This document shows, in pieces, positions 1 through 62,315 of a stretch of DNA of 62,315 nucleotides. The translations under genes were made by a program, and so were the position numbers. The DNA lies in the NCBI GenBank assembly GCA_017483065.1, contig JAFULX010000002.1, positions 1 to 62,315 of the forward strand, in the 5' to 3' direction. Position 1 is the stretch's first letter; every line of letters begins with the position of its first letter. Below the pieces are notes generated by a model. It saw only the letters and a program-made list of their open reading frames with translations, was not told the DNA's origin and did not search any database. Source of the DNA: Clostridia bacterium. GTDB taxonomy: Bacteria > Bacillota > Clostridia > UBA1381.

Positions 1-122
1 ATACTGGCAGCTGGTCAGCGGCTACCAATACTGGCTACAAGTCAGCGGCTACCAATACTGGCTACAAGTCAGCGGCTACCAATACTGGCGACTATTCAGC
101 GGCTACCAATACTGGCAGCTGG
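1..122 (+). repeat. Tail end of the 27-nt tandem repeat array (see 35544..36083)
   Basis: gctaccaatactggc-NNNNNN-tcagcg units read directly. Confidence 0.9.
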
Positions 123-347
123 TCAGCGGCTACGGTTGAGGGCAAAGAAAGTTTTGCAATTGCAACAGGTATAGAAAGCAAAGTAAAGGGAAAATTAGGT
201 TGCTATATAGCAGTTGCAGAATGGGAAGAAACAGAAGACGGCTATAAGCTTGTTGGTTTCAAATCGCACAAAGTAGACGGCAAAACAATTAAGCCTGATA
301 CGTTCTATAGACTTAAAAACGGAAAATTTGAGAAAGTGGAGGACTGA
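1..347 (+). CDS. 3' part of nonapeptide-repeat protein (complete copy at 35214..36308)
   Basis: Same frame and sequence as 35962..36308; window begins inside the 27-nt repeat array. Confidence 0.8.
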   Translation, partial: TGSWSAATNTGYKSAATNTGYKSAATNTGDYSAATNTGSWSAATVEGKESFAIATGIESKVKGKLGCYIAVAEWEETEDGYKLVGFKSHKVDGKTIKPDTFYRLKNGKFEKVED

Positions 348-351
348 AAAA

Positions 352-657
352 ATGAACGCACGGACAAAGGAAAAGCTGATAGTCACAGGATGGAAGATAT
401 TCTGGAAGTCAATGCAGATTGTTATGACAGTCTTATCAGTGGTGTCAACGATATTGGCTCTGTGGAATTGGTCTTACAGCACAAGAGGCTACGGAGCAAT
501 AGGTGGCGAAATTATACTCGCATTTATTGTCGCTTTTGTAGTGTGGAAAGCAATGGGAATTATAGCTGACTGGCATAAGTCGGTAAGAACCGAAGAAGAA
601 ACGGCAATCAAGATTATATGCGAGGGTAGAGAGTTTATCATCAGAGAAAGGAAGTAA
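352..657 (+). CDS. Small membrane protein, unknown function
   Basis: ATG 352 follows GGAGG (338-342); hydrophobic stretches IVMTVLSVVSTILALW and IILAFIVAFVVW; track ORF 328..657 uses an upstream TTG. Confidence 0.6.
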   Translation: MNARTKEKLIVTGWKIFWKSMQIVMTVLSVVSTILALWNWSYSTRGYGAIGGEIILAFIVAFVVWKAMGIIADWHKSVRTEEETAIKIICEGREFIIRERK

Positions 658-661
658 GGAT

Positions 662-1123
662 ATGAATTATATTTGTGAAAATTGTCGAGCGTTAGTGGAT
701 GAATCCGAGCTCGTCTACACATCTAATAAGTATGGAGAGTTTTACAAGCGAGAAAGAGTCTGCCCGAACTGTCACAGTACCGAGATTTGTTATGCCGTCA
801 CTTGTGATTGTTGCGGAGAAGAGTACAGCGAGTACGAATGTGAAAACATCTGTGAAGAATGCAAAGAGAAAGCCGCTTCTGATTGGAGAATAATCTATGA
901 AGCTGAAAAGCAGATAGGCGATGCAGAGCAAACATCTGTGAATCCGCTTATATATGCCGTTCTTGGCGAGGATGCCATAAAAGAAATACTGGAAAAGGCG
1001 TTCTTCGAGACGATGTATTCCGCCATCCATCCCGATATAAATGCTATATGCAGAGATTTAATCGCTACCAAAGAGAGCGAGTATGCGGATGTTCTCCCTG
1101 AACTTCTGAAGCCGAAAAAGTGA
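662..1123 (+). CDS. Cys-rich zinc-ribbon protein, unknown function
   Basis: 153-aa ORF with CxxC pairs (CENC, CPNC, CDCC, CEEC); tightly follows previous gene. Confidence 0.6.
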   Translation: MNYICENCRALVDESELVYTSNKYGEFYKRERVCPNCHSTEICYAVTCDCCGEEYSEYECENICEECKEKAASDWRIIYEAEKQIGDAEQTSVNPLIYAVLGEDAIKEILEKAFFETMYSAIHPDINAICRDLIATKESEYADVLPELLKPKK

Positions 1124-1133
1124 TGATAACCGA

Positions 1134-1163
1134 GTAGGGCGGTATATCCCTGCATAATTTTTT
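1134..1163 (+). terminator. Weak terminator-like hairpin (part of a conserved 27-nt element)
   Basis: gtaggg-cggtatat-ccctgc stem-loop, then ataa + T6; T-run is offset by 4 nt so efficiency is uncertain. Confidence 0.35.
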
Positions 1164-1193
1164 AAAAAAGTGTTATTTTTTTGGAAAAAAGTG

Positions 1194-1222
1194 TTGACAA
1201 ATGAGCGAAAATATGTTATTAT
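1194..1222 (+). promoter_or_regulatory. Sigma-A-type promoter P1 (extended -10)
   Basis: TTGACA (1194-1199), 17-nt spacer, TGt-TATTAT (1217-1222); A/T-tract upstream; second copy at 37155. Confidence 0.75.
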
Positions 1223-1268
1223 ATATGCAGATGATAAAACATTTGATATTTATTAGGAGGCAACTGAA

Positions 1269-1607
1269 ATGAAGTTCTATGAAACCTACGATTACAAGAC
1301 CAAGCGAAATTTTTGGTAGACACAAAGAGATGTCGAGGGAAGATGTGCCGAAATCAGAAAGAATGATAATGGCAAGTTTGAACTGCTGATTTGCGAAATT
1401 TACAAGTCTACCCACAACAGTCTGCAAGAAGCGATGGACGAATCCGAGAAATATGTCGGAAATCATATTGTTGGCATACACGAAGAAAAGAAAGGCAAAT
1501 GGGTAGAAAGAAAAAATCGTTCTCCTTATTGTTCTTTATGCGGGGCTGTTGGAGATGGCGGAAATTATTGTAGCCATTGTGGTGCAAAAATGATTAAGGG
1601 CGGCTAA
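1269..1607 (+). CDS. Hypothetical protein with C-terminal zinc ribbon; frame contains an in-frame TAG at 1317..1319
   Basis: AGGAGG 8 nt upstream of ATG 1269; 16 codons, TAG, then 95 further open codons in the same frame ending CSLCG...CSHCGAKMIKGG-TAA. Confidence 0.45.
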
Positions 1608-1635
1608 CAACCGCCCACAGATAAAGGAGGCAAAT

Positions 1636-1794
1636 ATGCGATATTTCGTAAAATCTCATTTTCACGGATGGTGCGAGGTGGACGAGGAACACTACAACAA
1701 ATTTGTTGACAACATCTTGAAAAATGCAACAGGATTAAAATCCGAGCAGAAGAAAGACTATATCAAGCAGGTAACGGCTACGAAAGGAGCGTAA
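1636..1794 (+). CDS. Hypothetical protein (52 aa)
   Basis: AAAGGAGG RBS 1623-1630, ATG 1636, TAA 1792; below the track length cutoff, translated by hand. Confidence 0.55.
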   Translation: MRYFVKSHFHGWCEVDEEHYNKFVDNILKNATGLKSEQKKDYIKQVTATKGA

Positions 1795-1796
1795 AA

Positions 1797-1955
1797 ATGA
1801 CTTGGTTTTTGATTGATAAAGAATCGAGAAACATAGTCGCTGAATGCGAAACAGAAGCAGAGGCAGTCGGTTTTATGATAAGAGCCGAGGAGTTCGACAG
1901 AAAGCGAAATATGTTCGTTCCTGATTCTTACGATATTATTTGCGAAAGAAGGTGA
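1797..1955 (+). CDS. Hypothetical protein (52 aa)
   Basis: ATG 1797 two nt after previous stop, GGAG upstream; translated by hand. Confidence 0.5.
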   Translation: MTWFLIDKESRNIVAECETEAEAVGFMIRAEEFDRKRNMFVPDSYDIICERR

Positions 1956-1959
1956 TAGA

Positions 1960-2118
1960 GTGTACAAGAAGCCAGCAGGAACGCAAAGGAGAGAAACGGT
2001 CACTATCGTACTTTCCGCAGACGAAAAAAAGCTCATTGAAAAACGAGCGATGGAAAAGGGACTAAACAGGTCGGCGTATATCCGATTTGTTCTGCTGAAG
2101 GAGAAAGACGATGGCTAA
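1960..2118 (+). CDS. Ribbon-helix-helix (RHH/MobC-like) DNA-binding protein (52 aa)
   Basis: GTG start; TVTIVLSADEKKLIEKRAMEKGLNRSAYIRFVL matches beta-strand + two-helix RHH pattern; stop overlaps next start (ATGGCTAA). Confidence 0.5.
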   Translation: MYKKPAGTQRRETVTIVLSADEKKLIEKRAMEKGLNRSAYIRFVLLKEKDDG

Positions 2119-2329
2119 TTTCGAGTCGGGGGTAAGCGGATATATTAAGGCGAAGGCGGTAGTCGAGGTGAATTTCCCAGTTGATGAAAAAGGAAGTGTT
2201 TGTATCGCTTGTAAGTACTGCCCTTATTTATCAAGCAATGAGCGAATGTGCCAGTTAAACAAGATGCCCGTAGCATTTCCGCTGAAGTACATCGGGCAGT
2301 ATTGCCCATTACAATTTGAGGAGGACTAA
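2111..2329 (+). CDS. Cys-rich hypothetical protein
   Basis: 72-aa ORF, translationally coupled on both sides; CIACKYCP...C...CP motif. Confidence 0.6.
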   Translation: MANFESGVSGYIKAKAVVEVNFPVDEKGSVCIACKYCPYLSSNERMCQLNKMPVAFPLKYIGQYCPLQFEED

Positions 2330-2333
2330 ACAA

Positions 2334-2879
2334 ATGAGTGATTTCTTAAAGCGTGTCAGTATGGCACAGAATGAGTTAAAAGCACCTAAAAGCCAGTACA
2401 ACAGCTTCGGCAAGTACAATTACCGTTCTTGCGAGGATATTTTGGAGGCGGCAAAGCCTGTATGCAGTAAGTACAATATATTGCTAAAGCTTTCCGACAA
2501 AGTGGTGCAGGTAGGAGAAAGATATTATATTGAAGCGACAGCGACTTTGTATGATATTGATAGCGATAGTGATATATACATAGAAAGCACGGCATCAGCG
2601 AGGGAGGCGGACGGTAAAAAAGGAATGGACGAAAGCCAAGTGACAGGAACGGCATCGAGCTACGCAAGAAAGTATGCTCTTAACGGCTTATTCAACATCG
2701 ATGACACAAAAGATGCAGATACCAACGAACACAAGAAAATGACATCTTATTTCTGTTCCGAATGCGGAGCAGAAATCAAGCCGATAAAGAAAGCGGATAG
2801 GATAATACCTGCACAAGAGGTACATTCTAACTGCGGTGGCTTATGTGTAGGTTGTTGGAACGCAAAAAACAAAAAGTAA
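2334..2879 (+). CDS. ERF-family single-strand annealing recombinase with C-terminal zinc ribbon
   Basis: GAGGAGG RBS then ATG 2334; KYNYRSCEDILEAAKP...GMDESQVTGTASSYARKYALNGLFNIDD is the ERF signature; CSECG...CVGC tail. Confidence 0.75.
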   Translation: MSDFLKRVSMAQNELKAPKSQYNSFGKYNYRSCEDILEAAKPVCSKYNILLKLSDKVVQVGERYYIEATATLYDIDSDSDIYIESTASAREADGKKGMDESQVTGTASSYARKYALNGLFNIDDTKDADTNEHKKMTSYFCSECGAEIKPIKKADRIIPAQEVHSNCGGLCVGCWNAKNKK

Positions 2880-2893
2880 GGAAGGCATAAACA

Positions 2894-3292
2894 ATGATTA
2901 ACAGAACTATTTTACAGGGCAGACTTACCGCTACGCCTGAAATAAGAACAACCCAAAGCGGTCACAAGGTGGCTAATTTCACAGTCGCTTGGAACGAAAA
3001 GTATGGAGAAAAGGAAACAAATCTCTTCCTTAATTGCACAGCTTGGAATGGGACAGCTGAGTTCGTCTGCAAGTATTTCAGCAAGGGACAGCAGATTATC
3101 GTTGAAGGCAAGCTTCAGACTAACAGCTTTACCGACAAGGACGGCAACAACAGAAGCATTATTGATTTATCCGTAGACGGAGTTTCTTTCTGTGGTAGCA
3201 AGAACGAAAATGCACCCACAACAGCACCTGCTGAAGTTACAGCAAAGTCAGTAGTTGTTCCCGTGGATGATGATGATTACCCTTTTGATTAA
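2894..3292 (+). CDS. ssb: Single-stranded DNA-binding protein
   Basis: MINRTILQGRLTATPEIR...NFTVAWN...IIVEGKLQTNSFTDKDG OB-fold pattern and acidic tail DDDDYPFD. Confidence 0.9.
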   Translation: MINRTILQGRLTATPEIRTTQSGHKVANFTVAWNEKYGEKETNLFLNCTAWNGTAEFVCKYFSKGQQIIVEGKLQTNSFTDKDGNNRSIIDLSVDGVSFCGSKNENAPTTAPAEVTAKSVVVPVDDDDYPFD

Positions 3293-3402
3293 AACCTAAA
3301 ATAAAGCGTTTTAAGGCGGTTTTGCTCTCGGCAGTATAATTTGCCTACAACGAGTTAGACCGCCCTTAAATCGCAAATTTCAATGGATTATAAGGAGAAA
3401 AA

Positions 3403-4215
3403 ATGATGTCCAAAACAAAAATTGAATTATATCACGACAATTTTCAAAATTTCAAGCGGTATAATATTCCGAAAGCACAGTTAGTTATTGCGGATATTCC
3501 GTATAACATCGGTGTAGATGCTTACGCAAGCAATCCTATGTGGTATGAGGGCGGCGACAATAAGAACGGCGAAAGCAAGCACGCCAAAAAATCCTTCTTT
3601 AGTTCTGACGGACTGTTTAAGATAGCGGAATATATGCACTTTTGCAACAGACTTTTGATAAAAGAGCCGAAAGAAAAGGGAAAAGCACCTGCAATGATTG
3701 TTTTCTGTGCCTTTGAACAAATACCAACAGTTATTGAGTATGGCAAAAAATACGGATTTGTGAACAATTATCCGCTTTTTTTCATCAAGAACTATTCTGC
3801 ACAGGTCTTAAAAGCAAATATGAAGATAGTCGGAGCGACTGAATATGCGGTTGTTTTGTATCGTGATAAGTTGCCGAAATTTAATAATGGAAGACAGTAT
3901 GACAAAGATGGCAAGGTTATCCGTGGTAGCGGTAAAATGGTCTTTGATTGGTTTGAGTGGAAACGGGACGGCAAGGAATATCCCAAAATCCACCCTACAC
4001 AGAAACCCGTCAATGTGTTAAAGCGGCTGATTGAGATTTTCACAGACGAGGGGGATGTAGTTATTGACCCTGTTGCAGGTAGCGGAGCTACTCTTCAGGC
4101 TTGTTCGGAATTAAACAGAAGTTGCTATGGATTTGAAGTTAGCAGGGAATTTTACAACAAAGCCATAGCAAATATGCCCTGCTTCTGCACGGAGCAAATT
4201 CGATTAGAGGTATAG
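3403..4215 (+). CDS. DNA methyltransferase (N6-adenine/N4-cytosine, beta-type motif order)
   Basis: Motif IV-like ADIPYN, then HPTQKPVNVLKRLIEIF and motif I DPVAGSGAT; ends in TAG. Confidence 0.8.
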   Translation: MMSKTKIELYHDNFQNFKRYNIPKAQLVIADIPYNIGVDAYASNPMWYEGGDNKNGESKHAKKSFFSSDGLFKIAEYMHFCNRLLIKEPKEKGKAPAMIVFCAFEQIPTVIEYGKKYGFVNNYPLFFIKNYSAQVLKANMKIVGATEYAVVLYRDKLPKFNNGRQYDKDGKVIRGSGKMVFDWFEWKRDGKEYPKIHPTQKPVNVLKRLIEIFTDEGDVVIDPVAGSGATLQACSELNRSCYGFEVSREFYNKAIANMPCFCTEQIRLEV

Positions 4216-4216
4216 T

Positions 4217-4786
4217 ATGAATTATAAGCAAATCTACGCACGAAAACGGGATAATGAAAAGCGGATAAAGGCAATCAGACCGAATATAAACAATGATAGC
4301 GGCATCTATGTCTTTTGGCGAGTTGATGAGAACGGCATAAAATGGTGCTATTGCGGACAGGCGAAGCACCTACTTGAACGAGTGGCTTCGCATCTGTCAG
4401 AGTATGACCATATCGGATTATCGCTTAAAAAGAGGAAATTCTATTCTGCTGAAAATCCTTGTGGATGGCATCTGACTTTCCAGAACTGCACCGAGGATAT
4501 GCTTGACGAAAGCGAACAGGCAACCATTAAAGCCTATGCAACAAACGGCTATCAGCTTTATAATCTTACGGCAGGTGGTCAAGGAAAAGGCAAGCAGGGA
4601 TTTGACGGCAAGAAGTCAGGGAAAACTTATCACGATGGATTAAGTCAGGGTAAGAAGAAAAGTCGAGAGCTTATTGCAGACTTGTTCTCCAAGCATCTTG
4701 ACGTCAGCACGAAGAAACAGCCACCGACAAAGTTACAGGAAAAAGCTCTGCAGAAGTTCTTGGAGTTTATCAGCCTTGATGACTGA
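4217..4786 (+). CDS. GIY-YIG nuclease-domain protein with Lys-rich C-terminus
   Basis: SGIYVFW...YCGQAKHLLERVASHL...ESEQATIKAY...GYQLYNLTAGG matches GIY / YxG / R / E / N catalytic pattern (I-TevI-like). Confidence 0.7.
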   Translation: MNYKQIYARKRDNEKRIKAIRPNINNDSGIYVFWRVDENGIKWCYCGQAKHLLERVASHLSEYDHIGLSLKKRKFYSAENPCGWHLTFQNCTEDMLDESEQATIKAYATNGYQLYNLTAGGQGKGKQGFDGKKSGKTYHDGLSQGKKKSRELIADLFSKHLDVSTKKQPPTKLQEKALQKFLEFISLDD

Positions 4787-4842
4787 AAGGGGGTGGATGC
4801 TATGTCAACAGGTATCGGAACAACCTTATTCTAATACCAAAA

Positions 4843-4876
4843 ATCGCCTTGATTTTATCGGGGCGATAATTTTTTT
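4843..4876 (+). terminator. Intrinsic terminator
   Basis: 11-bp stem atcgccttgat/atcggggcgat (two G-U pairs), 3-nt loop, then aa + T7. Confidence 0.75.
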
Positions 4877-4907
4877 AAAAAAATCTAAAAAATTTTTAGA
4901 AAAAGTG

Positions 4908-4936
4908 TTGACAAATCTATAAAAATATGTTATATT
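4908..4936 (+). promoter_or_regulatory. Sigma-A-type promoter P2 (extended -10), paralogous to P1/P7
   Basis: AAAAAGTGTTGACAAAT, 17-nt spacer, TGt-TATATT; upstream ttttttaaaaaa A/T tracts. Confidence 0.75.
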
Positions 4937-4992
4937 ATAATCACAGGAATAGAGCAAGAGAGCGGAAGCTTACAGACAGAAAGGAATAAATT

Positions 4993-5160
4993 ATGATACA
5001 TAAGTACAAAGGTTACAACATAGTGAAAACAGGTGCAAAGCGTTACCCGTGGAACATCTATAAAGATACTAATATCGGTTTTGGTGAATGGGTTGGCTTC
5101 GGTGGAACGTTAAAAGAATGCAAAGAAGCAATAGACGACGAATGTTTTGACAATGACTAA
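4993..5160 (+). CDS. Hypothetical protein (55 aa)
   Basis: GAAAGGA RBS, ATG 4993, TAA 5158; hand-translated MIHKYKGYNIVKTGAKRYPWNIY... Confidence 0.5.
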   Translation: MIHKYKGYNIVKTGAKRYPWNIYKDTNIGFGEWVGFGGTLKECKEAIDDECFDND

Positions 5161-5168
5161 AACAACAA

Positions 5169-5195
5169 AACCGAGCAGGGCGGTATATCCCTGCA
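5169..5195 (+). repeat. Conserved 27-nt stem-loop element (second copy of 1128..1154)
   Basis: aaccgagYagggcggtatatccctgca, 26/27 identical at both sites, each 5-9 nt after a stop codon; 6-bp stem, 8-nt loop. Confidence 0.7.
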
Positions 5196-5210
5196 GAAAG
5201 CGAGGGTATT

Positions 5211-5438
5211 ATGATTATTACAGCAAACGAAATTAAGGTAGGTACTAAACTTGCAGAGGCTGACGGTTATTTATTTGACGTTGTTGAGATAGTAAAAGAA
5301 ACGGCTAAAACAATTACTGTTCGACTTTGTTCTGATTTTTCACCTTGCCAAAACCTTTGGACTGTTAAGAAAAATGGTGAAAAAGGTGGAATAATTAAAA
5401 CATTCCGCAAATCTACCAGACTTTATGGTATCGCTTAA
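5211..5438 (+). CDS. Hypothetical protein
   Basis: 75-aa ORF, GAGGG RBS, stop overlaps next start (TAATG). Confidence 0.6.
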   Translation: MIITANEIKVGTKLAEADGYLFDVVEIVKETAKTITVRLCSDFSPCQNLWTVKKNGEKGGIIKTFRKSTRLYGIA

Positions 5439-5674
5439 TGGCAAAGCGATTTGAAAAAGCAAGGGAGTACACGGAAAAATATAAAGATGTGTTGCTTCCT
5501 TGCAAGTATTGTAAAAGCACAGATATAGTGATTACGTCACAAAAAATGTTCGGGGATAACAAAAACTATTGGTCGGTGTGTTGCTCGAATATCGGATGCG
5601 ATTGCACAGGCAACTTTACAAGTGTAAAAAAGGCGATAGAAAGTTGGAATGAACGGCAAGCAGAAAAGAGGTGA
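5438..5674 (+). CDS. Lar-family-like restriction alleviation zinc-ribbon protein
   Basis: LLPCKYCKS...CCSNIGCDC...SVKKAIESWNERQ resembles the Lar pattern (CxxC...C..C...A...WNxR). Confidence 0.55.
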   Translation: MAKRFEKAREYTEKYKDVLLPCKYCKSTDIVITSQKMFGDNKNYWSVCCSNIGCDCTGNFTSVKKAIESWNERQAEKR

Positions 5675-5678
5675 CAAA

Positions 5679-6014
5679 ATGCATAACTACGAAACAAGAC
5701 CGAAAAAGACAGAACATCTCCACACACGTATAACAAGTGAAACGAGGTCAGCTCTCGATATGTTGGCGGAAAAGCACAAGATTTCCGCATCAGCAGTCAT
5801 TGATATGTTGATAGCGGAAGAAGTCAAGAAAATTGAGAAAGGAGAAGAAACAACGGATGTTAAAGAAACGTTGGTAGAGTTGATACTCAATGTTGATAAC
5901 GATGAAAATCTCGGCTGGTATGATTTGTATGACTTAACGCACGAAAAAACGGGGTGTGCAAAATATTTTGCAGATTACCTCATTGCCCACGGCGTAACAG
6001 TGAAGGAGGAGTAG
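5679..6014 (+). CDS. RHH-like N-terminal domain protein with C-terminal YLIAHGVTV module
   Basis: AGAGGTG RBS then ATG 5679; LHTRITSETRSALDMLAEKHKISASAVIDMLI fits RHH; track ORF starts further upstream at 5649. Confidence 0.55.
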   Translation: MHNYETRPKKTEHLHTRITSETRSALDMLAEKHKISASAVIDMLIAEEVKKIEKGEETTDVKETLVELILNVDNDENLGWYDLYDLTHEKTGCAKYFADYLIAHGVTVKEE

Positions 6015-6017
6015 GCA

Positions 6018-6218
6018 TTGAAAGGATATATCGATAGTTTTGGACGTGATTGTTCGCCTTGTAAAACTTGTAAACATTATCAAAAAATGACTGTTGAAAG
6101 TCCTTGTTATTCTTGCATTGATAATGTTGATTTAGCGTTGCACAAGCCAAATTGTGAAACGGAATTTGCCAATTACGAGGCAAACTTTGCCGAAAGGAGA
6201 ATAAACAATGGATATTAA
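6018..6218 (+). CDS. Cys-rich hypothetical protein (TTG start)
   Basis: GAAGGAGGAG RBS 7 nt upstream of TTG 6018; CSPCKTC...CYSC zinc-ribbon-like. Confidence 0.5.
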   Translation: MKGYIDSFGRDCSPCKTCKHYQKMTVESPCYSCIDNVDLALHKPNCETEFANYEANFAERRINNGY

Positions 6219-6525
6219 GGAAAATTTGGTGGAGTTGCTGGATGTTATTATTCAGCCGGGACAAAAGACACTTGGTGATATTGCCGAATATCTTATCGCC
6301 CACGGCGTAACGGTGCAGGATTGGATTTCGGTCAAGGATAGGTTGCCAGAGGAAAAAGTGAATTGTATCGTACATTACAAACACGCTTATTGCAAAAATG
6401 ACGATTATTGGGCGATAGGTATAGCATCTTATGTTGATGAAATACAAGAATTTGTTGGAATAGACACTCGATATTATGTAATCACACATTGGATGCCGTT
6501 ACCTCAACCGCCGAAAGGAGAATAA
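6208..6525 (+). CDS. DUF551-like phage protein
   Basis: WISVKDRLPEE...ITHWMPLPQPPK matches the DUF551 pattern; N-terminus repeats the LVELL...YLIAHGVTV module of 5679..6014. Confidence 0.6.
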   Translation: MDIKENLVELLDVIIQPGQKTLGDIAEYLIAHGVTVQDWISVKDRLPEEKVNCIVHYKHAYCKNDDYWAIGIASYVDEIQEFVGIDTRYYVITHWMPLPQPPKGE

Positions 6526-6528
6526 GTG

Positions 6529-6699
6529 ATGAATAAATTCAGCGTAAGCACCACAAAAGGCTTCTTGAAATTAGAAAATGTTTTTCATGTGTTTTTGAAC
6601 AGCGATTATCGTTGTCTAACGGTTATGTATAAGTCAAACAATGAAGATGAAAAAATTCACATTCCTATAAGTGAAATAATCGAATTTAATATTGAATAA
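6529..6699 (+). CDS. Hypothetical protein (56 aa)
   Basis: AAAGGAG RBS, ATG 6529, TAA 6697; hand-translated. Confidence 0.45.
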   Translation: MNKFSVSTTKGFLKLENVFHVFLNSDYRCLTVMYKSNNEDEKIHIPISEIIEFNIE

Positions 6700-6713
6700 T
6701 TTCCAAAAATCTG

Positions 6714-6742
6714 TTGACATTCGGCAGGGGATGTGTTATAAT
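6714..6742 (+). promoter_or_regulatory. Sigma-A-type promoter P3 (extended -10)
   Basis: TTGACA (6714-6719), 17 nt, TGt-TATAAT (6737-6742); followed by a ~120-nt structured leader. Confidence 0.75.
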
Positions 6743-6869
6743 TAAGTAAAGGTTGATAGTATGTCGGTGCTGTCAATCAGTAATCAAATATTATCAGCCT
6801 ATAGCCTCTGCAATGACGATGCCGACACATCCGAGTTGCAGGGGATTTTATTTTAAGATGAGGTAAGCA

Positions 6870-7610
6870 ATGGCAGAAAAAAGCACGTTCATAAAGTTGG
6901 ATAGAAACATCCAAAACTGGCGATGGTATCAATGCCCGAACACATTCAGAGTATTTGTCCACATCTTGTTAAATGCAAATGTTGAAACGCATGATTTTAT
7001 GAATACGACAATTCACCGTGGCGAGATGGCTACATCGTATGCGAAGTTAGGCGATGCTCTTAACTTAACAGGTCAGCAGGTCAGGACAGCTATTTCTCAC
7101 TTGAAGTCAACAGAAGAAATAACAGTCAAACAACACTCAAAATTCCTGATTATATCGGTACTTAACTATGCGAAGTACCAAGACAGATTAACAGTCAATC
7201 AACAGGCAGATAACAGGCAAATAACACCCAATCAACATTCACTTAACAGTCAGTTAACAGTCAATCAACAGTCAGTTAACAGTCAGTTAACAACAATTAA
7301 AGAATGTAAAGAAGTAAAAGAAGTAAAAGAATGTAAAGAAGGTAAAGAAAGTAAAGAAGTAAGGCAGGCAACAGCGACAACAACAACAGAAGCAGACCTT
7401 GTTGATTTATACGGCTATTCCGTTGTCGAGGATTACAAAAAGCGTTTTACCGACTTTTGCAACAGAACAGGTGCAAATCACCTTGACTGCATTACAACAA
7501 TAACGAAGTGGATAAGAGAAGACGGAGTAAAGCCGAAGCCTAAGGATTTGATGAGCAGTTTTAATTTGTCCGCTGTTGACGAGATGATTTTAGCACAATA
7601 CGGGATTTAA
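6870..7610 (+). CDS. Putative replication initiator / replisome organizer (winged-helix N-domain)
   Basis: N-terminal W.W...F.VFVHILLNAN...RGEMATSYAKLGDALNLTGQQVRTAISHLKS pattern typical of Firmicutes phage replication organizers; iterons embedded mid-gene. Confidence 0.5.
   Translation: MAEKSTFIKLDRNIQNWRWYQCPNTFRVFVHILLNANVETHDFMNTTIHRGEMATSYAKLGDALNLTGQQVRTAISHLKSTEEITVKQHSKFLIISVLNYAKYQDRLTVNQQADNRQITPNQHSLNSQLTVNQQSVNSQLTTIKECKEVKEVKECKEGKESKEVRQATATTTTEADLVDLYGYSVVEDYKKRFTDFCNRTGANHLDCITTITKWIREDGVKPKPKDLMSSFNLSAVDEMILAQYGI
7188..7292 (+). repeat. Iteron cluster (putative ori) inside the replication gene
   Basis: TTAACAGTCA at 7188, 7243, 7254, 7276 plus TTAACA at 7287; AATCAACA at 7196, 7229, 7263; GTTAAC palindromes. 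Confidence 0.6.
7296..7362 (+). repeat. AT-rich GTAAAGAA-type repeat block (candidate DNA-unwinding element)
   Basis: Seven consecutive gtaaa(a)gaa-like units directly after the iterons; encodes KECKEVKEVKECKEGKESKEV linker. Confidence 0.5.
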
Positions 7611-7620
7611 GGAGAAAGTT

Positions 7621-7938
7621 ATGGAAAAGAAAGAATTATTAAGGAAATTGTCGTGCGAATATCGATTCTTGAAAATGCAAGCGGCAGGGCATCTAAACGA
7701 AGAAAGAAAAAAAGAATTGTTGATGTGTTCGGATGTTTATTTGCTTTGTTTGTGCATTGCGGAAGAAAGCAAATTACCCGAGCCGATTGGAAGGGAAGAG
7801 GCTTTGGAATGGGTGGAAGAAGAAATCGCATCTTATGAAAGAGCGATAAGAGTTTGGGGCGAAAAAGAAGTATGGAACGAAAACAAAACGCTTCTTGAAG
7901 AATGCAAAAAGATATTGAAAGGAGAGGAATTGAAATGA
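7621..7938 (+). CDS. Hypothetical protein
   Basis: 105-aa ORF, TAAGGAGAA RBS. Confidence 0.6.
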   Translation: MEKKELLRKLSCEYRFLKMQAAGHLNEERKKELLMCSDVYLLCLCIAEESKLPEPIGREEALEWVEEEIASYERAIRVWGEKEVWNENKTLLEECKKILKGEELK

Positions 7939-8363
7939 CAGAACTTTCATTTAATCAACAGAAAAAGTTAATAGACATTGCAACTTCTACCGCTAATAAA
8001 CTTGCTGATTGGTCTTTCCTTGAAGAAGTCAAGATTGACAATGAGTTTATGAAGCATTTTGAGTTTATGGTGAGAGAAATACTAATCGGCGTTTTCCATT
8101 ACAAATATGGTAGAGAAGTGGAAATAATGTCAAGAAGCGAAGAGATAAAGATAGCCGAAGCCCCTACTGTTGATGTGAATACGGCGATGCTACATGCGTC
8201 GAATAAGGTGGGAATTAAAATTACATTGGATACAGTGGTAATGTTTGCGGCGTTATTAAAACGTAAGATAAAACCCGAAGACTGCGGCAAAGACGTAATG
8301 AGGAAGATTGATTCGCTTGTTGAAACGTTCAGAGAAGTAGCAGAACAGGAGGAAGAGAAATGA
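7935..8363 (+). CDS. Hypothetical protein
   Basis: ATG 7935 overlaps previous stop (ATGA), AGGAGAGG RBS; track ORF begins upstream at 7902. Confidence 0.6.
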   Translation: MTELSFNQQKKLIDIATSTANKLADWSFLEEVKIDNEFMKHFEFMVREILIGVFHYKYGREVEIMSRSEEIKIAEAPTVDVNTAMLHASNKVGIKITLDTVVMFAALLKRKIKPEDCGKDVMRKIDSLVETFREVAEQEEEK

Positions 8364-8839
8364 GTAAATCGGTGTTAATCAGCATACAGCCTAAATGGTG
8401 TGAGCTTATCGCAAGCGGCGAAAAGACGGTTGAGGTAAGGAAAACCAAGCCAAAACTTGAAACGCCGTTTAAGTGCTATATCTACGAAACCAAAAAGAAA
8501 ATAAATCCTTGGTGTAATGGGAAGGGCAAAGTAATAGGCGAGTTTGTGTGTTCAAATATAGCAAAAGGCACATCACAGTTCGGTTCTTGCTTGACAATGC
8601 AAGAAATATCCGAATACGCAAACAATAAAGAGGTTTATGGTTGGTGTATATCCGACCTTAAAATCTATGACAAGCCGAGAGAGTTAAGTGAGTTTTATAA
8701 GCCTTGTGTGTATGGTGAGGATAGTGACGTGTCTTGTTTTCTTTGTGTTAAATCGGGATACAGACCCGATATGCACATTGATTGTTTTAATAAGGTTGCA
8801 AGACCGCCAGTATCGTGGTGCTATGTAGATGAGGTGTAA
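8360..8839 (+). CDS. ASCH-domain (PUA-like) protein
   Basis: VLISIQPKWCELIASGEKTVEVRKTKP is the ASCH N-terminal signature. Confidence 0.6.
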   Translation: MSKSVLISIQPKWCELIASGEKTVEVRKTKPKLETPFKCYIYETKKKINPWCNGKGKVIGEFVCSNIAKGTSQFGSCLTMQEISEYANNKEVYGWCISDLKIYDKPRELSEFYKPCVYGEDSDVSCFLCVKSGYRPDMHIDCFNKVARPPVSWCYVDEV

Positions 8840-8841
8840 GA

Positions 8842-9036
8842 ATGATTAAGTGTTATTGTGATTATTGTAAGAAAGAGATAGAAAGCTCCGACAAGCACGT
8901 GAATCTTAATTTTAATGCTTTTGGTTGCACAGGCTTTACGACCGATAAAGAATATCAGTTTCACATTGAGTGTGCTACAAGAATACAAAACAAAATTGAA
9001 GATATTTTGAATCGGAAAGGAGATGTGGAAGAATGA
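8842..9036 (+). CDS. Small zinc-ribbon protein
   Basis: 64 aa, CDYCKKE ... HIEC. Confidence 0.55.
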   Translation: MIKCYCDYCKKEIESSDKHVNLNFNAFGCTGFTTDKEYQFHIECATRIQNKIEDILNRKGDVEE

Positions 9037-9218
9037 CAGAAACAAAAGTATATTGCGACCGCTGCGGAAAAGAGTTGAGCCACAAGTTTGACTATACTGG
9101 AAGAATAATAAAAGTGTCTCACGTGGAATTTGTTACTGATTTATGTGCAGATTGTTTTAACTTGTTTTGTGAAAACACAAACGAGTTTTTACGAAGGAAA
9201 GGCGGTAATGAAGAATGA
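9033..9218 (+). CDS. Small zinc-ribbon protein
   Basis: 61 aa, CDRCGKE ... CADC; paralog-like to 8842..9036. Confidence 0.55.
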   Translation: MTETKVYCDRCGKELSHKFDYTGRIIKVSHVEFVTDLCADCFNLFCENTNEFLRRKGGNEE

Positions 9219-9388
9219 CAAATCGTGAAAGGCTCATATCGTTATTGGAGTCGGATTTATATGATGAAGATATAGCGGATGTTATATCCGATGAGCTTAT
9301 GAGCATAACAGACGAGGATGATATAAGCATAGCCGTTATATGTGGGAATGATAAAAAGTTGTTAGCGGAATGGCTTGGAAAGGAGTAG
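9215..9388 (+). CDS. Acidic hypothetical protein (57 aa)
   Basis: ATG overlaps previous stop (ATGA); TAG stop 9386; hand-translated. Confidence 0.45.
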   Translation: MTNRERLISLLESDLYDEDIADVISDELMSITDEDDISIAVICGNDKKLLAEWLGKE

Positions 9389-9393
9389 GGAGA

Positions 9394-9747
9394 ATGAAAT
9401 ATAAGGAATTTGTTGATTGGTGCAATGAAAGAGCTTGTGATGGTCGATGGGATATAGAAACAGCTATATTCTGCGGTAGAGTTATAGATTTTATGAGTTC
9501 TGTACCATTCTGGAAAAGAAAAATAATTTGGGAAAAATTAAAAAACAAAGTTGCAATCGTTGTTTCCGTCACAAACGCTCAAATCAAAGAAATAACAGAA
9601 CGGCAGATACCAAGAAAACCTGATTATGAAGACAATGACGCCAAATGCCCTGTTTGCGGTCACGAATTTGAAAACAACGTAAACGACTGGGGATGTAGCT
9701 TCTGTCAGGATTGTGGACAACAGCTCGACTGGAGCGATAGTGAATGA
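9394..9747 (+). CDS. Hypothetical protein with C-terminal zinc ribbon
   Basis: AAGGAG RBS then ATG 9394; CPVCGHEF...CSFCQDCG. Confidence 0.6.
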   Translation: MKYKEFVDWCNERACDGRWDIETAIFCGRVIDFMSSVPFWKRKIIWEKLKNKVAIVVSVTNAQIKEITERQIPRKPDYEDNDAKCPVCGHEFENNVNDWGCSFCQDCGQQLDWSDSE

Positions 9748-10070
9748 GCGTATATAATCCTGTTCTGTGGGATTATTGCTCGTGTTGTGGCAGAAGAATC
9801 GAAGTCGGTGATATTTGTTATGAAGTAGCCGAACAATCTTTCTGTACTCAATGTGTTGTGAAAATCGAAACAGGAAATCCCATTGTGCAAGAGCAGAAGA
9901 AGGAAAGCAAGCGTAAAAGGAAAAGGCGAAAGCCTGCAATATCTGTTGAAATCTGCCCGAAGAAAGACAGATGCAAGCATAAGAACGCTTGCCAGTATAA
10001 TTATAATCCCGTATCGCCCTATTTTTTATGCTATGAAAGAGAGAAAAATGATAACAAGAAGAAATCCTGA
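9744..10070 (+). CDS. Zinc-ribbon protein with Lys/Arg-rich centre
   Basis: CSCCGRR...CTQC then KKESKRKRKRRK. Confidence 0.55.
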   Translation: MSVYNPVLWDYCSCCGRRIEVGDICYEVAEQSFCTQCVVKIETGNPIVQEQKKESKRKRKRRKPAISVEICPKKDRCKHKNACQYNYNPVSPYFLCYEREKNDNKKKS

Positions 10071-10242
10071 TTATGATAAGTACCGAGAAATCACAGAAGC
10101 TGTGCAAAAAAACGATGGTTATTGTCCTTGTGCGATTGAGAAAAGCGAAGACACCAAATGTCCCTGTAGAGCTTTCATGGAGCAAGAAACGGCAGGGGAA
10201 TGCCATTGTGGGCGATTTATAAAAGATTATGAATATGTTTGA
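10048..10242 (+). CDS. Ferredoxin-thioredoxin-reductase catalytic-domain-like protein (64 aa)
   Basis: GYCPCAIEKSEDTKCPCRAFMEQETAGECHCGRF reproduces the CPC...CPC...CHC spacing of FTR catalytic subunits. Confidence 0.55.
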   Translation: MITRRNPDYDKYREITEAVQKNDGYCPCAIEKSEDTKCPCRAFMEQETAGECHCGRFIKDYEYV

Positions 10243-10323
10243 GAAGCTGTGGTTGTTGTTTGTTTTGCTCTGCGTTTGTGTGGGTGCGGAAGACGATGAT
10301 TATTGAAAGCGAGGTGAGTAAGG

Positions 10324-10461
10324 ATGTATGACGAAAAAAGATTTATCCCCGTAAGCGACAGAAAGTATTACTATGAGCTTGACGGAATCAGACTCGTAAT
10401 CGAGGATGATAAAATCGTAGGTTGGTATCGCCCCGACATAGAGCCTATTGACACGGAATAA
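10324..10461 (+). CDS. Hypothetical protein (45 aa)
   Basis: GAGGTGAG RBS, ATG 10324, TAA 10459; hand-translated. Confidence 0.4.
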   Translation: MYDEKRFIPVSDRKYYYELDGIRLVIEDDKIVGWYRPDIEPIDTE

Positions 10462-10476
10462 AAAAAGGGGTATAAT
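10448..10476 (+). promoter_or_regulatory. Consensus sigma-A promoter P4 upstream of the tRNA and packaging genes
   Basis: TTGACA (10448-10453), exactly 17 nt, TATAAT (10471-10476). Confidence 0.75.
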
Positions 10477-10530
10477 TAAAAAGGGCGGTGCGAATTTCGG
10501 CAACAGTCGAGGCTTGCATCCCCGAAACAA

Positions 10531-10605
10531 TGTGATGTAGCCAAGCGGTAAGGCAACGGACTTTGACTCCGTCATTCGTGAGTTCAAGTCTCACCATCAC
10601 AGCCA
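10531..10605 (+). tRNA. tRNA-Gln (anticodon UUG), CCA encoded
   Basis: Cloverleaf folded by hand: acceptor tgtgatg/catcaca, D-arm gcc-aagcggtaa-ggc, anticodon stem acgga/tccgt with loop cTTTGac, T-arm gtgag-ttcaagt-ctcac, G73, CCA; D-arm identical to E. coli tRNA-Gln as I recall it. Confidence 0.9.
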
Positions 10606-10698
10606 ATGGTTTGTTCATAGTTTTACTCCTTTCACAAAAAACAAGCGGTGATGTTTCTGCAAGCAGTTTTTGTAGCCGTGATATTTTAGGAGGTAATT

Positions 10699-11304
10699 AT
10701 GGAGCTTAAAATTGAGTATTTGCCGATTAAGGCATTGAAGCCGTATGAAAAGAACACACGAAAGCATACCGACTATGATGTGGGAGAAATTGCAAAGTCT
10801 ATCACGGAATGTGGATTCAACGACCCTATTGGTGTATATGGTGAAAGCTTAATAATCGTGGAGGGACACGGAAGGCTTTTAGCGGCTAAAAAGTTAGGAA
10901 TGAAAGAAGTACCGTGCATCCGTCTCGACCATATGACAGACGAGCAACGCAGAAAATACGCAATTCTTCATAACAAAACCGCTGAACTGTCAACTTTTGA
11001 TTTTGATAATTTGGCTTTTGAATTGGCTGAATTGGATTTGAGCGATTTTGACTTTGACTTCGGAATCGAGAACGAGGGCGAGGTTTATTCACCCGATGAA
11101 TTTGGCGATGATTTTACATTGCCCGATGGCGATAAACCCGAAATCTGCCAAATGACATTTACGCTCCACCAACGGCAAAAGGAATTGATTGAATACGCAA
11201 TCAGCGTTGTAAAGGACGATGCAAAGGAAACATTTGGCAACACAAACGGAAACGGAAACGCATTGTATGAGGTTGTTAAGCAATGGGCAGAGCTAAAGAA
11301 ATAA
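10699..11304 (+). CDS. ParB-like nuclease (ParB/Srx N-terminal) domain protein
   Basis: [19 protein letters not shown]...NDPIGV...[23 protein letters not shown] is the ParBc signature. Confidence 0.75.
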
Positions 11305-12029
11305 TTGTTAAGGTCATACCGAGTAAAATTGCTATTCCGTTTATTAAGAAACACCATTACAGCGGAAAGGTAGTCAATAATAGTTGCCTCCATTTTGGAG
11401 CGTTTCTTGATGGCAAATTACACGGTGTAATGTCATACGGACCGAGCCTTGATAAATCAAAAATGCTTGGGTTGGTGGAAGGCACTGGTTGGAATGAGTT
11501 TCTCGAACTCAACCGAATGGCATTTGATGAATATTTGCCGAGAAATGCGGAAAGTTTTTGCATTGCGAAAAGCATTAAACTGATAAAGAAGAACGCTCCG
11601 CAGATTAAATGGATTGTATCGTTTGCTGACGGCTGTTCCTGCGGTGATGGCACAATATACCGAGCAAGCAATTTTGTTTTAACGGACATTAAACCAAACT
11701 ATAACCTCGTGTTGCTTCCGAATGGCGAAAAGATACACAAGATGACGCTCGAAAGTAATCCTACCACTCCACGAAAAGAACTGGGGGGGCGTTGCTATTA
11801 TGATATTACGGGCGGCAAATTTGATTTTAAGAAATATGTTGAATATGTAAACGGCGAGATACTGAAAGGCTTTCAGTTGCGTTATGTTTATTTCATTGAT
11901 AAGCGTTGCAAAGAAAAACTGACCGTTCCAATTATTCCGTTTTCAAAAATTGATGAAATGGGGGCTGGAATGTACAAGGGCGAAAAGGTAACGCAACAGG
12001 AAAGGCACATAATGAAAGAGGGTGAATAA
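11283..12029 (+). CDS. GNAT-fold, Mom-like candidate DNA-modification protein
   Basis: FIKKHHYSG...[17 protein letters not shown]...[19 protein letters not shown]...[18 protein letters not shown] resembles (from memory) the family annotated Mom-like; no search run. Confidence 0.4.
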
Positions 12030-12392
12030 ATGCCCAACAAAAGACCACCCAATGCCGAGCAGACACAATTCCGAAGCGGTGCTGAAGCGGTGGAAAATGG
12101 GCAAAAAGGTGGAGTTGCATCAGGCGAAGCAAGGCGTAACAAAAAATTACTCCGTGAGTGTCTGGAAATCCTGCTTGAAAAGGAAATGACCGACAAAAGC
12201 GGTAAGACAATGTCAGGTGCTGAAGCTCTTGCAACAAAGCTGTTTGCAGAGGCGATGAAAGGCAATGTAAAAGCGTTTGAGGTATTGCGAGATACGGCAG
12301 GGCAAAAGCCTGTTGAAAAAATCGTTGTTTCGGAAATAGACAGCGATGTTATTGAAGAGGTAGAAAGAATGGTAAATGATGAAACCGATTGA
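12030..12392 (+). CDS. Putative terminase small subunit
   Basis: Position upstream of terminase large subunit; basic N-terminus and KGNVKAFEVLRDTAGQKP motif seen in small terminases. Confidence 0.45.
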   Translation: MPNKRPPNAEQTQFRSGAEAVENGQKGGVASGEARRNKKLLRECLEILLEKEMTDKSGKTMSGAEALATKLFAEAMKGNVKAFEVLRDTAGQKPVEKIVVSEIDSDVIEEVERMVNDETD

Positions 12393-12984
12393 ATTATGGC
12401 AAGGTGATTGTCTTGAATTGATGAAGAACATTCCCGATGGGTCGGTGGATTTGGTGCTGACTGACCCTCCGTATGGCACTATGAAAGGTGCGGCGCTTGA
12501 TGGGTGGAAAAATCAAACTACCGAGTTGGATAGGTCTGGACTGAAAGTAAAACAAATAAACGAGTTGCTTGGAACAAGCACTATGGCAAGCCACTATTTC
12601 CGTGCTGGGTGTCAGTTTGTTCTACCGACAAAAGAGAAATACGAAAAACTGCAAACGACTGGTTTTTGGCAAAGACCTTACAAAGAACTGAAAGAAAAAA
12701 CAATTCCTGTTTTCAATCTTTGGCAAGGTGGCAAATCAAAGTCAAATGTGCTTGAATACAAGAAAGACAATGACGGCTATCATCCAACACAGAAACCCGT
12801 TGCACTTTTGGAAGATTTGATACAGACCTATTCCAACGAGGGAAATACTGTCCTTGACTTCACAATGGGTAGCGGTAGCACGGGCGTGGCTTGCGTGAAT
12901 ACAAACCGCCACTTTATCGGCATTGAGCTTGATGAGGGTTATTTCAACATAGCCAAAAAGAGAATTGAGGAAGCTTGTCTGTGA
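12376..12984 (+). CDS. DNA methyltransferase (DPPY motif, probably N6-adenine)
   Basis: VDLVLTDPPYG, HPTQKPVALLEDLI, DFTMGSGSTGVAC. Confidence 0.8.
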   Translation: MMKPIELWQGDCLELMKNIPDGSVDLVLTDPPYGTMKGAALDGWKNQTTELDRSGLKVKQINELLGTSTMASHYFRAGCQFVLPTKEKYEKLQTTGFWQRPYKELKEKTIPVFNLWQGGKSKSNVLEYKKDNDGYHPTQKPVALLEDLIQTYSNEGNTVLDFTMGSGSTGVACVNTNRHFIGIELDEGYFNIAKKRIEEACL

Positions 12985-12999
12985 GGGGGTGGTTAAATA

Positions 13000-14273
13000 A
13001 TGATGAGAAGAGATGCTGTCAACTTTTTAGTAAGCAAACCTTATAAGCTCGGTCATTTGTTAGGCTTTACTAAATTAACCGAGCTTCACAACGAGTGGAT
13101 TATAGATATGCTTAAAGGAAAAGAAGATAAAACATTACAGGCTCATCGTGGTTAGGCTCGTTTAAAACTACGTGTGTGTCGATTGCTCTTGCTTTAATCG
13201 TTGTTTTGTTACCAAATCTGAAAACATTATTCATCCGTAAGACCGATGATGATATAAAAGAAGTCATTGCACAAGTGAAAAAAATTCTTGAAAGTCAGCA
13301 GATGCGGTATTTTGTCAAATGTATCTACGGAGCGGATTTAAAGTTGACAAAGGCAAACACAAACGAAATCAGCACCAATCTATCAACCGATATAAAAGGC
13401 ACTTCACAGCTTGTCGGACTTGGTATAGGCTCATCTTTAACGGGTAAGCACTTTGACCGAATATTCACGGACGATATCGTAAACCTGCAAGACCGAATGT
13501 CAAAAGCGGAGAGAGATAGAACGAAGAGCATCTATCAAGAATTGCATAACGTAAAGAACAGAGGCGGTAGGATATTCAATACAGGCACACCGTGGCACAA
13601 AGACGATTGTTTCACGTTGATGCCGAATCCCGAAGTATACGACTGCTACCACACAGGATTGATTAATCATGATGAGCTTGAAAGCATAAAGGGACAAATG
13701 ACCGCTTCTCTCTTTGCCGCTAACTATGAGCTACGGCACATAGCCGCTGAAGATGTGATTTTTACATCTCCACAGAAAAATGCAGAGCCGCATCTTGTCG
13801 AGCAAGGTATATGTCACACGGATGCCGCCTATGGTGGCGAAGACTATACAGCGTTTACCATAGCACGTAAGTATAACGGCAAAATTTACGTTTTCGGCAA
13901 ATTATGGCATAAACACATAGACGATGTACAAGGCGAAATCAAGCGGTATATAGAGCAATTTAACGCAGGTGTGATGTATTGCGAAAACAATGGTGATAAG
14001 GGATATTTGGGTAAGGAGTTCAGGCGAAACGGCATCAGAGTAAGCATATACCACGAAAATATGAATAAGTTTATCAAGATAACAAGCTATCTGAAAGCCT
14101 GTTGGAAGGATGTTGTTTTTGTTGCAGGAACAGACGAGGAGTATATAAATCAAATCTGTGACTATAACGAGAATGCGGAACACGATGACGCTCCTGACAG
14201 CCTTGCAAGTGTTATCAGAAAGCTATGGAATAAGAGCGAAGATACAAGTAATTACAAGCCGATTTTCGCATAA
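13000..14273 (+). CDS. Terminase large subunit, reading frame interrupted (TAG at 13153, continuation in the -1 frame)
   Basis: 51 codons MMRRDAVNF...TLQAHRG then TAG; -1 frame reads GSFKTTCVSIALAL...FTDDIVN...GTPWHKDD...HTDAAYGGEDYTAF (ATPase + nuclease motifs) to 14273. Confidence 0.8.
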
Positions 14274-14677
14274 TGGGGGCAAAAATGATAATTAAGAATT
14301 GTACAGTCTGCGGCAAGGAGTTTGAGGCGAAGCAGAGTAATTTTGTTTACTGCTCGGTAGAATGCAGAAGGATAGGTAGAAACAAAGTCCATTTGAACTA
14401 TGTCGATAAAAACAAATACAAGATAAGAAAGCGTTGTCGGGATAGATGTCGGGAAAAGTCAAGGCAGAATTTACCGCCTTGTCGAATCTGTGGGAATCCT
14501 GTACCGAAAGAGTGGACAGGAACGAGGTATTCACAGAGCTTTTATCACCTTGAATGCATAGCGGAAAAAGTGAAAAGCCTGTTAAATAAGCGAGGAACAG
14601 ACGAATACCGTGAGATAATGAAGCTTGCAAGTAATCACGGAATAACGAAAAAGGACGTCTTGGAGTGGGTGCAATGA
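14273..14677 (+). CDS. Zinc-ribbon protein with basic regions, unknown function
   Basis: CTVCGKEF...YCSVEC, CRICGNP...HLEC; start overlaps terminase stop (TAATG). Confidence 0.6.
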   Translation: MGAKMIIKNCTVCGKEFEAKQSNFVYCSVECRRIGRNKVHLNYVDKNKYKIRKRCRDRCREKSRQNLPPCRICGNPVPKEWTGTRYSQSFYHLECIAEKVKSLLNKRGTDEYREIMKLASNHGITKKDVLEWVQ

Positions 14678-15309
14678 GTGGAGAATTTGACAAAAAAGCA
14701 TATAGCAAAAAGGTATATGATTCCCGAAAAGAAATTGGATTGTGTACAAGATGCGGCAAAGAAAACGACAATTTTCCTTTGCTTACTTGCAAAAATTGTT
14801 CCGAAAAAAGAAAGCATCAAAGACAGCAAGTAAAAAATTACTACGAAAATCACGGACTGTGTAACATCTGTGGAAAAGAAAAAATGGAAAACAGCAAATT
14901 CTGTTTTCGCTGTTGGGAAACAATGTACGATGCAAAGCAGAAGAGACGGGAAAAGATGACCGCTGAAGAAAAAGAGTCGGAAAGAGTAAAAGCTAATTCT
15001 CGGAACCGAGAGAGGAAGAAAAAAGCTCTTGAAAACGGCATATGTTATTATTGCTTGAAAAGGAAAGCTCTTGAAGGTAGGCGAGAATGCCTTGATTGTT
15101 TGGCAAAAATACAAAAAGAATCTGCAAGAAGAATGCAAGAGAAAAAAGTAATACGTGACAACAAACGAGAATACAGGCTGAAAAACAATCTTTGTACAAG
15201 ATGCGGAGAGTCTGCAAAAGAAGGGTACAAAGTATGCGAGAGACATTATCTAATCAGCTTTGAAAACCAAAAGAAAGTCAAGAGAGGCAAGGAAAAAACA
15301 AATGGCTGA
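14665..15309 (+). CDS. Protein with four tandem CxxC...CxxC zinc-ribbon modules separated by Lys/Arg/Glu-rich linkers
   Basis: CTRCGKE..CKNC; CNICGKE..CFRC; CYYCLKR..CLDC; CTRCGES..CERH. Confidence 0.6.
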   Translation: MGAMSGEFDKKAYSKKVYDSRKEIGLCTRCGKENDNFPLLTCKNCSEKRKHQRQQVKNYYENHGLCNICGKEKMENSKFCFRCWETMYDAKQKRREKMTAEEKESERVKANSRNRERKKKALENGICYYCLKRKALEGRRECLDCLAKIQKESARRMQEKKVIRDNKREYRLKNNLCTRCGESAKEGYKVCERHYLISFENQKKVKRGKEKTNG

Positions 15310-15607
15310 TAAAGTTACAGACGGACTAAAGCACGATGGCGGTAAATATAGGCTTGACCTTGTACCGCCTGAAATTATAGAAGCAGTCGGGGGCGTAATG
15401 ACACACGGAGCGGAGAAGTACGGCGAAGGGAGTTATCGCAGGGTAGAGCCAAAGCGGTACAGGGCGGCACTTATGCGACACATCTGTAAATGGATGAAAA
15501 ATCCGCACGGACTTGACGAGGATAGCGGACTTCCACATTTATGGCACGTAGCCTGTAATGTGGCGTTTTTGCTTGAATTAGATACAAGAAAGGATGATAA
15601 CAATTAG
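15302..15607 (+). CDS. MazG-like dATP/dGTP pyrophosphohydrolase N-terminal-domain (DUF5664-type) protein
   Basis: KHDGGKYRLDLVPPEIIEAVGGVMTHGAEKYGEGSYR...YRAALMRHICKWM...DEDSGLPHLWHVACNVAFLLEL matches that family's pattern as I recall it. Confidence 0.6.
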   Translation: MADKVTDGLKHDGGKYRLDLVPPEIIEAVGGVMTHGAEKYGEGSYRRVEPKRYRAALMRHICKWMKNPHGLDEDSGLPHLWHVACNVAFLLELDTRKDDNN

Positions 15608-17162
15608 GACTTATCAGGATTTATTGGTGGTAGGCGAAGCAGAAAGCAGACGAATGGAATTTATCGAGTCTGCAATAACAGAACATAAGCACAGCGGTAT
15701 GTATGCGGTAGCAAGAGATTCGGAGCTATATGCAAGCGGTAGAAATGTAACGATTATGCAATATCAAAAATTGCTTTATACCATTTCGGGCAATGCTATC
15801 CCCGACAATTTCTCCGCAAATCATAAGTGTGCAAGCGGTTTCTTCAAGCGATTTGTCACACAAGAGGTAGCGTACCTTCTCGGCAATGGCTTAACGCTTG
15901 AAAATGAGGAAAACAAGAACAAGCTCGGCAAGGACATTGACAGCAGACTTTACAGAGCGGTTAAATCTGCTCTGATTGAAGGTGCTGTTTTCGGCTTTTT
16001 CAACAACGGAGAAGTCGAGTTTTTCAAGCTGACCGAATTTGTACCGCTATATGACGAGGAAAACGGCTCACTTATGGCAGGCATCCGCTTTTGGCAGATA
16101 GACGATAATAAGCCGTTAAGAGCTACGCTATATGAAGTTGACGGATTAACGGAATATATCCGCAGAAACGCTGAACAAATGCAGGTGCTGAAGGAAAAGC
16201 GACCTTACATACAGAAGATTGTTTCAAGCATTGCGGACGGCGATGTTATCTACGATGGCGAAAATTATCCGTCTTTCCCTATCGTTCCGTTATGGGCGAA
16301 TACAGAAAAGCAAAGCGAAATCGTAGGCAAGCGAGAACAAATTGACTGCTATGACCTTATCAAGAGCGGATTTGCGAACGACCTTGACGAAGCGGCTATG
16401 CTTTATTGGACTATCACTAATGCAGGCGGTATGACCGATATGGATTTAGCCAAATTCAAGCAGAAAATGGCTACAATCAAGGTGGCGAATATCGACAATG
16501 GGGATGAAGGCTCAAGAGCAGAAGCCCATACGGTAGATTTACCCTATCAAGCGAGAGAAGTATATCTGACAAGGCTTGAAAAAGACTTGTACAAGGATTT
16601 TATGGCTCTTGACGTAGAGCAAATCGCCGCAGGAAATGTAACCGCTACACAGATAGAGGCGGCTTACGAGCCGTTAAACGAGAAATGCGATGAGCTTGAA
16701 TTTTGCATCATAGAATTTCTCAACGGCATTTTTGCTATTGCAGGAATTGATGATAATCCGACTTTTACAAGGTCGCAAATTTCCAACCGCACAGAGCTTA
16801 TCGAAAATCTGTTACAGTCTGCTGAATATCTTGGCAACGATTATGTAACGGAAAAGCTCCTTGCATTGCTCGGAGATGCTGACAGGGTAGAGGAGATTAT
16901 CAAGGGCAATATAGCAACAGAAATGGATAGATTTAACGCTGATACAGAACAAGTGGAAGATGTCGCAACTACAGAAGATGCGATAAGCACGGCAGAGGAA
17001 ACAGTCGGAAAGACTCTGAACGGAGCGCAGACACAAAGCCTTATCGCTGTAATGACTCAATATTCAAGCGGAGCTTTAACCGAAGGTCAGGCGGTAGCGA
17101 TTATATCAACGTCAATCGGCGTTACAAAGGAAGAAGCAAGAGCAATAATTAGGGGTGAATAA
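15594..17162 (+). CDS. Portal protein (SPP1 gp6-like)
   Basis: 522 aa, position after terminase and before MuF-like gene; sequence character typical of SPP1-type portals. Confidence 0.8.
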   Translation: MITIRTYQDLLVVGEAESRRMEFIESAITEHKHSGMYAVARDSELYASGRNVTIMQYQKLLYTISGNAIPDNFSANHKCASGFFKRFVTQEVAYLLGNGLTLENEENKNKLGKDIDSRLYRAVKSALIEGAVFGFFNNGEVEFFKLTEFVPLYDEENGSLMAGIRFWQIDDNKPLRATLYEVDGLTEYIRRNAEQMQVLKEKRPYIQKIVSSIADGDVIYDGENYPSFPIVPLWANTEKQSEIVGKREQIDCYDLIKSGFANDLDEAAMLYWTITNAGGMTDMDLAKFKQKMATIKVANIDNGDEGSRAEAHTVDLPYQAREVYLTRLEKDLYKDFMALDVEQIAAGNVTATQIEAAYEPLNEKCDELEFCIIEFLNGIFAIAGIDDNPTFTRSQISNRTELIENLLQSAEYLGNDYVTEKLLALLGDADRVEEIIKGNIATEMDRFNADTEQVEDVATTEDAISTAEETVGKTLNGAQTQSLIAVMTQYSSGALTEGQAVAIISTSIGVTKEEARAIIRGE

Positions 17163-17167
17163 TAGAT

Positions 17168-18085
17168 ATGGCAGATAAAGCACACATTTTAACCGATAAA
17201 AAATTGGCAGAAATGGAAAAGCATTTGTCTGCCATTTATCGTAGAGCAGAAAAAGAATTAGGTGAGAGTTGGAAAAAGTATTTATCGGAGTCTACAGCGG
17301 AAATAGACGAATTGCAAAAAGCCTACGATAAGGCAAAGCAGGGCGGAGATAAAGCGGAAATAAAGAAAAAGGGTGTGGCTTTATCGAGGGCAAAGAAAAA
17401 ACATACCGTGCAAAACAAGTGGTACAAGGAGAGAACGGAACAGCTTGCAAGAGATATTGCAAATGTCAACCAAACGGCTTTAGCTTACATCAACGGACAA
17501 TTACCCGAAGTATATTCACTGAATTATAACGCTATAGCTCCTGATGTGGAAGGTATGGGCGGATATTCTTTTTCCCTTGTCGATGCTGATACAGTCCGCA
17601 ATCTGTCTTTGTCTGATGATAGCCTTTTGCCGACAAAGGAGCTGAATATTCCGAAAGATGTTCGGTGGAATGTCCGCAAAATGAATGCCGAAGTGCTACA
17701 AGGCATTTTGCAGGGCGAAACAATGGATGAAATCGCAGGCAGAATGTCAAAGGTTTTCGGTATGAATGAAAACTCTGCTATCACAAATGCGAGAACAATG
17801 GTAACAGGTGCGGAAAACAAAGGCAGAATGGATAGTTACACAAGAGCAGAGGCAGATGGAATAATCCTTGACAAGCAATGGATAGCCACGAATGACCGCA
17901 GGACAAGACATTCACACAGAAACAAGCCTGAAGGAGTGGGAAGCGAAATCGTAGGAGCACAAGAACCGTTTTCCAATGGTCTGATGTACCCGGGCGACCC
18001 AAACGGAGAGCCGTCCGAGCTGTATAATTGCCGCTGTACTGTTGTTTCGATTGTAAAGGGATTTAAAAAACGAGGTAAAAAATGA
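17168..18085 (+). CDS. Head morphogenesis protein (Mu F / SPP1 gp7 family)
   Basis: WIATNDRRTRHSHRN...GLMYPGDPNGEPSELYNCRCTVV is the MuF-family C-terminal signature. Confidence 0.8.
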   Translation: MADKAHILTDKKLAEMEKHLSAIYRRAEKELGESWKKYLSESTAEIDELQKAYDKAKQGGDKAEIKKKGVALSRAKKKHTVQNKWYKERTEQLARDIANVNQTALAYINGQLPEVYSLNYNAIAPDVEGMGGYSFSLVDADTVRNLSLSDDSLLPTKELNIPKDVRWNVRKMNAEVLQGILQGETMDEIAGRMSKVFGMNENSAITNARTMVTGAENKGRMDSYTRAEADGIILDKQWIATNDRRTRHSHRNKPEGVGSEIVGAQEPFSNGLMYPGDPNGEPSELYNCRCTVVSIVKGFKKRGKK

Positions 18086-18510
18086 GCGATTACACATACA
18101 AAGACAACACACAGGAAGTTCTTTCCGCTTTAGAACACGCTATCGGAAACGGCTTAACCGCTATAGGGTTCACGGCAGAAAGACACGCAAAAGAAATCAT
18201 ATCTGAAGAACAAGCCGTTGACACAGGCAGACTTCGTAATAGCATCACTTTTGCTATTAGTGGCAAAAAGGCAAATATACAGAGTTACAAAGGCGACCAC
18301 GGAGAAGATGGCGGTACTTATAGCGGTACTGCTCCTGAAAGCAAAGATAAATGCGTTTACATTGGGAGTGGGGTAAAATATGCCGTTGGGATTGAGTTAG
18401 GGATTCACCGAAAGAAAGGTGCTGTGCATATGCTACAAAGAGCGGCAACAGAACACACAGAAGAATACAAGCAGTTGATGGAAGATGCGATAGAGTCAGC
18501 GGAGGAATAA
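18082..18510 (+). CDS. HK97 gp10-like neck/tail-completion family protein
   Basis: AVDTGRLRNSITF...VYIGSGVKYAVGIELG...HMLQRA fits the gp10 pattern; unusual position upstream of scaffold. Confidence 0.5.
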   Translation: MSDYTYKDNTQEVLSALEHAIGNGLTAIGFTAERHAKEIISEEQAVDTGRLRNSITFAISGKKANIQSYKGDHGEDGGTYSGTAPESKDKCVYIGSGVKYAVGIELGIHRKKGAVHMLQRAATEHTEEYKQLMEDAIESAEE

Positions 18511-18511
18511 A

Positions 18512-18868
18512 ATGACAGTAAATATTTTAGGGACAGAATACAAAATCATAGTCAAAAATTACGATGAAGAGGAAGCATTCAGCAAAAACTCTTATAGTGG
18601 TTTTTGCAATGGGTACAAAAAAGAAATCGTGCTTTGTGATATGCACACCTTTAAGGGATGGGAAAACGAGGATGAAGAAACTATAGTAAACTGCCATAAG
18701 CAAGACCTACGGCACGAAATAGTACACGCCTTTTTCTATGAAAGCGGATTGTGGGACAATTCTTGCTGTGGCGGTGCTTGGGCGAAAAATGAAGAAATGG
18801 TGGACTGGATAGCGTTGCAGGGAGAAAAGATTTACGAAGCTTGGAAAAGTTGCGATGCTATCTCTTGA
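18512..18868 (+). CDS. Putative zinc metallopeptidase (HExxH)
   Basis: DLRHEIVHAFFYESGL contains HEIVH followed by E. Confidence 0.45.
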   Translation: MTVNILGTEYKIIVKNYDEEEAFSKNSYSGFCNGYKKEIVLCDMHTFKGWENEDEETIVNCHKQDLRHEIVHAFFYESGLWDNSCCGGAWAKNEEMVDWIALQGEKIYEAWKSCDAIS

Positions 18869-18893
18869 CAAATCTTTTCTTTTGTGATACAAT
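18865..18893 (+). promoter_or_regulatory. Sigma-A-type promoter P5 (extended -10)
   Basis: TTGACA (18865-18870, overlapping stop codon), 17 nt, TGa-TACAAT (18888-18893). Confidence 0.6.
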
Positions 18894-18899
18894 GATAGT

Positions 18900-18975
18900 G
18901 CAGATTGGTTCTCCTTAATATCCCTCATTTATTTATCTCTGTACGCCCTTGCCGTAAAAAGCAGGGGCGTTTTTC
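18900..18975 (+). ncRNA. Candidate ~75-nt small RNA with an anti-Shine-Dalgarno motif
   Basis: Bracketed by promoter P5 and the terminator at 18944..18975; contains UUCUCCUUAA; no credible ORF. Confidence 0.35.
18944..18975 (+). terminator. Intrinsic terminator
   Basis: cgcccttgc-cgtaaaaa-gcaggggcg (9 bp incl. one G-U) then TTTTTCTTT. Confidence 0.75.
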
Positions 18976-18983
18976 TTTGGGTA

Positions 18984-19012
18984 TTGACAAATAGAAAAAG
19001 TTGTGTTATACT
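18984..19012 (+). promoter_or_regulatory. Sigma-A-type promoter P6 (extended -10) for the structural/late operon
   Basis: TTGACA (18984-18989), 17 nt, TGt-TATACT (19007-19012). Confidence 0.7.
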
Positions 19013-19061
19013 ATAGGCGAAAAATCTGAATGGCAAAGCACAGCCACCGAAGGAAAGGAAG

Positions 19062-19094
19062 ATGACTTATCGCACTCACAAGAAAAATGCTTAA
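19062..19094 (+). CDS. 10-codon uORF (MTYRTHKKNA) or frameshifted true 5' end of the scaffold gene
   Basis: Only good RBS in the region (GGAAAGGAAG) serves ATG 19062; overlaps ATG 19087 out of frame across an A5 run. Confidence 0.3.
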   Translation: MTYRTHKKNA

Positions 19095-19689
19095 AGCAAT
19101 GGGAATCGAAGAAGAAAAGATTGACCAAATAATAGAGGCTCACGCTGAAACGGTTGATAGCTTAAAAGAAGAGCGTAACAACTACAAAGCGGATGCTGAA
19201 AAACTTGCCGATGTTCAAAAGGAATTGGACAGGGCAAAAGAACAACTCGCAAAGAAAGGCGAGGGCGAAACTGTGGCTAAAGATGAGTATGACAAGTTAC
19301 AGAAGGAATATGCAGACTATAAGAACGATGTTAAGGCGAAGCAGACAAAGGCGGCAAAGGAAACAGCTTATAGAGAGCTGTTAAAGTCTGTCGGAGTAGG
19401 CGAAAAGCGTATAGCAAGTATTCTGAAGGTAACGGATATCGAAGCCATCGAGCTTGACAAAGACGGAAAAATCAAGGATGCAGAAAAGCATACTGAAGAG
19501 GTCAAGAGTGAATGGGCGGATTTCATCGAAACGCAGTCGCAACAGGGCGTGAAAACATCCAATCCCCCTGCTAATAACGGCAAGGGCGGTACAATGACGA
19601 AAGAACAGATACTGGCGATTAAGGATGGTGGCTTACGCAGACAAGCCATTGCAGAAAATCCGCATCTGTTCGGATTAGAAAACAAATGA
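19087..19689 (+). CDS. Scaffolding protein (phage GP20-like)
   Basis: MLKAMGIEEEKIDQIIEAHAETV..., coiled-coil Lys/Glu-rich body, immediately upstream of major capsid gene. Confidence 0.7.
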   Translation: MLKAMGIEEEKIDQIIEAHAETVDSLKEERNNYKADAEKLADVQKELDRAKEQLAKKGEGETVAKDEYDKLQKEYADYKNDVKAKQTKAAKETAYRELLKSVGVGEKRIASILKVTDIEAIELDKDGKIKDAEKHTEEVKSEWADFIETQSQQGVKTSNPPANNGKGGTMTKEQILAIKDGGLRRQAIAENPHLFGLENK

Positions 19690-19706
19690 CGAAAGGAAAA
19701 TGACAA

Positions 19707-20624
19707 ATGGCGGCTGAAACAAATACAATTATGCAGACAGACCTTGCAAGAGTTAGAATGGTAGATTTTAACTTACAGTTTACAGGCTCTGTGAGAAAAT
19801 TAATTGAGGCTCTCGGCGTTACAAGAAAGATTGCAGTACAGGAAGGTTCTGTGCTTAAACAGCTAAAGGTTACAGGCACTCTCCAAAGCGGAGAAGTAGC
19901 AGAAGGCGAGCTTATCCCTCTTTCCAAGTATCAGACCACAGATGTTATTGTTGGCGAAATCAAGCTGAACAAGTGGAGAAAGGCAACAACAGCCGAAGCT
20001 ATTGGCAAGGGCGGTTATGACCAAGCAGTCGGAGCAACTACCGATAAGATGGTTAAGGACATCCAAAAGACCATCAGAAATGGTCTGTTCACCTTTATGG
20101 AAAACGGCACAGGTACAGCGGCAGGCTCTTCACTTCAGCCTGCACTTGCAAACGCTTGGGGACAACTCGCAGTTCTTTTTGAAGACGATGCAGTAGAAAC
20201 TGTATATTTCCTTAATCCCCTTGATGTTGCTGACTACCTCGGCACAGCAAATATCGAGATGCAGACAGTTTTTGGTATGAACTATGTTGAAAACTTCCTC
20301 GGTCTTGGTACTGTATTTTTCAATAGCTCTGTTCCGAAGGGCAAGTTCTTCGCTACTGCAAAGGAAAATATCGTAACATACTACATAAATATGTCAAGTG
20401 GCGATATTGCAAGAGCTTTCGAACTTACAACAGACGAAACAGGCTACATCGGCATCAAGGAATATCCTGACGAAGACACAGCAAGAGTTCTTGACCTTGT
20501 TATGTCGGGTGTTACTTTCTTCCCCGAGAGAGCTGACGGTATCGTAATCGGTACAATCGGTGCTACAAGTGATGAAGGTGCAGGCGGAGAAGATGCTGGC
20601 GGCGATGAGGAGCAGGGTGCATAA
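19707..20624 (+). CDS. Major capsid protein
   Basis: 305 aa, follows scaffold, strong RBS (GAAAGGAAAATG context), sequence character of SPP1-type capsid proteins. Confidence 0.8.
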   Translation: MAAETNTIMQTDLARVRMVDFNLQFTGSVRKLIEALGVTRKIAVQEGSVLKQLKVTGTLQSGEVAEGELIPLSKYQTTDVIVGEIKLNKWRKATTAEAIGKGGYDQAVGATTDKMVKDIQKTIRNGLFTFMENGTGTAAGSSLQPALANAWGQLAVLFEDDAVETVYFLNPLDVADYLGTANIEMQTVFGMNYVENFLGLGTVFFNSSVPKGKFFATAKENIVTYYINMSSGDIARAFELTTDETGYIGIKEYPDEDTARVLDLVMSGVTFFPERADGIVIGTIGATSDEGAGGEDAGGDEEQGA

Positions 20625-20818
20625 TGTACACAGTAATTAAGAGATTTGCGGACTTACAAGACAACAGATATGTTTATAACGTAGACGATATTTACCCTCG
20701 TGAAGGTGTAAAGCCTACAAAAAAGCGTATCTCCGAGCTTGCAAGCAACAAGAACAAGTTGAAAACTCCTCTTATCGTTGAGATTGAAGAAGTCGAAACA
20801 GAGGATATAATCGAATAA
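20624..20818 (+). CDS. Small head-associated hypothetical protein
   Basis: 64 aa, start overlaps capsid stop (TAATG). Confidence 0.55.
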   Translation: MYTVIKRFADLQDNRYVYNVDDIYPREGVKPTKKRISELASNKNKLKTPLIVEIEEVETEDIIE

Positions 20819-20835
20819 CGAAAGGCGGCTTTATA

Positions 20836-21258
20836 ATGCTCACGGAAATCTGTGCGGAAATCCGCAACTACTTTGTCGAGGAAATTCGGCAAGGCAATTA
20901 CAAGATTGTCAACGGCAAGATAGAGCCGCTTGACTTTTTAAAAGAAGGTCAATATTTCCGAATCGTAGGCAGTAGCTTGAATGATGGAGTGTATCAGTAC
21001 CCCGATTATGCCTTGCCTAACGATGAAGAGTTTGACGGCTCTGTTTGGGCGATGGCTGTGCCTCCGAGCTTTATCGCCCTTGCCGAGTCTATACGAAATT
21101 ATGCTGAAAGTGACGAGGCAAAGCCTTCCGCTTATACTTCCGAGAGTTTCGGTGGGTATAGTTACACGAAAGCGACAGACTCTAACGGCTTGCCGTTATC
21201 GTGGCAAAAGGTATTTGCAAACAAGCTGAATGCATATAGAAGGATGTCGGTGTTATGA
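20836..21258 (+). CDS. Head-tail connector protein (position-based)
   Basis: 140 aa between capsid and head-closure genes. Confidence 0.55.
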   Translation: MLTEICAEIRNYFVEEIRQGNYKIVNGKIEPLDFLKEGQYFRIVGSSLNDGVYQYPDYALPNDEEFDGSVWAMAVPPSFIALAESIRNYAESDEAKPSAYTSESFGGYSYTKATDSNGLPLSWQKVFANKLNAYRRMSVL

Positions 21259-21599
21259 GCTTAATATCGAGTGCAATGGAAGATGTTGTACTGCTTGAAA
21301 AAAGAAGCGTATCGGATGGCGAAGGCGGTTTTATTGTTGAGTGGGAAGAAGGAGCAGTCTTTCAGGCGGCTATTACCTTTGATACCTCAATAGAAAGCCG
21401 TGTAGCCGAGGTGCAGGGAGTTAAGAGCAGATACACGATAACTACAAGCAAGAATGCAAAGTTAGAGTATCACGATGTAATCAAGCGTTTATCTGATGAA
21501 AAGATATTCCGCATCACTTCTGATGGCGATGATAAGCAAACTCCCAATGTAGCATCATTCCAGTTTTTGCAGGTAACAGCGGAGGAATACAAGATATGA
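21255..21599 (+). CDS. Head closure / head-tail adaptor protein (position-based)
   Basis: 114 aa, translationally coupled (ATGA) in the neck module. Confidence 0.55.
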   Translation: MSLISSAMEDVVLLEKRSVSDGEGGFIVEWEEGAVFQAAITFDTSIESRVAEVQGVKSRYTITTSKNAKLEYHDVIKRLSDEKIFRITSDGDDKQTPNVASFQFLQVTAEEYKI

Positions 21600-21979
21600 C
21601 CAAAGAAGCGGCGATTTTTCAATTTTGGGGACAATTTCTCCCTGCTTATGAAGAAAATACAATCCATTCAGGCAAAGACCTGAATGGAAAGGTAGTCACT
21701 TTCCCATACATAACTTATCAGGTAGTTACAGACAACTTTGATAGTGAAGTGCCTATGACCGCTTCTGTATGGGATGAGTCAACGTCTTGGAGCAATATAA
21801 ACAGAATTGCAAGAAACATGTCCGAAACCATAGGCGATGGCTTGTTCATTAAGTGCGATGGTGGAAAGATATGGATAAAAAAAGGCACTCCGTTTGCTCA
21901 AAATATGGGTGATGAGAGTAACAACCTTATAAGGCGAAAATATTTAAATATAACAGCAGAATTTCTGACTTTAAACTGA
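21596..21979 (+). CDS. Tail completion protein (DUF3168-like, position-based)
   Basis: 127 aa directly upstream of tail tube gene; FPYITYQV...ASVWD pattern. Confidence 0.5.
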   Translation: MTKEAAIFQFWGQFLPAYEENTIHSGKDLNGKVVTFPYITYQVVTDNFDSEVPMTASVWDESTSWSNINRIARNMSETIGDGLFIKCDGGKIWIKKGTPFAQNMGDESNNLIRRKYLNITAEFLTLN

Positions 21980-21995
21980 AAGGAGATTGCAGAAA

Positions 21996-22562
21996 ATGGG
22001 TAGATTTTCAAAAATTCCCGAAACTACATTTGACGAGTTACAAGTTGATGCAGGTGTGCTTTTAAAGGGTTTTAACCCTGCCGAGCCTACTCTTGACAAT
22101 GCGAATATCATTTGTGCAACAACAGGCGGTATAAATCCTGTATGTACTCCTACTTTTGCTGACTGGGGAGCAGATATAGACAACTGCCCCGAAAACACAA
22201 AGGAACTGAAGGAAATCACAGGCTACACTTGTTCTTTAGGCTTTACTGCTTTAACTGTGACCGCTGAAACAATCAGAATGGCACTCGGTGCGGCTGATAT
22301 TGAGGCAGAAACAGGAAAGATAACACCTCGTCACGAACTTGAAGACGAAGATTTTGCTGATGTTTGGTGGGTGGGCGATATTTCAGACGGTGGCTTTGCC
22401 GCTATCTGTTTAAAAAATGCTTTATCCACAGGCGGTTTTAGTCTTCAGACTACTAAGGCAGGTAAGGGACAAGTAAGTGTAACACTTACAGGACACTATT
22501 CAATCGAAGCACAGGATGATGTGCCTATGGAATTTTATGTAATTAAGGGCAACGAAGCCTAA
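21996..22562 (+). CDS. Major tail (tube) protein
   Basis: AAAGGAG RBS then ATG 21996 (track uses TTG 21987); located immediately before the chaperone pair and tape measure. Confidence 0.7.
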   Translation: MGRFSKIPETTFDELQVDAGVLLKGFNPAEPTLDNANIICATTGGINPVCTPTFADWGADIDNCPENTKELKEITGYTCSLGFTALTVTAETIRMALGAADIEAETGKITPRHELEDEDFADVWWVGDISDGGFAAICLKNALSTGGFSLQTTKAGKGQVSVTLTGHYSIEAQDDVPMEFYVIKGNEA

Positions 22563-22584
22563 ACAATAAACGGAGGTATCGACA

Positions 22585-22956
22585 ATGAAGTTATCACAAT
22601 TGTCAACAGACAAAAGCTTTGATGTTCTTTGTGAGCTTTCTATCTATTGCGTAAATATCGTTGCAGATGAAGAGCTTATGAACACAATCTTTTCTGAATT
22701 TGTGGAAAAAGAAGGTAAGACAAGGTTACAAGCAATAATCGAGGCTTGTTCTGACAAGCTCATATCTATGATACCGCTTTTGTTAAAAAAGCATAAATCT
22801 GACGTGCTTGGAATTGTAGCCACGCTCAACGAAATGACCGTTGAAGAGGTCGGAGAGCAAAATATTATGGTTACAATGAAGCAAATCAAGGAGATAATTC
22901 AGGATAAGGAATTTGTCGATTTTTTCAAATCGTGCGGAGATACAGAGAACGAGTGA
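22585..22956 (+). CDS. Tail assembly chaperone (G-like)
   Basis: 123-aa acidic protein between tube and tape measure genes. Confidence 0.75.
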   Translation: MKLSQLSTDKSFDVLCELSIYCVNIVADEELMNTIFSEFVEKEGKTRLQAIIEACSDKLISMIPLLLKKHKSDVLGIVATLNEMTVEEVGEQNIMVTMKQIKEIIQDKEFVDFFKSCGDTENE

Positions 22957-23237
22957 CCGAAGCTCTTCTATTTTCGCAGTATAAAAAAATGAGTTGCAGA
23001 GGGCTGATTCTCGCCTTGCCTATGATTATAAAAAGGCAAGATGAAGGGTTAGCTCTTCGTTTATATGTCACAGATTGCTTGCAAACCATCACCGAAAACA
23101 CGGCTAAAAAAATTGGTGGAAAGTATGTAAAAATGCGATATGCCGATATCATTAAGCCGCAGAAGGTGGAAACACGGACGGCAGAGCAGATTATAAGCGA
23201 AATGCAAGAAAAAATGAATAAAATGGGCGGTGATTGA
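22585..23237 (+). CDS. Tail assembly chaperone frameshift product (GT-like; -1 shift at 22920..22926)
   Basis: -1 frame is open from 22908 to 23237 and overlaps the 3' end of the G ORF; canonical slippery heptamer in the overlap. Confidence 0.7.
22920..22926 (+). promoter_or_regulatory. -1 programmed ribosomal frameshift slippery heptamer T_TTT_TTC
   Basis: gaT TTT TTC in the zero frame; X_XXY_YYZ pattern; 10 codons before the G stop. Confidence 0.7.
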
Positions 23238-25080
23238 TATAAATTTATTTGATTTATTTGTTCGCATTGGCGTAAAAGACGAGGCGAGCGATAAAGTAAG
23301 CGAGATAACAAGCAAACTCGGAAACGGTTTGAAAACTGCCGCCAAAGTCGGATTAGCGGCTGTCGGGGCGGCGGCTACTGGCATTGCCACGTTATCGGGT
23401 ATGGCGATAAAGAATTTTGCCGAATATGAGCAACTTGTCGGAGGCGTTGATACGCTTTTTAAGGGTGCAAGCAAAAAGTTGCAAAAGTACGCCTCCGAGG
23501 CATATCGCACAGTCGGAATGTCGGCAAATGATTATATGTCGAATGTAACTTCCTTCTCGGCGGCTCTTATCAATGCTCTTGGCGGTGATACGGAGTTAGC
23601 GGCAGACAAGGCAAACAAAGCTATGACGATTATGTCCGATAATGCTAACAAGATGGGTACAGATTTGCAAAACGTTGTCGACACCTTCCAGTCATTAAGC
23701 CGTGGCAATTTTGCTATGCTGGACAATTTAAAGCTCGGCTACGGAGGAAGTAAGGCGGAGCTTGAAAGATTGCTTGCTGATGCGGAAGCATATAAATCAG
23801 CTATGGGCGAGATAGTCGACTATGATATATCCAATTTTGCAGATATAATTGATGCTGTCGGGGTTATACAAGATAAGCTCGGAATAACTGGAGCGACTGC
23901 ACAAGAGGCGGCAGGGACTATAAGCGGCTCGTTCTCAATGATGAAGTCCGCTTGGAAAAATCTTGTAACAGGTATTGCGGCTGATGACCTCGATTTTGAC
24001 GAACTTGTCGACAATTTTGTTTATTCTGTGGATGCCGTTGCAGATAACCTTCTGCCGAGAATCGAAAAAGCAATAAACGGAGCAAGCAAGCTGATAAGCA
24101 AACTCTTACCGAAGATATTGCAGAGAATACCGCAGATTCTTAAAGATAATCTCCCTGTGCTTCTCGGTGCAGTAGGCGACATAATACAGGCAATATTACC
24201 TGTAATTCGTGAATCTTTACCTGTTCTTCTCGATGCGGTGCTTATGCTTGTAGATATGATAATTGACAATGCAGATGAGTTTACCGAGGCGGCAGTAGAA
24301 ATAGTGCTTGTCTTAACGGAAGGACTTTTCAACGCTCTTCCTCGTCTGCTCGATAGAATCCCTGAATTATGCGACAAGATTATTACAGGTATCATAAGCG
24401 GATTGACAGGACTTTCCCCTGAAGTCGCAGGAGTTTTTGGAGATATAGGAGCAAATGCTTTAAATCAATTCACAACGCCGCTGAAAACTATACAAGCCTT
24501 TTTATCAGGAGATTTGGCAAAGGCTGTGCAGATAGGCGGAGAGGGATTTATCGGCTCTGTTCGTAATTTATTTAACATCATAGACGGAATTTTCGGCACA
24601 AATCTTTCCAAATGGTATGATGACGTTTATAATTTCTGGTTTGATGCAGGTGCGAAGCTCTACGAAATGATGAACGCAGGTCAGATAGAGGAAACAGAAC
24701 TAAAAACTCGCACATCTGCCGCAAGACAGAATACAAGGTTAGCGGCAAATGAGTATATGCGACAAGGATATTCGCCTGAAGAAGCACTTGAAATGGCGAA
24801 AAAGGAAAATCTCAAAACTTCCGAGGACATCTACGCTTGGGATAAATGGGGCGGATATGATGTCAACGAAGCTTATAACAATCTCTATGCAAGCGGACAA
24901 ATTGAAGGCACAGACAGAAGCTATTTTTCAAATTCGTTTGCATCAGAAACAGCATCCGCATATCCCGAGCCAGTCAATATCTCTGTGCAGTTAAGAGGCG
25001 GTACAGAAATCGGCAGAGCGTTCATAAGCGATATGAACTCGGCAAGAAGAGTAGACGGCTCTTCGATATATGCTAATTAA
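23230..25080 (+). CDS. Tape measure protein
   Basis: 616 aa, GTG start, helical Ala/Leu/Gly-rich repeats, position after chaperones. Confidence 0.85.
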   Translation: MIDINLFDLFVRIGVKDEASDKVSEITSKLGNGLKTAAKVGLAAVGAAATGIATLSGMAIKNFAEYEQLVGGVDTLFKGASKKLQKYASEAYRTVGMSANDYMSNVTSFSAALINALGGDTELAADKANKAMTIMSDNANKMGTDLQNVVDTFQSLSRGNFAMLDNLKLGYGGSKAELERLLADAEAYKSAMGEIVDYDISNFADIIDAVGVIQDKLGITGATAQEAAGTISGSFSMMKSAWKNLVTGIAADDLDFDELVDNFVYSVDAVADNLLPRIEKAINGASKLISKLLPKILQRIPQILKDNLPVLLGAVGDIIQAILPVIRESLPVLLDAVLMLVDMIIDNADEFTEAAVEIVLVLTEGLFNALPRLLDRIPELCDKIITGIISGLTGLSPEVAGVFGDIGANALNQFTTPLKTIQAFLSGDLAKAVQIGGEGFIGSVRNLFNIIDGIFGTNLSKWYDDVYNFWFDAGAKLYEMMNAGQIEETELKTRTSAARQNTRLAANEYMRQGYSPEEALEMAKKENLKTSEDIYAWDKWGGYDVNEAYNNLYASGQIEGTDRSYFSNSFASETASAYPEPVNISVQLRGGTEIGRAFISDMNSARRVDGSSIYAN

Positions 25081-25096
25081 GAAAGGCGGTACAAAA

Positions 25097-25462
25097 ATGA
25101 AATATTTCTTTAAAATCAACGATACGGAATTTTCAAATTGTTCCGCCTTATCGGTTGCAGATGTGTACAGAGGCGAAACAAAGAAACAAACGCTTTCAGG
25201 AACGCTTTTGTACGATAGGATTGGCAATGCAAAGCTACAGGCAACGGCAAAGCTGAATATGATTACAGAAGCAGAAATGCAAGCGTTAAGAGATGCGGTA
25301 AGCGATATGACGGCAACAGTCAGCTTTTATCGAGGCTCTGTTCTTGTTGAAAAAACAATGAGAATAGAGCCGTTTACCGAGCCTACGCCAATATATCTGG
25401 GCGGAAAATTGGACAATGGTATAATTTACGGCACGTTAAATATTAAGGCGGTGGAATTATGA
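25097..25462 (+). CDS. Tail component in the distal-tail-protein position
   Basis: 121 aa after tape measure; ATG 25097 with GAAAGG RBS (track ORF starts at 25070). Confidence 0.45.
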   Translation: MKYFFKINDTEFSNCSALSVADVYRGETKKQTLSGTLLYDRIGNAKLQATAKLNMITEAEMQALRDAVSDMTATVSFYRGSVLVEKTMRIEPFTEPTPIYLGGKLDNGIIYGTLNIKAVEL

Positions 25463-28209
25463 GAGCGATTTCAGAAAATCTGCTTAACAAAATACAATCA
25501 AATACAAGAGCTTATGACATAATGCTTACAGTATATCATAGATATATAGATGCAGACAAAAATATCAGCTTTGATACTTCTACCGATTACTCGTCAAATG
25601 CGGAACTGCTCGGTGTTTCAAGCTTACATGGTGCTACTACTGGATATTTACAGCTTGGCAAAACTTTTGTGAGCGAGATTGATTTCTCGCTTACAAAGAA
25701 TGCCGTTTGCCGTGTAGGTGACAAGGTTAAACTTTGGCTTGACTTTGGCGAAGGCGATACCATAACGCTTGCTACAGCTTATGTCGATACCGTTTCGCAC
25801 GACCAATGGCAGAGTAACTTTACCGCATATGATAAAATGATGCAGTTAAATAAAGCGTATATATCCGAGTTGACTTACCCTGCATCAGCATCAGCGGTAG
25901 TGGACGAGATTTGCGAGCAGACGGGACTTGAATTAGAGCCGTTTGTGTTCGAGTGCAATCCAACGCTGAAAGTTGCTCCCGTATCTCCTAACACAGATTA
26001 CAACGGCAATTCCGTCTATTATTCATACCGAGAGATACTCGGATATATCGCCCTTGCCAATGCTTCAAATGTGGTTATTGATGAAGAAACGGAAAAACTG
26101 AAATTCGTCAAATATACGGATAGTGGCTCTGTCTTTGATTATAACAAGACAATTCGCAGGACTATCAATAATGAAAATTATGTGATAAATGCTATTAAGG
26201 TAAGCGATACTGGATATAGCGAAGGAAACGCAAAAGGCGAATTTGAAGTGTTTTTCCCTCTGCAAATTACACAGCCAAAAGAATATATTTATTCTTATCT
26301 TACAACTTTCTTTGTTGGACTTTCCTATATCGGTATGACTGCACAAAAGCAAGGCTACGGCATATATCAGATAGGCGATTTAGTCGATTATGCCGATTTT
26401 GACGAACAAAATTATACTTTTGCTGTAATGGGTGTAAAGTATGATTTTAGCGGAGGCTATTTTACGGAACAGCTTTATTCCCTTGCTCCGTCAGAAATGG
26501 AAGCGGAATATTCAGGCGGCATCTATGTGGGACAAAACAACACGAATATTAAAAATCCCGTTATCATATCAGAAAAAAGCAAAAGCTATTTAAAATATGA
26601 TTATACTTCAGTCGGCTACATTAAAGGCGATGAAGCAAGTTATGGAAGCGAAGAAAATACCGTTATTAACAACGGGTATTTGTTGCTGAGAAGCTCGCAA
26701 GCAATAGACGGAGATTTTGTATATAAAAGAATAGATTTCCCCGTTGGATATAATCTCGAAACAAATGCGGCGGTAAGCGATAAAAGGTCAAAAGTAACTA
26801 ATGTAGCAATATATTGTCATCTAGCGGAAGTCGATAGCACAGGCGGCAGGGATATAGAAGTTTATGTTAATTTTGTCGATGAAGACGGAGTGCTAGTTGG
26901 ATATCGCTTCACATACTTTTACGTGGTGTCAGGAGCGGATTGGGGAATTGTTGCAAGATGGGAAAAGTTATATTCTCCCACAGAAGAAAAGCCTTATGGT
27001 TATGCAGATATAAGCTTTAATGCTGTATCTTATGTGGAAGGGGAATGGAAACAAGAATACACTACTCTTTATTGCAATGTCGAGATTCCGTTTGCTAATA
27101 TTAACGAGTATAATATGGCAGTGCAATTAACAAACGTGCCTCTTGAAGTCTACGATGTCACACAAAACGTGATGCAAATAGTAGAAGGTGACAAATATGC
27201 AGACCTCCCTGAAATTGGTACTGCTGATACTCTCTATGTGACTTATCAGCCACCTGCTGTATATAAGTATTCAACAGTTACACAAAGTTATTATTGTGTA
27301 GGCAGGAATTACAAAGAGATACAAAGAATAGTATCGACTACCAAGCCTGATGATAACGAGGTAGCGACATACAAAGTGCCTATAGTTTTTGATGTCCGCA
27401 CCAAAGCGGAATGGGAACTCGAAGCAAACACAGTTTTCCCGAAAGGATTTGTAATTTTCGAACAAGAGCCTGAAACAAGAGAGAAAACAAAAATAAAAAT
27501 TGCAAACGGCATTGACAAGTTAAGCGATTTGGCTTATAATGGTATTGATGAATCCTTGCTCGAAGGGAAAGCGGATAAAACAGAAGTAACTGCACTTCAG
27601 AGCGATGTGACGGAGCTGCAGAAGAGCAGAAGAAACTACATATACAATTCCGCATTTCTGTACGGCTCGGACGGATGGGTGCTTGATACAAACTGCGCTG
27701 TGGATAAAACCAGGCTGTATAACTGTCATCCTACAGTAAAGCTCAATCAGATGGGACTTTCTGCGGCGGCGTATAACGGCGTATCTTCTACGGCTCTGCC
27801 GATAAAGGATAAGTCGGAAATGAAGTCGGGAGAGCTTTGGAACTTCAGTTGTAAATATTATGCCGAGGATATAAGCACCATAGACCAGCCGATTCTCTTT
27901 CAGATTCAGGGCATAGCAGAAGGAGCTACGGCACTTTCGGTAATTGCACAGCGTTCTGTGGCGGCAGACGGTATAACCGCAGGAGAATGGCAGGAAATGA
28001 GCTTCAGTTTTACGCCTGCACAGAATTATTCAGCCTGTATGGTAAACTGCTTCCTGATTCAGAACGGTGTGCTGTGGTTTGCAGATTTCAAGCTTGAAAA
28101 GAACAATAAATCCACAGAATGGATTCCTGCTTATGAAGATGCAGGAATAATGGCAGAACGCATAGCAACGCTTGAAGCGGCACTTCTTTCATTGGGAGGT
28201 GAGGTATAA
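25459..28209 (+). CDS. Tail-associated / receptor-binding protein with C-terminal carbohydrate-binding-like module
   Basis: 916 aa after Dit-position gene; coiled segment KADKTEVTALQSDVTELQ then beta-rich domain ending WFADFKLEKNNKSTEWIPAYED. Confidence 0.65.
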   Translation: MRAISENLLNKIQSNTRAYDIMLTVYHRYIDADKNISFDTSTDYSSNAELLGVSSLHGATTGYLQLGKTFVSEIDFSLTKNAVCRVGDKVKLWLDFGEGDTITLATAYVDTVSHDQWQSNFTAYDKMMQLNKAYISELTYPASASAVVDEICEQTGLELEPFVFECNPTLKVAPVSPNTDYNGNSVYYSYREILGYIALANASNVVIDEETEKLKFVKYTDSGSVFDYNKTIRRTINNENYVINAIKVSDTGYSEGNAKGEFEVFFPLQITQPKEYIYSYLTTFFVGLSYIGMTAQKQGYGIYQIGDLVDYADFDEQNYTFAVMGVKYDFSGGYFTEQLYSLAPSEMEAEYSGGIYVGQNNTNIKNPVIISEKSKSYLKYDYTSVGYIKGDEASYGSEENTVINNGYLLLRSSQAIDGDFVYKRIDFPVGYNLETNAAVSDKRSKVTNVAIYCHLAEVDSTGGRDIEVYVNFVDEDGVLVGYRFTYFYVVSGADWGIVARWEKLYSPTEEKPYGYADISFNAVSYVEGEWKQEYTTLYCNVEIPFANINEYNMAVQLTNVPLEVYDVTQNVMQIVEGDKYADLPEIGTADTLYVTYQPPAVYKYSTVTQSYYCVGRNYKEIQRIVSTTKPDDNEVATYKVPIVFDVRTKAEWELEANTVFPKGFVIFEQEPETREKTKIKIANGIDKLSDLAYNGIDESLLEGKADKTEVTALQSDVTELQKSRRNYIYNSAFLYGSDGWVLDTNCAVDKTRLYNCHPTVKLNQMGLSAAAYNGVSSTALPIKDKSEMKSGELWNFSCKYYAEDISTIDQPILFQIQGIAEGATALSVIAQRSVAADGITAGEWQEMSFSFTPAQNYSACMVNCFLIQNGVLWFADFKLEKNNKSTEWIPAYEDAGIMAERIATLEAALLSLGGEV

Positions 28210-28427
28210 TGGCACTTAATTTCGGTGAATGGGTAGTCAGAGTTGCTGTAAATGGTGTAAAGGCAGGCTCATTCGGGAAAGAATGGGCGGCTTTACAGCT
28301 TGCAGACTACTACACGAGAGGAAAGATTACAGAAGCGGATTTAATCGCTTTTGACGAGGAAATAACCGCTTACGAACAACAGCTTGAAGAAGAAAGAAAA
28401 ATGGCAGAAGAGGAAGTGATAGTATAG
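28209..28427 (+). CDS. XkdX-like small tail-region protein
   Basis: 72 aa; YYTRGKITEADLIAFDEEITAYE resembles XkdX family; TAG stop. Confidence 0.45.
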   Translation: MALNFGEWVVRVAVNGVKAGSFGKEWAALQLADYYTRGKITEADLIAFDEEITAYEQQLEEERKMAEEEVIV

Positions 28428-28774
28428 AAAGCACGATTTTATGCGCCTTAATAACTGGCACAGTAACTATTATTTGTGCGATTATCACAGCGAATACCGC
28501 CTCGAAAAATAAGAAAATCGCAGAAGAAAACAAAAGAATAATCCAAGACCAAGAACAGTTAGATGCAGTCAAAGAAGGACTGCAATGCTTGTTAAGGCAG
28601 AGCATCATATCAAGCCACGATAAATGGAATGAGCGTAAATACTGCCCGATATATGCAAAGGAAAGCCTTACAAGAGCTTATGACAGCTATCACAGATTAG
28701 GCGGTAACGATGTAGCAACCGCCTTATATAAGCAAACTCTATCTTTACCAACAGAAAGGACTGAAATTAGATGA
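28424..28774 (+). CDS. Membrane protein of the lysis region; no canonical start codon (boundary uncertain)
   Basis: Frame open 28388..28774 (129 codons); TM segment ILCALITGTVTIICAIITA lies upstream of the first ATG/GTG/TTG (28589); GAGGAAG sits 7 nt before ATA 28424. Confidence 0.4.
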   Translation: MESTILCALITGTVTIICAIITANTASKNKKIAEENKRIIQDQEQLDAVKEGLQCLLRQSIISSHDKWNERKYCPIYAKESLTRAYDSYHRLGGNDVATALYKQTLSLPTERTEIR

Positions 28775-28995
28775 AAGAGTTAAAAAGAAAGCTTTCAAGC
28801 CGCAAGTTATGGCTCGCTATCGCAGGATTTGTCGCTGGACTTATCCTTGCATTTGGCGGCACGCAGGAAGCGGCAGACACAACAACTGGTTGCATTATGT
28901 CGGGAGCATCTGTTATAGCTTACATCCTTGCAGAAGGATTTGCAGACGGAAAGGCGGCAGAGCAGAAGAAAGAGGGCGGAAACGATGAAAGTTAA
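28771..28995 (+). CDS. Putative holin (two TM helices, charged C-terminus)
   Basis: 74 aa, LWLAIAGFVAGLILAFGG and GCIMSGASVIAYILAEGF, directly upstream of endolysin. Confidence 0.6.
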   Translation: MKELKRKLSSRKLWLAIAGFVAGLILAFGGTQEAADTTTGCIMSGASVIAYILAEGFADGKAAEQKKEGGNDES

Positions 28996-30055
28996 GGGTG
29001 TAGATTTATCGTATGTTCAGGAAGGCATTAATTACAACGCTCTCGTTGAGGATGATGTCAAATTCGCAATTATTCGTCTCGGATTTGCCGATAAGGAAGA
29101 TATTACAGCGGCAGGACATATCAAAGGTTGCCAAAATCACGGAATTGATTATGGTTACTACTGGTACAGCTATGCTATGAGCGTAGAAGAAGCAAAGAAA
29201 GAGGCAGAGGCTTGTATTTCAGCAATCAATAAATACAATCGCCCTAATTATCCGATTTTCTACGATTTTGAAGAAAAAAATCAAGCGGAAATGCTCGACA
29301 AGGCAACAAAAACAGAAATAGTTACTACTTTCTGTGATACAGTCATAGCCGCAGGTTATAAATGCGGAGTGTACGCAAGCGGCTCTTGGTTCGGTGTACA
29401 TCTCGACACGGAAAAGCTGAAAGGCTATGATATTTGGCTCGCTCATTGGACTTATAATCCCGAAATCCCTACAAGCTATGATGTAGGTCAGACTATGTGG
29501 CAATGGGGATTAGATGTAATCGGTAGTATGGAAGTTGACGGAGATATCTGTTATGTTGATTATCCTGCAATTATGGAAAAGTTCTACAAGGAACATCAGC
29601 CAAAGGAAGAGGAAAAGCCTGTTGAAGAAGAAGTAAAACCGCCTTTTGCCGATGGCGAAAAGGTAAAATTAAAGTATGGTTGCTCTTTTTCCGATGGTAC
29701 TTTGCCTTTCACATTTGTTTATTTGACTGCTTTCGACATAATCCAGTATAGCAAGGATTATTCTGAGGCTCTTATTGGATTAAACGGCAATTACACAGGA
29801 TGGGTTTACACAAAAGACCTTTATCCTGCAAATTCGCAACCTGAAGTTGACGAAAACAAGCTGAACAAGGGCGACAAGGTAAAAGTTAAAGAGGGAGCAA
29901 CAGACTACAGCGGAAAGCCTCTTGCATCTTTCGTATATCAGCAGGTATATGAAGTAATGCAGGTGGGTACTATCGCAGACCCCGATTATATCGTAATCGG
30001 GCAGGGCGGAGAGGTGACAGCGGCTCTCCGTGATGATGATTTGTATAAGGTGTGA
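28985..30055 (+). CDS. Endolysin: GH25 muramidase with two C-terminal SH3b-like repeats
   Basis: KGVDLSYVQEGINYNAL...FAIIRLGF...GYYWYSYA...IFYDFEE (GH25 pattern); duplicated GxKVK(L/V)K...FVY motif at the C-terminus. Confidence 0.85.
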   Translation: MKVKGVDLSYVQEGINYNALVEDDVKFAIIRLGFADKEDITAAGHIKGCQNHGIDYGYYWYSYAMSVEEAKKEAEACISAINKYNRPNYPIFYDFEEKNQAEMLDKATKTEIVTTFCDTVIAAGYKCGVYASGSWFGVHLDTEKLKGYDIWLAHWTYNPEIPTSYDVGQTMWQWGLDVIGSMEVDGDICYVDYPAIMEKFYKEHQPKEEEKPVEEEVKPPFADGEKVKLKYGCSFSDGTLPFTFVYLTAFDIIQYSKDYSEALIGLNGNYTGWVYTKDLYPANSQPEVDENKLNKGDKVKVKEGATDYSGKPLASFVYQQVYEVMQVGTIADPDYIVIGQGGEVTAALRDDDLYKV

Positions 30056-30062
30056 GGTTAAA

Positions 30063-30383
30063 ATGGAAGAAAAGAATAATATAGCAAGCGTTCCCTATAT
30101 CGTCTATGAAAGTGCGATGGCGAGGAACGAAAGAACATTTAAAAAAATGTGGGGTGCTTTAATTCTGCTGATATTACTGCTTGTCGGCTCTAATGTAGGT
30201 TGGCTGATTTATGAAAGCCAGTTTGAAACAGTAGAAGTCTATCAAGAGGTAGAACAAGAAGCGGAAGACGGCACAAATGACTTTATAGGTGGTGACTACT
30301 ATGGCGAAGCAGAAGATAAAGACAGTAATCAAGAAGCGAGTGAAGAAGAACGCGCCGACACAGAAGACTTGTCCGACCTGTAA
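30063..30383 (+). CDS. Membrane protein with acidic C-terminal tail (lysis-cassette associated)
   Basis: GAGGT RBS, ATG 30063; single TM WGALILLILLLVGSNVGWLIY. Confidence 0.55.
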   Translation: MEEKNNIASVPYIVYESAMARNERTFKKMWGALILLILLLVGSNVGWLIYESQFETVEVYQEVEQEAEDGTNDFIGGDYYGEAEDKDSNQEASEEERADTEDLSDL

Positions 30384-30418
30384 GGGACTTGGAAAAATCA
30401 AGAAATGAGGCTTGCGAA

Positions 30419-30709
30419 ATGCTTATTTATGTAGCTCACGCTTACGGCGGCAACGCCGAAAACCTTGAAAAAGCGAAGAAAATCATACACGATTTGCAAA
30501 CGAAAGACACGGAAAATTGCTACATTTCGCCGTTATCAGCCTTTTCTCACCTCGGCTATGGCGAGATAGGGTACGAGCAGGAAATGGATTTGTGCATAGA
30601 TTTGCTTTCGGTTTGCGATATGCTTTTGGTTGCTTCGGAAATATCAAGAGGTGTACAAGCGGAGATAGATTTTGCCAAGCTCGTCAAAATGGAGATAAAG
30701 TATATATGA
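30419..30709 (+). CDS. DUF1937/DUF4406-like (nucleoside 2-deoxyribosyltransferase-like fold) protein
   Basis: MLIYVAHAYGG...YISPLSAFSH...CDMLLVASEISRGVQAEIDFA fits that pattern. Confidence 0.45.
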   Translation: MLIYVAHAYGGNAENLEKAKKIIHDLQTKDTENCYISPLSAFSHLGYGEIGYEQEMDLCIDLLSVCDMLLVASEISRGVQAEIDFAKLVKMEIKYI

Positions 30710-30921
30710 AAAATATCGAAAACTATGATTTGCCTCGGGGTGAATGGGAAAAGTTGATTGACGATTGGATTTTTTCTTCCGTTTATCGTCAAATGTTGAA
30801 AGACCGTCTGTTAGACGGCGTTTGCTTCGAGGCTTTAGCAAAAAAACACGGCTATTCCGTACAGCATACAAAATCTATCATCTACAAGAGTATGGAAAAG
30901 CTAATAAAACATATAAAATAA
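30706..30921 (+). CDS. Sigma-70 region-4-like helix-turn-helix regulator (71 aa)
   Basis: WIFSSVYRQMLKDRLLDGVCFEALAKKHGYSVQHTKSIIYKSMEKL resembles sigma region 4 / late-regulator HTH proteins. Confidence 0.5.
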   Translation: MKNIENYDLPRGEWEKLIDDWIFSSVYRQMLKDRLLDGVCFEALAKKHGYSVQHTKSIIYKSMEKLIKHIK

Positions 30922-30941
30922 AACAAAATACAGACTTTTTC

Positions 30942-30975
30942 AAGACCTTTGCTTGCTTGCGGAGGTCTTATTTTT
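30942..30975 (+). terminator. Intrinsic terminator
   Basis: aagacct-(14-nt loop)-aggtctt followed by aTTTTT. Confidence 0.55.
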
Positions 30976-31029
30976 ATGCTATTATTAGGGCAGAAAGAGA
31001 GGTGTGTTGCCTTGATAGAAGAAATTCTG

Positions 31030-31179
31030 ATGTCGAATGAACGGCTTTTGTCTTTGCCTTACTGGACTACCTACAGGGCAATACAAATCCTTGTTGAAGA
31101 GAAGTTGATAGACGAAAAGAAAGCAAAGTTATATGTGGATATGCAAAAACGAAAATCCCCAAAACAATCGTGTAGGTGA
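31030..31179 (+). CDS. Small hypothetical protein (start uncertain)
   Basis: Part of track ORF 30949..31179, whose first 27 codons overlap the terminator; weak RBS. Confidence 0.3.
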   Translation: MSNERLLSLPYWTTYRAIQILVEEKLIDEKKAKLYVDMQKRKSPKQSCR

Positions 31180-31513
31180 TTGCGTAATCCGGGCGATAAG
31201 TACCGCCTTAAATCAGGATTGGCAGACGACTTTTATTGAATTATCTGTACAAGGCTTGATGATGTGCGATTTAACTTCAAGTAATGCCGTTTGGGGCGAA
31301 TACCTGAAAAGAAAAGGCTACAAGAAAAAGCCTATAGTCAATGATTGCAACTGTTATACTATAGAGGATTTCTGCAAGGATTATCCAAGCGGAACATATA
31401 TCCTTGGCACTGGTACACACGCTGTTGCGGTTATCGATGGCAATTACTACGATTTTTGGCAGAGTGGGAATGAACTCCCGATATATTACTTTGAGAAAGA
31501 AAGCGAGTGTTAA
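31133..31513 (+). CDS. Hypothetical protein with conserved Cys/His pair (possible papain-like fold)
   Basis: VGDCVIRAIS...GTHAVAVIDGNYYDFWQSG; family I recall as common in Firmicutes phages/plasmids, function unknown. Confidence 0.5.
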   Translation: MWICKNENPQNNRVGDCVIRAISTALNQDWQTTFIELSVQGLMMCDLTSSNAVWGEYLKRKGYKKKPIVNDCNCYTIEDFCKDYPSGTYILGTGTHAVAVIDGNYYDFWQSGNELPIYYFEKESEC

Positions 31514-31515
31514 AA

Positions 31516-31983
31516 ATGGCTTATCCTAACTATTATCAGAATTACTATGGAGCTGTACCCGATATGCTCAATCAACAAAAGATGCCGTATCAGATGCAAC
31601 AAGCACAAATGCCTATGCAAATGCCGTCAGACCCATTACTTTGGGTCTTGGGCGAGGTCGAAGCGATGTCCTACCCCGTAGCACCAAATAACACGGTTGT
31701 GCTGTGGGATAAAAACGAGCCTGTCATCTATGTAAAATCGGCAAATATGCAGGGCGTTCCGTCAATTAAAGTGCTTGATTTCACGGAAAGACAGCCAAAT
31801 GCTCCAGAACGCACGCAAACGCCCCAAAAACACGAATGCAAATGCGGTGACAAGTTTATACTAAAAGAGGATTTCAACGCCTTACAGAACGAATTAGCGA
31901 CATTACGAAGCGAGTTTGAAAACTTTACCGCAAAACAGACTACAAAAAGCACAAAATCGAAGGGAGAAACAGTAGATGGCTAA
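31516..31983 (+). CDS. Hypothetical protein: Tyr/Gln/Met/Pro-rich N-terminus, globular core, C-terminal coiled coil
   Basis: MAYPNYYQNYYGAVPDMLNQQKMPYQMQQAQMPMQMP...; ATG 31516 right after previous stop. Confidence 0.55.
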   Translation: MAYPNYYQNYYGAVPDMLNQQKMPYQMQQAQMPMQMPSDPLLWVLGEVEAMSYPVAPNNTVVLWDKNEPVIYVKSANMQGVPSIKVLDFTERQPNAPERTQTPQKHECKCGDKFILKEDFNALQNELATLRSEFENFTAKQTTKSTKSKGETVDG

Positions 31984-32164
31984 TCCTTTATATCAAAATC
32001 AGCCAAATCAAAGAGAAATGATACTTGCACAGGCTATGGAATTAAAAAACAGCCTGAAAGTAAATCCGAGAGAAGAAGTCAACAGGCTTTTAGCTTCGGG
32101 ACAGATGTCACAGGATGATTTCAACCGCTTTGTGCAGGTAGCAAGAGCGATTCTCGGCAATTAA
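31976..32164 (+). CDS. Hypothetical protein (62 aa)
   Basis: Start overlaps previous gene end; helical. Confidence 0.5.
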   Translation: MANPLYQNQPNQREMILAQAMELKNSLKVNPREEVNRLLASGQMSQDDFNRFVQVARAILGN

Positions 32165-32237
32165 CGGCTATAATTGAGAGCGTACGGCTCAATTCGGCAA
32201 TATAAAAAAGAAAAAACAAAAGAAAGGGGACAAATTT

Positions 32238-33038
32238 ATGTCTTTAACTACAAGCGAAATGACACCTGCCGATATTGCGGCGGTATGTGGCAACAGCAGA
32301 AACAGCAATGACGGAATGTTTGGAAACGATTGGGCGTGGATTATCATTCTTCTGCTCTTCGGTTACAACGGCAGAGGCTTTGGCGGTTTCGGTGGTGGCT
32401 TTGGCGGTCAGGGTGCTTCTTGCGGTTGCTCACCTTGTGCAACACAGGCAGATGTAAGAGCCGCAGTAGACCAGCAGACACTTATCAGCAAGCTTGACCA
32501 ACAGACTTACGGTCTTGCAGACAGCACTTATGCACTCAATAACACTATTACAGCAGGTTTCCACGGCGTAGATAACGCTATCTGCAACCTCGGTTATAAT
32601 GTACAGAGTGGATTTAATTCTCTCGGTCATCAGATTTCCGATTGTTGCTGTCAGACACAAAGAGCAATCGATAGAGTTGCTTACGAAAATCAGGCTAACA
32701 CCTGTGCTTTACAGAACACTATCAACGGCACTACAAGAGATATTATCGACAACGCAAATGCTAACAGCCGTGCAATTCTCGACTTCCTTACACAGGACAA
32801 GATTGCAACTCTTACTGCTGAAAATCAGGCTCTTAAGTTCCAAGCATCACAGACTGCACAGAACGCTTATATCGGTGCAACAGTTGATAGTGCCGTTGCC
32901 GAACTCATAAGACGCACAGGCAACGATTGCCCTCAGCCGAGTTACATCGTTCAGCCTCCTCAGCCCGTTACTTTCCCCACAAATTGCTGTGGCACGGTAA
33001 ACTACGCTTCTAACGGTTGCGGTTGCGGCGGCTTCTAA
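32238..33038 (+). CDS. Gly/Cys-rich single-pass membrane protein, unknown function
   Basis: AAAGGGGA RBS; TM WAWIIILLLFGY followed by GRGFGGFGGGFGGQGASCGCSPC; 14 Cys in CxC/CC/CCC clusters; ends NCCGTVNYASNGCGCGGF. Confidence 0.65.
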   Translation: MSLTTSEMTPADIAAVCGNSRNSNDGMFGNDWAWIIILLLFGYNGRGFGGFGGGFGGQGASCGCSPCATQADVRAAVDQQTLISKLDQQTYGLADSTYALNNTITAGFHGVDNAICNLGYNVQSGFNSLGHQISDCCCQTQRAIDRVAYENQANTCALQNTINGTTRDIIDNANANSRAILDFLTQDKIATLTAENQALKFQASQTAQNAYIGATVDSAVAELIRRTGNDCPQPSYIVQPPQPVTFPTNCCGTVNYASNGCGCGGF

Positions 33039-33113
33039 AATCGAATAATCAAACTACTTCCGCTTCAATGCGGTTGTTCGGCAAAAAAGCTGATTATGTT
33101 TAAGAAAAATCGT

Positions 33114-33143
33114 GGCGAGGTAGTTTCTATCTCGCCATTTTTT
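33114..33143 (+). terminator. Intrinsic terminator inside the cargo module
   Basis: ggcgag-(11-nt loop)-ctcgcc then aTTTTTT. Confidence 0.6.
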
Positions 33144-33157
33144 CGGAAAGGAAAATT

Positions 33158-33595
33158 ATGGCAGAATATTCATACATCCCTACCCAGACGGTAGCGGAAA
33201 ACGAAAACATTTTATTCCTTGATGGTGACAGATGTTGCAAGAAGGGATATATCACACACAGAAGCGGCTCGGGTGTGTTTCGTCTGAAAGGTGCTTCAAA
33301 TGGATGCAAAGCAATCTACAGAGTAACATTTAACGCTAATGTAACAGTAGCTCCTGCCGATGAAGGCGGTGTGCTTGCTCCTGTATCGGTAGCACTTCAG
33401 GAAGACGGCGAAACACTCGGAAATGCCGTTGCAACAGTTACTCCTGCGGCAATAGGCGATTTATTTAACGTTTCTCTGTCTACATTTATAGTTATTCCTT
33501 GCGGATGCTGTGTAACGGTTTCCGTGGAGAACATAAGCGATGGTACAGCGATTGAGGTAGTCAACGCTAATATCATCTTTGACAGAGTAGCGTAA
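33158..33595 (+). CDS. Beta-rich protein resembling a BclA C-terminal (TNF/C1q-like) domain
   Basis: 145 aa, alternating beta pattern, 6 Cys, C-terminus ...VVNANIIFDRVA recalls the ...SASIIIEKVA end of Bacillus BclA (from memory). Confidence 0.4.
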   Translation: MAEYSYIPTQTVAENENILFLDGDRCCKKGYITHRSGSGVFRLKGASNGCKAIYRVTFNANVTVAPADEGGVLAPVSVALQEDGETLGNAVATVTPAAIGDLFNVSLSTFIVIPCGCCVTVSVENISDGTAIEVVNANIIFDRVA

Positions 33596-33614
33596 GGAAG
33601 GAGAGAAAAACAGT

Positions 33615-34139
33615 ATGCATAAAATTAAAGAAATGCTTATGAAAGAGCTTTACGAATACGAGGAAAAGGCAAAAAAGATTTCGGGCGGTAAGATGTCCGC
33701 AGGTGACCTTGAGACTCTGCATAAGCTCACAGATACAGTAAAAAATATCGACAAGATAGAAGCCCTTGAAGATGGCGAAGGCTACTCCGAAGATGGAGCT
33801 TATATGGGCGAAGGTCGCATCTACGGCACTTCTTACGACGGCGGCTCGTCTTATGCGAGAATGGGCAGAGGCAGAGGCAGAAATGCAAAGAGAGATAGCA
33901 GAGGCAGATATTCAAGCGAAGGTGGTAGCTATGACTACGGCAGAAGCTATGACGATGATATGTCCTATGCCCGTGGTGGCAGAGGTGGCAACCGTGGCTC
34001 TTCTTATCGTTCTTCGTACAGCTACGATGGAGCAAAAGAAGATATGATTGAAAAGCTTGAAGATATGCTCGGAATGACTGAAAGCGAACAGGAACGCAGA
34101 GCAATTCAGCAATGCATTCAAAAGCTTGAACAAGCTTAA
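33615..34139 (+). CDS. Protein with helical ends and a central Gly/Ser/Tyr/Arg/Asp-rich low-complexity region
   Basis: GAAGGAGAG RBS; GYSEDGAYMGEGRIYGTSYDGGSSYARMGRGRGRNAKRDSRGRYSSEGGSYDYGRSYDDDMSYARGGRGGNRGSSYRSSYSYDG. Confidence 0.6.
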   Translation: MHKIKEMLMKELYEYEEKAKKISGGKMSAGDLETLHKLTDTVKNIDKIEALEDGEGYSEDGAYMGEGRIYGTSYDGGSSYARMGRGRGRNAKRDSRGRYSSEGGSYDYGRSYDDDMSYARGGRGGNRGSSYRSSYSYDGAKEDMIEKLEDMLGMTESEQERRAIQQCIQKLEQA

Positions 34140-34148
34140 AAATTAAAG

Positions 34149-34478
34149 GTGGTGGCAGGATTGATAAGCGAAAGAGAATTGAACGAAGCTATAAGAGAGT
34201 ATGAGCAACAGCCGATGAATGCTCAAAGAGTAGCAAAACTCGTTGACTTATATTCTTTGCGTGAACATCTCTATAGTGGTAGTCCTGCCACTGTATCTGT
34301 AAGGACACAGACCGAAGAACAAAAAACGAAGACGGAGGGCGGTACGGAGTTCTTACAGATGGCAGACGGAAAAGATATAAACAAGATACTTATTATAATA
34401 GACAACCTTATGCAGACAATAAAAGTTCTGCATCCGAGGATGTATGACAGAGTTCTTGACTTGATTTCCGACCTTTGA
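34149..34478 (+). CDS. Hypothetical helical protein (start uncertain, GTG/TTG)
   Basis: 109-aa ORF, last gene before terminator 34489. Confidence 0.5.
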   Translation: MVAGLISERELNEAIREYEQQPMNAQRVAKLVDLYSLREHLYSGSPATVSVRTQTEEQKTKTEGGTEFLQMADGKDINKILIIIDNLMQTIKVLHPRMYDRVLDLISDL

Positions 34479-34488
34479 TTTTATTTTT

Positions 34489-34520
34489 AAGACGGGGTTT
34501 TTCTCCGTCTTTTTCTTTTG
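34489..34520 (+). terminator. Intrinsic terminator
   Basis: aagacgg-ggtttttct-ccgtctt then TTTCTTTT. Confidence 0.7.
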
Positions 34521-34565
34521 CTCTAAAAATTTGTGAAATTTTTTAAAAAATTTTTAAAAAAAGTG

Positions 34566-34594
34566 TTGACAAATGCACAGAAATATGTTATTAT
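34566..34594 (+). promoter_or_regulatory. Sigma-A-type promoter P7 (extended -10), paralogous to P1/P2
   Basis: AAAAAGTGTTGACAAAT, 17 nt, TGt-TATTAT; ttttttaaaaaa tracts upstream; leader ~75% identical to that of P2. Confidence 0.75.
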
Positions 34595-34649
34595 ATACTC
34601 ACAGGGATAAACAAAGAACGAAAGTTCACAGACAGAAAGAATAGAAGTT

Positions 34650-34973
34650 ATGAAAGTTTACAAATTATATGTTTTTGGTGAATATGTAAAAACCTATGAA
34701 ATTGAGGAGAGCGACACAGCAAATAATTTTGACGGTTACGCAAAAGCGGAGAAAAAAGAAAATCCCTATGACGAAAGCTGTTATTTATATTTTAAGTTGT
34801 GGGAAAAGAACGGCAAAAAAAGAATATACATCAATACGTATAAGCGAAGAACTCTTGGTTACATTGATGTAACAAGTGGTGAAATTATAATTGAGGACAG
34901 ACAGGGTAGTTTTCAGAACGAAATCGAAACAGCGTTAAGTAACTTTTTAAGTAAATATGAAATCGCAGAGTGA
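34650..34973 (+). CDS. Hypothetical protein
   Basis: 107-aa ORF, first gene after P7. Confidence 0.6.
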   Translation: MKVYKLYVFGEYVKTYEIEESDTANNFDGYAKAEKKENPYDESCYLYFKLWEKNGKKRIYINTYKRRTLGYIDVTSGEIIIEDRQGSFQNEIETALSNFLSKYEIAE

Positions 34974-35049
34974 TTCGGCGAGCAATCGCCGAAGTAATGC
35001 GGGTAGACAAACGGTCACAACCCCGATAGTCAAGAAAGGCGGTGAGCAG

Positions 35050-35217
35050 ATGAATACCAAAAAGCCAGAAAAGGACAGAAAAACAAAGTTTTTGACGATA
35101 GCAGTCACGGATGATGACAAGAAAAGAATTGAAGCGAAGGCAAGATTTTGCAACTTATCGTTATCAGCTTATGCAAGAGTTAAGCTGTTAGCGGATGAAA
35201 GAGAGGAAAAGATATGA
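35050..35217 (+). CDS. RHH (MobC-like) DNA-binding protein (55 aa)
   Basis: TKFLTIAVTDDDKKRIEAKARFCNLSLSAYARVKLL parallels the RHH at 1960..2118; track ORF starts upstream at 34957. Confidence 0.5.
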   Translation: MNTKKPEKDRKTKFLTIAVTDDDKKRIEAKARFCNLSLSAYARVKLLADEREEKI

Positions 35218-36308
35218 AAGGGTATAAAGGATTTGAAAAAGGTTTAGTTTGCAGAGGCAAACAGTACACGGAAAACACAGTATTTGAAGAAAAAACCGCA
35301 GAGATTTGCAAAAGCGGTATGCACTTTTGCGAAAATCCGTTTGATGTTCTAGACCATTATGGTTTTGTGAATGACAGTGCGGAGTTAAACGAATTTGCAG
35401 AGGTTGAGGCTCTTGACAAAGTAAAGACCTATGATAGCAAGAAATTTGCCACAAAAAAGCTGAAAATCGGAGCAAAGATAGGAATTTCAGGACTTGTTAA
35501 GGCATTTGTTGATTTTACAATGAAAAAAGTCGACTTTGAAAATTCAGTGGCTACCAATACTGGCGACTATTCAGTGGCTACCAATACTGGCGACTATTCA
35601 GTGGCTACCAATACTGGCTACAAGTCAGCGGCTACCAATACTGGCTACAAGTCAGCGGCTACCAATACTGGCGACTATTCAGTGGCTACCAATACTGGCG
35701 ACTATTCAGCGGCTACCAATACTGGCGACTATTCAGTGGCTACGAATACTGGCAACTATTCAGTGGCTACCAATACTGGCAGCTGGTCAGCGGCTACCAA
35801 TACTGGCTACAAGTCAGCGGCTACCAATACTGGCGACTATTCAGTGGCTACCAATACTGGCAGCTGGTCAGCGGCTACCAATACTGGCTACAAGTCAGCG
35901 GCTACCAATACTGGCTACAAGTCAGCGGCTACCAATACTGGCAGCTGGTCAGCGGCTACCAATACTGGCAGCTGGTCAGCGGCTACCAATACTGGCTACA
36001 AGTCAGCGGCTACCAATACTGGCTACAAGTCAGCGGCTACCAATACTGGCGACTATTCAGCGGCTACCAATACTGGCAGCTGGTCAGCGGCTACGGTTGA
36101 GGGCAAAGAAAGTTTTGCAATTGCAACAGGTATAGAAAGCAAAGTAAAGGGAAAATTAGGTTGCTATATAGCAGTTGCAGAATGGGAAGAAACAGAAGAC
36201 GGCTATAAGCTTGTTGGTTTCAAATCGCACAAAGTAGACGGCAAAACAATTAAGCCTGATACGTTCTATAGACTTAAAAACGGAAAATTTGAGAAAGTGG
36301 AGGACTGA
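35214..36308 (+). CDS. Nonapeptide-repeat protein: conserved N-domain, 20 x S-[AV]-A-T-N-T-G-x-x, conserved C-domain
   Basis: 364-aa ORF; N-domain MKGYKGFEKGLVCRGKQYTEN...GMHFCENPFDVLDHY; C-domain GKLGCYIAVAEWEE...VDGKTIKPDTFYRLKNGKFEKVED. Confidence 0.85.
   Translation: MKGYKGFEKGLVCRGKQYTENTVFEEKTAEICKSGMHFCENPFDVLDHYGFVNDSAELNEFAEVEALDKVKTYDSKKFATKKLKIGAKIGISGLVKAFVDFTMKKVDFENSVATNTGDYSVATNTGDYSVATNTGYKSAATNTGYKSAATNTGDYSVATNTGDYSAATNTGDYSVATNTGNYSVATNTGSWSAATNTGYKSAATNTGDYSVATNTGSWSAATNTGYKSAATNTGYKSAATNTGSWSAATNTGSWSAATNTGYKSAATNTGYKSAATNTGDYSAATNTGSWSAATVEGKESFAIATGIESKVKGKLGCYIAVAEWEETEDGYKLVGFKSHKVDGKTIKPDTFYRLKNGKFEKVED
35544..36083 (+). repeat. 20 tandem in-frame 27-nt repeats
   Basis: tca-g[tc]g-gct-acc-aat-act-ggc-NNN-NNN units; variable dipeptide is DY, YK, SW or NY; a degenerate 21st unit follows. 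Confidence 0.95.
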
Positions 36309-36312
36309 AAAA

Positions 36313-36618
36313 ATGAACGCACGGACAAAGGAAAAGCTGATAGTCACAGGATGGAAGATATTCTGGAAGTCAATGCAGATTGTTATGACAGTCTTATCAG
36401 TGGTGTCAACGATATTGGCTCTGTGGAATTGGTCTTACAGCACAAGAGGCTACGGAGCAATAGGTGGCGAAATTATACTCGCATTTATTGTCGCTTTTGT
36501 AGTGTGGAAAGCAATGGGAATTATAGCTGACTGGCATAAGTCGGTAAGAACCGAAGAAGAAACGGCAATCAAGATTATATGCGAGGGTAGAGAGTTTATC
36601 ATCAGAGAAAGGAAGTAA
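36313..36618 (+). CDS. Small membrane protein (copy 2)
   Basis: Exact duplicate of 352..657 (+35,961). Confidence 0.6.
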   Translation: MNARTKEKLIVTGWKIFWKSMQIVMTVLSVVSTILALWNWSYSTRGYGAIGGEIILAFIVAFVVWKAMGIIADWHKSVRTEEETAIKIICEGREFIIRERK

Positions 36619-36622
36619 GGAT

Positions 36623-37084
36623 ATGAATTATATTTGTGAAAATTGTCGAGCGTTAGTGGATGAATCCGAGCTCGTCTACACATCTAATAAGTATGGAGAG
36701 TTTTACAAGCGAGAAAGAGTCTGCCCGAACTGTCACAGTACCGAGATTTGTTATGCCGTCACTTGTGATTGTTGCGGAGAAGAGTACAGCGAGTACGAAT
36801 GTGAAAACATCTGTGAAGAATGCAAAGAGAAAGCCGCTTCTGATTGGAGAATAATCTATGAAGCTGAAAAGCAGATAGGCGATGCAGAGCAAACATCTGT
36901 GAATCCGCTTATATATGCCGTTCTTGGCGAGGATGCCATAAAAGAAATACTGGAAAAGGCGTTCTTCGAGACGATGTATTCCGCCATCCATCCCGATATA
37001 AATGCTATATGCAGAGATTTAATCGCTACCAAAGAGAGCGAGTATGCGGATGTTCTCCCTGAACTTCTGAAGCCGAAAAAGTGA
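36623..37084 (+). CDS. Cys-rich zinc-ribbon protein (copy 2)
   Basis: Duplicate of 662..1123. Confidence 0.6.
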   Translation: MNYICENCRALVDESELVYTSNKYGEFYKRERVCPNCHSTEICYAVTCDCCGEEYSEYECENICEECKEKAASDWRIIYEAEKQIGDAEQTSVNPLIYAVLGEDAIKEILEKAFFETMYSAIHPDINAICRDLIATKESEYADVLPELLKPKK

Positions 37085-37229
37085 TGATAACCGAGTAGGG
37101 CGGTATATCCCTGCATAATTTTTTAAAAAAGTGTTATTTTTTTGGAAAAAAGTGTTGACAAATGAGCGAAAATATGTTATTATATATGCAGATGATAAAA
37201 CATTTGATATTTATTAGGAGGCAACTGAA

Positions 37230-37568
37230 ATGAAGTTCTATGAAACCTACGATTACAAGACCAAGCGAAATTTTTGGTAGACACAAAGAGATGTCGAGGG
37301 AAGATGTGCCGAAATCAGAAAGAATGATAATGGCAAGTTTGAACTGCTGATTTGCGAAATTTACAAGTCTACCCACAACAGTCTGCAAGAAGCGATGGAC
37401 GAATCCGAGAAATATGTCGGAAATCATATTGTTGGCATACACGAAGAAAAGAAAGGCAAATGGGTAGAAAGAAAAAATCGTTCTCCTTATTGTTCTTTAT
37501 GCGGGGCTGTTGGAGATGGCGGAAATTATTGTAGCCATTGTGGTGCAAAAATGATTAAGGGCGGCTAA
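37230..37568 (+). CDS. Hypothetical protein with in-frame TAG at 37278 (copy 2)
   Basis: Duplicate of 1269..1607. Confidence 0.45.
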
Positions 37569-37596
37569 CAACCGCCCACAGATAAAGGAGGCAAAT

Positions 37597-37755
37597 ATGC
37601 GATATTTCGTAAAATCTCATTTTCACGGATGGTGCGAGGTGGACGAGGAACACTACAACAAATTTGTTGACAACATCTTGAAAAATGCAACAGGATTAAA
37701 ATCCGAGCAGAAGAAAGACTATATCAAGCAGGTAACGGCTACGAAAGGAGCGTAA
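37597..37755 (+). CDS. Hypothetical protein, 52 aa (copy 2)
   Basis: Duplicate of 1636..1794. Confidence 0.55.
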   Translation: MRYFVKSHFHGWCEVDEEHYNKFVDNILKNATGLKSEQKKDYIKQVTATKGA

Positions 37756-37757
37756 AA

Positions 37758-37916
37758 ATGACTTGGTTTTTGATTGATAAAGAATCGAGAAACATAGTCG
37801 CTGAATGCGAAACAGAAGCAGAGGCAGTCGGTTTTATGATAAGAGCCGAGGAGTTCGACAGAAAGCGAAATATGTTCGTTCCTGATTCTTACGATATTAT
37901 TTGCGAAAGAAGGTGA
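37758..37916 (+). CDS. Hypothetical protein, 52 aa (copy 2)
   Basis: Duplicate of 1797..1955. Confidence 0.5.
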   Translation: MTWFLIDKESRNIVAECETEAEAVGFMIRAEEFDRKRNMFVPDSYDIICERR

Positions 37917-37920
37917 TAGA

Positions 37921-38079
37921 GTGTACAAGAAGCCAGCAGGAACGCAAAGGAGAGAAACGGTCACTATCGTACTTTCCGCAGACGAAAAAAAGCTCATTGA
38001 AAAACGAGCGATGGAAAAGGGACTAAACAGGTCGGCGTATATCCGATTTGTTCTGCTGAAGGAGAAAGACGATGGCTAA
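37921..38079 (+). CDS. RHH DNA-binding protein (copy 2)
   Basis: Duplicate of 1960..2118. Confidence 0.5.
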   Translation: MYKKPAGTQRRETVTIVLSADEKKLIEKRAMEKGLNRSAYIRFVLLKEKDDG

Positions 38080-38290
38080 TTTCGAGTCGGGGGTAAGCGG
38101 ATATATTAAGGCGAAGGCGGTAGTCGAGGTGAATTTCCCAGTTGATGAAAAAGGAAGTGTTTGTATCGCTTGTAAGTACTGCCCTTATTTATCAAGCAAT
38201 GAGCGAATGTGCCAGTTAAACAAGATGCCCGTAGCATTTCCGCTGAAGTACATCGGGCAGTATTGCCCATTACAATTTGAGGAGGACTAA
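38072..38290 (+). CDS. Cys-rich hypothetical protein (copy 2)
   Basis: Duplicate of 2111..2329. Confidence 0.6.
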   Translation: MANFESGVSGYIKAKAVVEVNFPVDEKGSVCIACKYCPYLSSNERMCQLNKMPVAFPLKYIGQYCPLQFEED

Positions 38291-38294
38291 ACAA

Positions 38295-38840
38295 ATGAGT
38301 GATTTCTTAAAGCGTGTCAGTATGGCACAGAATGAGTTAAAAGCACCTAAAAGCCAGTACAACAGCTTCGGCAAGTACAATTACCGTTCTTGCGAGGATA
38401 TTTTGGAGGCGGCAAAGCCTGTATGCAGTAAGTACAATATATTGCTAAAGCTTTCCGACAAAGTGGTGCAGGTAGGAGAAAGATATTATATTGAAGCGAC
38501 AGCGACTTTGTATGATATTGATAGCGATAGTGATATATACATAGAAAGCACGGCATCAGCGAGGGAGGCGGACGGTAAAAAAGGAATGGACGAAAGCCAA
38601 GTGACAGGAACGGCATCGAGCTACGCAAGAAAGTATGCTCTTAACGGCTTATTCAACATCGATGACACAAAAGATGCAGATACCAACGAACACAAGAAAA
38701 TGACATCTTATTTCTGTTCCGAATGCGGAGCAGAAATCAAGCCGATAAAGAAAGCGGATAGGATAATACCTGCACAAGAGGTACATTCTAACTGCGGTGG
38801 CTTATGTGTAGGTTGTTGGAACGCAAAAAACAAAAAGTAA
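38295..38840 (+). CDS. ERF-family recombinase (copy 2)
   Basis: Duplicate of 2334..2879. Confidence 0.75.
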   Translation: MSDFLKRVSMAQNELKAPKSQYNSFGKYNYRSCEDILEAAKPVCSKYNILLKLSDKVVQVGERYYIEATATLYDIDSDSDIYIESTASAREADGKKGMDESQVTGTASSYARKYALNGLFNIDDTKDADTNEHKKMTSYFCSECGAEIKPIKKADRIIPAQEVHSNCGGLCVGCWNAKNKK

Positions 38841-38854
38841 GGAAGGCATAAACA

Positions 38855-39253
38855 ATGATTAACAGAACTATTTTACAGGGCAGACTTACCGCTACGCCTG
38901 AAATAAGAACAACCCAAAGCGGTCACAAGGTGGCTAATTTCACAGTCGCTTGGAACGAAAAGTATGGAGAAAAGGAAACAAATCTCTTCCTTAATTGCAC
39001 AGCTTGGAATGGGACAGCTGAGTTCGTCTGCAAGTATTTCAGCAAGGGACAGCAGATTATCGTTGAAGGCAAGCTTCAGACTAACAGCTTTACCGACAAG
39101 GACGGCAACAACAGAAGCATTATTGATTTATCCGTAGACGGAGTTTCTTTCTGTGGTAGCAAGAACGAAAATGCACCCACAACAGCACCTGCTGAAGTTA
39201 CAGCAAAGTCAGTAGTTGTTCCCGTGGATGATGATGATTACCCTTTTGATTAA
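38855..39253 (+). CDS. ssb: Single-stranded DNA-binding protein (copy 2)
   Basis: Duplicate of 2894..3292. Confidence 0.9.
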   Translation: MINRTILQGRLTATPEIRTTQSGHKVANFTVAWNEKYGEKETNLFLNCTAWNGTAEFVCKYFSKGQQIIVEGKLQTNSFTDKDGNNRSIIDLSVDGVSFCGSKNENAPTTAPAEVTAKSVVVPVDDDDYPFD

Positions 39254-39363
39254 AACCTAAAATAAAGCGTTTTAAGGCGGTTTTGCTCTCGGCAGTATAA
39301 TTTGCCTACAACGAGTTAGACCGCCCTTAAATCGCAAATTTCAATGGATTATAAGGAGAAAAA

Positions 39364-40176
39364 ATGATGTCCAAAACAAAAATTGAATTATATCACGACA
39401 ATTTTCAAAATTTCAAGCGGTATAATATTCCGAAAGCACAGTTAGTTATTGCGGATATTCCGTATAACATCGGTGTAGATGCTTACGCAAGCAATCCTAT
39501 GTGGTATGAGGGCGGCGACAATAAGAACGGCGAAAGCAAGCACGCCAAAAAATCCTTCTTTAGTTCTGACGGACTGTTTAAGATAGCGGAATATATGCAC
39601 TTTTGCAACAGACTTTTGATAAAAGAGCCGAAAGAAAAGGGAAAAGCACCTGCAATGATTGTTTTCTGTGCCTTTGAACAAATACCAACAGTTATTGAGT
39701 ATGGCAAAAAATACGGATTTGTGAACAATTATCCGCTTTTTTTCATCAAGAACTATTCTGCACAGGTCTTAAAAGCAAATATGAAGATAGTCGGAGCGAC
39801 TGAATATGCGGTTGTTTTGTATCGTGATAAGTTGCCGAAATTTAATAATGGAAGACAGTATGACAAAGATGGCAAGGTTATCCGTGGTAGCGGTAAAATG
39901 GTCTTTGATTGGTTTGAGTGGAAACGGGACGGCAAGGAATATCCCAAAATCCACCCTACACAGAAACCCGTCAATGTGTTAAAGCGGCTGATTGAGATTT
40001 TCACAGACGAGGGGGATGTAGTTATTGACCCTGTTGCAGGTAGCGGAGCTACTCTTCAGGCTTGTTCGGAATTAAACAGAAGTTGCTATGGATTTGAAGT
40101 TAGCAGGGAATTTTACAACAAAGCCATAGCAAATATGCCCTGCTTCTGCACGGAGCAAATTCGATTAGAGGTATAG
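39364..40176 (+). CDS. DNA methyltransferase (copy 2)
   Basis: Duplicate of 3403..4215. Confidence 0.8.
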   Translation: MMSKTKIELYHDNFQNFKRYNIPKAQLVIADIPYNIGVDAYASNPMWYEGGDNKNGESKHAKKSFFSSDGLFKIAEYMHFCNRLLIKEPKEKGKAPAMIVFCAFEQIPTVIEYGKKYGFVNNYPLFFIKNYSAQVLKANMKIVGATEYAVVLYRDKLPKFNNGRQYDKDGKVIRGSGKMVFDWFEWKRDGKEYPKIHPTQKPVNVLKRLIEIFTDEGDVVIDPVAGSGATLQACSELNRSCYGFEVSREFYNKAIANMPCFCTEQIRLEV

Positions 40177-40177
40177 T

Positions 40178-40747
40178 ATGAATTATAAGCAAATCTACGC
40201 ACGAAAACGGGATAATGAAAAGCGGATAAAGGCAATCAGACCGAATATAAACAATGATAGCGGCATCTATGTCTTTTGGCGAGTTGATGAGAACGGCATA
40301 AAATGGTGCTATTGCGGACAGGCGAAGCACCTACTTGAACGAGTGGCTTCGCATCTGTCAGAGTATGACCATATCGGATTATCGCTTAAAAAGAGGAAAT
40401 TCTATTCTGCTGAAAATCCTTGTGGATGGCATCTGACTTTCCAGAACTGCACCGAGGATATGCTTGACGAAAGCGAACAGGCAACCATTAAAGCCTATGC
40501 AACAAACGGCTATCAGCTTTATAATCTTACGGCAGGTGGTCAAGGAAAAGGCAAGCAGGGATTTGACGGCAAGAAGTCAGGGAAAACTTATCACGATGGA
40601 TTAAGTCAGGGTAAGAAGAAAAGTCGAGAGCTTATTGCAGACTTGTTCTCCAAGCATCTTGACGTCAGCACGAAGAAACAGCCACCGACAAAGTTACAGG
40701 AAAAAGCTCTGCAGAAGTTCTTGGAGTTTATCAGCCTTGATGACTGA
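40178..40747 (+). CDS. GIY-YIG nuclease-domain protein (copy 2)
   Basis: Duplicate of 4217..4786. Confidence 0.7.
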   Translation: MNYKQIYARKRDNEKRIKAIRPNINNDSGIYVFWRVDENGIKWCYCGQAKHLLERVASHLSEYDHIGLSLKKRKFYSAENPCGWHLTFQNCTEDMLDESEQATIKAYATNGYQLYNLTAGGQGKGKQGFDGKKSGKTYHDGLSQGKKKSRELIADLFSKHLDVSTKKQPPTKLQEKALQKFLEFISLDD

Positions 40748-40953
40748 AAGGGGGTGGATGCTATGTCAACAGGTATCGGAACAACCTTATTCTAATACCA
40801 AAAATCGCCTTGATTTTATCGGGGCGATAATTTTTTTAAAAAAATCTAAAAAATTTTTAGAAAAAGTGTTGACAAATCTATAAAAATATGTTATATTATA
40901 ATCACAGGAATAGAGCAAGAGAGCGGAAGCTTACAGACAGAAAGGAATAAATT

Positions 40954-41121
40954 ATGATACATAAGTACAAAGGTTACAACATAGTGAAAACAGGTGCAAA
41001 GCGTTACCCGTGGAACATCTATAAAGATACTAATATCGGTTTTGGTGAATGGGTTGGCTTCGGTGGAACGTTAAAAGAATGCAAAGAAGCAATAGACGAC
41101 GAATGTTTTGACAATGACTAA
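40954..41121 (+). CDS. Hypothetical protein, 55 aa (copy 2)
   Basis: Duplicate of 4993..5160. Confidence 0.5.
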   Translation: MIHKYKGYNIVKTGAKRYPWNIYKDTNIGFGEWVGFGGTLKECKEAIDDECFDND

Positions 41122-41171
41122 AACAACAAAACCGAGCAGGGCGGTATATCCCTGCAGAAAGCGAGGGTATT

Positions 41172-41399
41172 ATGATTATTACAGCAAACGAAATTAAGGT
41201 AGGTACTAAACTTGCAGAGGCTGACGGTTATTTATTTGACGTTGTTGAGATAGTAAAAGAAACGGCTAAAACAATTACTGTTCGACTTTGTTCTGATTTT
41301 TCACCTTGCCAAAACCTTTGGACTGTTAAGAAAAATGGTGAAAAAGGTGGAATAATTAAAACATTCCGCAAATCTACCAGACTTTATGGTATCGCTTAA
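41172..41399 (+). CDS. Hypothetical protein (copy 2)
   Basis: Duplicate of 5211..5438. Confidence 0.6.
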   Translation: MIITANEIKVGTKLAEADGYLFDVVEIVKETAKTITVRLCSDFSPCQNLWTVKKNGEKGGIIKTFRKSTRLYGIA

Positions 41400-41635
41400 T
41401 GGCAAAGCGATTTGAAAAAGCAAGGGAGTACACGGAAAAATATAAAGATGTGTTGCTTCCTTGCAAGTATTGTAAAAGCACAGATATAGTGATTACGTCA
41501 CAAAAAATGTTCGGGGATAACAAAAACTATTGGTCGGTGTGTTGCTCGAATATCGGATGCGATTGCACAGGCAACTTTACAAGTGTAAAAAAGGCGATAG
41601 AAAGTTGGAATGAACGGCAAGCAGAAAAGAGGTGA
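41399..41635 (+). CDS. Lar-like zinc-ribbon protein (copy 2)
   Basis: Duplicate of 5438..5674. Confidence 0.55.
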   Translation: MAKRFEKAREYTEKYKDVLLPCKYCKSTDIVITSQKMFGDNKNYWSVCCSNIGCDCTGNFTSVKKAIESWNERQAEKR

Positions 41636-41639
41636 CAAA

Positions 41640-41975
41640 ATGCATAACTACGAAACAAGACCGAAAAAGACAGAACATCTCCACACACGTATAACAAGTG
41701 AAACGAGGTCAGCTCTCGATATGTTGGCGGAAAAGCACAAGATTTCCGCATCAGCAGTCATTGATATGTTGATAGCGGAAGAAGTCAAGAAAATTGAGAA
41801 AGGAGAAGAAACAACGGATGTTAAAGAAACGTTGGTAGAGTTGATACTCAATGTTGATAACGATGAAAATCTCGGCTGGTATGATTTGTATGACTTAACG
41901 CACGAAAAAACGGGGTGTGCAAAATATTTTGCAGATTACCTCATTGCCCACGGCGTAACAGTGAAGGAGGAGTAG
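41640..41975 (+). CDS. RHH-like protein with YLIAHGVTV module (copy 2)
   Basis: Duplicate of 5679..6014. Confidence 0.55.
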   Translation: MHNYETRPKKTEHLHTRITSETRSALDMLAEKHKISASAVIDMLIAEEVKKIEKGEETTDVKETLVELILNVDNDENLGWYDLYDLTHEKTGCAKYFADYLIAHGVTVKEE

Positions 41976-41978
41976 GCA

Positions 41979-42179
41979 TTGAAAGGATATATCGATAGTT
42001 TTGGACGTGATTGTTCGCCTTGTAAAACTTGTAAACATTATCAAAAAATGACTGTTGAAAGTCCTTGTTATTCTTGCATTGATAATGTTGATTTAGCGTT
42101 GCACAAGCCAAATTGTGAAACGGAATTTGCCAATTACGAGGCAAACTTTGCCGAAAGGAGAATAAACAATGGATATTAA
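41979..42179 (+). CDS. Cys-rich hypothetical protein (copy 2)
   Basis: Duplicate of 6018..6218. Confidence 0.5.
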   Translation: MKGYIDSFGRDCSPCKTCKHYQKMTVESPCYSCIDNVDLALHKPNCETEFANYEANFAERRINNGY

Positions 42180-42486
42180 GGAAAATTTGGTGGAGTTGCT
42201 GGATGTTATTATTCAGCCGGGACAAAAGACACTTGGTGATATTGCCGAATATCTTATCGCCCACGGCGTAACGGTGCAGGATTGGATTTCGGTCAAGGAT
42301 AGGTTGCCAGAGGAAAAAGTGAATTGTATCGTACATTACAAACACGCTTATTGCAAAAATGACGATTATTGGGCGATAGGTATAGCATCTTATGTTGATG
42401 AAATACAAGAATTTGTTGGAATAGACACTCGATATTATGTAATCACACATTGGATGCCGTTACCTCAACCGCCGAAAGGAGAATAA
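42169..42486 (+). CDS. DUF551-like protein (copy 2)
   Basis: Duplicate of 6208..6525. Confidence 0.6.
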   Translation: MDIKENLVELLDVIIQPGQKTLGDIAEYLIAHGVTVQDWISVKDRLPEEKVNCIVHYKHAYCKNDDYWAIGIASYVDEIQEFVGIDTRYYVITHWMPLPQPPKGE

Positions 42487-42489
42487 GTG

Positions 42490-42660
42490 ATGAATAAATT
42501 CAGCGTAAGCACCACAAAAGGCTTCTTGAAATTAGAAAATGTTTTTCATGTGTTTTTGAACAGCGATTATCGTTGTCTAACGGTTATGTATAAGTCAAAC
42601 AATGAAGATGAAAAAATTCACATTCCTATAAGTGAAATAATCGAATTTAATATTGAATAA
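42490..42660 (+). CDS. Hypothetical protein, 56 aa (copy 2)
   Basis: Duplicate of 6529..6699. Confidence 0.45.
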   Translation: MNKFSVSTTKGFLKLENVFHVFLNSDYRCLTVMYKSNNEDEKIHIPISEIIEFNIE

Positions 42661-42830
42661 TTTCCAAAAATCTGTTGACATTCGGCAGGGGATGTGTTAT
42701 AATTAAGTAAAGGTTGATAGTATGTCGGTGCTGTCAATCAGTAATCAAATATTATCAGCCTATAGCCTCTGCAATGACGATGCCGACACATCCGAGTTGC
42801 AGGGGATTTTATTTTAAGATGAGGTAAGCA

Positions 42831-43571
42831 ATGGCAGAAAAAAGCACGTTCATAAAGTTGGATAGAAACATCCAAAACTGGCGATGGTATCAATGCCCGA
42901 ACACATTCAGAGTATTTGTCCACATCTTGTTAAATGCAAATGTTGAAACGCATGATTTTATGAATACGACAATTCACCGTGGCGAGATGGCTACATCGTA
43001 TGCGAAGTTAGGCGATGCTCTTAACTTAACAGGTCAGCAGGTCAGGACAGCTATTTCTCACTTGAAGTCAACAGAAGAAATAACAGTCAAACAACACTCA
43101 AAATTCCTGATTATATCGGTACTTAACTATGCGAAGTACCAAGACAGATTAACAGTCAATCAACAGGCAGATAACAGGCAAATAACACCCAATCAACATT
43201 CACTTAACAGTCAGTTAACAGTCAATCAACAGTCAGTTAACAGTCAGTTAACAACAATTAAAGAATGTAAAGAAGTAAAAGAAGTAAAAGAATGTAAAGA
43301 AGGTAAAGAAAGTAAAGAAGTAAGGCAGGCAACAGCGACAACAACAACAGAAGCAGACCTTGTTGATTTATACGGCTATTCCGTTGTCGAGGATTACAAA
43401 AAGCGTTTTACCGACTTTTGCAACAGAACAGGTGCAAATCACCTTGACTGCATTACAACAATAACGAAGTGGATAAGAGAAGACGGAGTAAAGCCGAAGC
43501 CTAAGGATTTGATGAGCAGTTTTAATTTGTCCGCTGTTGACGAGATGATTTTAGCACAATACGGGATTTAA
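42831..43571 (+). CDS. Putative replication initiator/organizer with embedded iterons (copy 2)
   Basis: Duplicate of 6870..7610. Confidence 0.5.
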   Translation: MAEKSTFIKLDRNIQNWRWYQCPNTFRVFVHILLNANVETHDFMNTTIHRGEMATSYAKLGDALNLTGQQVRTAISHLKSTEEITVKQHSKFLIISVLNYAKYQDRLTVNQQADNRQITPNQHSLNSQLTVNQQSVNSQLTTIKECKEVKEVKECKEGKESKEVRQATATTTTEADLVDLYGYSVVEDYKKRFTDFCNRTGANHLDCITTITKWIREDGVKPKPKDLMSSFNLSAVDEMILAQYGI

Positions 43572-43581
43572 GGAGAAAGTT

Positions 43582-43899
43582 ATGGAAAAGAAAGAATTAT
43601 TAAGGAAATTGTCGTGCGAATATCGATTCTTGAAAATGCAAGCGGCAGGGCATCTAAACGAAGAAAGAAAAAAAGAATTGTTGATGTGTTCGGATGTTTA
43701 TTTGCTTTGTTTGTGCATTGCGGAAGAAAGCAAATTACCCGAGCCGATTGGAAGGGAAGAGGCTTTGGAATGGGTGGAAGAAGAAATCGCATCTTATGAA
43801 AGAGCGATAAGAGTTTGGGGCGAAAAAGAAGTATGGAACGAAAACAAAACGCTTCTTGAAGAATGCAAAAAGATATTGAAAGGAGAGGAATTGAAATGA
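43582..43899 (+). CDS. Hypothetical protein (copy 2)
   Basis: Duplicate of 7621..7938. Confidence 0.6.
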   Translation: MEKKELLRKLSCEYRFLKMQAAGHLNEERKKELLMCSDVYLLCLCIAEESKLPEPIGREEALEWVEEEIASYERAIRVWGEKEVWNENKTLLEECKKILKGEELK

Positions 43900-44324
43900 C
43901 AGAACTTTCATTTAATCAACAGAAAAAGTTAATAGACATTGCAACTTCTACCGCTAATAAACTTGCTGATTGGTCTTTCCTTGAAGAAGTCAAGATTGAC
44001 AATGAGTTTATGAAGCATTTTGAGTTTATGGTGAGAGAAATACTAATCGGCGTTTTCCATTACAAATATGGTAGAGAAGTGGAAATAATGTCAAGAAGCG
44101 AAGAGATAAAGATAGCCGAAGCCCCTACTGTTGATGTGAATACGGCGATGCTACATGCGTCGAATAAGGTGGGAATTAAAATTACATTGGATACAGTGGT
44201 AATGTTTGCGGCGTTATTAAAACGTAAGATAAAACCCGAAGACTGCGGCAAAGACGTAATGAGGAAGATTGATTCGCTTGTTGAAACGTTCAGAGAAGTA
44301 GCAGAACAGGAGGAAGAGAAATGA
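43896..44324 (+). CDS. Hypothetical protein (copy 2)
   Basis: Duplicate of 7935..8363. Confidence 0.6.
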   Translation: MTELSFNQQKKLIDIATSTANKLADWSFLEEVKIDNEFMKHFEFMVREILIGVFHYKYGREVEIMSRSEEIKIAEAPTVDVNTAMLHASNKVGIKITLDTVVMFAALLKRKIKPEDCGKDVMRKIDSLVETFREVAEQEEEK

Positions 44325-44800
44325 GTAAATCGGTGTTAATCAGCATACAGCCTAAATGGTGTGAGCTTATCGCAAGCGGCGAAAAGACGGTTGAGGTAAG
44401 GAAAACCAAGCCAAAACTTGAAACGCCGTTTAAGTGCTATATCTACGAAACCAAAAAGAAAATAAATCCTTGGTGTAATGGGAAGGGCAAAGTAATAGGC
44501 GAGTTTGTGTGTTCAAATATAGCAAAAGGCACATCACAGTTCGGTTCTTGCTTGACAATGCAAGAAATATCCGAATACGCAAACAATAAAGAGGTTTATG
44601 GTTGGTGTATATCCGACCTTAAAATCTATGACAAGCCGAGAGAGTTAAGTGAGTTTTATAAGCCTTGTGTGTATGGTGAGGATAGTGACGTGTCTTGTTT
44701 TCTTTGTGTTAAATCGGGATACAGACCCGATATGCACATTGATTGTTTTAATAAGGTTGCAAGACCGCCAGTATCGTGGTGCTATGTAGATGAGGTGTAA
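44321..44800 (+). CDS. ASCH-domain protein (copy 2)
   Basis: Duplicate of 8360..8839. Confidence 0.6.
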   Translation: MSKSVLISIQPKWCELIASGEKTVEVRKTKPKLETPFKCYIYETKKKINPWCNGKGKVIGEFVCSNIAKGTSQFGSCLTMQEISEYANNKEVYGWCISDLKIYDKPRELSEFYKPCVYGEDSDVSCFLCVKSGYRPDMHIDCFNKVARPPVSWCYVDEV

Positions 44801-44802
44801 GA

Positions 44803-44997
44803 ATGATTAAGTGTTATTGTGATTATTGTAAGAAAGAGATAGAAAGCTCCGACAAGCACGTGAATCTTAATTTTAATGCTTTTGGTTGCACAGGCTTTAC
44901 GACCGATAAAGAATATCAGTTTCACATTGAGTGTGCTACAAGAATACAAAACAAAATTGAAGATATTTTGAATCGGAAAGGAGATGTGGAAGAATGA
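44803..44997 (+). CDS. Small zinc-ribbon protein (copy 2)
   Basis: Duplicate of 8842..9036. Confidence 0.55.
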   Translation: MIKCYCDYCKKEIESSDKHVNLNFNAFGCTGFTTDKEYQFHIECATRIQNKIEDILNRKGDVEE

Positions 44998-45179
44998 CAG
45001 AAACAAAAGTATATTGCGACCGCTGCGGAAAAGAGTTGAGCCACAAGTTTGACTATACTGGAAGAATAATAAAAGTGTCTCACGTGGAATTTGTTACTGA
45101 TTTATGTGCAGATTGTTTTAACTTGTTTTGTGAAAACACAAACGAGTTTTTACGAAGGAAAGGCGGTAATGAAGAATGA
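44994..45179 (+). CDS. Small zinc-ribbon protein (copy 2)
   Basis: Duplicate of 9033..9218. Confidence 0.55.
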   Translation: MTETKVYCDRCGKELSHKFDYTGRIIKVSHVEFVTDLCADCFNLFCENTNEFLRRKGGNEE

Positions 45180-45349
45180 CAAATCGTGAAAGGCTCATAT
45201 CGTTATTGGAGTCGGATTTATATGATGAAGATATAGCGGATGTTATATCCGATGAGCTTATGAGCATAACAGACGAGGATGATATAAGCATAGCCGTTAT
45301 ATGTGGGAATGATAAAAAGTTGTTAGCGGAATGGCTTGGAAAGGAGTAG
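45176..45349 (+). CDS. Acidic hypothetical protein (copy 2)
   Basis: Duplicate of 9215..9388. Confidence 0.45.
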   Translation: MTNRERLISLLESDLYDEDIADVISDELMSITDEDDISIAVICGNDKKLLAEWLGKE

Positions 45350-45354
45350 GGAGA

Positions 45355-45708
45355 ATGAAATATAAGGAATTTGTTGATTGGTGCAATGAAAGAGCTTGTG
45401 ATGGTCGATGGGATATAGAAACAGCTATATTCTGCGGTAGAGTTATAGATTTTATGAGTTCTGTACCATTCTGGAAAAGAAAAATAATTTGGGAAAAATT
45501 AAAAAACAAAGTTGCAATCGTTGTTTCCGTCACAAACGCTCAAATCAAAGAAATAACAGAACGGCAGATACCAAGAAAACCTGATTATGAAGACAATGAC
45601 GCCAAATGCCCTGTTTGCGGTCACGAATTTGAAAACAACGTAAACGACTGGGGATGTAGCTTCTGTCAGGATTGTGGACAACAGCTCGACTGGAGCGATA
45701 GTGAATGA
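45355..45708 (+). CDS. Hypothetical protein with zinc ribbon (copy 2)
   Basis: Duplicate of 9394..9747. Confidence 0.6.
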   Translation: MKYKEFVDWCNERACDGRWDIETAIFCGRVIDFMSSVPFWKRKIIWEKLKNKVAIVVSVTNAQIKEITERQIPRKPDYEDNDAKCPVCGHEFENNVNDWGCSFCQDCGQQLDWSDSE

Positions 45709-46031
45709 GCGTATATAATCCTGTTCTGTGGGATTATTGCTCGTGTTGTGGCAGAAGAATCGAAGTCGGTGATATTTGTTATGAAGTAGCCGAACAATCT
45801 TTCTGTACTCAATGTGTTGTGAAAATCGAAACAGGAAATCCCATTGTGCAAGAGCAGAAGAAGGAAAGCAAGCGTAAAAGGAAAAGGCGAAAGCCTGCAA
45901 TATCTGTTGAAATCTGCCCGAAGAAAGACAGATGCAAGCATAAGAACGCTTGCCAGTATAATTATAATCCCGTATCGCCCTATTTTTTATGCTATGAAAG
46001 AGAGAAAAATGATAACAAGAAGAAATCCTGA
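45705..46031 (+). CDS. Zinc-ribbon protein with basic centre (copy 2)
   Basis: Duplicate of 9744..10070. Confidence 0.55.
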   Translation: MSVYNPVLWDYCSCCGRRIEVGDICYEVAEQSFCTQCVVKIETGNPIVQEQKKESKRKRKRRKPAISVEICPKKDRCKHKNACQYNYNPVSPYFLCYEREKNDNKKKS

Positions 46032-46203
46032 TTATGATAAGTACCGAGAAATCACAGAAGCTGTGCAAAAAAACGATGGTTATTGTCCTTGTGCGATTGA
46101 GAAAAGCGAAGACACCAAATGTCCCTGTAGAGCTTTCATGGAGCAAGAAACGGCAGGGGAATGCCATTGTGGGCGATTTATAAAAGATTATGAATATGTT
46201 TGA
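46009..46203 (+). CDS. FTR catalytic-domain-like protein (copy 2)
   Basis: Duplicate of 10048..10242. Confidence 0.55.
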   Translation: MITRRNPDYDKYREITEAVQKNDGYCPCAIEKSEDTKCPCRAFMEQETAGECHCGRFIKDYEYV

Positions 46204-46284
46204 GAAGCTGTGGTTGTTGTTTGTTTTGCTCTGCGTTTGTGTGGGTGCGGAAGACGATGATTATTGAAAGCGAGGTGAGTAAGG

Positions 46285-46422
46285 ATGTATGACGAAAAAA
46301 GATTTATCCCCGTAAGCGACAGAAAGTATTACTATGAGCTTGACGGAATCAGACTCGTAATCGAGGATGATAAAATCGTAGGTTGGTATCGCCCCGACAT
46401 AGAGCCTATTGACACGGAATAA
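46285..46422 (+). CDS. Hypothetical protein, 45 aa (copy 2)
   Basis: Duplicate of 10324..10461. Confidence 0.4.
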   Translation: MYDEKRFIPVSDRKYYYELDGIRLVIEDDKIVGWYRPDIEPIDTE

Positions 46423-46491
46423 AAAAAGGGGTATAATTAAAAAGGGCGGTGCGAATTTCGGCAACAGTCGAGGCTTGCATCCCCGAAACAA

Positions 46492-46566
46492 TGTGATGTA
46501 GCCAAGCGGTAAGGCAACGGACTTTGACTCCGTCATTCGTGAGTTCAAGTCTCACCATCACAGCCA
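46492..46566 (+). tRNA. tRNA-Gln (UUG) (copy 2)
   Basis: Duplicate of 10531..10605. Confidence 0.9.
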
Positions 46567-46659
46567 ATGGTTTGTTCATAGTTTTACTCCTTTCACAAAA
46601 AACAAGCGGTGATGTTTCTGCAAGCAGTTTTTGTAGCCGTGATATTTTAGGAGGTAATT

Positions 46660-47265
46660 ATGGAGCTTAAAATTGAGTATTTGCCGATTAAGGCATTGAA
46701 GCCGTATGAAAAGAACACACGAAAGCATACCGACTATGATGTGGGAGAAATTGCAAAGTCTATCACGGAATGTGGATTCAACGACCCTATTGGTGTATAT
46801 GGTGAAAGCTTAATAATCGTGGAGGGACACGGAAGGCTTTTAGCGGCTAAAAAGTTAGGAATGAAAGAAGTACCGTGCATCCGTCTCGACCATATGACAG
46901 ACGAGCAACGCAGAAAATACGCAATTCTTCATAACAAAACCGCTGAACTGTCAACTTTTGATTTTGATAATTTGGCTTTTGAATTGGCTGAATTGGATTT
47001 GAGCGATTTTGACTTTGACTTCGGAATCGAGAACGAGGGCGAGGTTTATTCACCCGATGAATTTGGCGATGATTTTACATTGCCCGATGGCGATAAACCC
47101 GAAATCTGCCAAATGACATTTACGCTCCACCAACGGCAAAAGGAATTGATTGAATACGCAATCAGCGTTGTAAAGGACGATGCAAAGGAAACATTTGGCA
47201 ACACAAACGGAAACGGAAACGCATTGTATGAGGTTGTTAAGCAATGGGCAGAGCTAAAGAAATAA
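46660..47265 (+). CDS. ParB-like nuclease domain protein (copy 2)
   Basis: Duplicate of 10699..11304. Confidence 0.75.
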
Positions 47266-47990
47266 TTGTTAAGGTCATACCGAGTAAAATTGCTATTCCG
47301 TTTATTAAGAAACACCATTACAGCGGAAAGGTAGTCAATAATAGTTGCCTCCATTTTGGAGCGTTTCTTGATGGCAAATTACACGGTGTAATGTCATACG
47401 GACCGAGCCTTGATAAATCAAAAATGCTTGGGTTGGTGGAAGGCACTGGTTGGAATGAGTTTCTCGAACTCAACCGAATGGCATTTGATGAATATTTGCC
47501 GAGAAATGCGGAAAGTTTTTGCATTGCGAAAAGCATTAAACTGATAAAGAAGAACGCTCCGCAGATTAAATGGATTGTATCGTTTGCTGACGGCTGTTCC
47601 TGCGGTGATGGCACAATATACCGAGCAAGCAATTTTGTTTTAACGGACATTAAACCAAACTATAACCTCGTGTTGCTTCCGAATGGCGAAAAGATACACA
47701 AGATGACGCTCGAAAGTAATCCTACCACTCCACGAAAAGAACTGGGGGGGCGTTGCTATTATGATATTACGGGCGGCAAATTTGATTTTAAGAAATATGT
47801 TGAATATGTAAACGGCGAGATACTGAAAGGCTTTCAGTTGCGTTATGTTTATTTCATTGATAAGCGTTGCAAAGAAAAACTGACCGTTCCAATTATTCCG
47901 TTTTCAAAAATTGATGAAATGGGGGCTGGAATGTACAAGGGCGAAAAGGTAACGCAACAGGAAAGGCACATAATGAAAGAGGGTGAATAA
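47244..47990 (+). CDS. GNAT-fold Mom-like protein (copy 2)
   Basis: Duplicate of 11283..12029. Confidence 0.4.
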
Positions 47991-48353
47991 ATGCCCAACA
48001 AAAGACCACCCAATGCCGAGCAGACACAATTCCGAAGCGGTGCTGAAGCGGTGGAAAATGGGCAAAAAGGTGGAGTTGCATCAGGCGAAGCAAGGCGTAA
48101 CAAAAAATTACTCCGTGAGTGTCTGGAAATCCTGCTTGAAAAGGAAATGACCGACAAAAGCGGTAAGACAATGTCAGGTGCTGAAGCTCTTGCAACAAAG
48201 CTGTTTGCAGAGGCGATGAAAGGCAATGTAAAAGCGTTTGAGGTATTGCGAGATACGGCAGGGCAAAAGCCTGTTGAAAAAATCGTTGTTTCGGAAATAG
48301 ACAGCGATGTTATTGAAGAGGTAGAAAGAATGGTAAATGATGAAACCGATTGA
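47991..48353 (+). CDS. Putative terminase small subunit (copy 2)
   Basis: Duplicate of 12030..12392. Confidence 0.45.
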   Translation: MPNKRPPNAEQTQFRSGAEAVENGQKGGVASGEARRNKKLLRECLEILLEKEMTDKSGKTMSGAEALATKLFAEAMKGNVKAFEVLRDTAGQKPVEKIVVSEIDSDVIEEVERMVNDETD

Positions 48354-48945
48354 ATTATGGCAAGGTGATTGTCTTGAATTGATGAAGAACATTCCCGATG
48401 GGTCGGTGGATTTGGTGCTGACTGACCCTCCGTATGGCACTATGAAAGGTGCGGCGCTTGATGGGTGGAAAAATCAAACTACCGAGTTGGATAGGTCTGG
48501 ACTGAAAGTAAAACAAATAAACGAGTTGCTTGGAACAAGCACTATGGCAAGCCACTATTTCCGTGCTGGGTGTCAGTTTGTTCTACCGACAAAAGAGAAA
48601 TACGAAAAACTGCAAACGACTGGTTTTTGGCAAAGACCTTACAAAGAACTGAAAGAAAAAACAATTCCTGTTTTCAATCTTTGGCAAGGTGGCAAATCAA
48701 AGTCAAATGTGCTTGAATACAAGAAAGACAATGACGGCTATCATCCAACACAGAAACCCGTTGCACTTTTGGAAGATTTGATACAGACCTATTCCAACGA
48801 GGGAAATACTGTCCTTGACTTCACAATGGGTAGCGGTAGCACGGGCGTGGCTTGCGTGAATACAAACCGCCACTTTATCGGCATTGAGCTTGATGAGGGT
48901 TATTTCAACATAGCCAAAAAGAGAATTGAGGAAGCTTGTCTGTGA
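48337..48945 (+). CDS. DNA methyltransferase, DPPY (copy 2)
   Basis: Duplicate of 12376..12984. Confidence 0.8.
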   Translation: MMKPIELWQGDCLELMKNIPDGSVDLVLTDPPYGTMKGAALDGWKNQTTELDRSGLKVKQINELLGTSTMASHYFRAGCQFVLPTKEKYEKLQTTGFWQRPYKELKEKTIPVFNLWQGGKSKSNVLEYKKDNDGYHPTQKPVALLEDLIQTYSNEGNTVLDFTMGSGSTGVACVNTNRHFIGIELDEGYFNIAKKRIEEACL

Positions 48946-48960
48946 GGGGGTGGTTAAATA

Positions 48961-50234
48961 ATGATGAGAAGAGATGCTGTCAACTTTTTAGTAAGCAAAC
49001 CTTATAAGCTCGGTCATTTGTTAGGCTTTACTAAATTAACCGAGCTTCACAACGAGTGGATTATAGATATGCTTAAAGGAAAAGAAGATAAAACATTACA
49101 GGCTCATCGTGGTTAGGCTCGTTTAAAACTACGTGTGTGTCGATTGCTCTTGCTTTAATCGTTGTTTTGTTACCAAATCTGAAAACATTATTCATCCGTA
49201 AGACCGATGATGATATAAAAGAAGTCATTGCACAAGTGAAAAAAATTCTTGAAAGTCAGCAGATGCGGTATTTTGTCAAATGTATCTACGGAGCGGATTT
49301 AAAGTTGACAAAGGCAAACACAAACGAAATCAGCACCAATCTATCAACCGATATAAAAGGCACTTCACAGCTTGTCGGACTTGGTATAGGCTCATCTTTA
49401 ACGGGTAAGCACTTTGACCGAATATTCACGGACGATATCGTAAACCTGCAAGACCGAATGTCAAAAGCGGAGAGAGATAGAACGAAGAGCATCTATCAAG
49501 AATTGCATAACGTAAAGAACAGAGGCGGTAGGATATTCAATACAGGCACACCGTGGCACAAAGACGATTGTTTCACGTTGATGCCGAATCCCGAAGTATA
49601 CGACTGCTACCACACAGGATTGATTAATCATGATGAGCTTGAAAGCATAAAGGGACAAATGACCGCTTCTCTCTTTGCCGCTAACTATGAGCTACGGCAC
49701 ATAGCCGCTGAAGATGTGATTTTTACATCTCCACAGAAAAATGCAGAGCCGCATCTTGTCGAGCAAGGTATATGTCACACGGATGCCGCCTATGGTGGCG
49801 AAGACTATACAGCGTTTACCATAGCACGTAAGTATAACGGCAAAATTTACGTTTTCGGCAAATTATGGCATAAACACATAGACGATGTACAAGGCGAAAT
49901 CAAGCGGTATATAGAGCAATTTAACGCAGGTGTGATGTATTGCGAAAACAATGGTGATAAGGGATATTTGGGTAAGGAGTTCAGGCGAAACGGCATCAGA
50001 GTAAGCATATACCACGAAAATATGAATAAGTTTATCAAGATAACAAGCTATCTGAAAGCCTGTTGGAAGGATGTTGTTTTTGTTGCAGGAACAGACGAGG
50101 AGTATATAAATCAAATCTGTGACTATAACGAGAATGCGGAACACGATGACGCTCCTGACAGCCTTGCAAGTGTTATCAGAAAGCTATGGAATAAGAGCGA
50201 AGATACAAGTAATTACAAGCCGATTTTCGCATAA
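48961..50234 (+). CDS. Terminase large subunit, frame interrupted at 49114 (copy 2)
   Basis: Duplicate of 13000..14273. Confidence 0.8.
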
Positions 50235-50638
50235 TGGGGGCAAAAATGATAATTAAGAATTGTACAGTCTGCGGCAAGGAGTTTGAGGCGAAGCAGAGTA
50301 ATTTTGTTTACTGCTCGGTAGAATGCAGAAGGATAGGTAGAAACAAAGTCCATTTGAACTATGTCGATAAAAACAAATACAAGATAAGAAAGCGTTGTCG
50401 GGATAGATGTCGGGAAAAGTCAAGGCAGAATTTACCGCCTTGTCGAATCTGTGGGAATCCTGTACCGAAAGAGTGGACAGGAACGAGGTATTCACAGAGC
50501 TTTTATCACCTTGAATGCATAGCGGAAAAAGTGAAAAGCCTGTTAAATAAGCGAGGAACAGACGAATACCGTGAGATAATGAAGCTTGCAAGTAATCACG
50601 GAATAACGAAAAAGGACGTCTTGGAGTGGGTGCAATGA
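50234..50638 (+). CDS. Zinc-ribbon protein (copy 2)
   Basis: Duplicate of 14273..14677. Confidence 0.6.
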   Translation: MGAKMIIKNCTVCGKEFEAKQSNFVYCSVECRRIGRNKVHLNYVDKNKYKIRKRCRDRCREKSRQNLPPCRICGNPVPKEWTGTRYSQSFYHLECIAEKVKSLLNKRGTDEYREIMKLASNHGITKKDVLEWVQ

Positions 50639-51270
50639 GTGGAGAATTTGACAAAAAAGCATATAGCAAAAAGGTATATGATTCCCGAAAAGAAATTGGA
50701 TTGTGTACAAGATGCGGCAAAGAAAACGACAATTTTCCTTTGCTTACTTGCAAAAATTGTTCCGAAAAAAGAAAGCATCAAAGACAGCAAGTAAAAAATT
50801 ACTACGAAAATCACGGACTGTGTAACATCTGTGGAAAAGAAAAAATGGAAAACAGCAAATTCTGTTTTCGCTGTTGGGAAACAATGTACGATGCAAAGCA
50901 GAAGAGACGGGAAAAGATGACCGCTGAAGAAAAAGAGTCGGAAAGAGTAAAAGCTAATTCTCGGAACCGAGAGAGGAAGAAAAAAGCTCTTGAAAACGGC
51001 ATATGTTATTATTGCTTGAAAAGGAAAGCTCTTGAAGGTAGGCGAGAATGCCTTGATTGTTTGGCAAAAATACAAAAAGAATCTGCAAGAAGAATGCAAG
51101 AGAAAAAAGTAATACGTGACAACAAACGAGAATACAGGCTGAAAAACAATCTTTGTACAAGATGCGGAGAGTCTGCAAAAGAAGGGTACAAAGTATGCGA
51201 GAGACATTATCTAATCAGCTTTGAAAACCAAAAGAAAGTCAAGAGAGGCAAGGAAAAAACAAATGGCTGA
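50626..51270 (+). CDS. Four-zinc-ribbon protein (copy 2)
   Basis: Duplicate of 14665..15309. Confidence 0.6.
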   Translation: MGAMSGEFDKKAYSKKVYDSRKEIGLCTRCGKENDNFPLLTCKNCSEKRKHQRQQVKNYYENHGLCNICGKEKMENSKFCFRCWETMYDAKQKRREKMTAEEKESERVKANSRNRERKKKALENGICYYCLKRKALEGRRECLDCLAKIQKESARRMQEKKVIRDNKREYRLKNNLCTRCGESAKEGYKVCERHYLISFENQKKVKRGKEKTNG

Positions 51271-51568
51271 TAAAGTTACAGACGGACTAAAGCACGATGG
51301 CGGTAAATATAGGCTTGACCTTGTACCGCCTGAAATTATAGAAGCAGTCGGGGGCGTAATGACACACGGAGCGGAGAAGTACGGCGAAGGGAGTTATCGC
51401 AGGGTAGAGCCAAAGCGGTACAGGGCGGCACTTATGCGACACATCTGTAAATGGATGAAAAATCCGCACGGACTTGACGAGGATAGCGGACTTCCACATT
51501 TATGGCACGTAGCCTGTAATGTGGCGTTTTTGCTTGAATTAGATACAAGAAAGGATGATAACAATTAG
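51263..51568 (+). CDS. MazG-like dNTP pyrophosphohydrolase-domain protein (copy 2)
   Basis: Duplicate of 15302..15607. Confidence 0.6.
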   Translation: MADKVTDGLKHDGGKYRLDLVPPEIIEAVGGVMTHGAEKYGEGSYRRVEPKRYRAALMRHICKWMKNPHGLDEDSGLPHLWHVACNVAFLLELDTRKDDNN

Positions 51569-53123
51569 GACTTATCAGGATTTATTGGTGGTAGGCGAAG
51601 CAGAAAGCAGACGAATGGAATTTATCGAGTCTGCAATAACAGAACATAAGCACAGCGGTATGTATGCGGTAGCAAGAGATTCGGAGCTATATGCAAGCGG
51701 TAGAAATGTAACGATTATGCAATATCAAAAATTGCTTTATACCATTTCGGGCAATGCTATCCCCGACAATTTCTCCGCAAATCATAAGTGTGCAAGCGGT
51801 TTCTTCAAGCGATTTGTCACACAAGAGGTAGCGTACCTTCTCGGCAATGGCTTAACGCTTGAAAATGAGGAAAACAAGAACAAGCTCGGCAAGGACATTG
51901 ACAGCAGACTTTACAGAGCGGTTAAATCTGCTCTGATTGAAGGTGCTGTTTTCGGCTTTTTCAACAACGGAGAAGTCGAGTTTTTCAAGCTGACCGAATT
52001 TGTACCGCTATATGACGAGGAAAACGGCTCACTTATGGCAGGCATCCGCTTTTGGCAGATAGACGATAATAAGCCGTTAAGAGCTACGCTATATGAAGTT
52101 GACGGATTAACGGAATATATCCGCAGAAACGCTGAACAAATGCAGGTGCTGAAGGAAAAGCGACCTTACATACAGAAGATTGTTTCAAGCATTGCGGACG
52201 GCGATGTTATCTACGATGGCGAAAATTATCCGTCTTTCCCTATCGTTCCGTTATGGGCGAATACAGAAAAGCAAAGCGAAATCGTAGGCAAGCGAGAACA
52301 AATTGACTGCTATGACCTTATCAAGAGCGGATTTGCGAACGACCTTGACGAAGCGGCTATGCTTTATTGGACTATCACTAATGCAGGCGGTATGACCGAT
52401 ATGGATTTAGCCAAATTCAAGCAGAAAATGGCTACAATCAAGGTGGCGAATATCGACAATGGGGATGAAGGCTCAAGAGCAGAAGCCCATACGGTAGATT
52501 TACCCTATCAAGCGAGAGAAGTATATCTGACAAGGCTTGAAAAAGACTTGTACAAGGATTTTATGGCTCTTGACGTAGAGCAAATCGCCGCAGGAAATGT
52601 AACCGCTACACAGATAGAGGCGGCTTACGAGCCGTTAAACGAGAAATGCGATGAGCTTGAATTTTGCATCATAGAATTTCTCAACGGCATTTTTGCTATT
52701 GCAGGAATTGATGATAATCCGACTTTTACAAGGTCGCAAATTTCCAACCGCACAGAGCTTATCGAAAATCTGTTACAGTCTGCTGAATATCTTGGCAACG
52801 ATTATGTAACGGAAAAGCTCCTTGCATTGCTCGGAGATGCTGACAGGGTAGAGGAGATTATCAAGGGCAATATAGCAACAGAAATGGATAGATTTAACGC
52901 TGATACAGAACAAGTGGAAGATGTCGCAACTACAGAAGATGCGATAAGCACGGCAGAGGAAACAGTCGGAAAGACTCTGAACGGAGCGCAGACACAAAGC
53001 CTTATCGCTGTAATGACTCAATATTCAAGCGGAGCTTTAACCGAAGGTCAGGCGGTAGCGATTATATCAACGTCAATCGGCGTTACAAAGGAAGAAGCAA
53101 GAGCAATAATTAGGGGTGAATAA
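51555..53123 (+). CDS. Portal protein (copy 2)
   Basis: Duplicate of 15594..17162. Confidence 0.8.
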   Translation: MITIRTYQDLLVVGEAESRRMEFIESAITEHKHSGMYAVARDSELYASGRNVTIMQYQKLLYTISGNAIPDNFSANHKCASGFFKRFVTQEVAYLLGNGLTLENEENKNKLGKDIDSRLYRAVKSALIEGAVFGFFNNGEVEFFKLTEFVPLYDEENGSLMAGIRFWQIDDNKPLRATLYEVDGLTEYIRRNAEQMQVLKEKRPYIQKIVSSIADGDVIYDGENYPSFPIVPLWANTEKQSEIVGKREQIDCYDLIKSGFANDLDEAAMLYWTITNAGGMTDMDLAKFKQKMATIKVANIDNGDEGSRAEAHTVDLPYQAREVYLTRLEKDLYKDFMALDVEQIAAGNVTATQIEAAYEPLNEKCDELEFCIIEFLNGIFAIAGIDDNPTFTRSQISNRTELIENLLQSAEYLGNDYVTEKLLALLGDADRVEEIIKGNIATEMDRFNADTEQVEDVATTEDAISTAEETVGKTLNGAQTQSLIAVMTQYSSGALTEGQAVAIISTSIGVTKEEARAIIRGE

Positions 53124-53128
53124 TAGAT

Positions 53129-54046
53129 ATGGCAGATAAAGCACACATTTTAACCGATAAAAAATTGGCAGAAATGGAAAAGCATTTGTCTGCCATTTAT
53201 CGTAGAGCAGAAAAAGAATTAGGTGAGAGTTGGAAAAAGTATTTATCGGAGTCTACAGCGGAAATAGACGAATTGCAAAAAGCCTACGATAAGGCAAAGC
53301 AGGGCGGAGATAAAGCGGAAATAAAGAAAAAGGGTGTGGCTTTATCGAGGGCAAAGAAAAAACATACCGTGCAAAACAAGTGGTACAAGGAGAGAACGGA
53401 ACAGCTTGCAAGAGATATTGCAAATGTCAACCAAACGGCTTTAGCTTACATCAACGGACAATTACCCGAAGTATATTCACTGAATTATAACGCTATAGCT
53501 CCTGATGTGGAAGGTATGGGCGGATATTCTTTTTCCCTTGTCGATGCTGATACAGTCCGCAATCTGTCTTTGTCTGATGATAGCCTTTTGCCGACAAAGG
53601 AGCTGAATATTCCGAAAGATGTTCGGTGGAATGTCCGCAAAATGAATGCCGAAGTGCTACAAGGCATTTTGCAGGGCGAAACAATGGATGAAATCGCAGG
53701 CAGAATGTCAAAGGTTTTCGGTATGAATGAAAACTCTGCTATCACAAATGCGAGAACAATGGTAACAGGTGCGGAAAACAAAGGCAGAATGGATAGTTAC
53801 ACAAGAGCAGAGGCAGATGGAATAATCCTTGACAAGCAATGGATAGCCACGAATGACCGCAGGACAAGACATTCACACAGAAACAAGCCTGAAGGAGTGG
53901 GAAGCGAAATCGTAGGAGCACAAGAACCGTTTTCCAATGGTCTGATGTACCCGGGCGACCCAAACGGAGAGCCGTCCGAGCTGTATAATTGCCGCTGTAC
54001 TGTTGTTTCGATTGTAAAGGGATTTAAAAAACGAGGTAAAAAATGA
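53129..54046 (+). CDS. MuF-family head morphogenesis protein (copy 2)
   Basis: Duplicate of 17168..18085. Confidence 0.8.
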   Translation: MADKAHILTDKKLAEMEKHLSAIYRRAEKELGESWKKYLSESTAEIDELQKAYDKAKQGGDKAEIKKKGVALSRAKKKHTVQNKWYKERTEQLARDIANVNQTALAYINGQLPEVYSLNYNAIAPDVEGMGGYSFSLVDADTVRNLSLSDDSLLPTKELNIPKDVRWNVRKMNAEVLQGILQGETMDEIAGRMSKVFGMNENSAITNARTMVTGAENKGRMDSYTRAEADGIILDKQWIATNDRRTRHSHRNKPEGVGSEIVGAQEPFSNGLMYPGDPNGEPSELYNCRCTVVSIVKGFKKRGKK

Positions 54047-54471
54047 GCGATTACACATACAAAGACAACACACAGGAAGTTCTTTCCGCTTTAGAACACG
54101 CTATCGGAAACGGCTTAACCGCTATAGGGTTCACGGCAGAAAGACACGCAAAAGAAATCATATCTGAAGAACAAGCCGTTGACACAGGCAGACTTCGTAA
54201 TAGCATCACTTTTGCTATTAGTGGCAAAAAGGCAAATATACAGAGTTACAAAGGCGACCACGGAGAAGATGGCGGTACTTATAGCGGTACTGCTCCTGAA
54301 AGCAAAGATAAATGCGTTTACATTGGGAGTGGGGTAAAATATGCCGTTGGGATTGAGTTAGGGATTCACCGAAAGAAAGGTGCTGTGCATATGCTACAAA
54401 GAGCGGCAACAGAACACACAGAAGAATACAAGCAGTTGATGGAAGATGCGATAGAGTCAGCGGAGGAATAA
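54043..54471 (+). CDS. HK97 gp10-like protein (copy 2)
   Basis: Duplicate of 18082..18510. Confidence 0.5.
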   Translation: MSDYTYKDNTQEVLSALEHAIGNGLTAIGFTAERHAKEIISEEQAVDTGRLRNSITFAISGKKANIQSYKGDHGEDGGTYSGTAPESKDKCVYIGSGVKYAVGIELGIHRKKGAVHMLQRAATEHTEEYKQLMEDAIESAEE

Positions 54472-54472
54472 A

Positions 54473-54829
54473 ATGACAGTAAATATTTTAGGGACAGAAT
54501 ACAAAATCATAGTCAAAAATTACGATGAAGAGGAAGCATTCAGCAAAAACTCTTATAGTGGTTTTTGCAATGGGTACAAAAAAGAAATCGTGCTTTGTGA
54601 TATGCACACCTTTAAGGGATGGGAAAACGAGGATGAAGAAACTATAGTAAACTGCCATAAGCAAGACCTACGGCACGAAATAGTACACGCCTTTTTCTAT
54701 GAAAGCGGATTGTGGGACAATTCTTGCTGTGGCGGTGCTTGGGCGAAAAATGAAGAAATGGTGGACTGGATAGCGTTGCAGGGAGAAAAGATTTACGAAG
54801 CTTGGAAAAGTTGCGATGCTATCTCTTGA
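54473..54829 (+). CDS. Putative HExxH metallopeptidase (copy 2)
   Basis: Duplicate of 18512..18868. Confidence 0.45.
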   Translation: MTVNILGTEYKIIVKNYDEEEAFSKNSYSGFCNGYKKEIVLCDMHTFKGWENEDEETIVNCHKQDLRHEIVHAFFYESGLWDNSCCGGAWAKNEEMVDWIALQGEKIYEAWKSCDAIS

Positions 54830-55047
54830 CAAATCTTTTCTTTTGTGATACAATGATAGTGCAGATTGGTTCTCCTTAATATCCCTCATTTATTTATCTC
54901 TGTACGCCCTTGCCGTAAAAAGCAGGGGCGTTTTTCTTTGGGTATTGACAAATAGAAAAAGTTGTGTTATACTATAGGCGAAAAATCTGAATGGCAAAGC
55001 ACAGCCACCGAAGGAAAGGAAGATGACTTATCGCACTCACAAGAAAA

Positions 55048-55650
55048 ATGCTTAAAGCAATGGGAATCGAAGAAGAAAAGATTGACCAAATAATAGAGGC
55101 TCACGCTGAAACGGTTGATAGCTTAAAAGAAGAGCGTAACAACTACAAAGCGGATGCTGAAAAACTTGCCGATGTTCAAAAGGAATTGGACAGGGCAAAA
55201 GAACAACTCGCAAAGAAAGGCGAGGGCGAAACTGTGGCTAAAGATGAGTATGACAAGTTACAGAAGGAATATGCAGACTATAAGAACGATGTTAAGGCGA
55301 AGCAGACAAAGGCGGCAAAGGAAACAGCTTATAGAGAGCTGTTAAAGTCTGTCGGAGTAGGCGAAAAGCGTATAGCAAGTATTCTGAAGGTAACGGATAT
55401 CGAAGCCATCGAGCTTGACAAAGACGGAAAAATCAAGGATGCAGAAAAGCATACTGAAGAGGTCAAGAGTGAATGGGCGGATTTCATCGAAACGCAGTCG
55501 CAACAGGGCGTGAAAACATCCAATCCCCCTGCTAATAACGGCAAGGGCGGTACAATGACGAAAGAACAGATACTGGCGATTAAGGATGGTGGCTTACGCA
55601 GACAAGCCATTGCAGAAAATCCGCATCTGTTCGGATTAGAAAACAAATGA
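55048..55650 (+). CDS. Scaffolding protein (copy 2)
   Basis: Duplicate of 19087..19689. Confidence 0.7.
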   Translation: MLKAMGIEEEKIDQIIEAHAETVDSLKEERNNYKADAEKLADVQKELDRAKEQLAKKGEGETVAKDEYDKLQKEYADYKNDVKAKQTKAAKETAYRELLKSVGVGEKRIASILKVTDIEAIELDKDGKIKDAEKHTEEVKSEWADFIETQSQQGVKTSNPPANNGKGGTMTKEQILAIKDGGLRRQAIAENPHLFGLENK

Positions 55651-55667
55651 CGAAAGGAAAATGACAA

Positions 55668-56585
55668 ATGGCGGCTGAAACAAATACAATTATGCAGACA
55701 GACCTTGCAAGAGTTAGAATGGTAGATTTTAACTTACAGTTTACAGGCTCTGTGAGAAAATTAATTGAGGCTCTCGGCGTTACAAGAAAGATTGCAGTAC
55801 AGGAAGGTTCTGTGCTTAAACAGCTAAAGGTTACAGGCACTCTCCAAAGCGGAGAAGTAGCAGAAGGCGAGCTTATCCCTCTTTCCAAGTATCAGACCAC
55901 AGATGTTATTGTTGGCGAAATCAAGCTGAACAAGTGGAGAAAGGCAACAACAGCCGAAGCTATTGGCAAGGGCGGTTATGACCAAGCAGTCGGAGCAACT
56001 ACCGATAAGATGGTTAAGGACATCCAAAAGACCATCAGAAATGGTCTGTTCACCTTTATGGAAAACGGCACAGGTACAGCGGCAGGCTCTTCACTTCAGC
56101 CTGCACTTGCAAACGCTTGGGGACAACTCGCAGTTCTTTTTGAAGACGATGCAGTAGAAACTGTATATTTCCTTAATCCCCTTGATGTTGCTGACTACCT
56201 CGGCACAGCAAATATCGAGATGCAGACAGTTTTTGGTATGAACTATGTTGAAAACTTCCTCGGTCTTGGTACTGTATTTTTCAATAGCTCTGTTCCGAAG
56301 GGCAAGTTCTTCGCTACTGCAAAGGAAAATATCGTAACATACTACATAAATATGTCAAGTGGCGATATTGCAAGAGCTTTCGAACTTACAACAGACGAAA
56401 CAGGCTACATCGGCATCAAGGAATATCCTGACGAAGACACAGCAAGAGTTCTTGACCTTGTTATGTCGGGTGTTACTTTCTTCCCCGAGAGAGCTGACGG
56501 TATCGTAATCGGTACAATCGGTGCTACAAGTGATGAAGGTGCAGGCGGAGAAGATGCTGGCGGCGATGAGGAGCAGGGTGCATAA
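55668..56585 (+). CDS. Major capsid protein (copy 2)
   Basis: Duplicate of 19707..20624. Confidence 0.8.
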   Translation: MAAETNTIMQTDLARVRMVDFNLQFTGSVRKLIEALGVTRKIAVQEGSVLKQLKVTGTLQSGEVAEGELIPLSKYQTTDVIVGEIKLNKWRKATTAEAIGKGGYDQAVGATTDKMVKDIQKTIRNGLFTFMENGTGTAAGSSLQPALANAWGQLAVLFEDDAVETVYFLNPLDVADYLGTANIEMQTVFGMNYVENFLGLGTVFFNSSVPKGKFFATAKENIVTYYINMSSGDIARAFELTTDETGYIGIKEYPDEDTARVLDLVMSGVTFFPERADGIVIGTIGATSDEGAGGEDAGGDEEQGA

Positions 56586-56779
56586 TGTACACAGTAATTA
56601 AGAGATTTGCGGACTTACAAGACAACAGATATGTTTATAACGTAGACGATATTTACCCTCGTGAAGGTGTAAAGCCTACAAAAAAGCGTATCTCCGAGCT
56701 TGCAAGCAACAAGAACAAGTTGAAAACTCCTCTTATCGTTGAGATTGAAGAAGTCGAAACAGAGGATATAATCGAATAA
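56585..56779 (+). CDS. Small head-associated protein (copy 2)
   Basis: Duplicate of 20624..20818. Confidence 0.55.
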   Translation: MYTVIKRFADLQDNRYVYNVDDIYPREGVKPTKKRISELASNKNKLKTPLIVEIEEVETEDIIE

Positions 56780-56796
56780 CGAAAGGCGGCTTTATA

Positions 56797-57219
56797 ATGC
56801 TCACGGAAATCTGTGCGGAAATCCGCAACTACTTTGTCGAGGAAATTCGGCAAGGCAATTACAAGATTGTCAACGGCAAGATAGAGCCGCTTGACTTTTT
56901 AAAAGAAGGTCAATATTTCCGAATCGTAGGCAGTAGCTTGAATGATGGAGTGTATCAGTACCCCGATTATGCCTTGCCTAACGATGAAGAGTTTGACGGC
57001 TCTGTTTGGGCGATGGCTGTGCCTCCGAGCTTTATCGCCCTTGCCGAGTCTATACGAAATTATGCTGAAAGTGACGAGGCAAAGCCTTCCGCTTATACTT
57101 CCGAGAGTTTCGGTGGGTATAGTTACACGAAAGCGACAGACTCTAACGGCTTGCCGTTATCGTGGCAAAAGGTATTTGCAAACAAGCTGAATGCATATAG
57201 AAGGATGTCGGTGTTATGA
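56797..57219 (+). CDS. Head-tail connector (copy 2)
   Basis: Duplicate of 20836..21258. Confidence 0.55.
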   Translation: MLTEICAEIRNYFVEEIRQGNYKIVNGKIEPLDFLKEGQYFRIVGSSLNDGVYQYPDYALPNDEEFDGSVWAMAVPPSFIALAESIRNYAESDEAKPSAYTSESFGGYSYTKATDSNGLPLSWQKVFANKLNAYRRMSVL

Positions 57220-57560
57220 GCTTAATATCGAGTGCAATGGAAGATGTTGTACTGCTTGAAAAAAGAAGCGTATCGGATGGCGAAGGCGGTTTTATTGTTG
57301 AGTGGGAAGAAGGAGCAGTCTTTCAGGCGGCTATTACCTTTGATACCTCAATAGAAAGCCGTGTAGCCGAGGTGCAGGGAGTTAAGAGCAGATACACGAT
57401 AACTACAAGCAAGAATGCAAAGTTAGAGTATCACGATGTAATCAAGCGTTTATCTGATGAAAAGATATTCCGCATCACTTCTGATGGCGATGATAAGCAA
57501 ACTCCCAATGTAGCATCATTCCAGTTTTTGCAGGTAACAGCGGAGGAATACAAGATATGA
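57216..57560 (+). CDS. Head closure protein (copy 2)
   Basis: Duplicate of 21255..21599. Confidence 0.55.
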   Translation: MSLISSAMEDVVLLEKRSVSDGEGGFIVEWEEGAVFQAAITFDTSIESRVAEVQGVKSRYTITTSKNAKLEYHDVIKRLSDEKIFRITSDGDDKQTPNVASFQFLQVTAEEYKI

Positions 57561-57940
57561 CCAAAGAAGCGGCGATTTTTCAATTTTGGGGACAATTTCT
57601 CCCTGCTTATGAAGAAAATACAATCCATTCAGGCAAAGACCTGAATGGAAAGGTAGTCACTTTCCCATACATAACTTATCAGGTAGTTACAGACAACTTT
57701 GATAGTGAAGTGCCTATGACCGCTTCTGTATGGGATGAGTCAACGTCTTGGAGCAATATAAACAGAATTGCAAGAAACATGTCCGAAACCATAGGCGATG
57801 GCTTGTTCATTAAGTGCGATGGTGGAAAGATATGGATAAAAAAAGGCACTCCGTTTGCTCAAAATATGGGTGATGAGAGTAACAACCTTATAAGGCGAAA
57901 ATATTTAAATATAACAGCAGAATTTCTGACTTTAAACTGA
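57557..57940 (+). CDS. Tail completion protein (copy 2)
   Basis: Duplicate of 21596..21979. Confidence 0.5.
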   Translation: MTKEAAIFQFWGQFLPAYEENTIHSGKDLNGKVVTFPYITYQVVTDNFDSEVPMTASVWDESTSWSNINRIARNMSETIGDGLFIKCDGGKIWIKKGTPFAQNMGDESNNLIRRKYLNITAEFLTLN

Positions 57941-57956
57941 AAGGAGATTGCAGAAA

Positions 57957-58523
57957 ATGGGTAGATTTTCAAAAATTCCCGAAACTACATTTGACGAGTT
58001 ACAAGTTGATGCAGGTGTGCTTTTAAAGGGTTTTAACCCTGCCGAGCCTACTCTTGACAATGCGAATATCATTTGTGCAACAACAGGCGGTATAAATCCT
58101 GTATGTACTCCTACTTTTGCTGACTGGGGAGCAGATATAGACAACTGCCCCGAAAACACAAAGGAACTGAAGGAAATCACAGGCTACACTTGTTCTTTAG
58201 GCTTTACTGCTTTAACTGTGACCGCTGAAACAATCAGAATGGCACTCGGTGCGGCTGATATTGAGGCAGAAACAGGAAAGATAACACCTCGTCACGAACT
58301 TGAAGACGAAGATTTTGCTGATGTTTGGTGGGTGGGCGATATTTCAGACGGTGGCTTTGCCGCTATCTGTTTAAAAAATGCTTTATCCACAGGCGGTTTT
58401 AGTCTTCAGACTACTAAGGCAGGTAAGGGACAAGTAAGTGTAACACTTACAGGACACTATTCAATCGAAGCACAGGATGATGTGCCTATGGAATTTTATG
58501 TAATTAAGGGCAACGAAGCCTAA
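57957..58523 (+). CDS. Major tail protein (copy 2)
   Basis: Duplicate of 21996..22562. Confidence 0.7.
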   Translation: MGRFSKIPETTFDELQVDAGVLLKGFNPAEPTLDNANIICATTGGINPVCTPTFADWGADIDNCPENTKELKEITGYTCSLGFTALTVTAETIRMALGAADIEAETGKITPRHELEDEDFADVWWVGDISDGGFAAICLKNALSTGGFSLQTTKAGKGQVSVTLTGHYSIEAQDDVPMEFYVIKGNEA

Positions 58524-58545
58524 ACAATAAACGGAGGTATCGACA

Positions 58546-58917
58546 ATGAAGTTATCACAATTGTCAACAGACAAAAGCTTTGATGTTCTTTGTGAGCTTT
58601 CTATCTATTGCGTAAATATCGTTGCAGATGAAGAGCTTATGAACACAATCTTTTCTGAATTTGTGGAAAAAGAAGGTAAGACAAGGTTACAAGCAATAAT
58701 CGAGGCTTGTTCTGACAAGCTCATATCTATGATACCGCTTTTGTTAAAAAAGCATAAATCTGACGTGCTTGGAATTGTAGCCACGCTCAACGAAATGACC
58801 GTTGAAGAGGTCGGAGAGCAAAATATTATGGTTACAATGAAGCAAATCAAGGAGATAATTCAGGATAAGGAATTTGTCGATTTTTTCAAATCGTGCGGAG
58901 ATACAGAGAACGAGTGA
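58546..58917 (+). CDS. Tail assembly chaperone G-like (copy 2)
   Basis: Duplicate of 22585..22956. Confidence 0.75.
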   Translation: MKLSQLSTDKSFDVLCELSIYCVNIVADEELMNTIFSEFVEKEGKTRLQAIIEACSDKLISMIPLLLKKHKSDVLGIVATLNEMTVEEVGEQNIMVTMKQIKEIIQDKEFVDFFKSCGDTENE

Positions 58918-59198
58918 CCGAAGCTCTTCTATTTTCGCAGTATAAAAAAATGAGTTGCAGAGGGCTGATTCTCGCCTTGCCTATGATTATAAAAAGGCAA
59001 GATGAAGGGTTAGCTCTTCGTTTATATGTCACAGATTGCTTGCAAACCATCACCGAAAACACGGCTAAAAAAATTGGTGGAAAGTATGTAAAAATGCGAT
59101 ATGCCGATATCATTAAGCCGCAGAAGGTGGAAACACGGACGGCAGAGCAGATTATAAGCGAAATGCAAGAAAAAATGAATAAAATGGGCGGTGATTGA
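58546..59198 (+). CDS. Chaperone -1 frameshift product (slip at 58881..58887) (copy 2)
   Basis: Duplicate of 22585..23237. Confidence 0.7.
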
Positions 59199-61041
59199 TA
59201 TAAATTTATTTGATTTATTTGTTCGCATTGGCGTAAAAGACGAGGCGAGCGATAAAGTAAGCGAGATAACAAGCAAACTCGGAAACGGTTTGAAAACTGC
59301 CGCCAAAGTCGGATTAGCGGCTGTCGGGGCGGCGGCTACTGGCATTGCCACGTTATCGGGTATGGCGATAAAGAATTTTGCCGAATATGAGCAACTTGTC
59401 GGAGGCGTTGATACGCTTTTTAAGGGTGCAAGCAAAAAGTTGCAAAAGTACGCCTCCGAGGCATATCGCACAGTCGGAATGTCGGCAAATGATTATATGT
59501 CGAATGTAACTTCCTTCTCGGCGGCTCTTATCAATGCTCTTGGCGGTGATACGGAGTTAGCGGCAGACAAGGCAAACAAAGCTATGACGATTATGTCCGA
59601 TAATGCTAACAAGATGGGTACAGATTTGCAAAACGTTGTCGACACCTTCCAGTCATTAAGCCGTGGCAATTTTGCTATGCTGGACAATTTAAAGCTCGGC
59701 TACGGAGGAAGTAAGGCGGAGCTTGAAAGATTGCTTGCTGATGCGGAAGCATATAAATCAGCTATGGGCGAGATAGTCGACTATGATATATCCAATTTTG
59801 CAGATATAATTGATGCTGTCGGGGTTATACAAGATAAGCTCGGAATAACTGGAGCGACTGCACAAGAGGCGGCAGGGACTATAAGCGGCTCGTTCTCAAT
59901 GATGAAGTCCGCTTGGAAAAATCTTGTAACAGGTATTGCGGCTGATGACCTCGATTTTGACGAACTTGTCGACAATTTTGTTTATTCTGTGGATGCCGTT
60001 GCAGATAACCTTCTGCCGAGAATCGAAAAAGCAATAAACGGAGCAAGCAAGCTGATAAGCAAACTCTTACCGAAGATATTGCAGAGAATACCGCAGATTC
60101 TTAAAGATAATCTCCCTGTGCTTCTCGGTGCAGTAGGCGACATAATACAGGCAATATTACCTGTAATTCGTGAATCTTTACCTGTTCTTCTCGATGCGGT
60201 GCTTATGCTTGTAGATATGATAATTGACAATGCAGATGAGTTTACCGAGGCGGCAGTAGAAATAGTGCTTGTCTTAACGGAAGGACTTTTCAACGCTCTT
60301 CCTCGTCTGCTCGATAGAATCCCTGAATTATGCGACAAGATTATTACAGGTATCATAAGCGGATTGACAGGACTTTCCCCTGAAGTCGCAGGAGTTTTTG
60401 GAGATATAGGAGCAAATGCTTTAAATCAATTCACAACGCCGCTGAAAACTATACAAGCCTTTTTATCAGGAGATTTGGCAAAGGCTGTGCAGATAGGCGG
60501 AGAGGGATTTATCGGCTCTGTTCGTAATTTATTTAACATCATAGACGGAATTTTCGGCACAAATCTTTCCAAATGGTATGATGACGTTTATAATTTCTGG
60601 TTTGATGCAGGTGCGAAGCTCTACGAAATGATGAACGCAGGTCAGATAGAGGAAACAGAACTAAAAACTCGCACATCTGCCGCAAGACAGAATACAAGGT
60701 TAGCGGCAAATGAGTATATGCGACAAGGATATTCGCCTGAAGAAGCACTTGAAATGGCGAAAAAGGAAAATCTCAAAACTTCCGAGGACATCTACGCTTG
60801 GGATAAATGGGGCGGATATGATGTCAACGAAGCTTATAACAATCTCTATGCAAGCGGACAAATTGAAGGCACAGACAGAAGCTATTTTTCAAATTCGTTT
60901 GCATCAGAAACAGCATCCGCATATCCCGAGCCAGTCAATATCTCTGTGCAGTTAAGAGGCGGTACAGAAATCGGCAGAGCGTTCATAAGCGATATGAACT
61001 CGGCAAGAAGAGTAGACGGCTCTTCGATATATGCTAATTAA
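59191..61041 (+). CDS. Tape measure protein (copy 2)
   Basis: Duplicate of 23230..25080. Confidence 0.85.
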   Translation: MIDINLFDLFVRIGVKDEASDKVSEITSKLGNGLKTAAKVGLAAVGAAATGIATLSGMAIKNFAEYEQLVGGVDTLFKGASKKLQKYASEAYRTVGMSANDYMSNVTSFSAALINALGGDTELAADKANKAMTIMSDNANKMGTDLQNVVDTFQSLSRGNFAMLDNLKLGYGGSKAELERLLADAEAYKSAMGEIVDYDISNFADIIDAVGVIQDKLGITGATAQEAAGTISGSFSMMKSAWKNLVTGIAADDLDFDELVDNFVYSVDAVADNLLPRIEKAINGASKLISKLLPKILQRIPQILKDNLPVLLGAVGDIIQAILPVIRESLPVLLDAVLMLVDMIIDNADEFTEAAVEIVLVLTEGLFNALPRLLDRIPELCDKIITGIISGLTGLSPEVAGVFGDIGANALNQFTTPLKTIQAFLSGDLAKAVQIGGEGFIGSVRNLFNIIDGIFGTNLSKWYDDVYNFWFDAGAKLYEMMNAGQIEETELKTRTSAARQNTRLAANEYMRQGYSPEEALEMAKKENLKTSEDIYAWDKWGGYDVNEAYNNLYASGQIEGTDRSYFSNSFASETASAYPEPVNISVQLRGGTEIGRAFISDMNSARRVDGSSIYAN

Positions 61042-61057
61042 GAAAGGCGGTACAAAA

Positions 61058-61423
61058 ATGAAATATTTCTTTAAAATCAACGATACGGAATTTTCAAATT
61101 GTTCCGCCTTATCGGTTGCAGATGTGTACAGAGGCGAAACAAAGAAACAAACGCTTTCAGGAACGCTTTTGTACGATAGGATTGGCAATGCAAAGCTACA
61201 GGCAACGGCAAAGCTGAATATGATTACAGAAGCAGAAATGCAAGCGTTAAGAGATGCGGTAAGCGATATGACGGCAACAGTCAGCTTTTATCGAGGCTCT
61301 GTTCTTGTTGAAAAAACAATGAGAATAGAGCCGTTTACCGAGCCTACGCCAATATATCTGGGCGGAAAATTGGACAATGGTATAATTTACGGCACGTTAA
61401 ATATTAAGGCGGTGGAATTATGA
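61058..61423 (+). CDS. Tail component, Dit position (copy 2)
   Basis: Duplicate of 25097..25462. Confidence 0.45.
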   Translation: MKYFFKINDTEFSNCSALSVADVYRGETKKQTLSGTLLYDRIGNAKLQATAKLNMITEAEMQALRDAVSDMTATVSFYRGSVLVEKTMRIEPFTEPTPIYLGGKLDNGIIYGTLNIKAVEL

Positions 61424-62315
61424 GAGCGATTTCAGAAAATCTGCTTAACAAAATACAATCAAATACAAGAGCTTATGACATAATGCTTACAGTATATCAT
61501 AGATATATAGATGCAGACAAAAATATCAGCTTTGATACTTCTACCGATTACTCGTCAAATGCGGAACTGCTCGGTGTTTCAAGCTTACATGGTGCTACTA
61601 CTGGATATTTACAGCTTGGCAAAACTTTTGTGAGCGAGATTGATTTCTCGCTTACAAAGAATGCCGTTTGCCGTGTAGGTGACAAGGTTAAACTTTGGCT
61701 TGACTTTGGCGAAGGCGATACCATAACGCTTGCTACAGCTTATGTCGATACCGTTTCGCACGACCAATGGCAGAGTAACTTTACCGCATATGATAAAATG
61801 ATGCAGTTAAATAAAGCGTATATATCCGAGTTGACTTACCCTGCATCAGCATCAGCGGTAGTGGACGAGATTTGCGAGCAGACGGGACTTGAATTAGAGC
61901 CGTTTGTGTTCGAGTGCAATCCAACGCTGAAAGTTGCTCCCGTATCTCCTAACACAGATTACAACGGCAATTCCGTCTATTATTCATACCGAGAGATACT
62001 CGGATATATCGCCCTTGCCAATGCTTCAAATGTGGTTATTGATGAAGAAACGGAAAAACTGAAATTCGTCAAATATACGGATAGTGGCTCTGTCTTTGAT
62101 TATAACAAGACAATTCGCAGGACTATCAATAATGAAAATTATGTGATAAATGCTATTAAGGTAAGCGATACTGGATATAGCGAAGGAAACGCAAAAGGCG
62201 AATTTGAAGTGTTTTTCCCTCTGCAAATTACACAGCCAAAAGAATATATTTATTCTTATCTTACAACTTTCTTTGTTGGACTTTCCTATATCGGTATGAC
62301 TGCACAAAAGCAAGG
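61420..62315 (+). CDS. Tail/receptor-binding protein, 5' part truncated by window end (copy 2)
   Basis: Duplicate of 25459..26354. Confidence 0.65.
   Translation, partial: MRAISENLLNKIQSNTRAYDIMLTVYHRYIDADKNISFDTSTDYSSNAELLGVSSLHGATTGYLQLGKTFVSEIDFSLTKNAVCRVGDKVKLWLDFGEGDTITLATAYVDTVSHDQWQSNFTAYDKMMQLNKAYISELTYPASASAVVDEICEQTGLELEPFVFECNPTLKVAPVSPNTDYNGNSVYYSYREILGYIALANASNVVIDEETEKLKFVKYTDSGSVFDYNKTIRRTINNENYVINAIKVSDTGYSEGNAKGEFEVFFPLQITQPKEYIYSYLTTFFVGLSYIGMTAQKQ

Follow-up and report, generated by a model that had tools for sequence, protein, structure and literature searches.

Behind the lysis genes of a gut phage of Clostridia lies a block of about eight genes that is genuine, conserved, self-contained and uncharacterised, and that is carried by thousands of gut phage genomes. 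The window analysed here, a stretch of DNA of 62,315 nucleotides, holds a circular siphophage genome of ~36 kb repeated 1.73 times, with no integrase among the ORFs scanned. The conservation and synteny of the cassette, its insulation as a transcription unit, the fold of one product (p7) and the architecture of another (p6) form the established part of the analysis. The original prediction had listed about nine co-oriented ORFs, whose coordinates stand but whose number is eight, all on the + strand: seven larger ORFs spanning 31133-34478, and the small ORF 31030-31179, which is counted because it has weak, consistently placed relatives at no fewer than 14 other loci. The features of the cassette and its borders are as follows.

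30706..30921, + strand: p0, 71-aa HTH protein resembling sigma region 4, with one weak PHROG match
30942..30969, + strand: upstream intrinsic-terminator-like hairpin, 11-bp stem then T-run; -16.6 kcal/mol, z = -4.5
30957..30985, + strand: candidate promoter, TTGCGG, 17 nt, extended -10 TGcTATTAT; overlaps the terminator
31030..31179, + strand: p1, small conserved 49-aa ORF with weak tblastn matches of the type ELPFLVVFRTIQIL
31133..31513, + strand: p3, 126-aa putative Cys-His-Asp enzyme; phrog_3754, E = 1.2e-26
31516..31983, + strand: p4, 155 aa; phrog_21718, E = 9.4e-26
31976..32164, + strand: p5, 62-aa Gln-rich protein, helical by inspection; phrog_22984, E = 1e-9
32238..33038, + strand: p6, 266 aa, the cassette hallmark; phrog_16490, E = 3.7e-70
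33112..33138, + strand: internal hairpin and T-run, 12-bp stem; -18.3 kcal/mol, z = -5.2
33158..33595, + strand: p7, 145-aa stand-alone TNF/C1q-like jelly-roll protein (AF2 model, Foldseek)
33615..34139, + strand: p8, 174 aa, helical ends around an ~85-aa Arg/Gly/Ser/Tyr/Asp low-complexity core
34149..34478, + strand: p9, 109 aa, last cassette gene, helical by inspection, syntenic, with conserved motifs
34489..34511, + strand: downstream terminator closing the cassette, 9-bp stem then T-run; -12.8 kcal/mol, z = -5.9
34566-34594, + strand: strong predicted promoter of the next (early) region, TTGACA-17-TATTAT with an upstream TG

None of the cassette ORFs gave a Pfam, NCBIfam or PADLOC match within the cut-offs or a sequence-level match to a solved structure, and none of the proteins matched a known defence system or, at the sequence level, a coat or exosporium family. 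The PHROG families matched are all of unknown function, in line with the earlier remark that none of these ORFs could be matched to a standard phage function; neither the databases nor the searched literature contained a description of a phage system of this kind. The odd compositions first remarked on in p4, p6 and p8 were reproduced when residue percentages were computed.

The p6 family comprises at least 8000 clusters at 90% identity (the protein-collection gene call starts at Met8, giving 259 aa). The protein consists in order of an acidic N-tail, a Trp-flanked hydrophobic anchor (residues 32-43), a Gly/Phe-rich linker, a single helix of ~147 residues (81-227) in which a CCC motif (136-138) is invariant, and a tail rich in Pro and Cys which terminates in a C-G-C motif. 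It has 14 Cys (5.3% versus 2.2% in the other ORFs of the phage), 10.9% Gly and a GFGGFGGGFGG tract. The AF2 model, of low confidence (pLDDT 56), places a single helix across 81-227, and the hydrophobic periodicity is 3.6-3.65 residues with a power of 100.8, where 500 shuffles reached 76 at most; units of ~19 aa of the form GFxGVDNAICNLGYNVQS vary in number between homologues. The N-terminal flank is acidic (mean 3.9 D+E versus 0.9 K+R). A hydrophobic segment is indeed present, as the description of p6 as a single-pass membrane protein had it, but it is short and borderline, with a core of just 12-14 residues and a Kyte-Doolittle 19-residue maximum of 1.21 compared with 2.0-2.3 for the neighbouring holin-like proteins, so that insertion of p6 into a membrane is uncertain. 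The proposed analogy to Cys-rich crust proteins failed, and a CotY/ExsY-type identity was rejected, since the architecture is that of a hydrophobic anchor and one long helix. By inspection, no cassette protein other than p6 has a signal-peptide-like N-terminus, the highest hydrophobicity outside p6 mapping to beta strands within the p7 model. Small proteins with a hydrophobic N-terminus are encoded inside the cassette of the related locus L064 and just upstream of the window cassette.

For p7 the AF2 model (pLDDT 94.6, pTM 0.87) predicts with high confidence a fold of the type seen in ExsFA/BxpB and the C-terminal domain of BclA, in keeping with the BclA-like character originally ascribed to it. 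The best solved matches found by Foldseek are ExsFA (7r1m), BxpB (8d02) and ExsF (9h3d), at TM 0.69-0.74, with F-BclA (9h38) at 0.62-0.69 and BclA (1wck) at 0.61-0.65. The resemblance to these exosporium proteins is one of fold type, p7 having no sequence-level match and sharing 10-16% identity with the five structures; it carries an invariant G-C-C motif (116-118) and an HRxGSG motif. Its family numbers at least 2901 clusters at 90% identity and 539 at 50%. Among the best 150 relatives listed, nearly all stand alone and measure 130-160 aa; the others are fragments or, in a few cases, N-terminally extended forms, and none of these 150 is collagen-like. In a viral structure library the neighbours of p7 include C-terminal domains from the tail fibres of phages and from collagen-like fibres of giant viruses, together with a protein named 'fibritin neck whiskers'. 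Since viral fibres, too, often bear TNF/C1q knobs, the fold alone does not indicate spores.

The N-terminus of p4 is Tyr/Gln/Pro/Met-rich (Q 9.0%, P 8.4% and M 5.8% of the protein, concentrated there) and is followed by a conserved central domain (W43-V44, E47, A50, V55-A56-P57, K74, P82) and a C-terminus that is likely helical. Counterparts of p5, Gln/Met/Asn-rich and of the same size, occupy the same position in Butyrivibrio phage Ceridwen, in Clostridium perfringens phage CPD1, in L064 and in Vescimonas. p8 (G 14.4%, S 10.3%, Y 8.6%, R 8.6%, D 8.0%) belongs to a family of 5092 clusters at 90% identity, not one of which bears a Pfam domain or a name, and has conserved motifs of the RDSMGRYS type. 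Its low complexity holds, but the tandem repeats of CotG, to which it had been likened, are absent (a single 6-nt unit present three times was the only repeat), and a CotG-type identity was rejected on this ground. Synteny of p9 extends to Ceridwen, Dulem virus 33 and further loci, and a 131-aa protein of CPD1 seems by eye to join a p8-like N-terminus to a p9-like C-terminus.

In p3, residues C17, H96 and D107 are invariant across 40 diverse relatives, from which we infer a papain- or transglutaminase-like fold; Pfam and PDB sequence searches gave no match, and among its relatives those in Tsamsa-like Bacillus phages bear the annotation 'putative peptidase'. This family also occurs apart from the rest of the cassette, for example alone in the early regions of other phages, so p3 may not belong to the assembly proposed below. 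The relatives of p1 are weak + strand tblastn matches lying at most 330 nt upstream of p3 at 14 or more loci. As for p0, the call of a sigma-region-4-like gene is backed by a single weak PHROG match (sigma-factor family phrog_1740, E = 0.0068). It is 55% identical to the same-position gene of Ceridwen, and of the 80 genome loci compared, BLAST detects it beside the cassette at 32. A small HTH gene lies directly upstream of the cassette in both the window and L064, the latter being a different gene with no significant similarity to p0. Encoded just upstream of the terminator/promoter junction, p0 is a candidate cassette regulator.

Synteny was assessed in 160 loci retrieved through p6 alone, the denominators being loci with sufficient flank. 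p7 is present in 96/138, p4 and p3 each in 93/133 and p8 in 64/138, with all five genes together in 63 loci. The order is kept in about 70% of the 160 loci and departs in merely three. The co-occurrence in other genomes that the original prediction had made a test of the gene set is thus found, and the genes appear to be one functional unit. The full cassette is present in Ceridwen, a phage whose growth has been observed as lytic only and whose host genus, Butyrivibrio, is described as non-spore-forming, and divergent p6-centred versions with Arg/Gly/Tyr-rich proteins are carried by an element of Bacteroides thetaiotaomicron and by a crAss-like phage; this range of hosts leaves the proposed link to spores unsupported. 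In these two, as in Clostridia phages, the genes follow lysis genes, other insertion sites being the prophage end by host genes, a position ahead of the integrase, and the gap between a MuF-like head gene and the scaffold/capsid genes (at least 39 loci). In one large lineage p3 begins where the MuF-like minor head gene ends, at its stop codon. In L064, which carries the cassette within its head cluster, the MuF-like gene is coupled only to p3; p4-p8 are served by a terminator/promoter of their own, and the capsid genes are under a separate promoter. In CPD1 the genes around the cassette are annotated as DNA-binding and recombination proteins, and in some Clostridia prophages the cassette sits at a cargo position beside host genes. 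Contigs bearing the cassette are labelled sipho-, myo- and podovirus.

Three terminators had been predicted to bracket and divide the module, and the hairpins with T-runs at 30942, 33112 and 34489, placed as predicted, outrank every other terminator-like site in 27-38 kb; for each of them 0/200 shuffles fold as well. The first would insulate the cassette from the lysis region, and an equivalent hairpin and T-run precedes the cassette at 35 of 85 distinct related loci versus 1 of 53 random control stretches. Embedded in it is a candidate promoter, whose extended -10 element (30977-30985) shares the form TGnTATTAT with the phage consensus promoters at 1214, 4928, 6734, 18885, 19004 and 34586 and which resembles the ordinary sigma-A-type promoters of the phage; relatives present TTGnnn within the hairpin loop and TGTTATnAT after the T-run. 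The internal hairpin, ending ~20 nt ahead of the p7 start codon, is probably an attenuator or RNA-stability element, and 33 of 85 distinct p6-p7 spacers, including those of cassettes inserted in head-gene clusters, have a hairpin and T-run of differing sequence at the same place. A terminator-like hairpin follows p8/p9 within 300 nt at 36 of 53 distinct loci (1 of 53 controls). Judged from these signals, the cassette is a genuine insulated, terminator-bracketed transcription unit; the flanking hairpins, the embedded promoter elements and the adjacent small HTH gene support its autonomy.

Our best guess, tentatively held, is that these genes specify a hydrophobically anchored stalk and TNF-trimer complex made in the infected or lysogenic cell. 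The main rival, which we consider rather unlikely, is an accessory virion fibre or capsid decoration, in which p6 would be a coiled-coil shaft with its hydrophobic N-terminus fixed in the particle, p7 a trimeric distal knob binding a gut glycan or cell-surface ligand, and the other proteins assembly factors. Among the standard designs of viral fibres is a coiled-coil shaft that bears a TNF/jelly-roll knob; the neighbours of p7 in the viral structure library, the varying repeat count of the p6 shaft, the many insertions between head genes, the carriage by a phage seen only as lytic and by contigs of all three virus labels, and the p6-like gene of the crAss-like phage cr4_1, which adjoins virion genes and is annotated 'outer capsid protein/viral fiber', all point the same way. 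However, even within the L064 head cluster the cassette keeps terminators and a promoter of its own that insulate it; it also comes with its own HTH gene, it sits at cargo positions in prophages and among DNA-binding and recombination genes in CPD1, its knob is a separate polypeptide, and it would be unusual for a tailed-phage virion to contain several low-complexity proteins or a Trp-flanked segment of strong hydrophobicity.

It is distinctly less probable that an intracellular compartment, phase-separated or gel-like and tethered by p6, arises from the Gly/Phe-, Arg/Gly/Ser/Tyr- and Gln/Asn/Tyr-rich proteins and serves to organise replication or assembly or to shield components of the phage. 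Conserved low-complexity regions of condensate-driving kinds occur in four of the seven proteins, this character is kept in the p4-/p5-like proteins of CPD1 and, at the Bacteroides and crAss-like loci, in the Arg/Gly/Tyr-rich proteins, and the cassette proteins lack signal peptides; but the argument is one from composition, nucleic-acid-binding or enzymatic domains were not found in the cassette, and the TNF-like trimer and the Cys clusters are left unexplained. Still more improbable is a role for p6 and its partners as capsid cargo that is ejected together with the DNA; on infection the hydrophobic Gly-rich N-terminus would insert into the target membrane. MuF-family proteins often have packaged cargo encoded at the position that p3 takes in one lineage, and a hydrophobic segment, Gly-rich linker and long helix are compatible with a membrane-inserting ejection protein, yet L064 couples only p3 to the MuF-like gene, and neither the post-lysis position in most lineages nor a TNF-like partner is expected of ejection proteins. 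Least probable of all is the original reading of spore-coat or exosporium-like components remodelling the host spore surface, for which the exosporium matches of p7, the Cys-rich and Tyr/Ser/Arg-rich compositions reminiscent of coat proteins, the lack of signal peptides as in coat proteins made in the mother cell and the cargo position in Clostridia prophages speak, but which, already weakened by host range (lytic Ceridwen on Butyrivibrio, the Bacteroides and crAss-like versions), has against it the lack of an integrase among the ORFs scanned, the lack of any sequence match to coat or exosporium families, the architectures of p6 and p8 and the sigma-A-like form of the candidate promoter.

The anchored stalk and trimer complex, to which the earlier suggestion of a self-assembling structure in infected cells comes close, would be one multi-protein assembly and not a spore-coat module. 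p6 would form an oligomeric, probably trimeric, alpha-helical stalk ~20 nm long, held at its N-terminus by the short Trp-flanked segment. The membrane concerned would most likely be the cytoplasmic one, the acidic N-tail facing outwards and the stalk projecting into the cytoplasm. The CCC motif and C-terminal Cys clusters of p6 may link chains or bind metal. The TNF-like p7 trimer would dock onto p6 as a knob or adaptor, the low-complexity p4, p5, p8 and p9 would form or organise material around this scaffold, and p3 may process or cross-link components or act on a host target. Expression would be set by the terminator-embedded promoter, possibly via the adjacent small HTH protein, and by the attenuator-like p6-p7 hairpin. 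Exclusion or lysis systems do not usually include low-complexity proteins, and a gene order that persists from one host phylum to another is more typically seen in a structural assembly, for instance a part of the virion; the 39 or more loci inside head-gene clusters, the low confidence of the p6 model and the lack of a match to known defence systems also count against this reading. A link to the envelope and lysis is suggested because the cassette follows lysis genes and small proteins with hydrophobic N-termini are encoded in or near it. The assembly may thus act at the envelope, for example in excluding other phages or in lysis or egress, and the genes would represent an autonomous accessory ('moron-like') cassette that moves between the operon boundaries of gut phage genomes.

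The sequence of the 62,315-base window starts over after 35,961 bases, so that it covers a circular phage genome of about 36 kb 1.73 times; positions from about 35962 on duplicate 1-26354 and the circular genome measures 35,961 bp. PHROG scans gave a siphovirus-type gene map with everything on the + strand, and neither an integrase nor a repressor was found among the scanned ORFs of this phage. The lysis genes precede the cassette considered here (genes p1 and p3-p9), and a strong promoter at 34566-34594, which opens the next region, follows it. The original prediction described this block as a terminator-bracketed, phage-borne module whose protein compositions recall spore coats and exosporia. 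Its ORFs were found where that prediction had placed them, their odd compositions agree with the description, and no sites of the region look more like terminators than the three hairpins, each with a T-run, at 30942, 33112 and 34489. The observation is real and lies much above chance.

Features of the phage genome and the cassette (window coordinates; phage genes from PHROG scans)
Early/replication genes, +, Erf-like annealing protein, SSB, DNA methyltransferases, DnaD-like loader, ParB-like and Mom-like proteins
13176, +, terminase
15594, +, portal
17168, +, MuF-like head protein
19707, +, major capsid protein
23230, +, tape measure
25459-28209, +, tail protein, 916 aa
28771, +, holin-like ORF
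28985-30055, +, endolysin
30706-30921, +, p0, HTH gene upstream of the cassette
30957-30985, +, candidate promoter (TTGCGG, 17 nt, TGcTATTAT), extended -10 of the same form as in six phage consensus promoters
31030-31179, +, p1
31133-31513, +, p3, 126 aa
31516-31983, +, p4, 155 aa
31976-32164, +, p5, 62 aa
32238-33038, +, p6, 266 aa, long-helix Cys protein
33158-33595, +, p7, 145 aa, predicted TNF/C1q-like protein
33615-34139, +, p8, 174 aa, low-complexity protein
34149-34478, +, p9, 109 aa

The sigma-like character proposed for the HTH gene p0 (30706-30921) is supported by one weak match (E = 0.0068), and against the PADLOC models its product gave a weak, unrelated methyltransferase-model match (E = 0.018). 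Just 5' of p0, the genes at 30030-30383 and 30389-30709 (+) travel with the cassette in ~21/80 genome loci; one of the pair encodes a protein of 117 aa that has an acidic tail and a single, strongly hydrophobic segment, while the product of the other resembles nucleoside 2-deoxyribosyltransferase (phrog_355). Just 3' of both the cassette and the 34566 promoter, a complete Type-P5 twister ribozyme (RF02684) at 34964-35026 (+) sits where the ORFs 34650-34973 and 34957-35217 overlap (model positions 1-58 covered, 55.8 bits vs a gathering score of 37.6, E = 9e-10). It is followed by a 364-aa ORF (35214-36308, +) that contains ~20 tandem copies of a 27-nt (9-aa) unit, ATNTG(D/S/Y)(Y/W/K)S(A/V), with a Tandem Repeats Finder score of 780 and matches to phrog_4433 and phrog_27197, both families of unknown function. 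Elsewhere in the genome a Mom-like DNA-modification gene (11283-12029, +; phrog_1384, E = 1e-49) lies beside a ParB-like gene and two genes for DNA methyltransferases, suggesting that the phage DNA is heavily modified.

The p6 and p7 genes are adjacent in annotated phages, and Butyrivibrio phage Ceridwen, Dulem virus 33 and Dulem virus 35 have p3-p4-(p5)-p6-p7-p8-p9 in synteny. Through p6 alone 160 loci were retrieved (80 viral contigs and 80 species-representative genomes) and scored for the partner genes by BLAST, counts being restricted to p6 loci with sufficient flank, 138 for p7 and p8 and 133 for p3 and p4. In many of these loci the genes are retained together and in order, bearing out the predicted co-occurrence of the block: p7 was present in 96/138, p8 in 64/138, and p3 and p4 each in 93/133, while the five-gene set was complete in 63 loci and the gene order was broken in only three. 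Weak relatives of p1 occur at the matching position in at least 14 other loci. Where the genome records name a host, it belongs to the gut Clostridia (Lachnospiraceae, Agathobacter, Oscillospiraceae, Acutalibacteraceae, Faecousia, Ruminococcus, Christensenellaceae and others). The cassette is thus a fixed-order, self-contained gene block that is widespread in gut phages.

Divergent versions extend this distribution. In the Clostridium perfringens phage CPD1, proteins resembling p4, p5 and p6 accompany a different small Cys-rich beta protein and an apparent p8/p9-like fusion, and the set is interrupted by an endonuclease-like gene. A p6-centred gene set is also found 3' of the lysis genes in a 61.8-kb Bacteroides thetaiotaomicron element and in the crAss-like phage cr4_1; it consists of a small HTH or 'sigma-like' gene, a p6-like gene of full length in which the hydrophobic segment, Gly-rich linker and CCC motif are present, and genes for one small protein rich in beta structure and one rich in Arg, Gly and Tyr. 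The small beta-rich proteins encoded after the p6-like genes of the Bacteroides, crAss-like and CPD1 sets could not be linked to p7 by profile-profile comparison (probability 0.7%). The endonuclease-like genes of Ceridwen (9518-10312 of its locus) and CPD1 (5200-5823 of its locus) are probably homing-endonuclease-like and share a GRLT...W.C.C.CG...SCGC motif, with the insertion lying between p7 and p8 in Ceridwen and before the p6-like gene in CPD1. Read with the standard bacterial code, the annotated genes of cr4_1 show many in-frame stops, and a stop codon is therefore probably reassigned; in the same phage the gene of a collagen-like Gly-X-X protein (1668-2288 of its locus) separates those of the endolysin and the holin.

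The position of the cassette varies from phage to phage. On calls made from a limited set of BLAST landmarks, it lies with a MuF-like or portal gene on one side and the scaffold/capsid genes on the other in at least 39 loci, just 3' of the lysis genes in 19, just 5' of an integrase in 15 and in both of the latter settings in six. Two prophages have the cassette as their final block, with host genes next to it: at one locus the adjoining host genes are those of FeoB and methionyl-tRNA synthetase, and in Vescimonas fastidiosa MM35 p4-p9 stand at the prophage end next to the genes for lactate dehydrogenase, MiaB and MutL. The hairpins at 30942, 33112 and 34489 have z-scores of -4.5, -5.2 and -5.9 against shuffled sequence. 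Within 300 nt upstream of the cassette a strong hairpin with a T-run occurs in 35/85 distinct loci as against 1/53 random stretches, and within 300 nt downstream in 36/53 distinct loci, again against 1/53, signals by which the cassette appears insulated whatever its position. Many relatives carry a TTGnnn element inside the hairpin loop and TGTTATnAT after the T-run, and judged by these consensus matches the upstream junction is a putative promoter built into a terminator. A hairpin just before p7, here the one at 33112, recurs in 33/85 distinct spacers, with unrelated sequences; as there is no room for a promoter at this point, its probable effect is to reduce transcripts or make them more stable, and thereby to fix the proportion of p3-p6 to p7-p9.

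In the phage of the window a near-identical promoter family, TGTTGACAAAT...TGTTATnAT, occurs at 1214, 4928, 6734, 18885, 19004 and 34586 (+). Two of its copies stand directly 5' of the scaffold/capsid genes, at about 18.9-19.0 kb, so the phage appears to use host sigma-A-type promoters for its head genes too, and a promoter of this type cannot be taken as the mark of an early cassette. Nor need a location in the head cluster mean co-transcription with the head genes, as one such locus (L064) illustrates with a terminator and promoter of its own. Here p3 overlaps the stop codon of the MuF-like gene and is followed by a small protein with a hydrophobic N-terminus, a small HTH gene, the terminator/promoter junction and p4-p8, and the scaffold/capsid genes have a separate promoter after a tRNA-Tyr. 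The similarity of the L064 HTH gene to p0 is insignificant (E = 0.19). The tRNA-Tyr gene itself (12390-12457, +) directly follows the Tyr-rich cassette.

Phage morons, such as lambda bor/lom and HK97 gp15, are autonomous promoter-gene-terminator units in late regions, and the classical ones carry one or two genes. The cassette resembles them in its predicted promoter and terminators, in insertion at operon boundaries, in its variable position and in its occurrence at prophage ends beside host genes. However, it comprises seven or eight genes in fixed order, with a putative internal attenuator, across distant phage lineages.

For p7 an AF2 model built from an 83-sequence alignment is all-beta (pLDDT 94.6, pTM 0.87) and has the TNF/C1q-like jelly-roll fold of the BclA C-terminal domain and of ExsFA-BxpB. 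Foldseek returned ExsFA (7r1m), BxpB (8d02) and ExsF (9h3d) as the top solved matches (TM 0.69-0.74), followed by F-BclA (9h38) and BclA (1wck, 3twi) at TM 0.61-0.69, these exosporium matches all having probability 1.00, and then by the wider TNF/C1q family, so that the likeness to BclA guessed from the sequence has held. All of these structural alignments show 10-16% identity. No Pfam or NCBIfam model matched p7 even at E <= 1, a 24-sequence profile found nothing among PDB sequences, and the sole hint from the 83-sequence profile was 9h38_A (E = 0.5), the C-terminal domain of the spore-appendage tip protein F-BclA (PMC12357932). By its modelled fold p7 belongs to the TNF/C1q superfamily, closest to ExsFA/BxpB, and by sequence to no described family. 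Among the models of the viral structure library, stand-alone proteins of 130-145 aa from uncultured gut phages come closest (TM up to 0.86), and fibres of phages and collagen-like proteins of giant viruses have the fold as their C-terminal domain. The p7 family (phrog_20016, E = 1.4e-36) comprises 539 clusters at 50% identity by exhaustive search and at least 2901 at 90%. Among the best 150 of the 539 clusters nearly all members are stand-alone and 130-160 aa long; the others are fragments or, in a few cases, extended at the N-terminus, and none has a collagen-like Gly-X-X stalk N-terminal to the p7 domain. Three relatives (P0263, P0301 and P0320) join an N-terminal fragment resembling p3 or p4 to a p7 body and may be recombinants, deletions or assembly artefacts.

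The neighbouring p6 contains 14 Cys (5.3% vs a background of 2.2%) and 10.9% Gly. Its AF2 model, of low confidence (pLDDT 56), has a short helix (33-40), a disordered Gly-rich stretch, one helix spanning 81-227 and a disordered Pro/Cys tail. The hydrophobic periodicity of the ~147-residue helix, 3.6-3.65 residues, is stronger than in every one of 500 shuffles. The CCC motif (136-138) and the C-terminal C-G-C motif are invariant, distant relatives included, and the number of ~19-aa GFxGVDNAICNLGYNVQS units differs among homologues. The original description of p6 as a single-pass membrane protein stands in part: the hydrophobic segment is present but short (Kyte-Doolittle 19-residue maximum 1.21 vs 2.0-2.3 in the adjacent holin-like proteins), and a membrane-spanning role is no more than plausible. 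Its N-flank is acidic, with 3.9 D+E vs 0.9 K+R. We thus describe p6 as a long-helix protein, on the model, with invariant Cys clusters and a plausible anchor. The family (phrog_16490, E = 3.7e-70) numbers at least 8000 clusters at 90% identity; its profile found only coiled-coil noise among all PDB chains (E >= 0.025), and a DNA-level search of the phage collection gave short p6 matches only. Crust and basal-layer proteins of the CotY/CotZ/ExsY/CdeC type are compact, soluble and Cys-rich, with neither a membrane anchor nor a long coiled coil. The proposed membership of p6 in this group did not survive, as p6 matched no such family profile and has the hydrophobic segment, Gly-rich linker and long predicted helix.

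The position after the lysis genes also invites comparison with the i-spanin Rz, which has an N-terminal membrane anchor, a long coiled coil and conserved Cys and is encoded right after the holin/endolysin genes. Anchor, coiled coil, Cys that could link chains and gene position are matched by p6 as predicted; however, p6 is twice as long, has no lipoprotein partner, and most hosts have no outer membrane. The Bacteroides element with a p6-like gene separately encodes what by inspection is a spanin-like protein, its N-terminus of lipoprotein type and its C-terminus bearing a hydrophobic segment. A spanin role for p6 was rejected on both of these grounds, the single membrane of most hosts and the separate spanin-like gene.

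Like p6 and p7, the partners p3, p4, p5 and p8 fall in PHROG families of unknown function. In p3 (phrog_3754, E = 1.2e-26) the residues C17, H96 and D107 are invariant across 40 diverse sequences and follow the order seen in papain-/transglutaminase-like enzymes; because no profile or fold match was obtained, that p3 is such an enzyme is something we infer. A Pfam scan of 40 members gave nothing significant (best Peptidase_C23, E = 0.064, in 2/40), nor did sequence and profile searches against PDB sequences, and relatives in Bacillus phage genomes bear the depositors' label 'putative peptidase'. The p3 family is wider than the cassette, with solitary copies in Tsamsa-like Bacillus phages, Geobacillus phage GBK2 and Lak megaphages; in the Tsamsa-like phages the homologue lies among likely early genes, such as that of an Ocr-like inhibitor. 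The N-terminus of p4 (phrog_21718, E = 9.4e-26) is rich in Tyr, Gln, Pro and Met, and a member-by-member Pfam scan of its family gave no recurring family; p5 matches phrog_22984 (E = 1e-9). The composition of p8 (phrog_28802, E = 0.001; 5092 clusters at 90% identity) is 14.4% G, 10.3% S, 8.6% Y, 8.6% R and 8.0% D, with conserved motifs such as RDSMGRYS, not repeats, in its low-complexity region. It had been likened to CotG, whose tandem Lys/Ser/Arg/Tyr-rich repeats are absent from it: Tandem Repeats Finder reports just one 6-nt unit repeated three times in 33615-34139, and the comparison was rejected. Four partner proteins have conserved low-complexity regions, and on inspection none of the partners of p6 has a signal-peptide-like N-terminus. 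Sequence and profile searches of p4 and p8 against all PDB chains found nothing significant.

As the original prediction anticipated, Pfam, NCBIfam and PADLOC profile searches of every cassette ORF reached no model, with no PADLOC match to the cassette proteins at E <= 1. In the p6, p7 and p8 families every source name is 'hypothetical protein', with no Pfam domain and no solved relative. Literature searches (PHROG identifiers, phage-borne BclA/exosporium genes, phage sporulation genes, C1q-like gut-phage proteins) likewise turned up no description of the cassette, in agreement with the earlier statement that no such phage system had been described; the literature on virion proteomics of C. 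perfringens phages held nothing bearing on its genes, and the Ceridwen paper does not mention mass spectrometry. What stands of the earlier proposal is a conserved, self-contained assembly module with one exosporium-type fold, seen in the fixed gene order, the predicted insulation and the modelled fold of p7.

We tentatively favour, at well below even chances, an assembly that forms in the infected or lysogenic cell, on the cytoplasmic side of its membrane, and acts at the envelope, for instance in phage exclusion or in the control of lysis and egress. The cytoplasmic face is preferred because the N-flank of the p6 segment is acidic and the partners have no signal-peptide-like N-terminus. In such an assembly p6 would oligomerise into a stalk of ~20 nm, onto which p7 trimers would dock, and the Cys clusters of p6 would cross-link chains or bind metal. 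The low-complexity partners would organise material around this p6/p7 scaffold, and p3 might process or cross-link cassette components or act on a host target.

The main rival, an accessory virion fibre or capsid decoration, is less probable. Viral fibres such as reovirus sigma-1 and the Sf6/HK620 tail-needle knob combine a helical coiled-coil shaft with a jelly-roll or TNF-like knob, a design that p6 and p7 recall through the long predicted helix with its coiled-coil-like periodicity and the TNF-like, presumably trimeric domain. The fibre C-termini among the viral-library relatives of p7, the crAss annotation of the p6-like gene and the many cassette insertions within head clusters point the same way. 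Shaft and knob are, however, separate gene products here, and the Trp-flanked hydrophobic segment and invariant Cys clusters of p6, the apparent transcriptional autonomy of the cassette, its cargo position in prophages and its low-complexity partners all weigh against a part of the virion.

Among known systems, the exosporium anchoring pair ExsFA/BxpB and BclA/F-BclA of the Bacillus cereus group is also close. Like ExsFA/BxpB, p7 stands alone at ~150 aa, lacks a signal peptide and, on the model, has the same jelly-roll; it is encoded beside a fibrous partner, and Cys motifs are prominent, as in the spore appendages, where CC motifs link the subunits (PMC12357932). The pair differs in that p7 shows neither a sequence-profile match nor identity beyond that seen in the structural alignments and has no collagen stalk as in BclA, that the predicted stalk of p6 is alpha-helical with a hydrophobic anchor and not a collagen-like chain, and that the cassette is phage-borne, occurs also in phages of non-spore-forming hosts and has no exosporium basal-layer genes nearby. 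On a bolder and rather unlikely reading, gut phages of several host phyla might carry a portable kit for a cross-linked protein layer or fibre coat that resembles an exosporium and is the phage's own. A coiled-coil stalk with Cys clusters, a TNF trimer of ExsF/BclA type, low-complexity proteins that form a gel and a Cys-His-Asp enzyme for cross-linking or processing would make it up. If so, the kit would coat virions or the remains of infected cells, aid persistence or adherence in the gut and constitute a viral counterpart of the spore outer layer, independent of host sporulation.

We consider it unlikely that the products make up a condensate or scaffold, and highly unlikely that they are packaged or ejected proteins. 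Least probable of all is the original tie to spores, in which the cassette would supply coat- or exosporium-like components: it is contradicted by the complete cassette of Ceridwen, a phage seen only in lytic growth on a host of the genus Butyrivibrio, described as non-spore-forming (PMC6249431), by the p6-centred cassettes of Bacteroides-associated elements and by the failed crust-type and CotG-type comparisons. No CotH-type kinase, the partner of CotG-like coat proteins, was found among the scanned ORFs, which cover part of the genome's ORFs.

The cassette falls outside every family and system tested. It is among the commoner unexplained gene blocks in phages of gut Clostridia, with more distant versions in Bacteroides-associated phages, and its presence in cultured phages (Ceridwen and several C. 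perfringens phages) and in the cultured lysogen V. fastidiosa MM35 makes it a clean genetic handle. The putative promoter-inside-terminator junction and the conserved pre-p7 attenuator, read from the sequence, would be compact regulatory designs worth study on their own. Learning what the cassette builds would annotate thousands of phage genes at once, and might bring to light a novel type of structure built by phages, whether at the cell envelope or on the virion.
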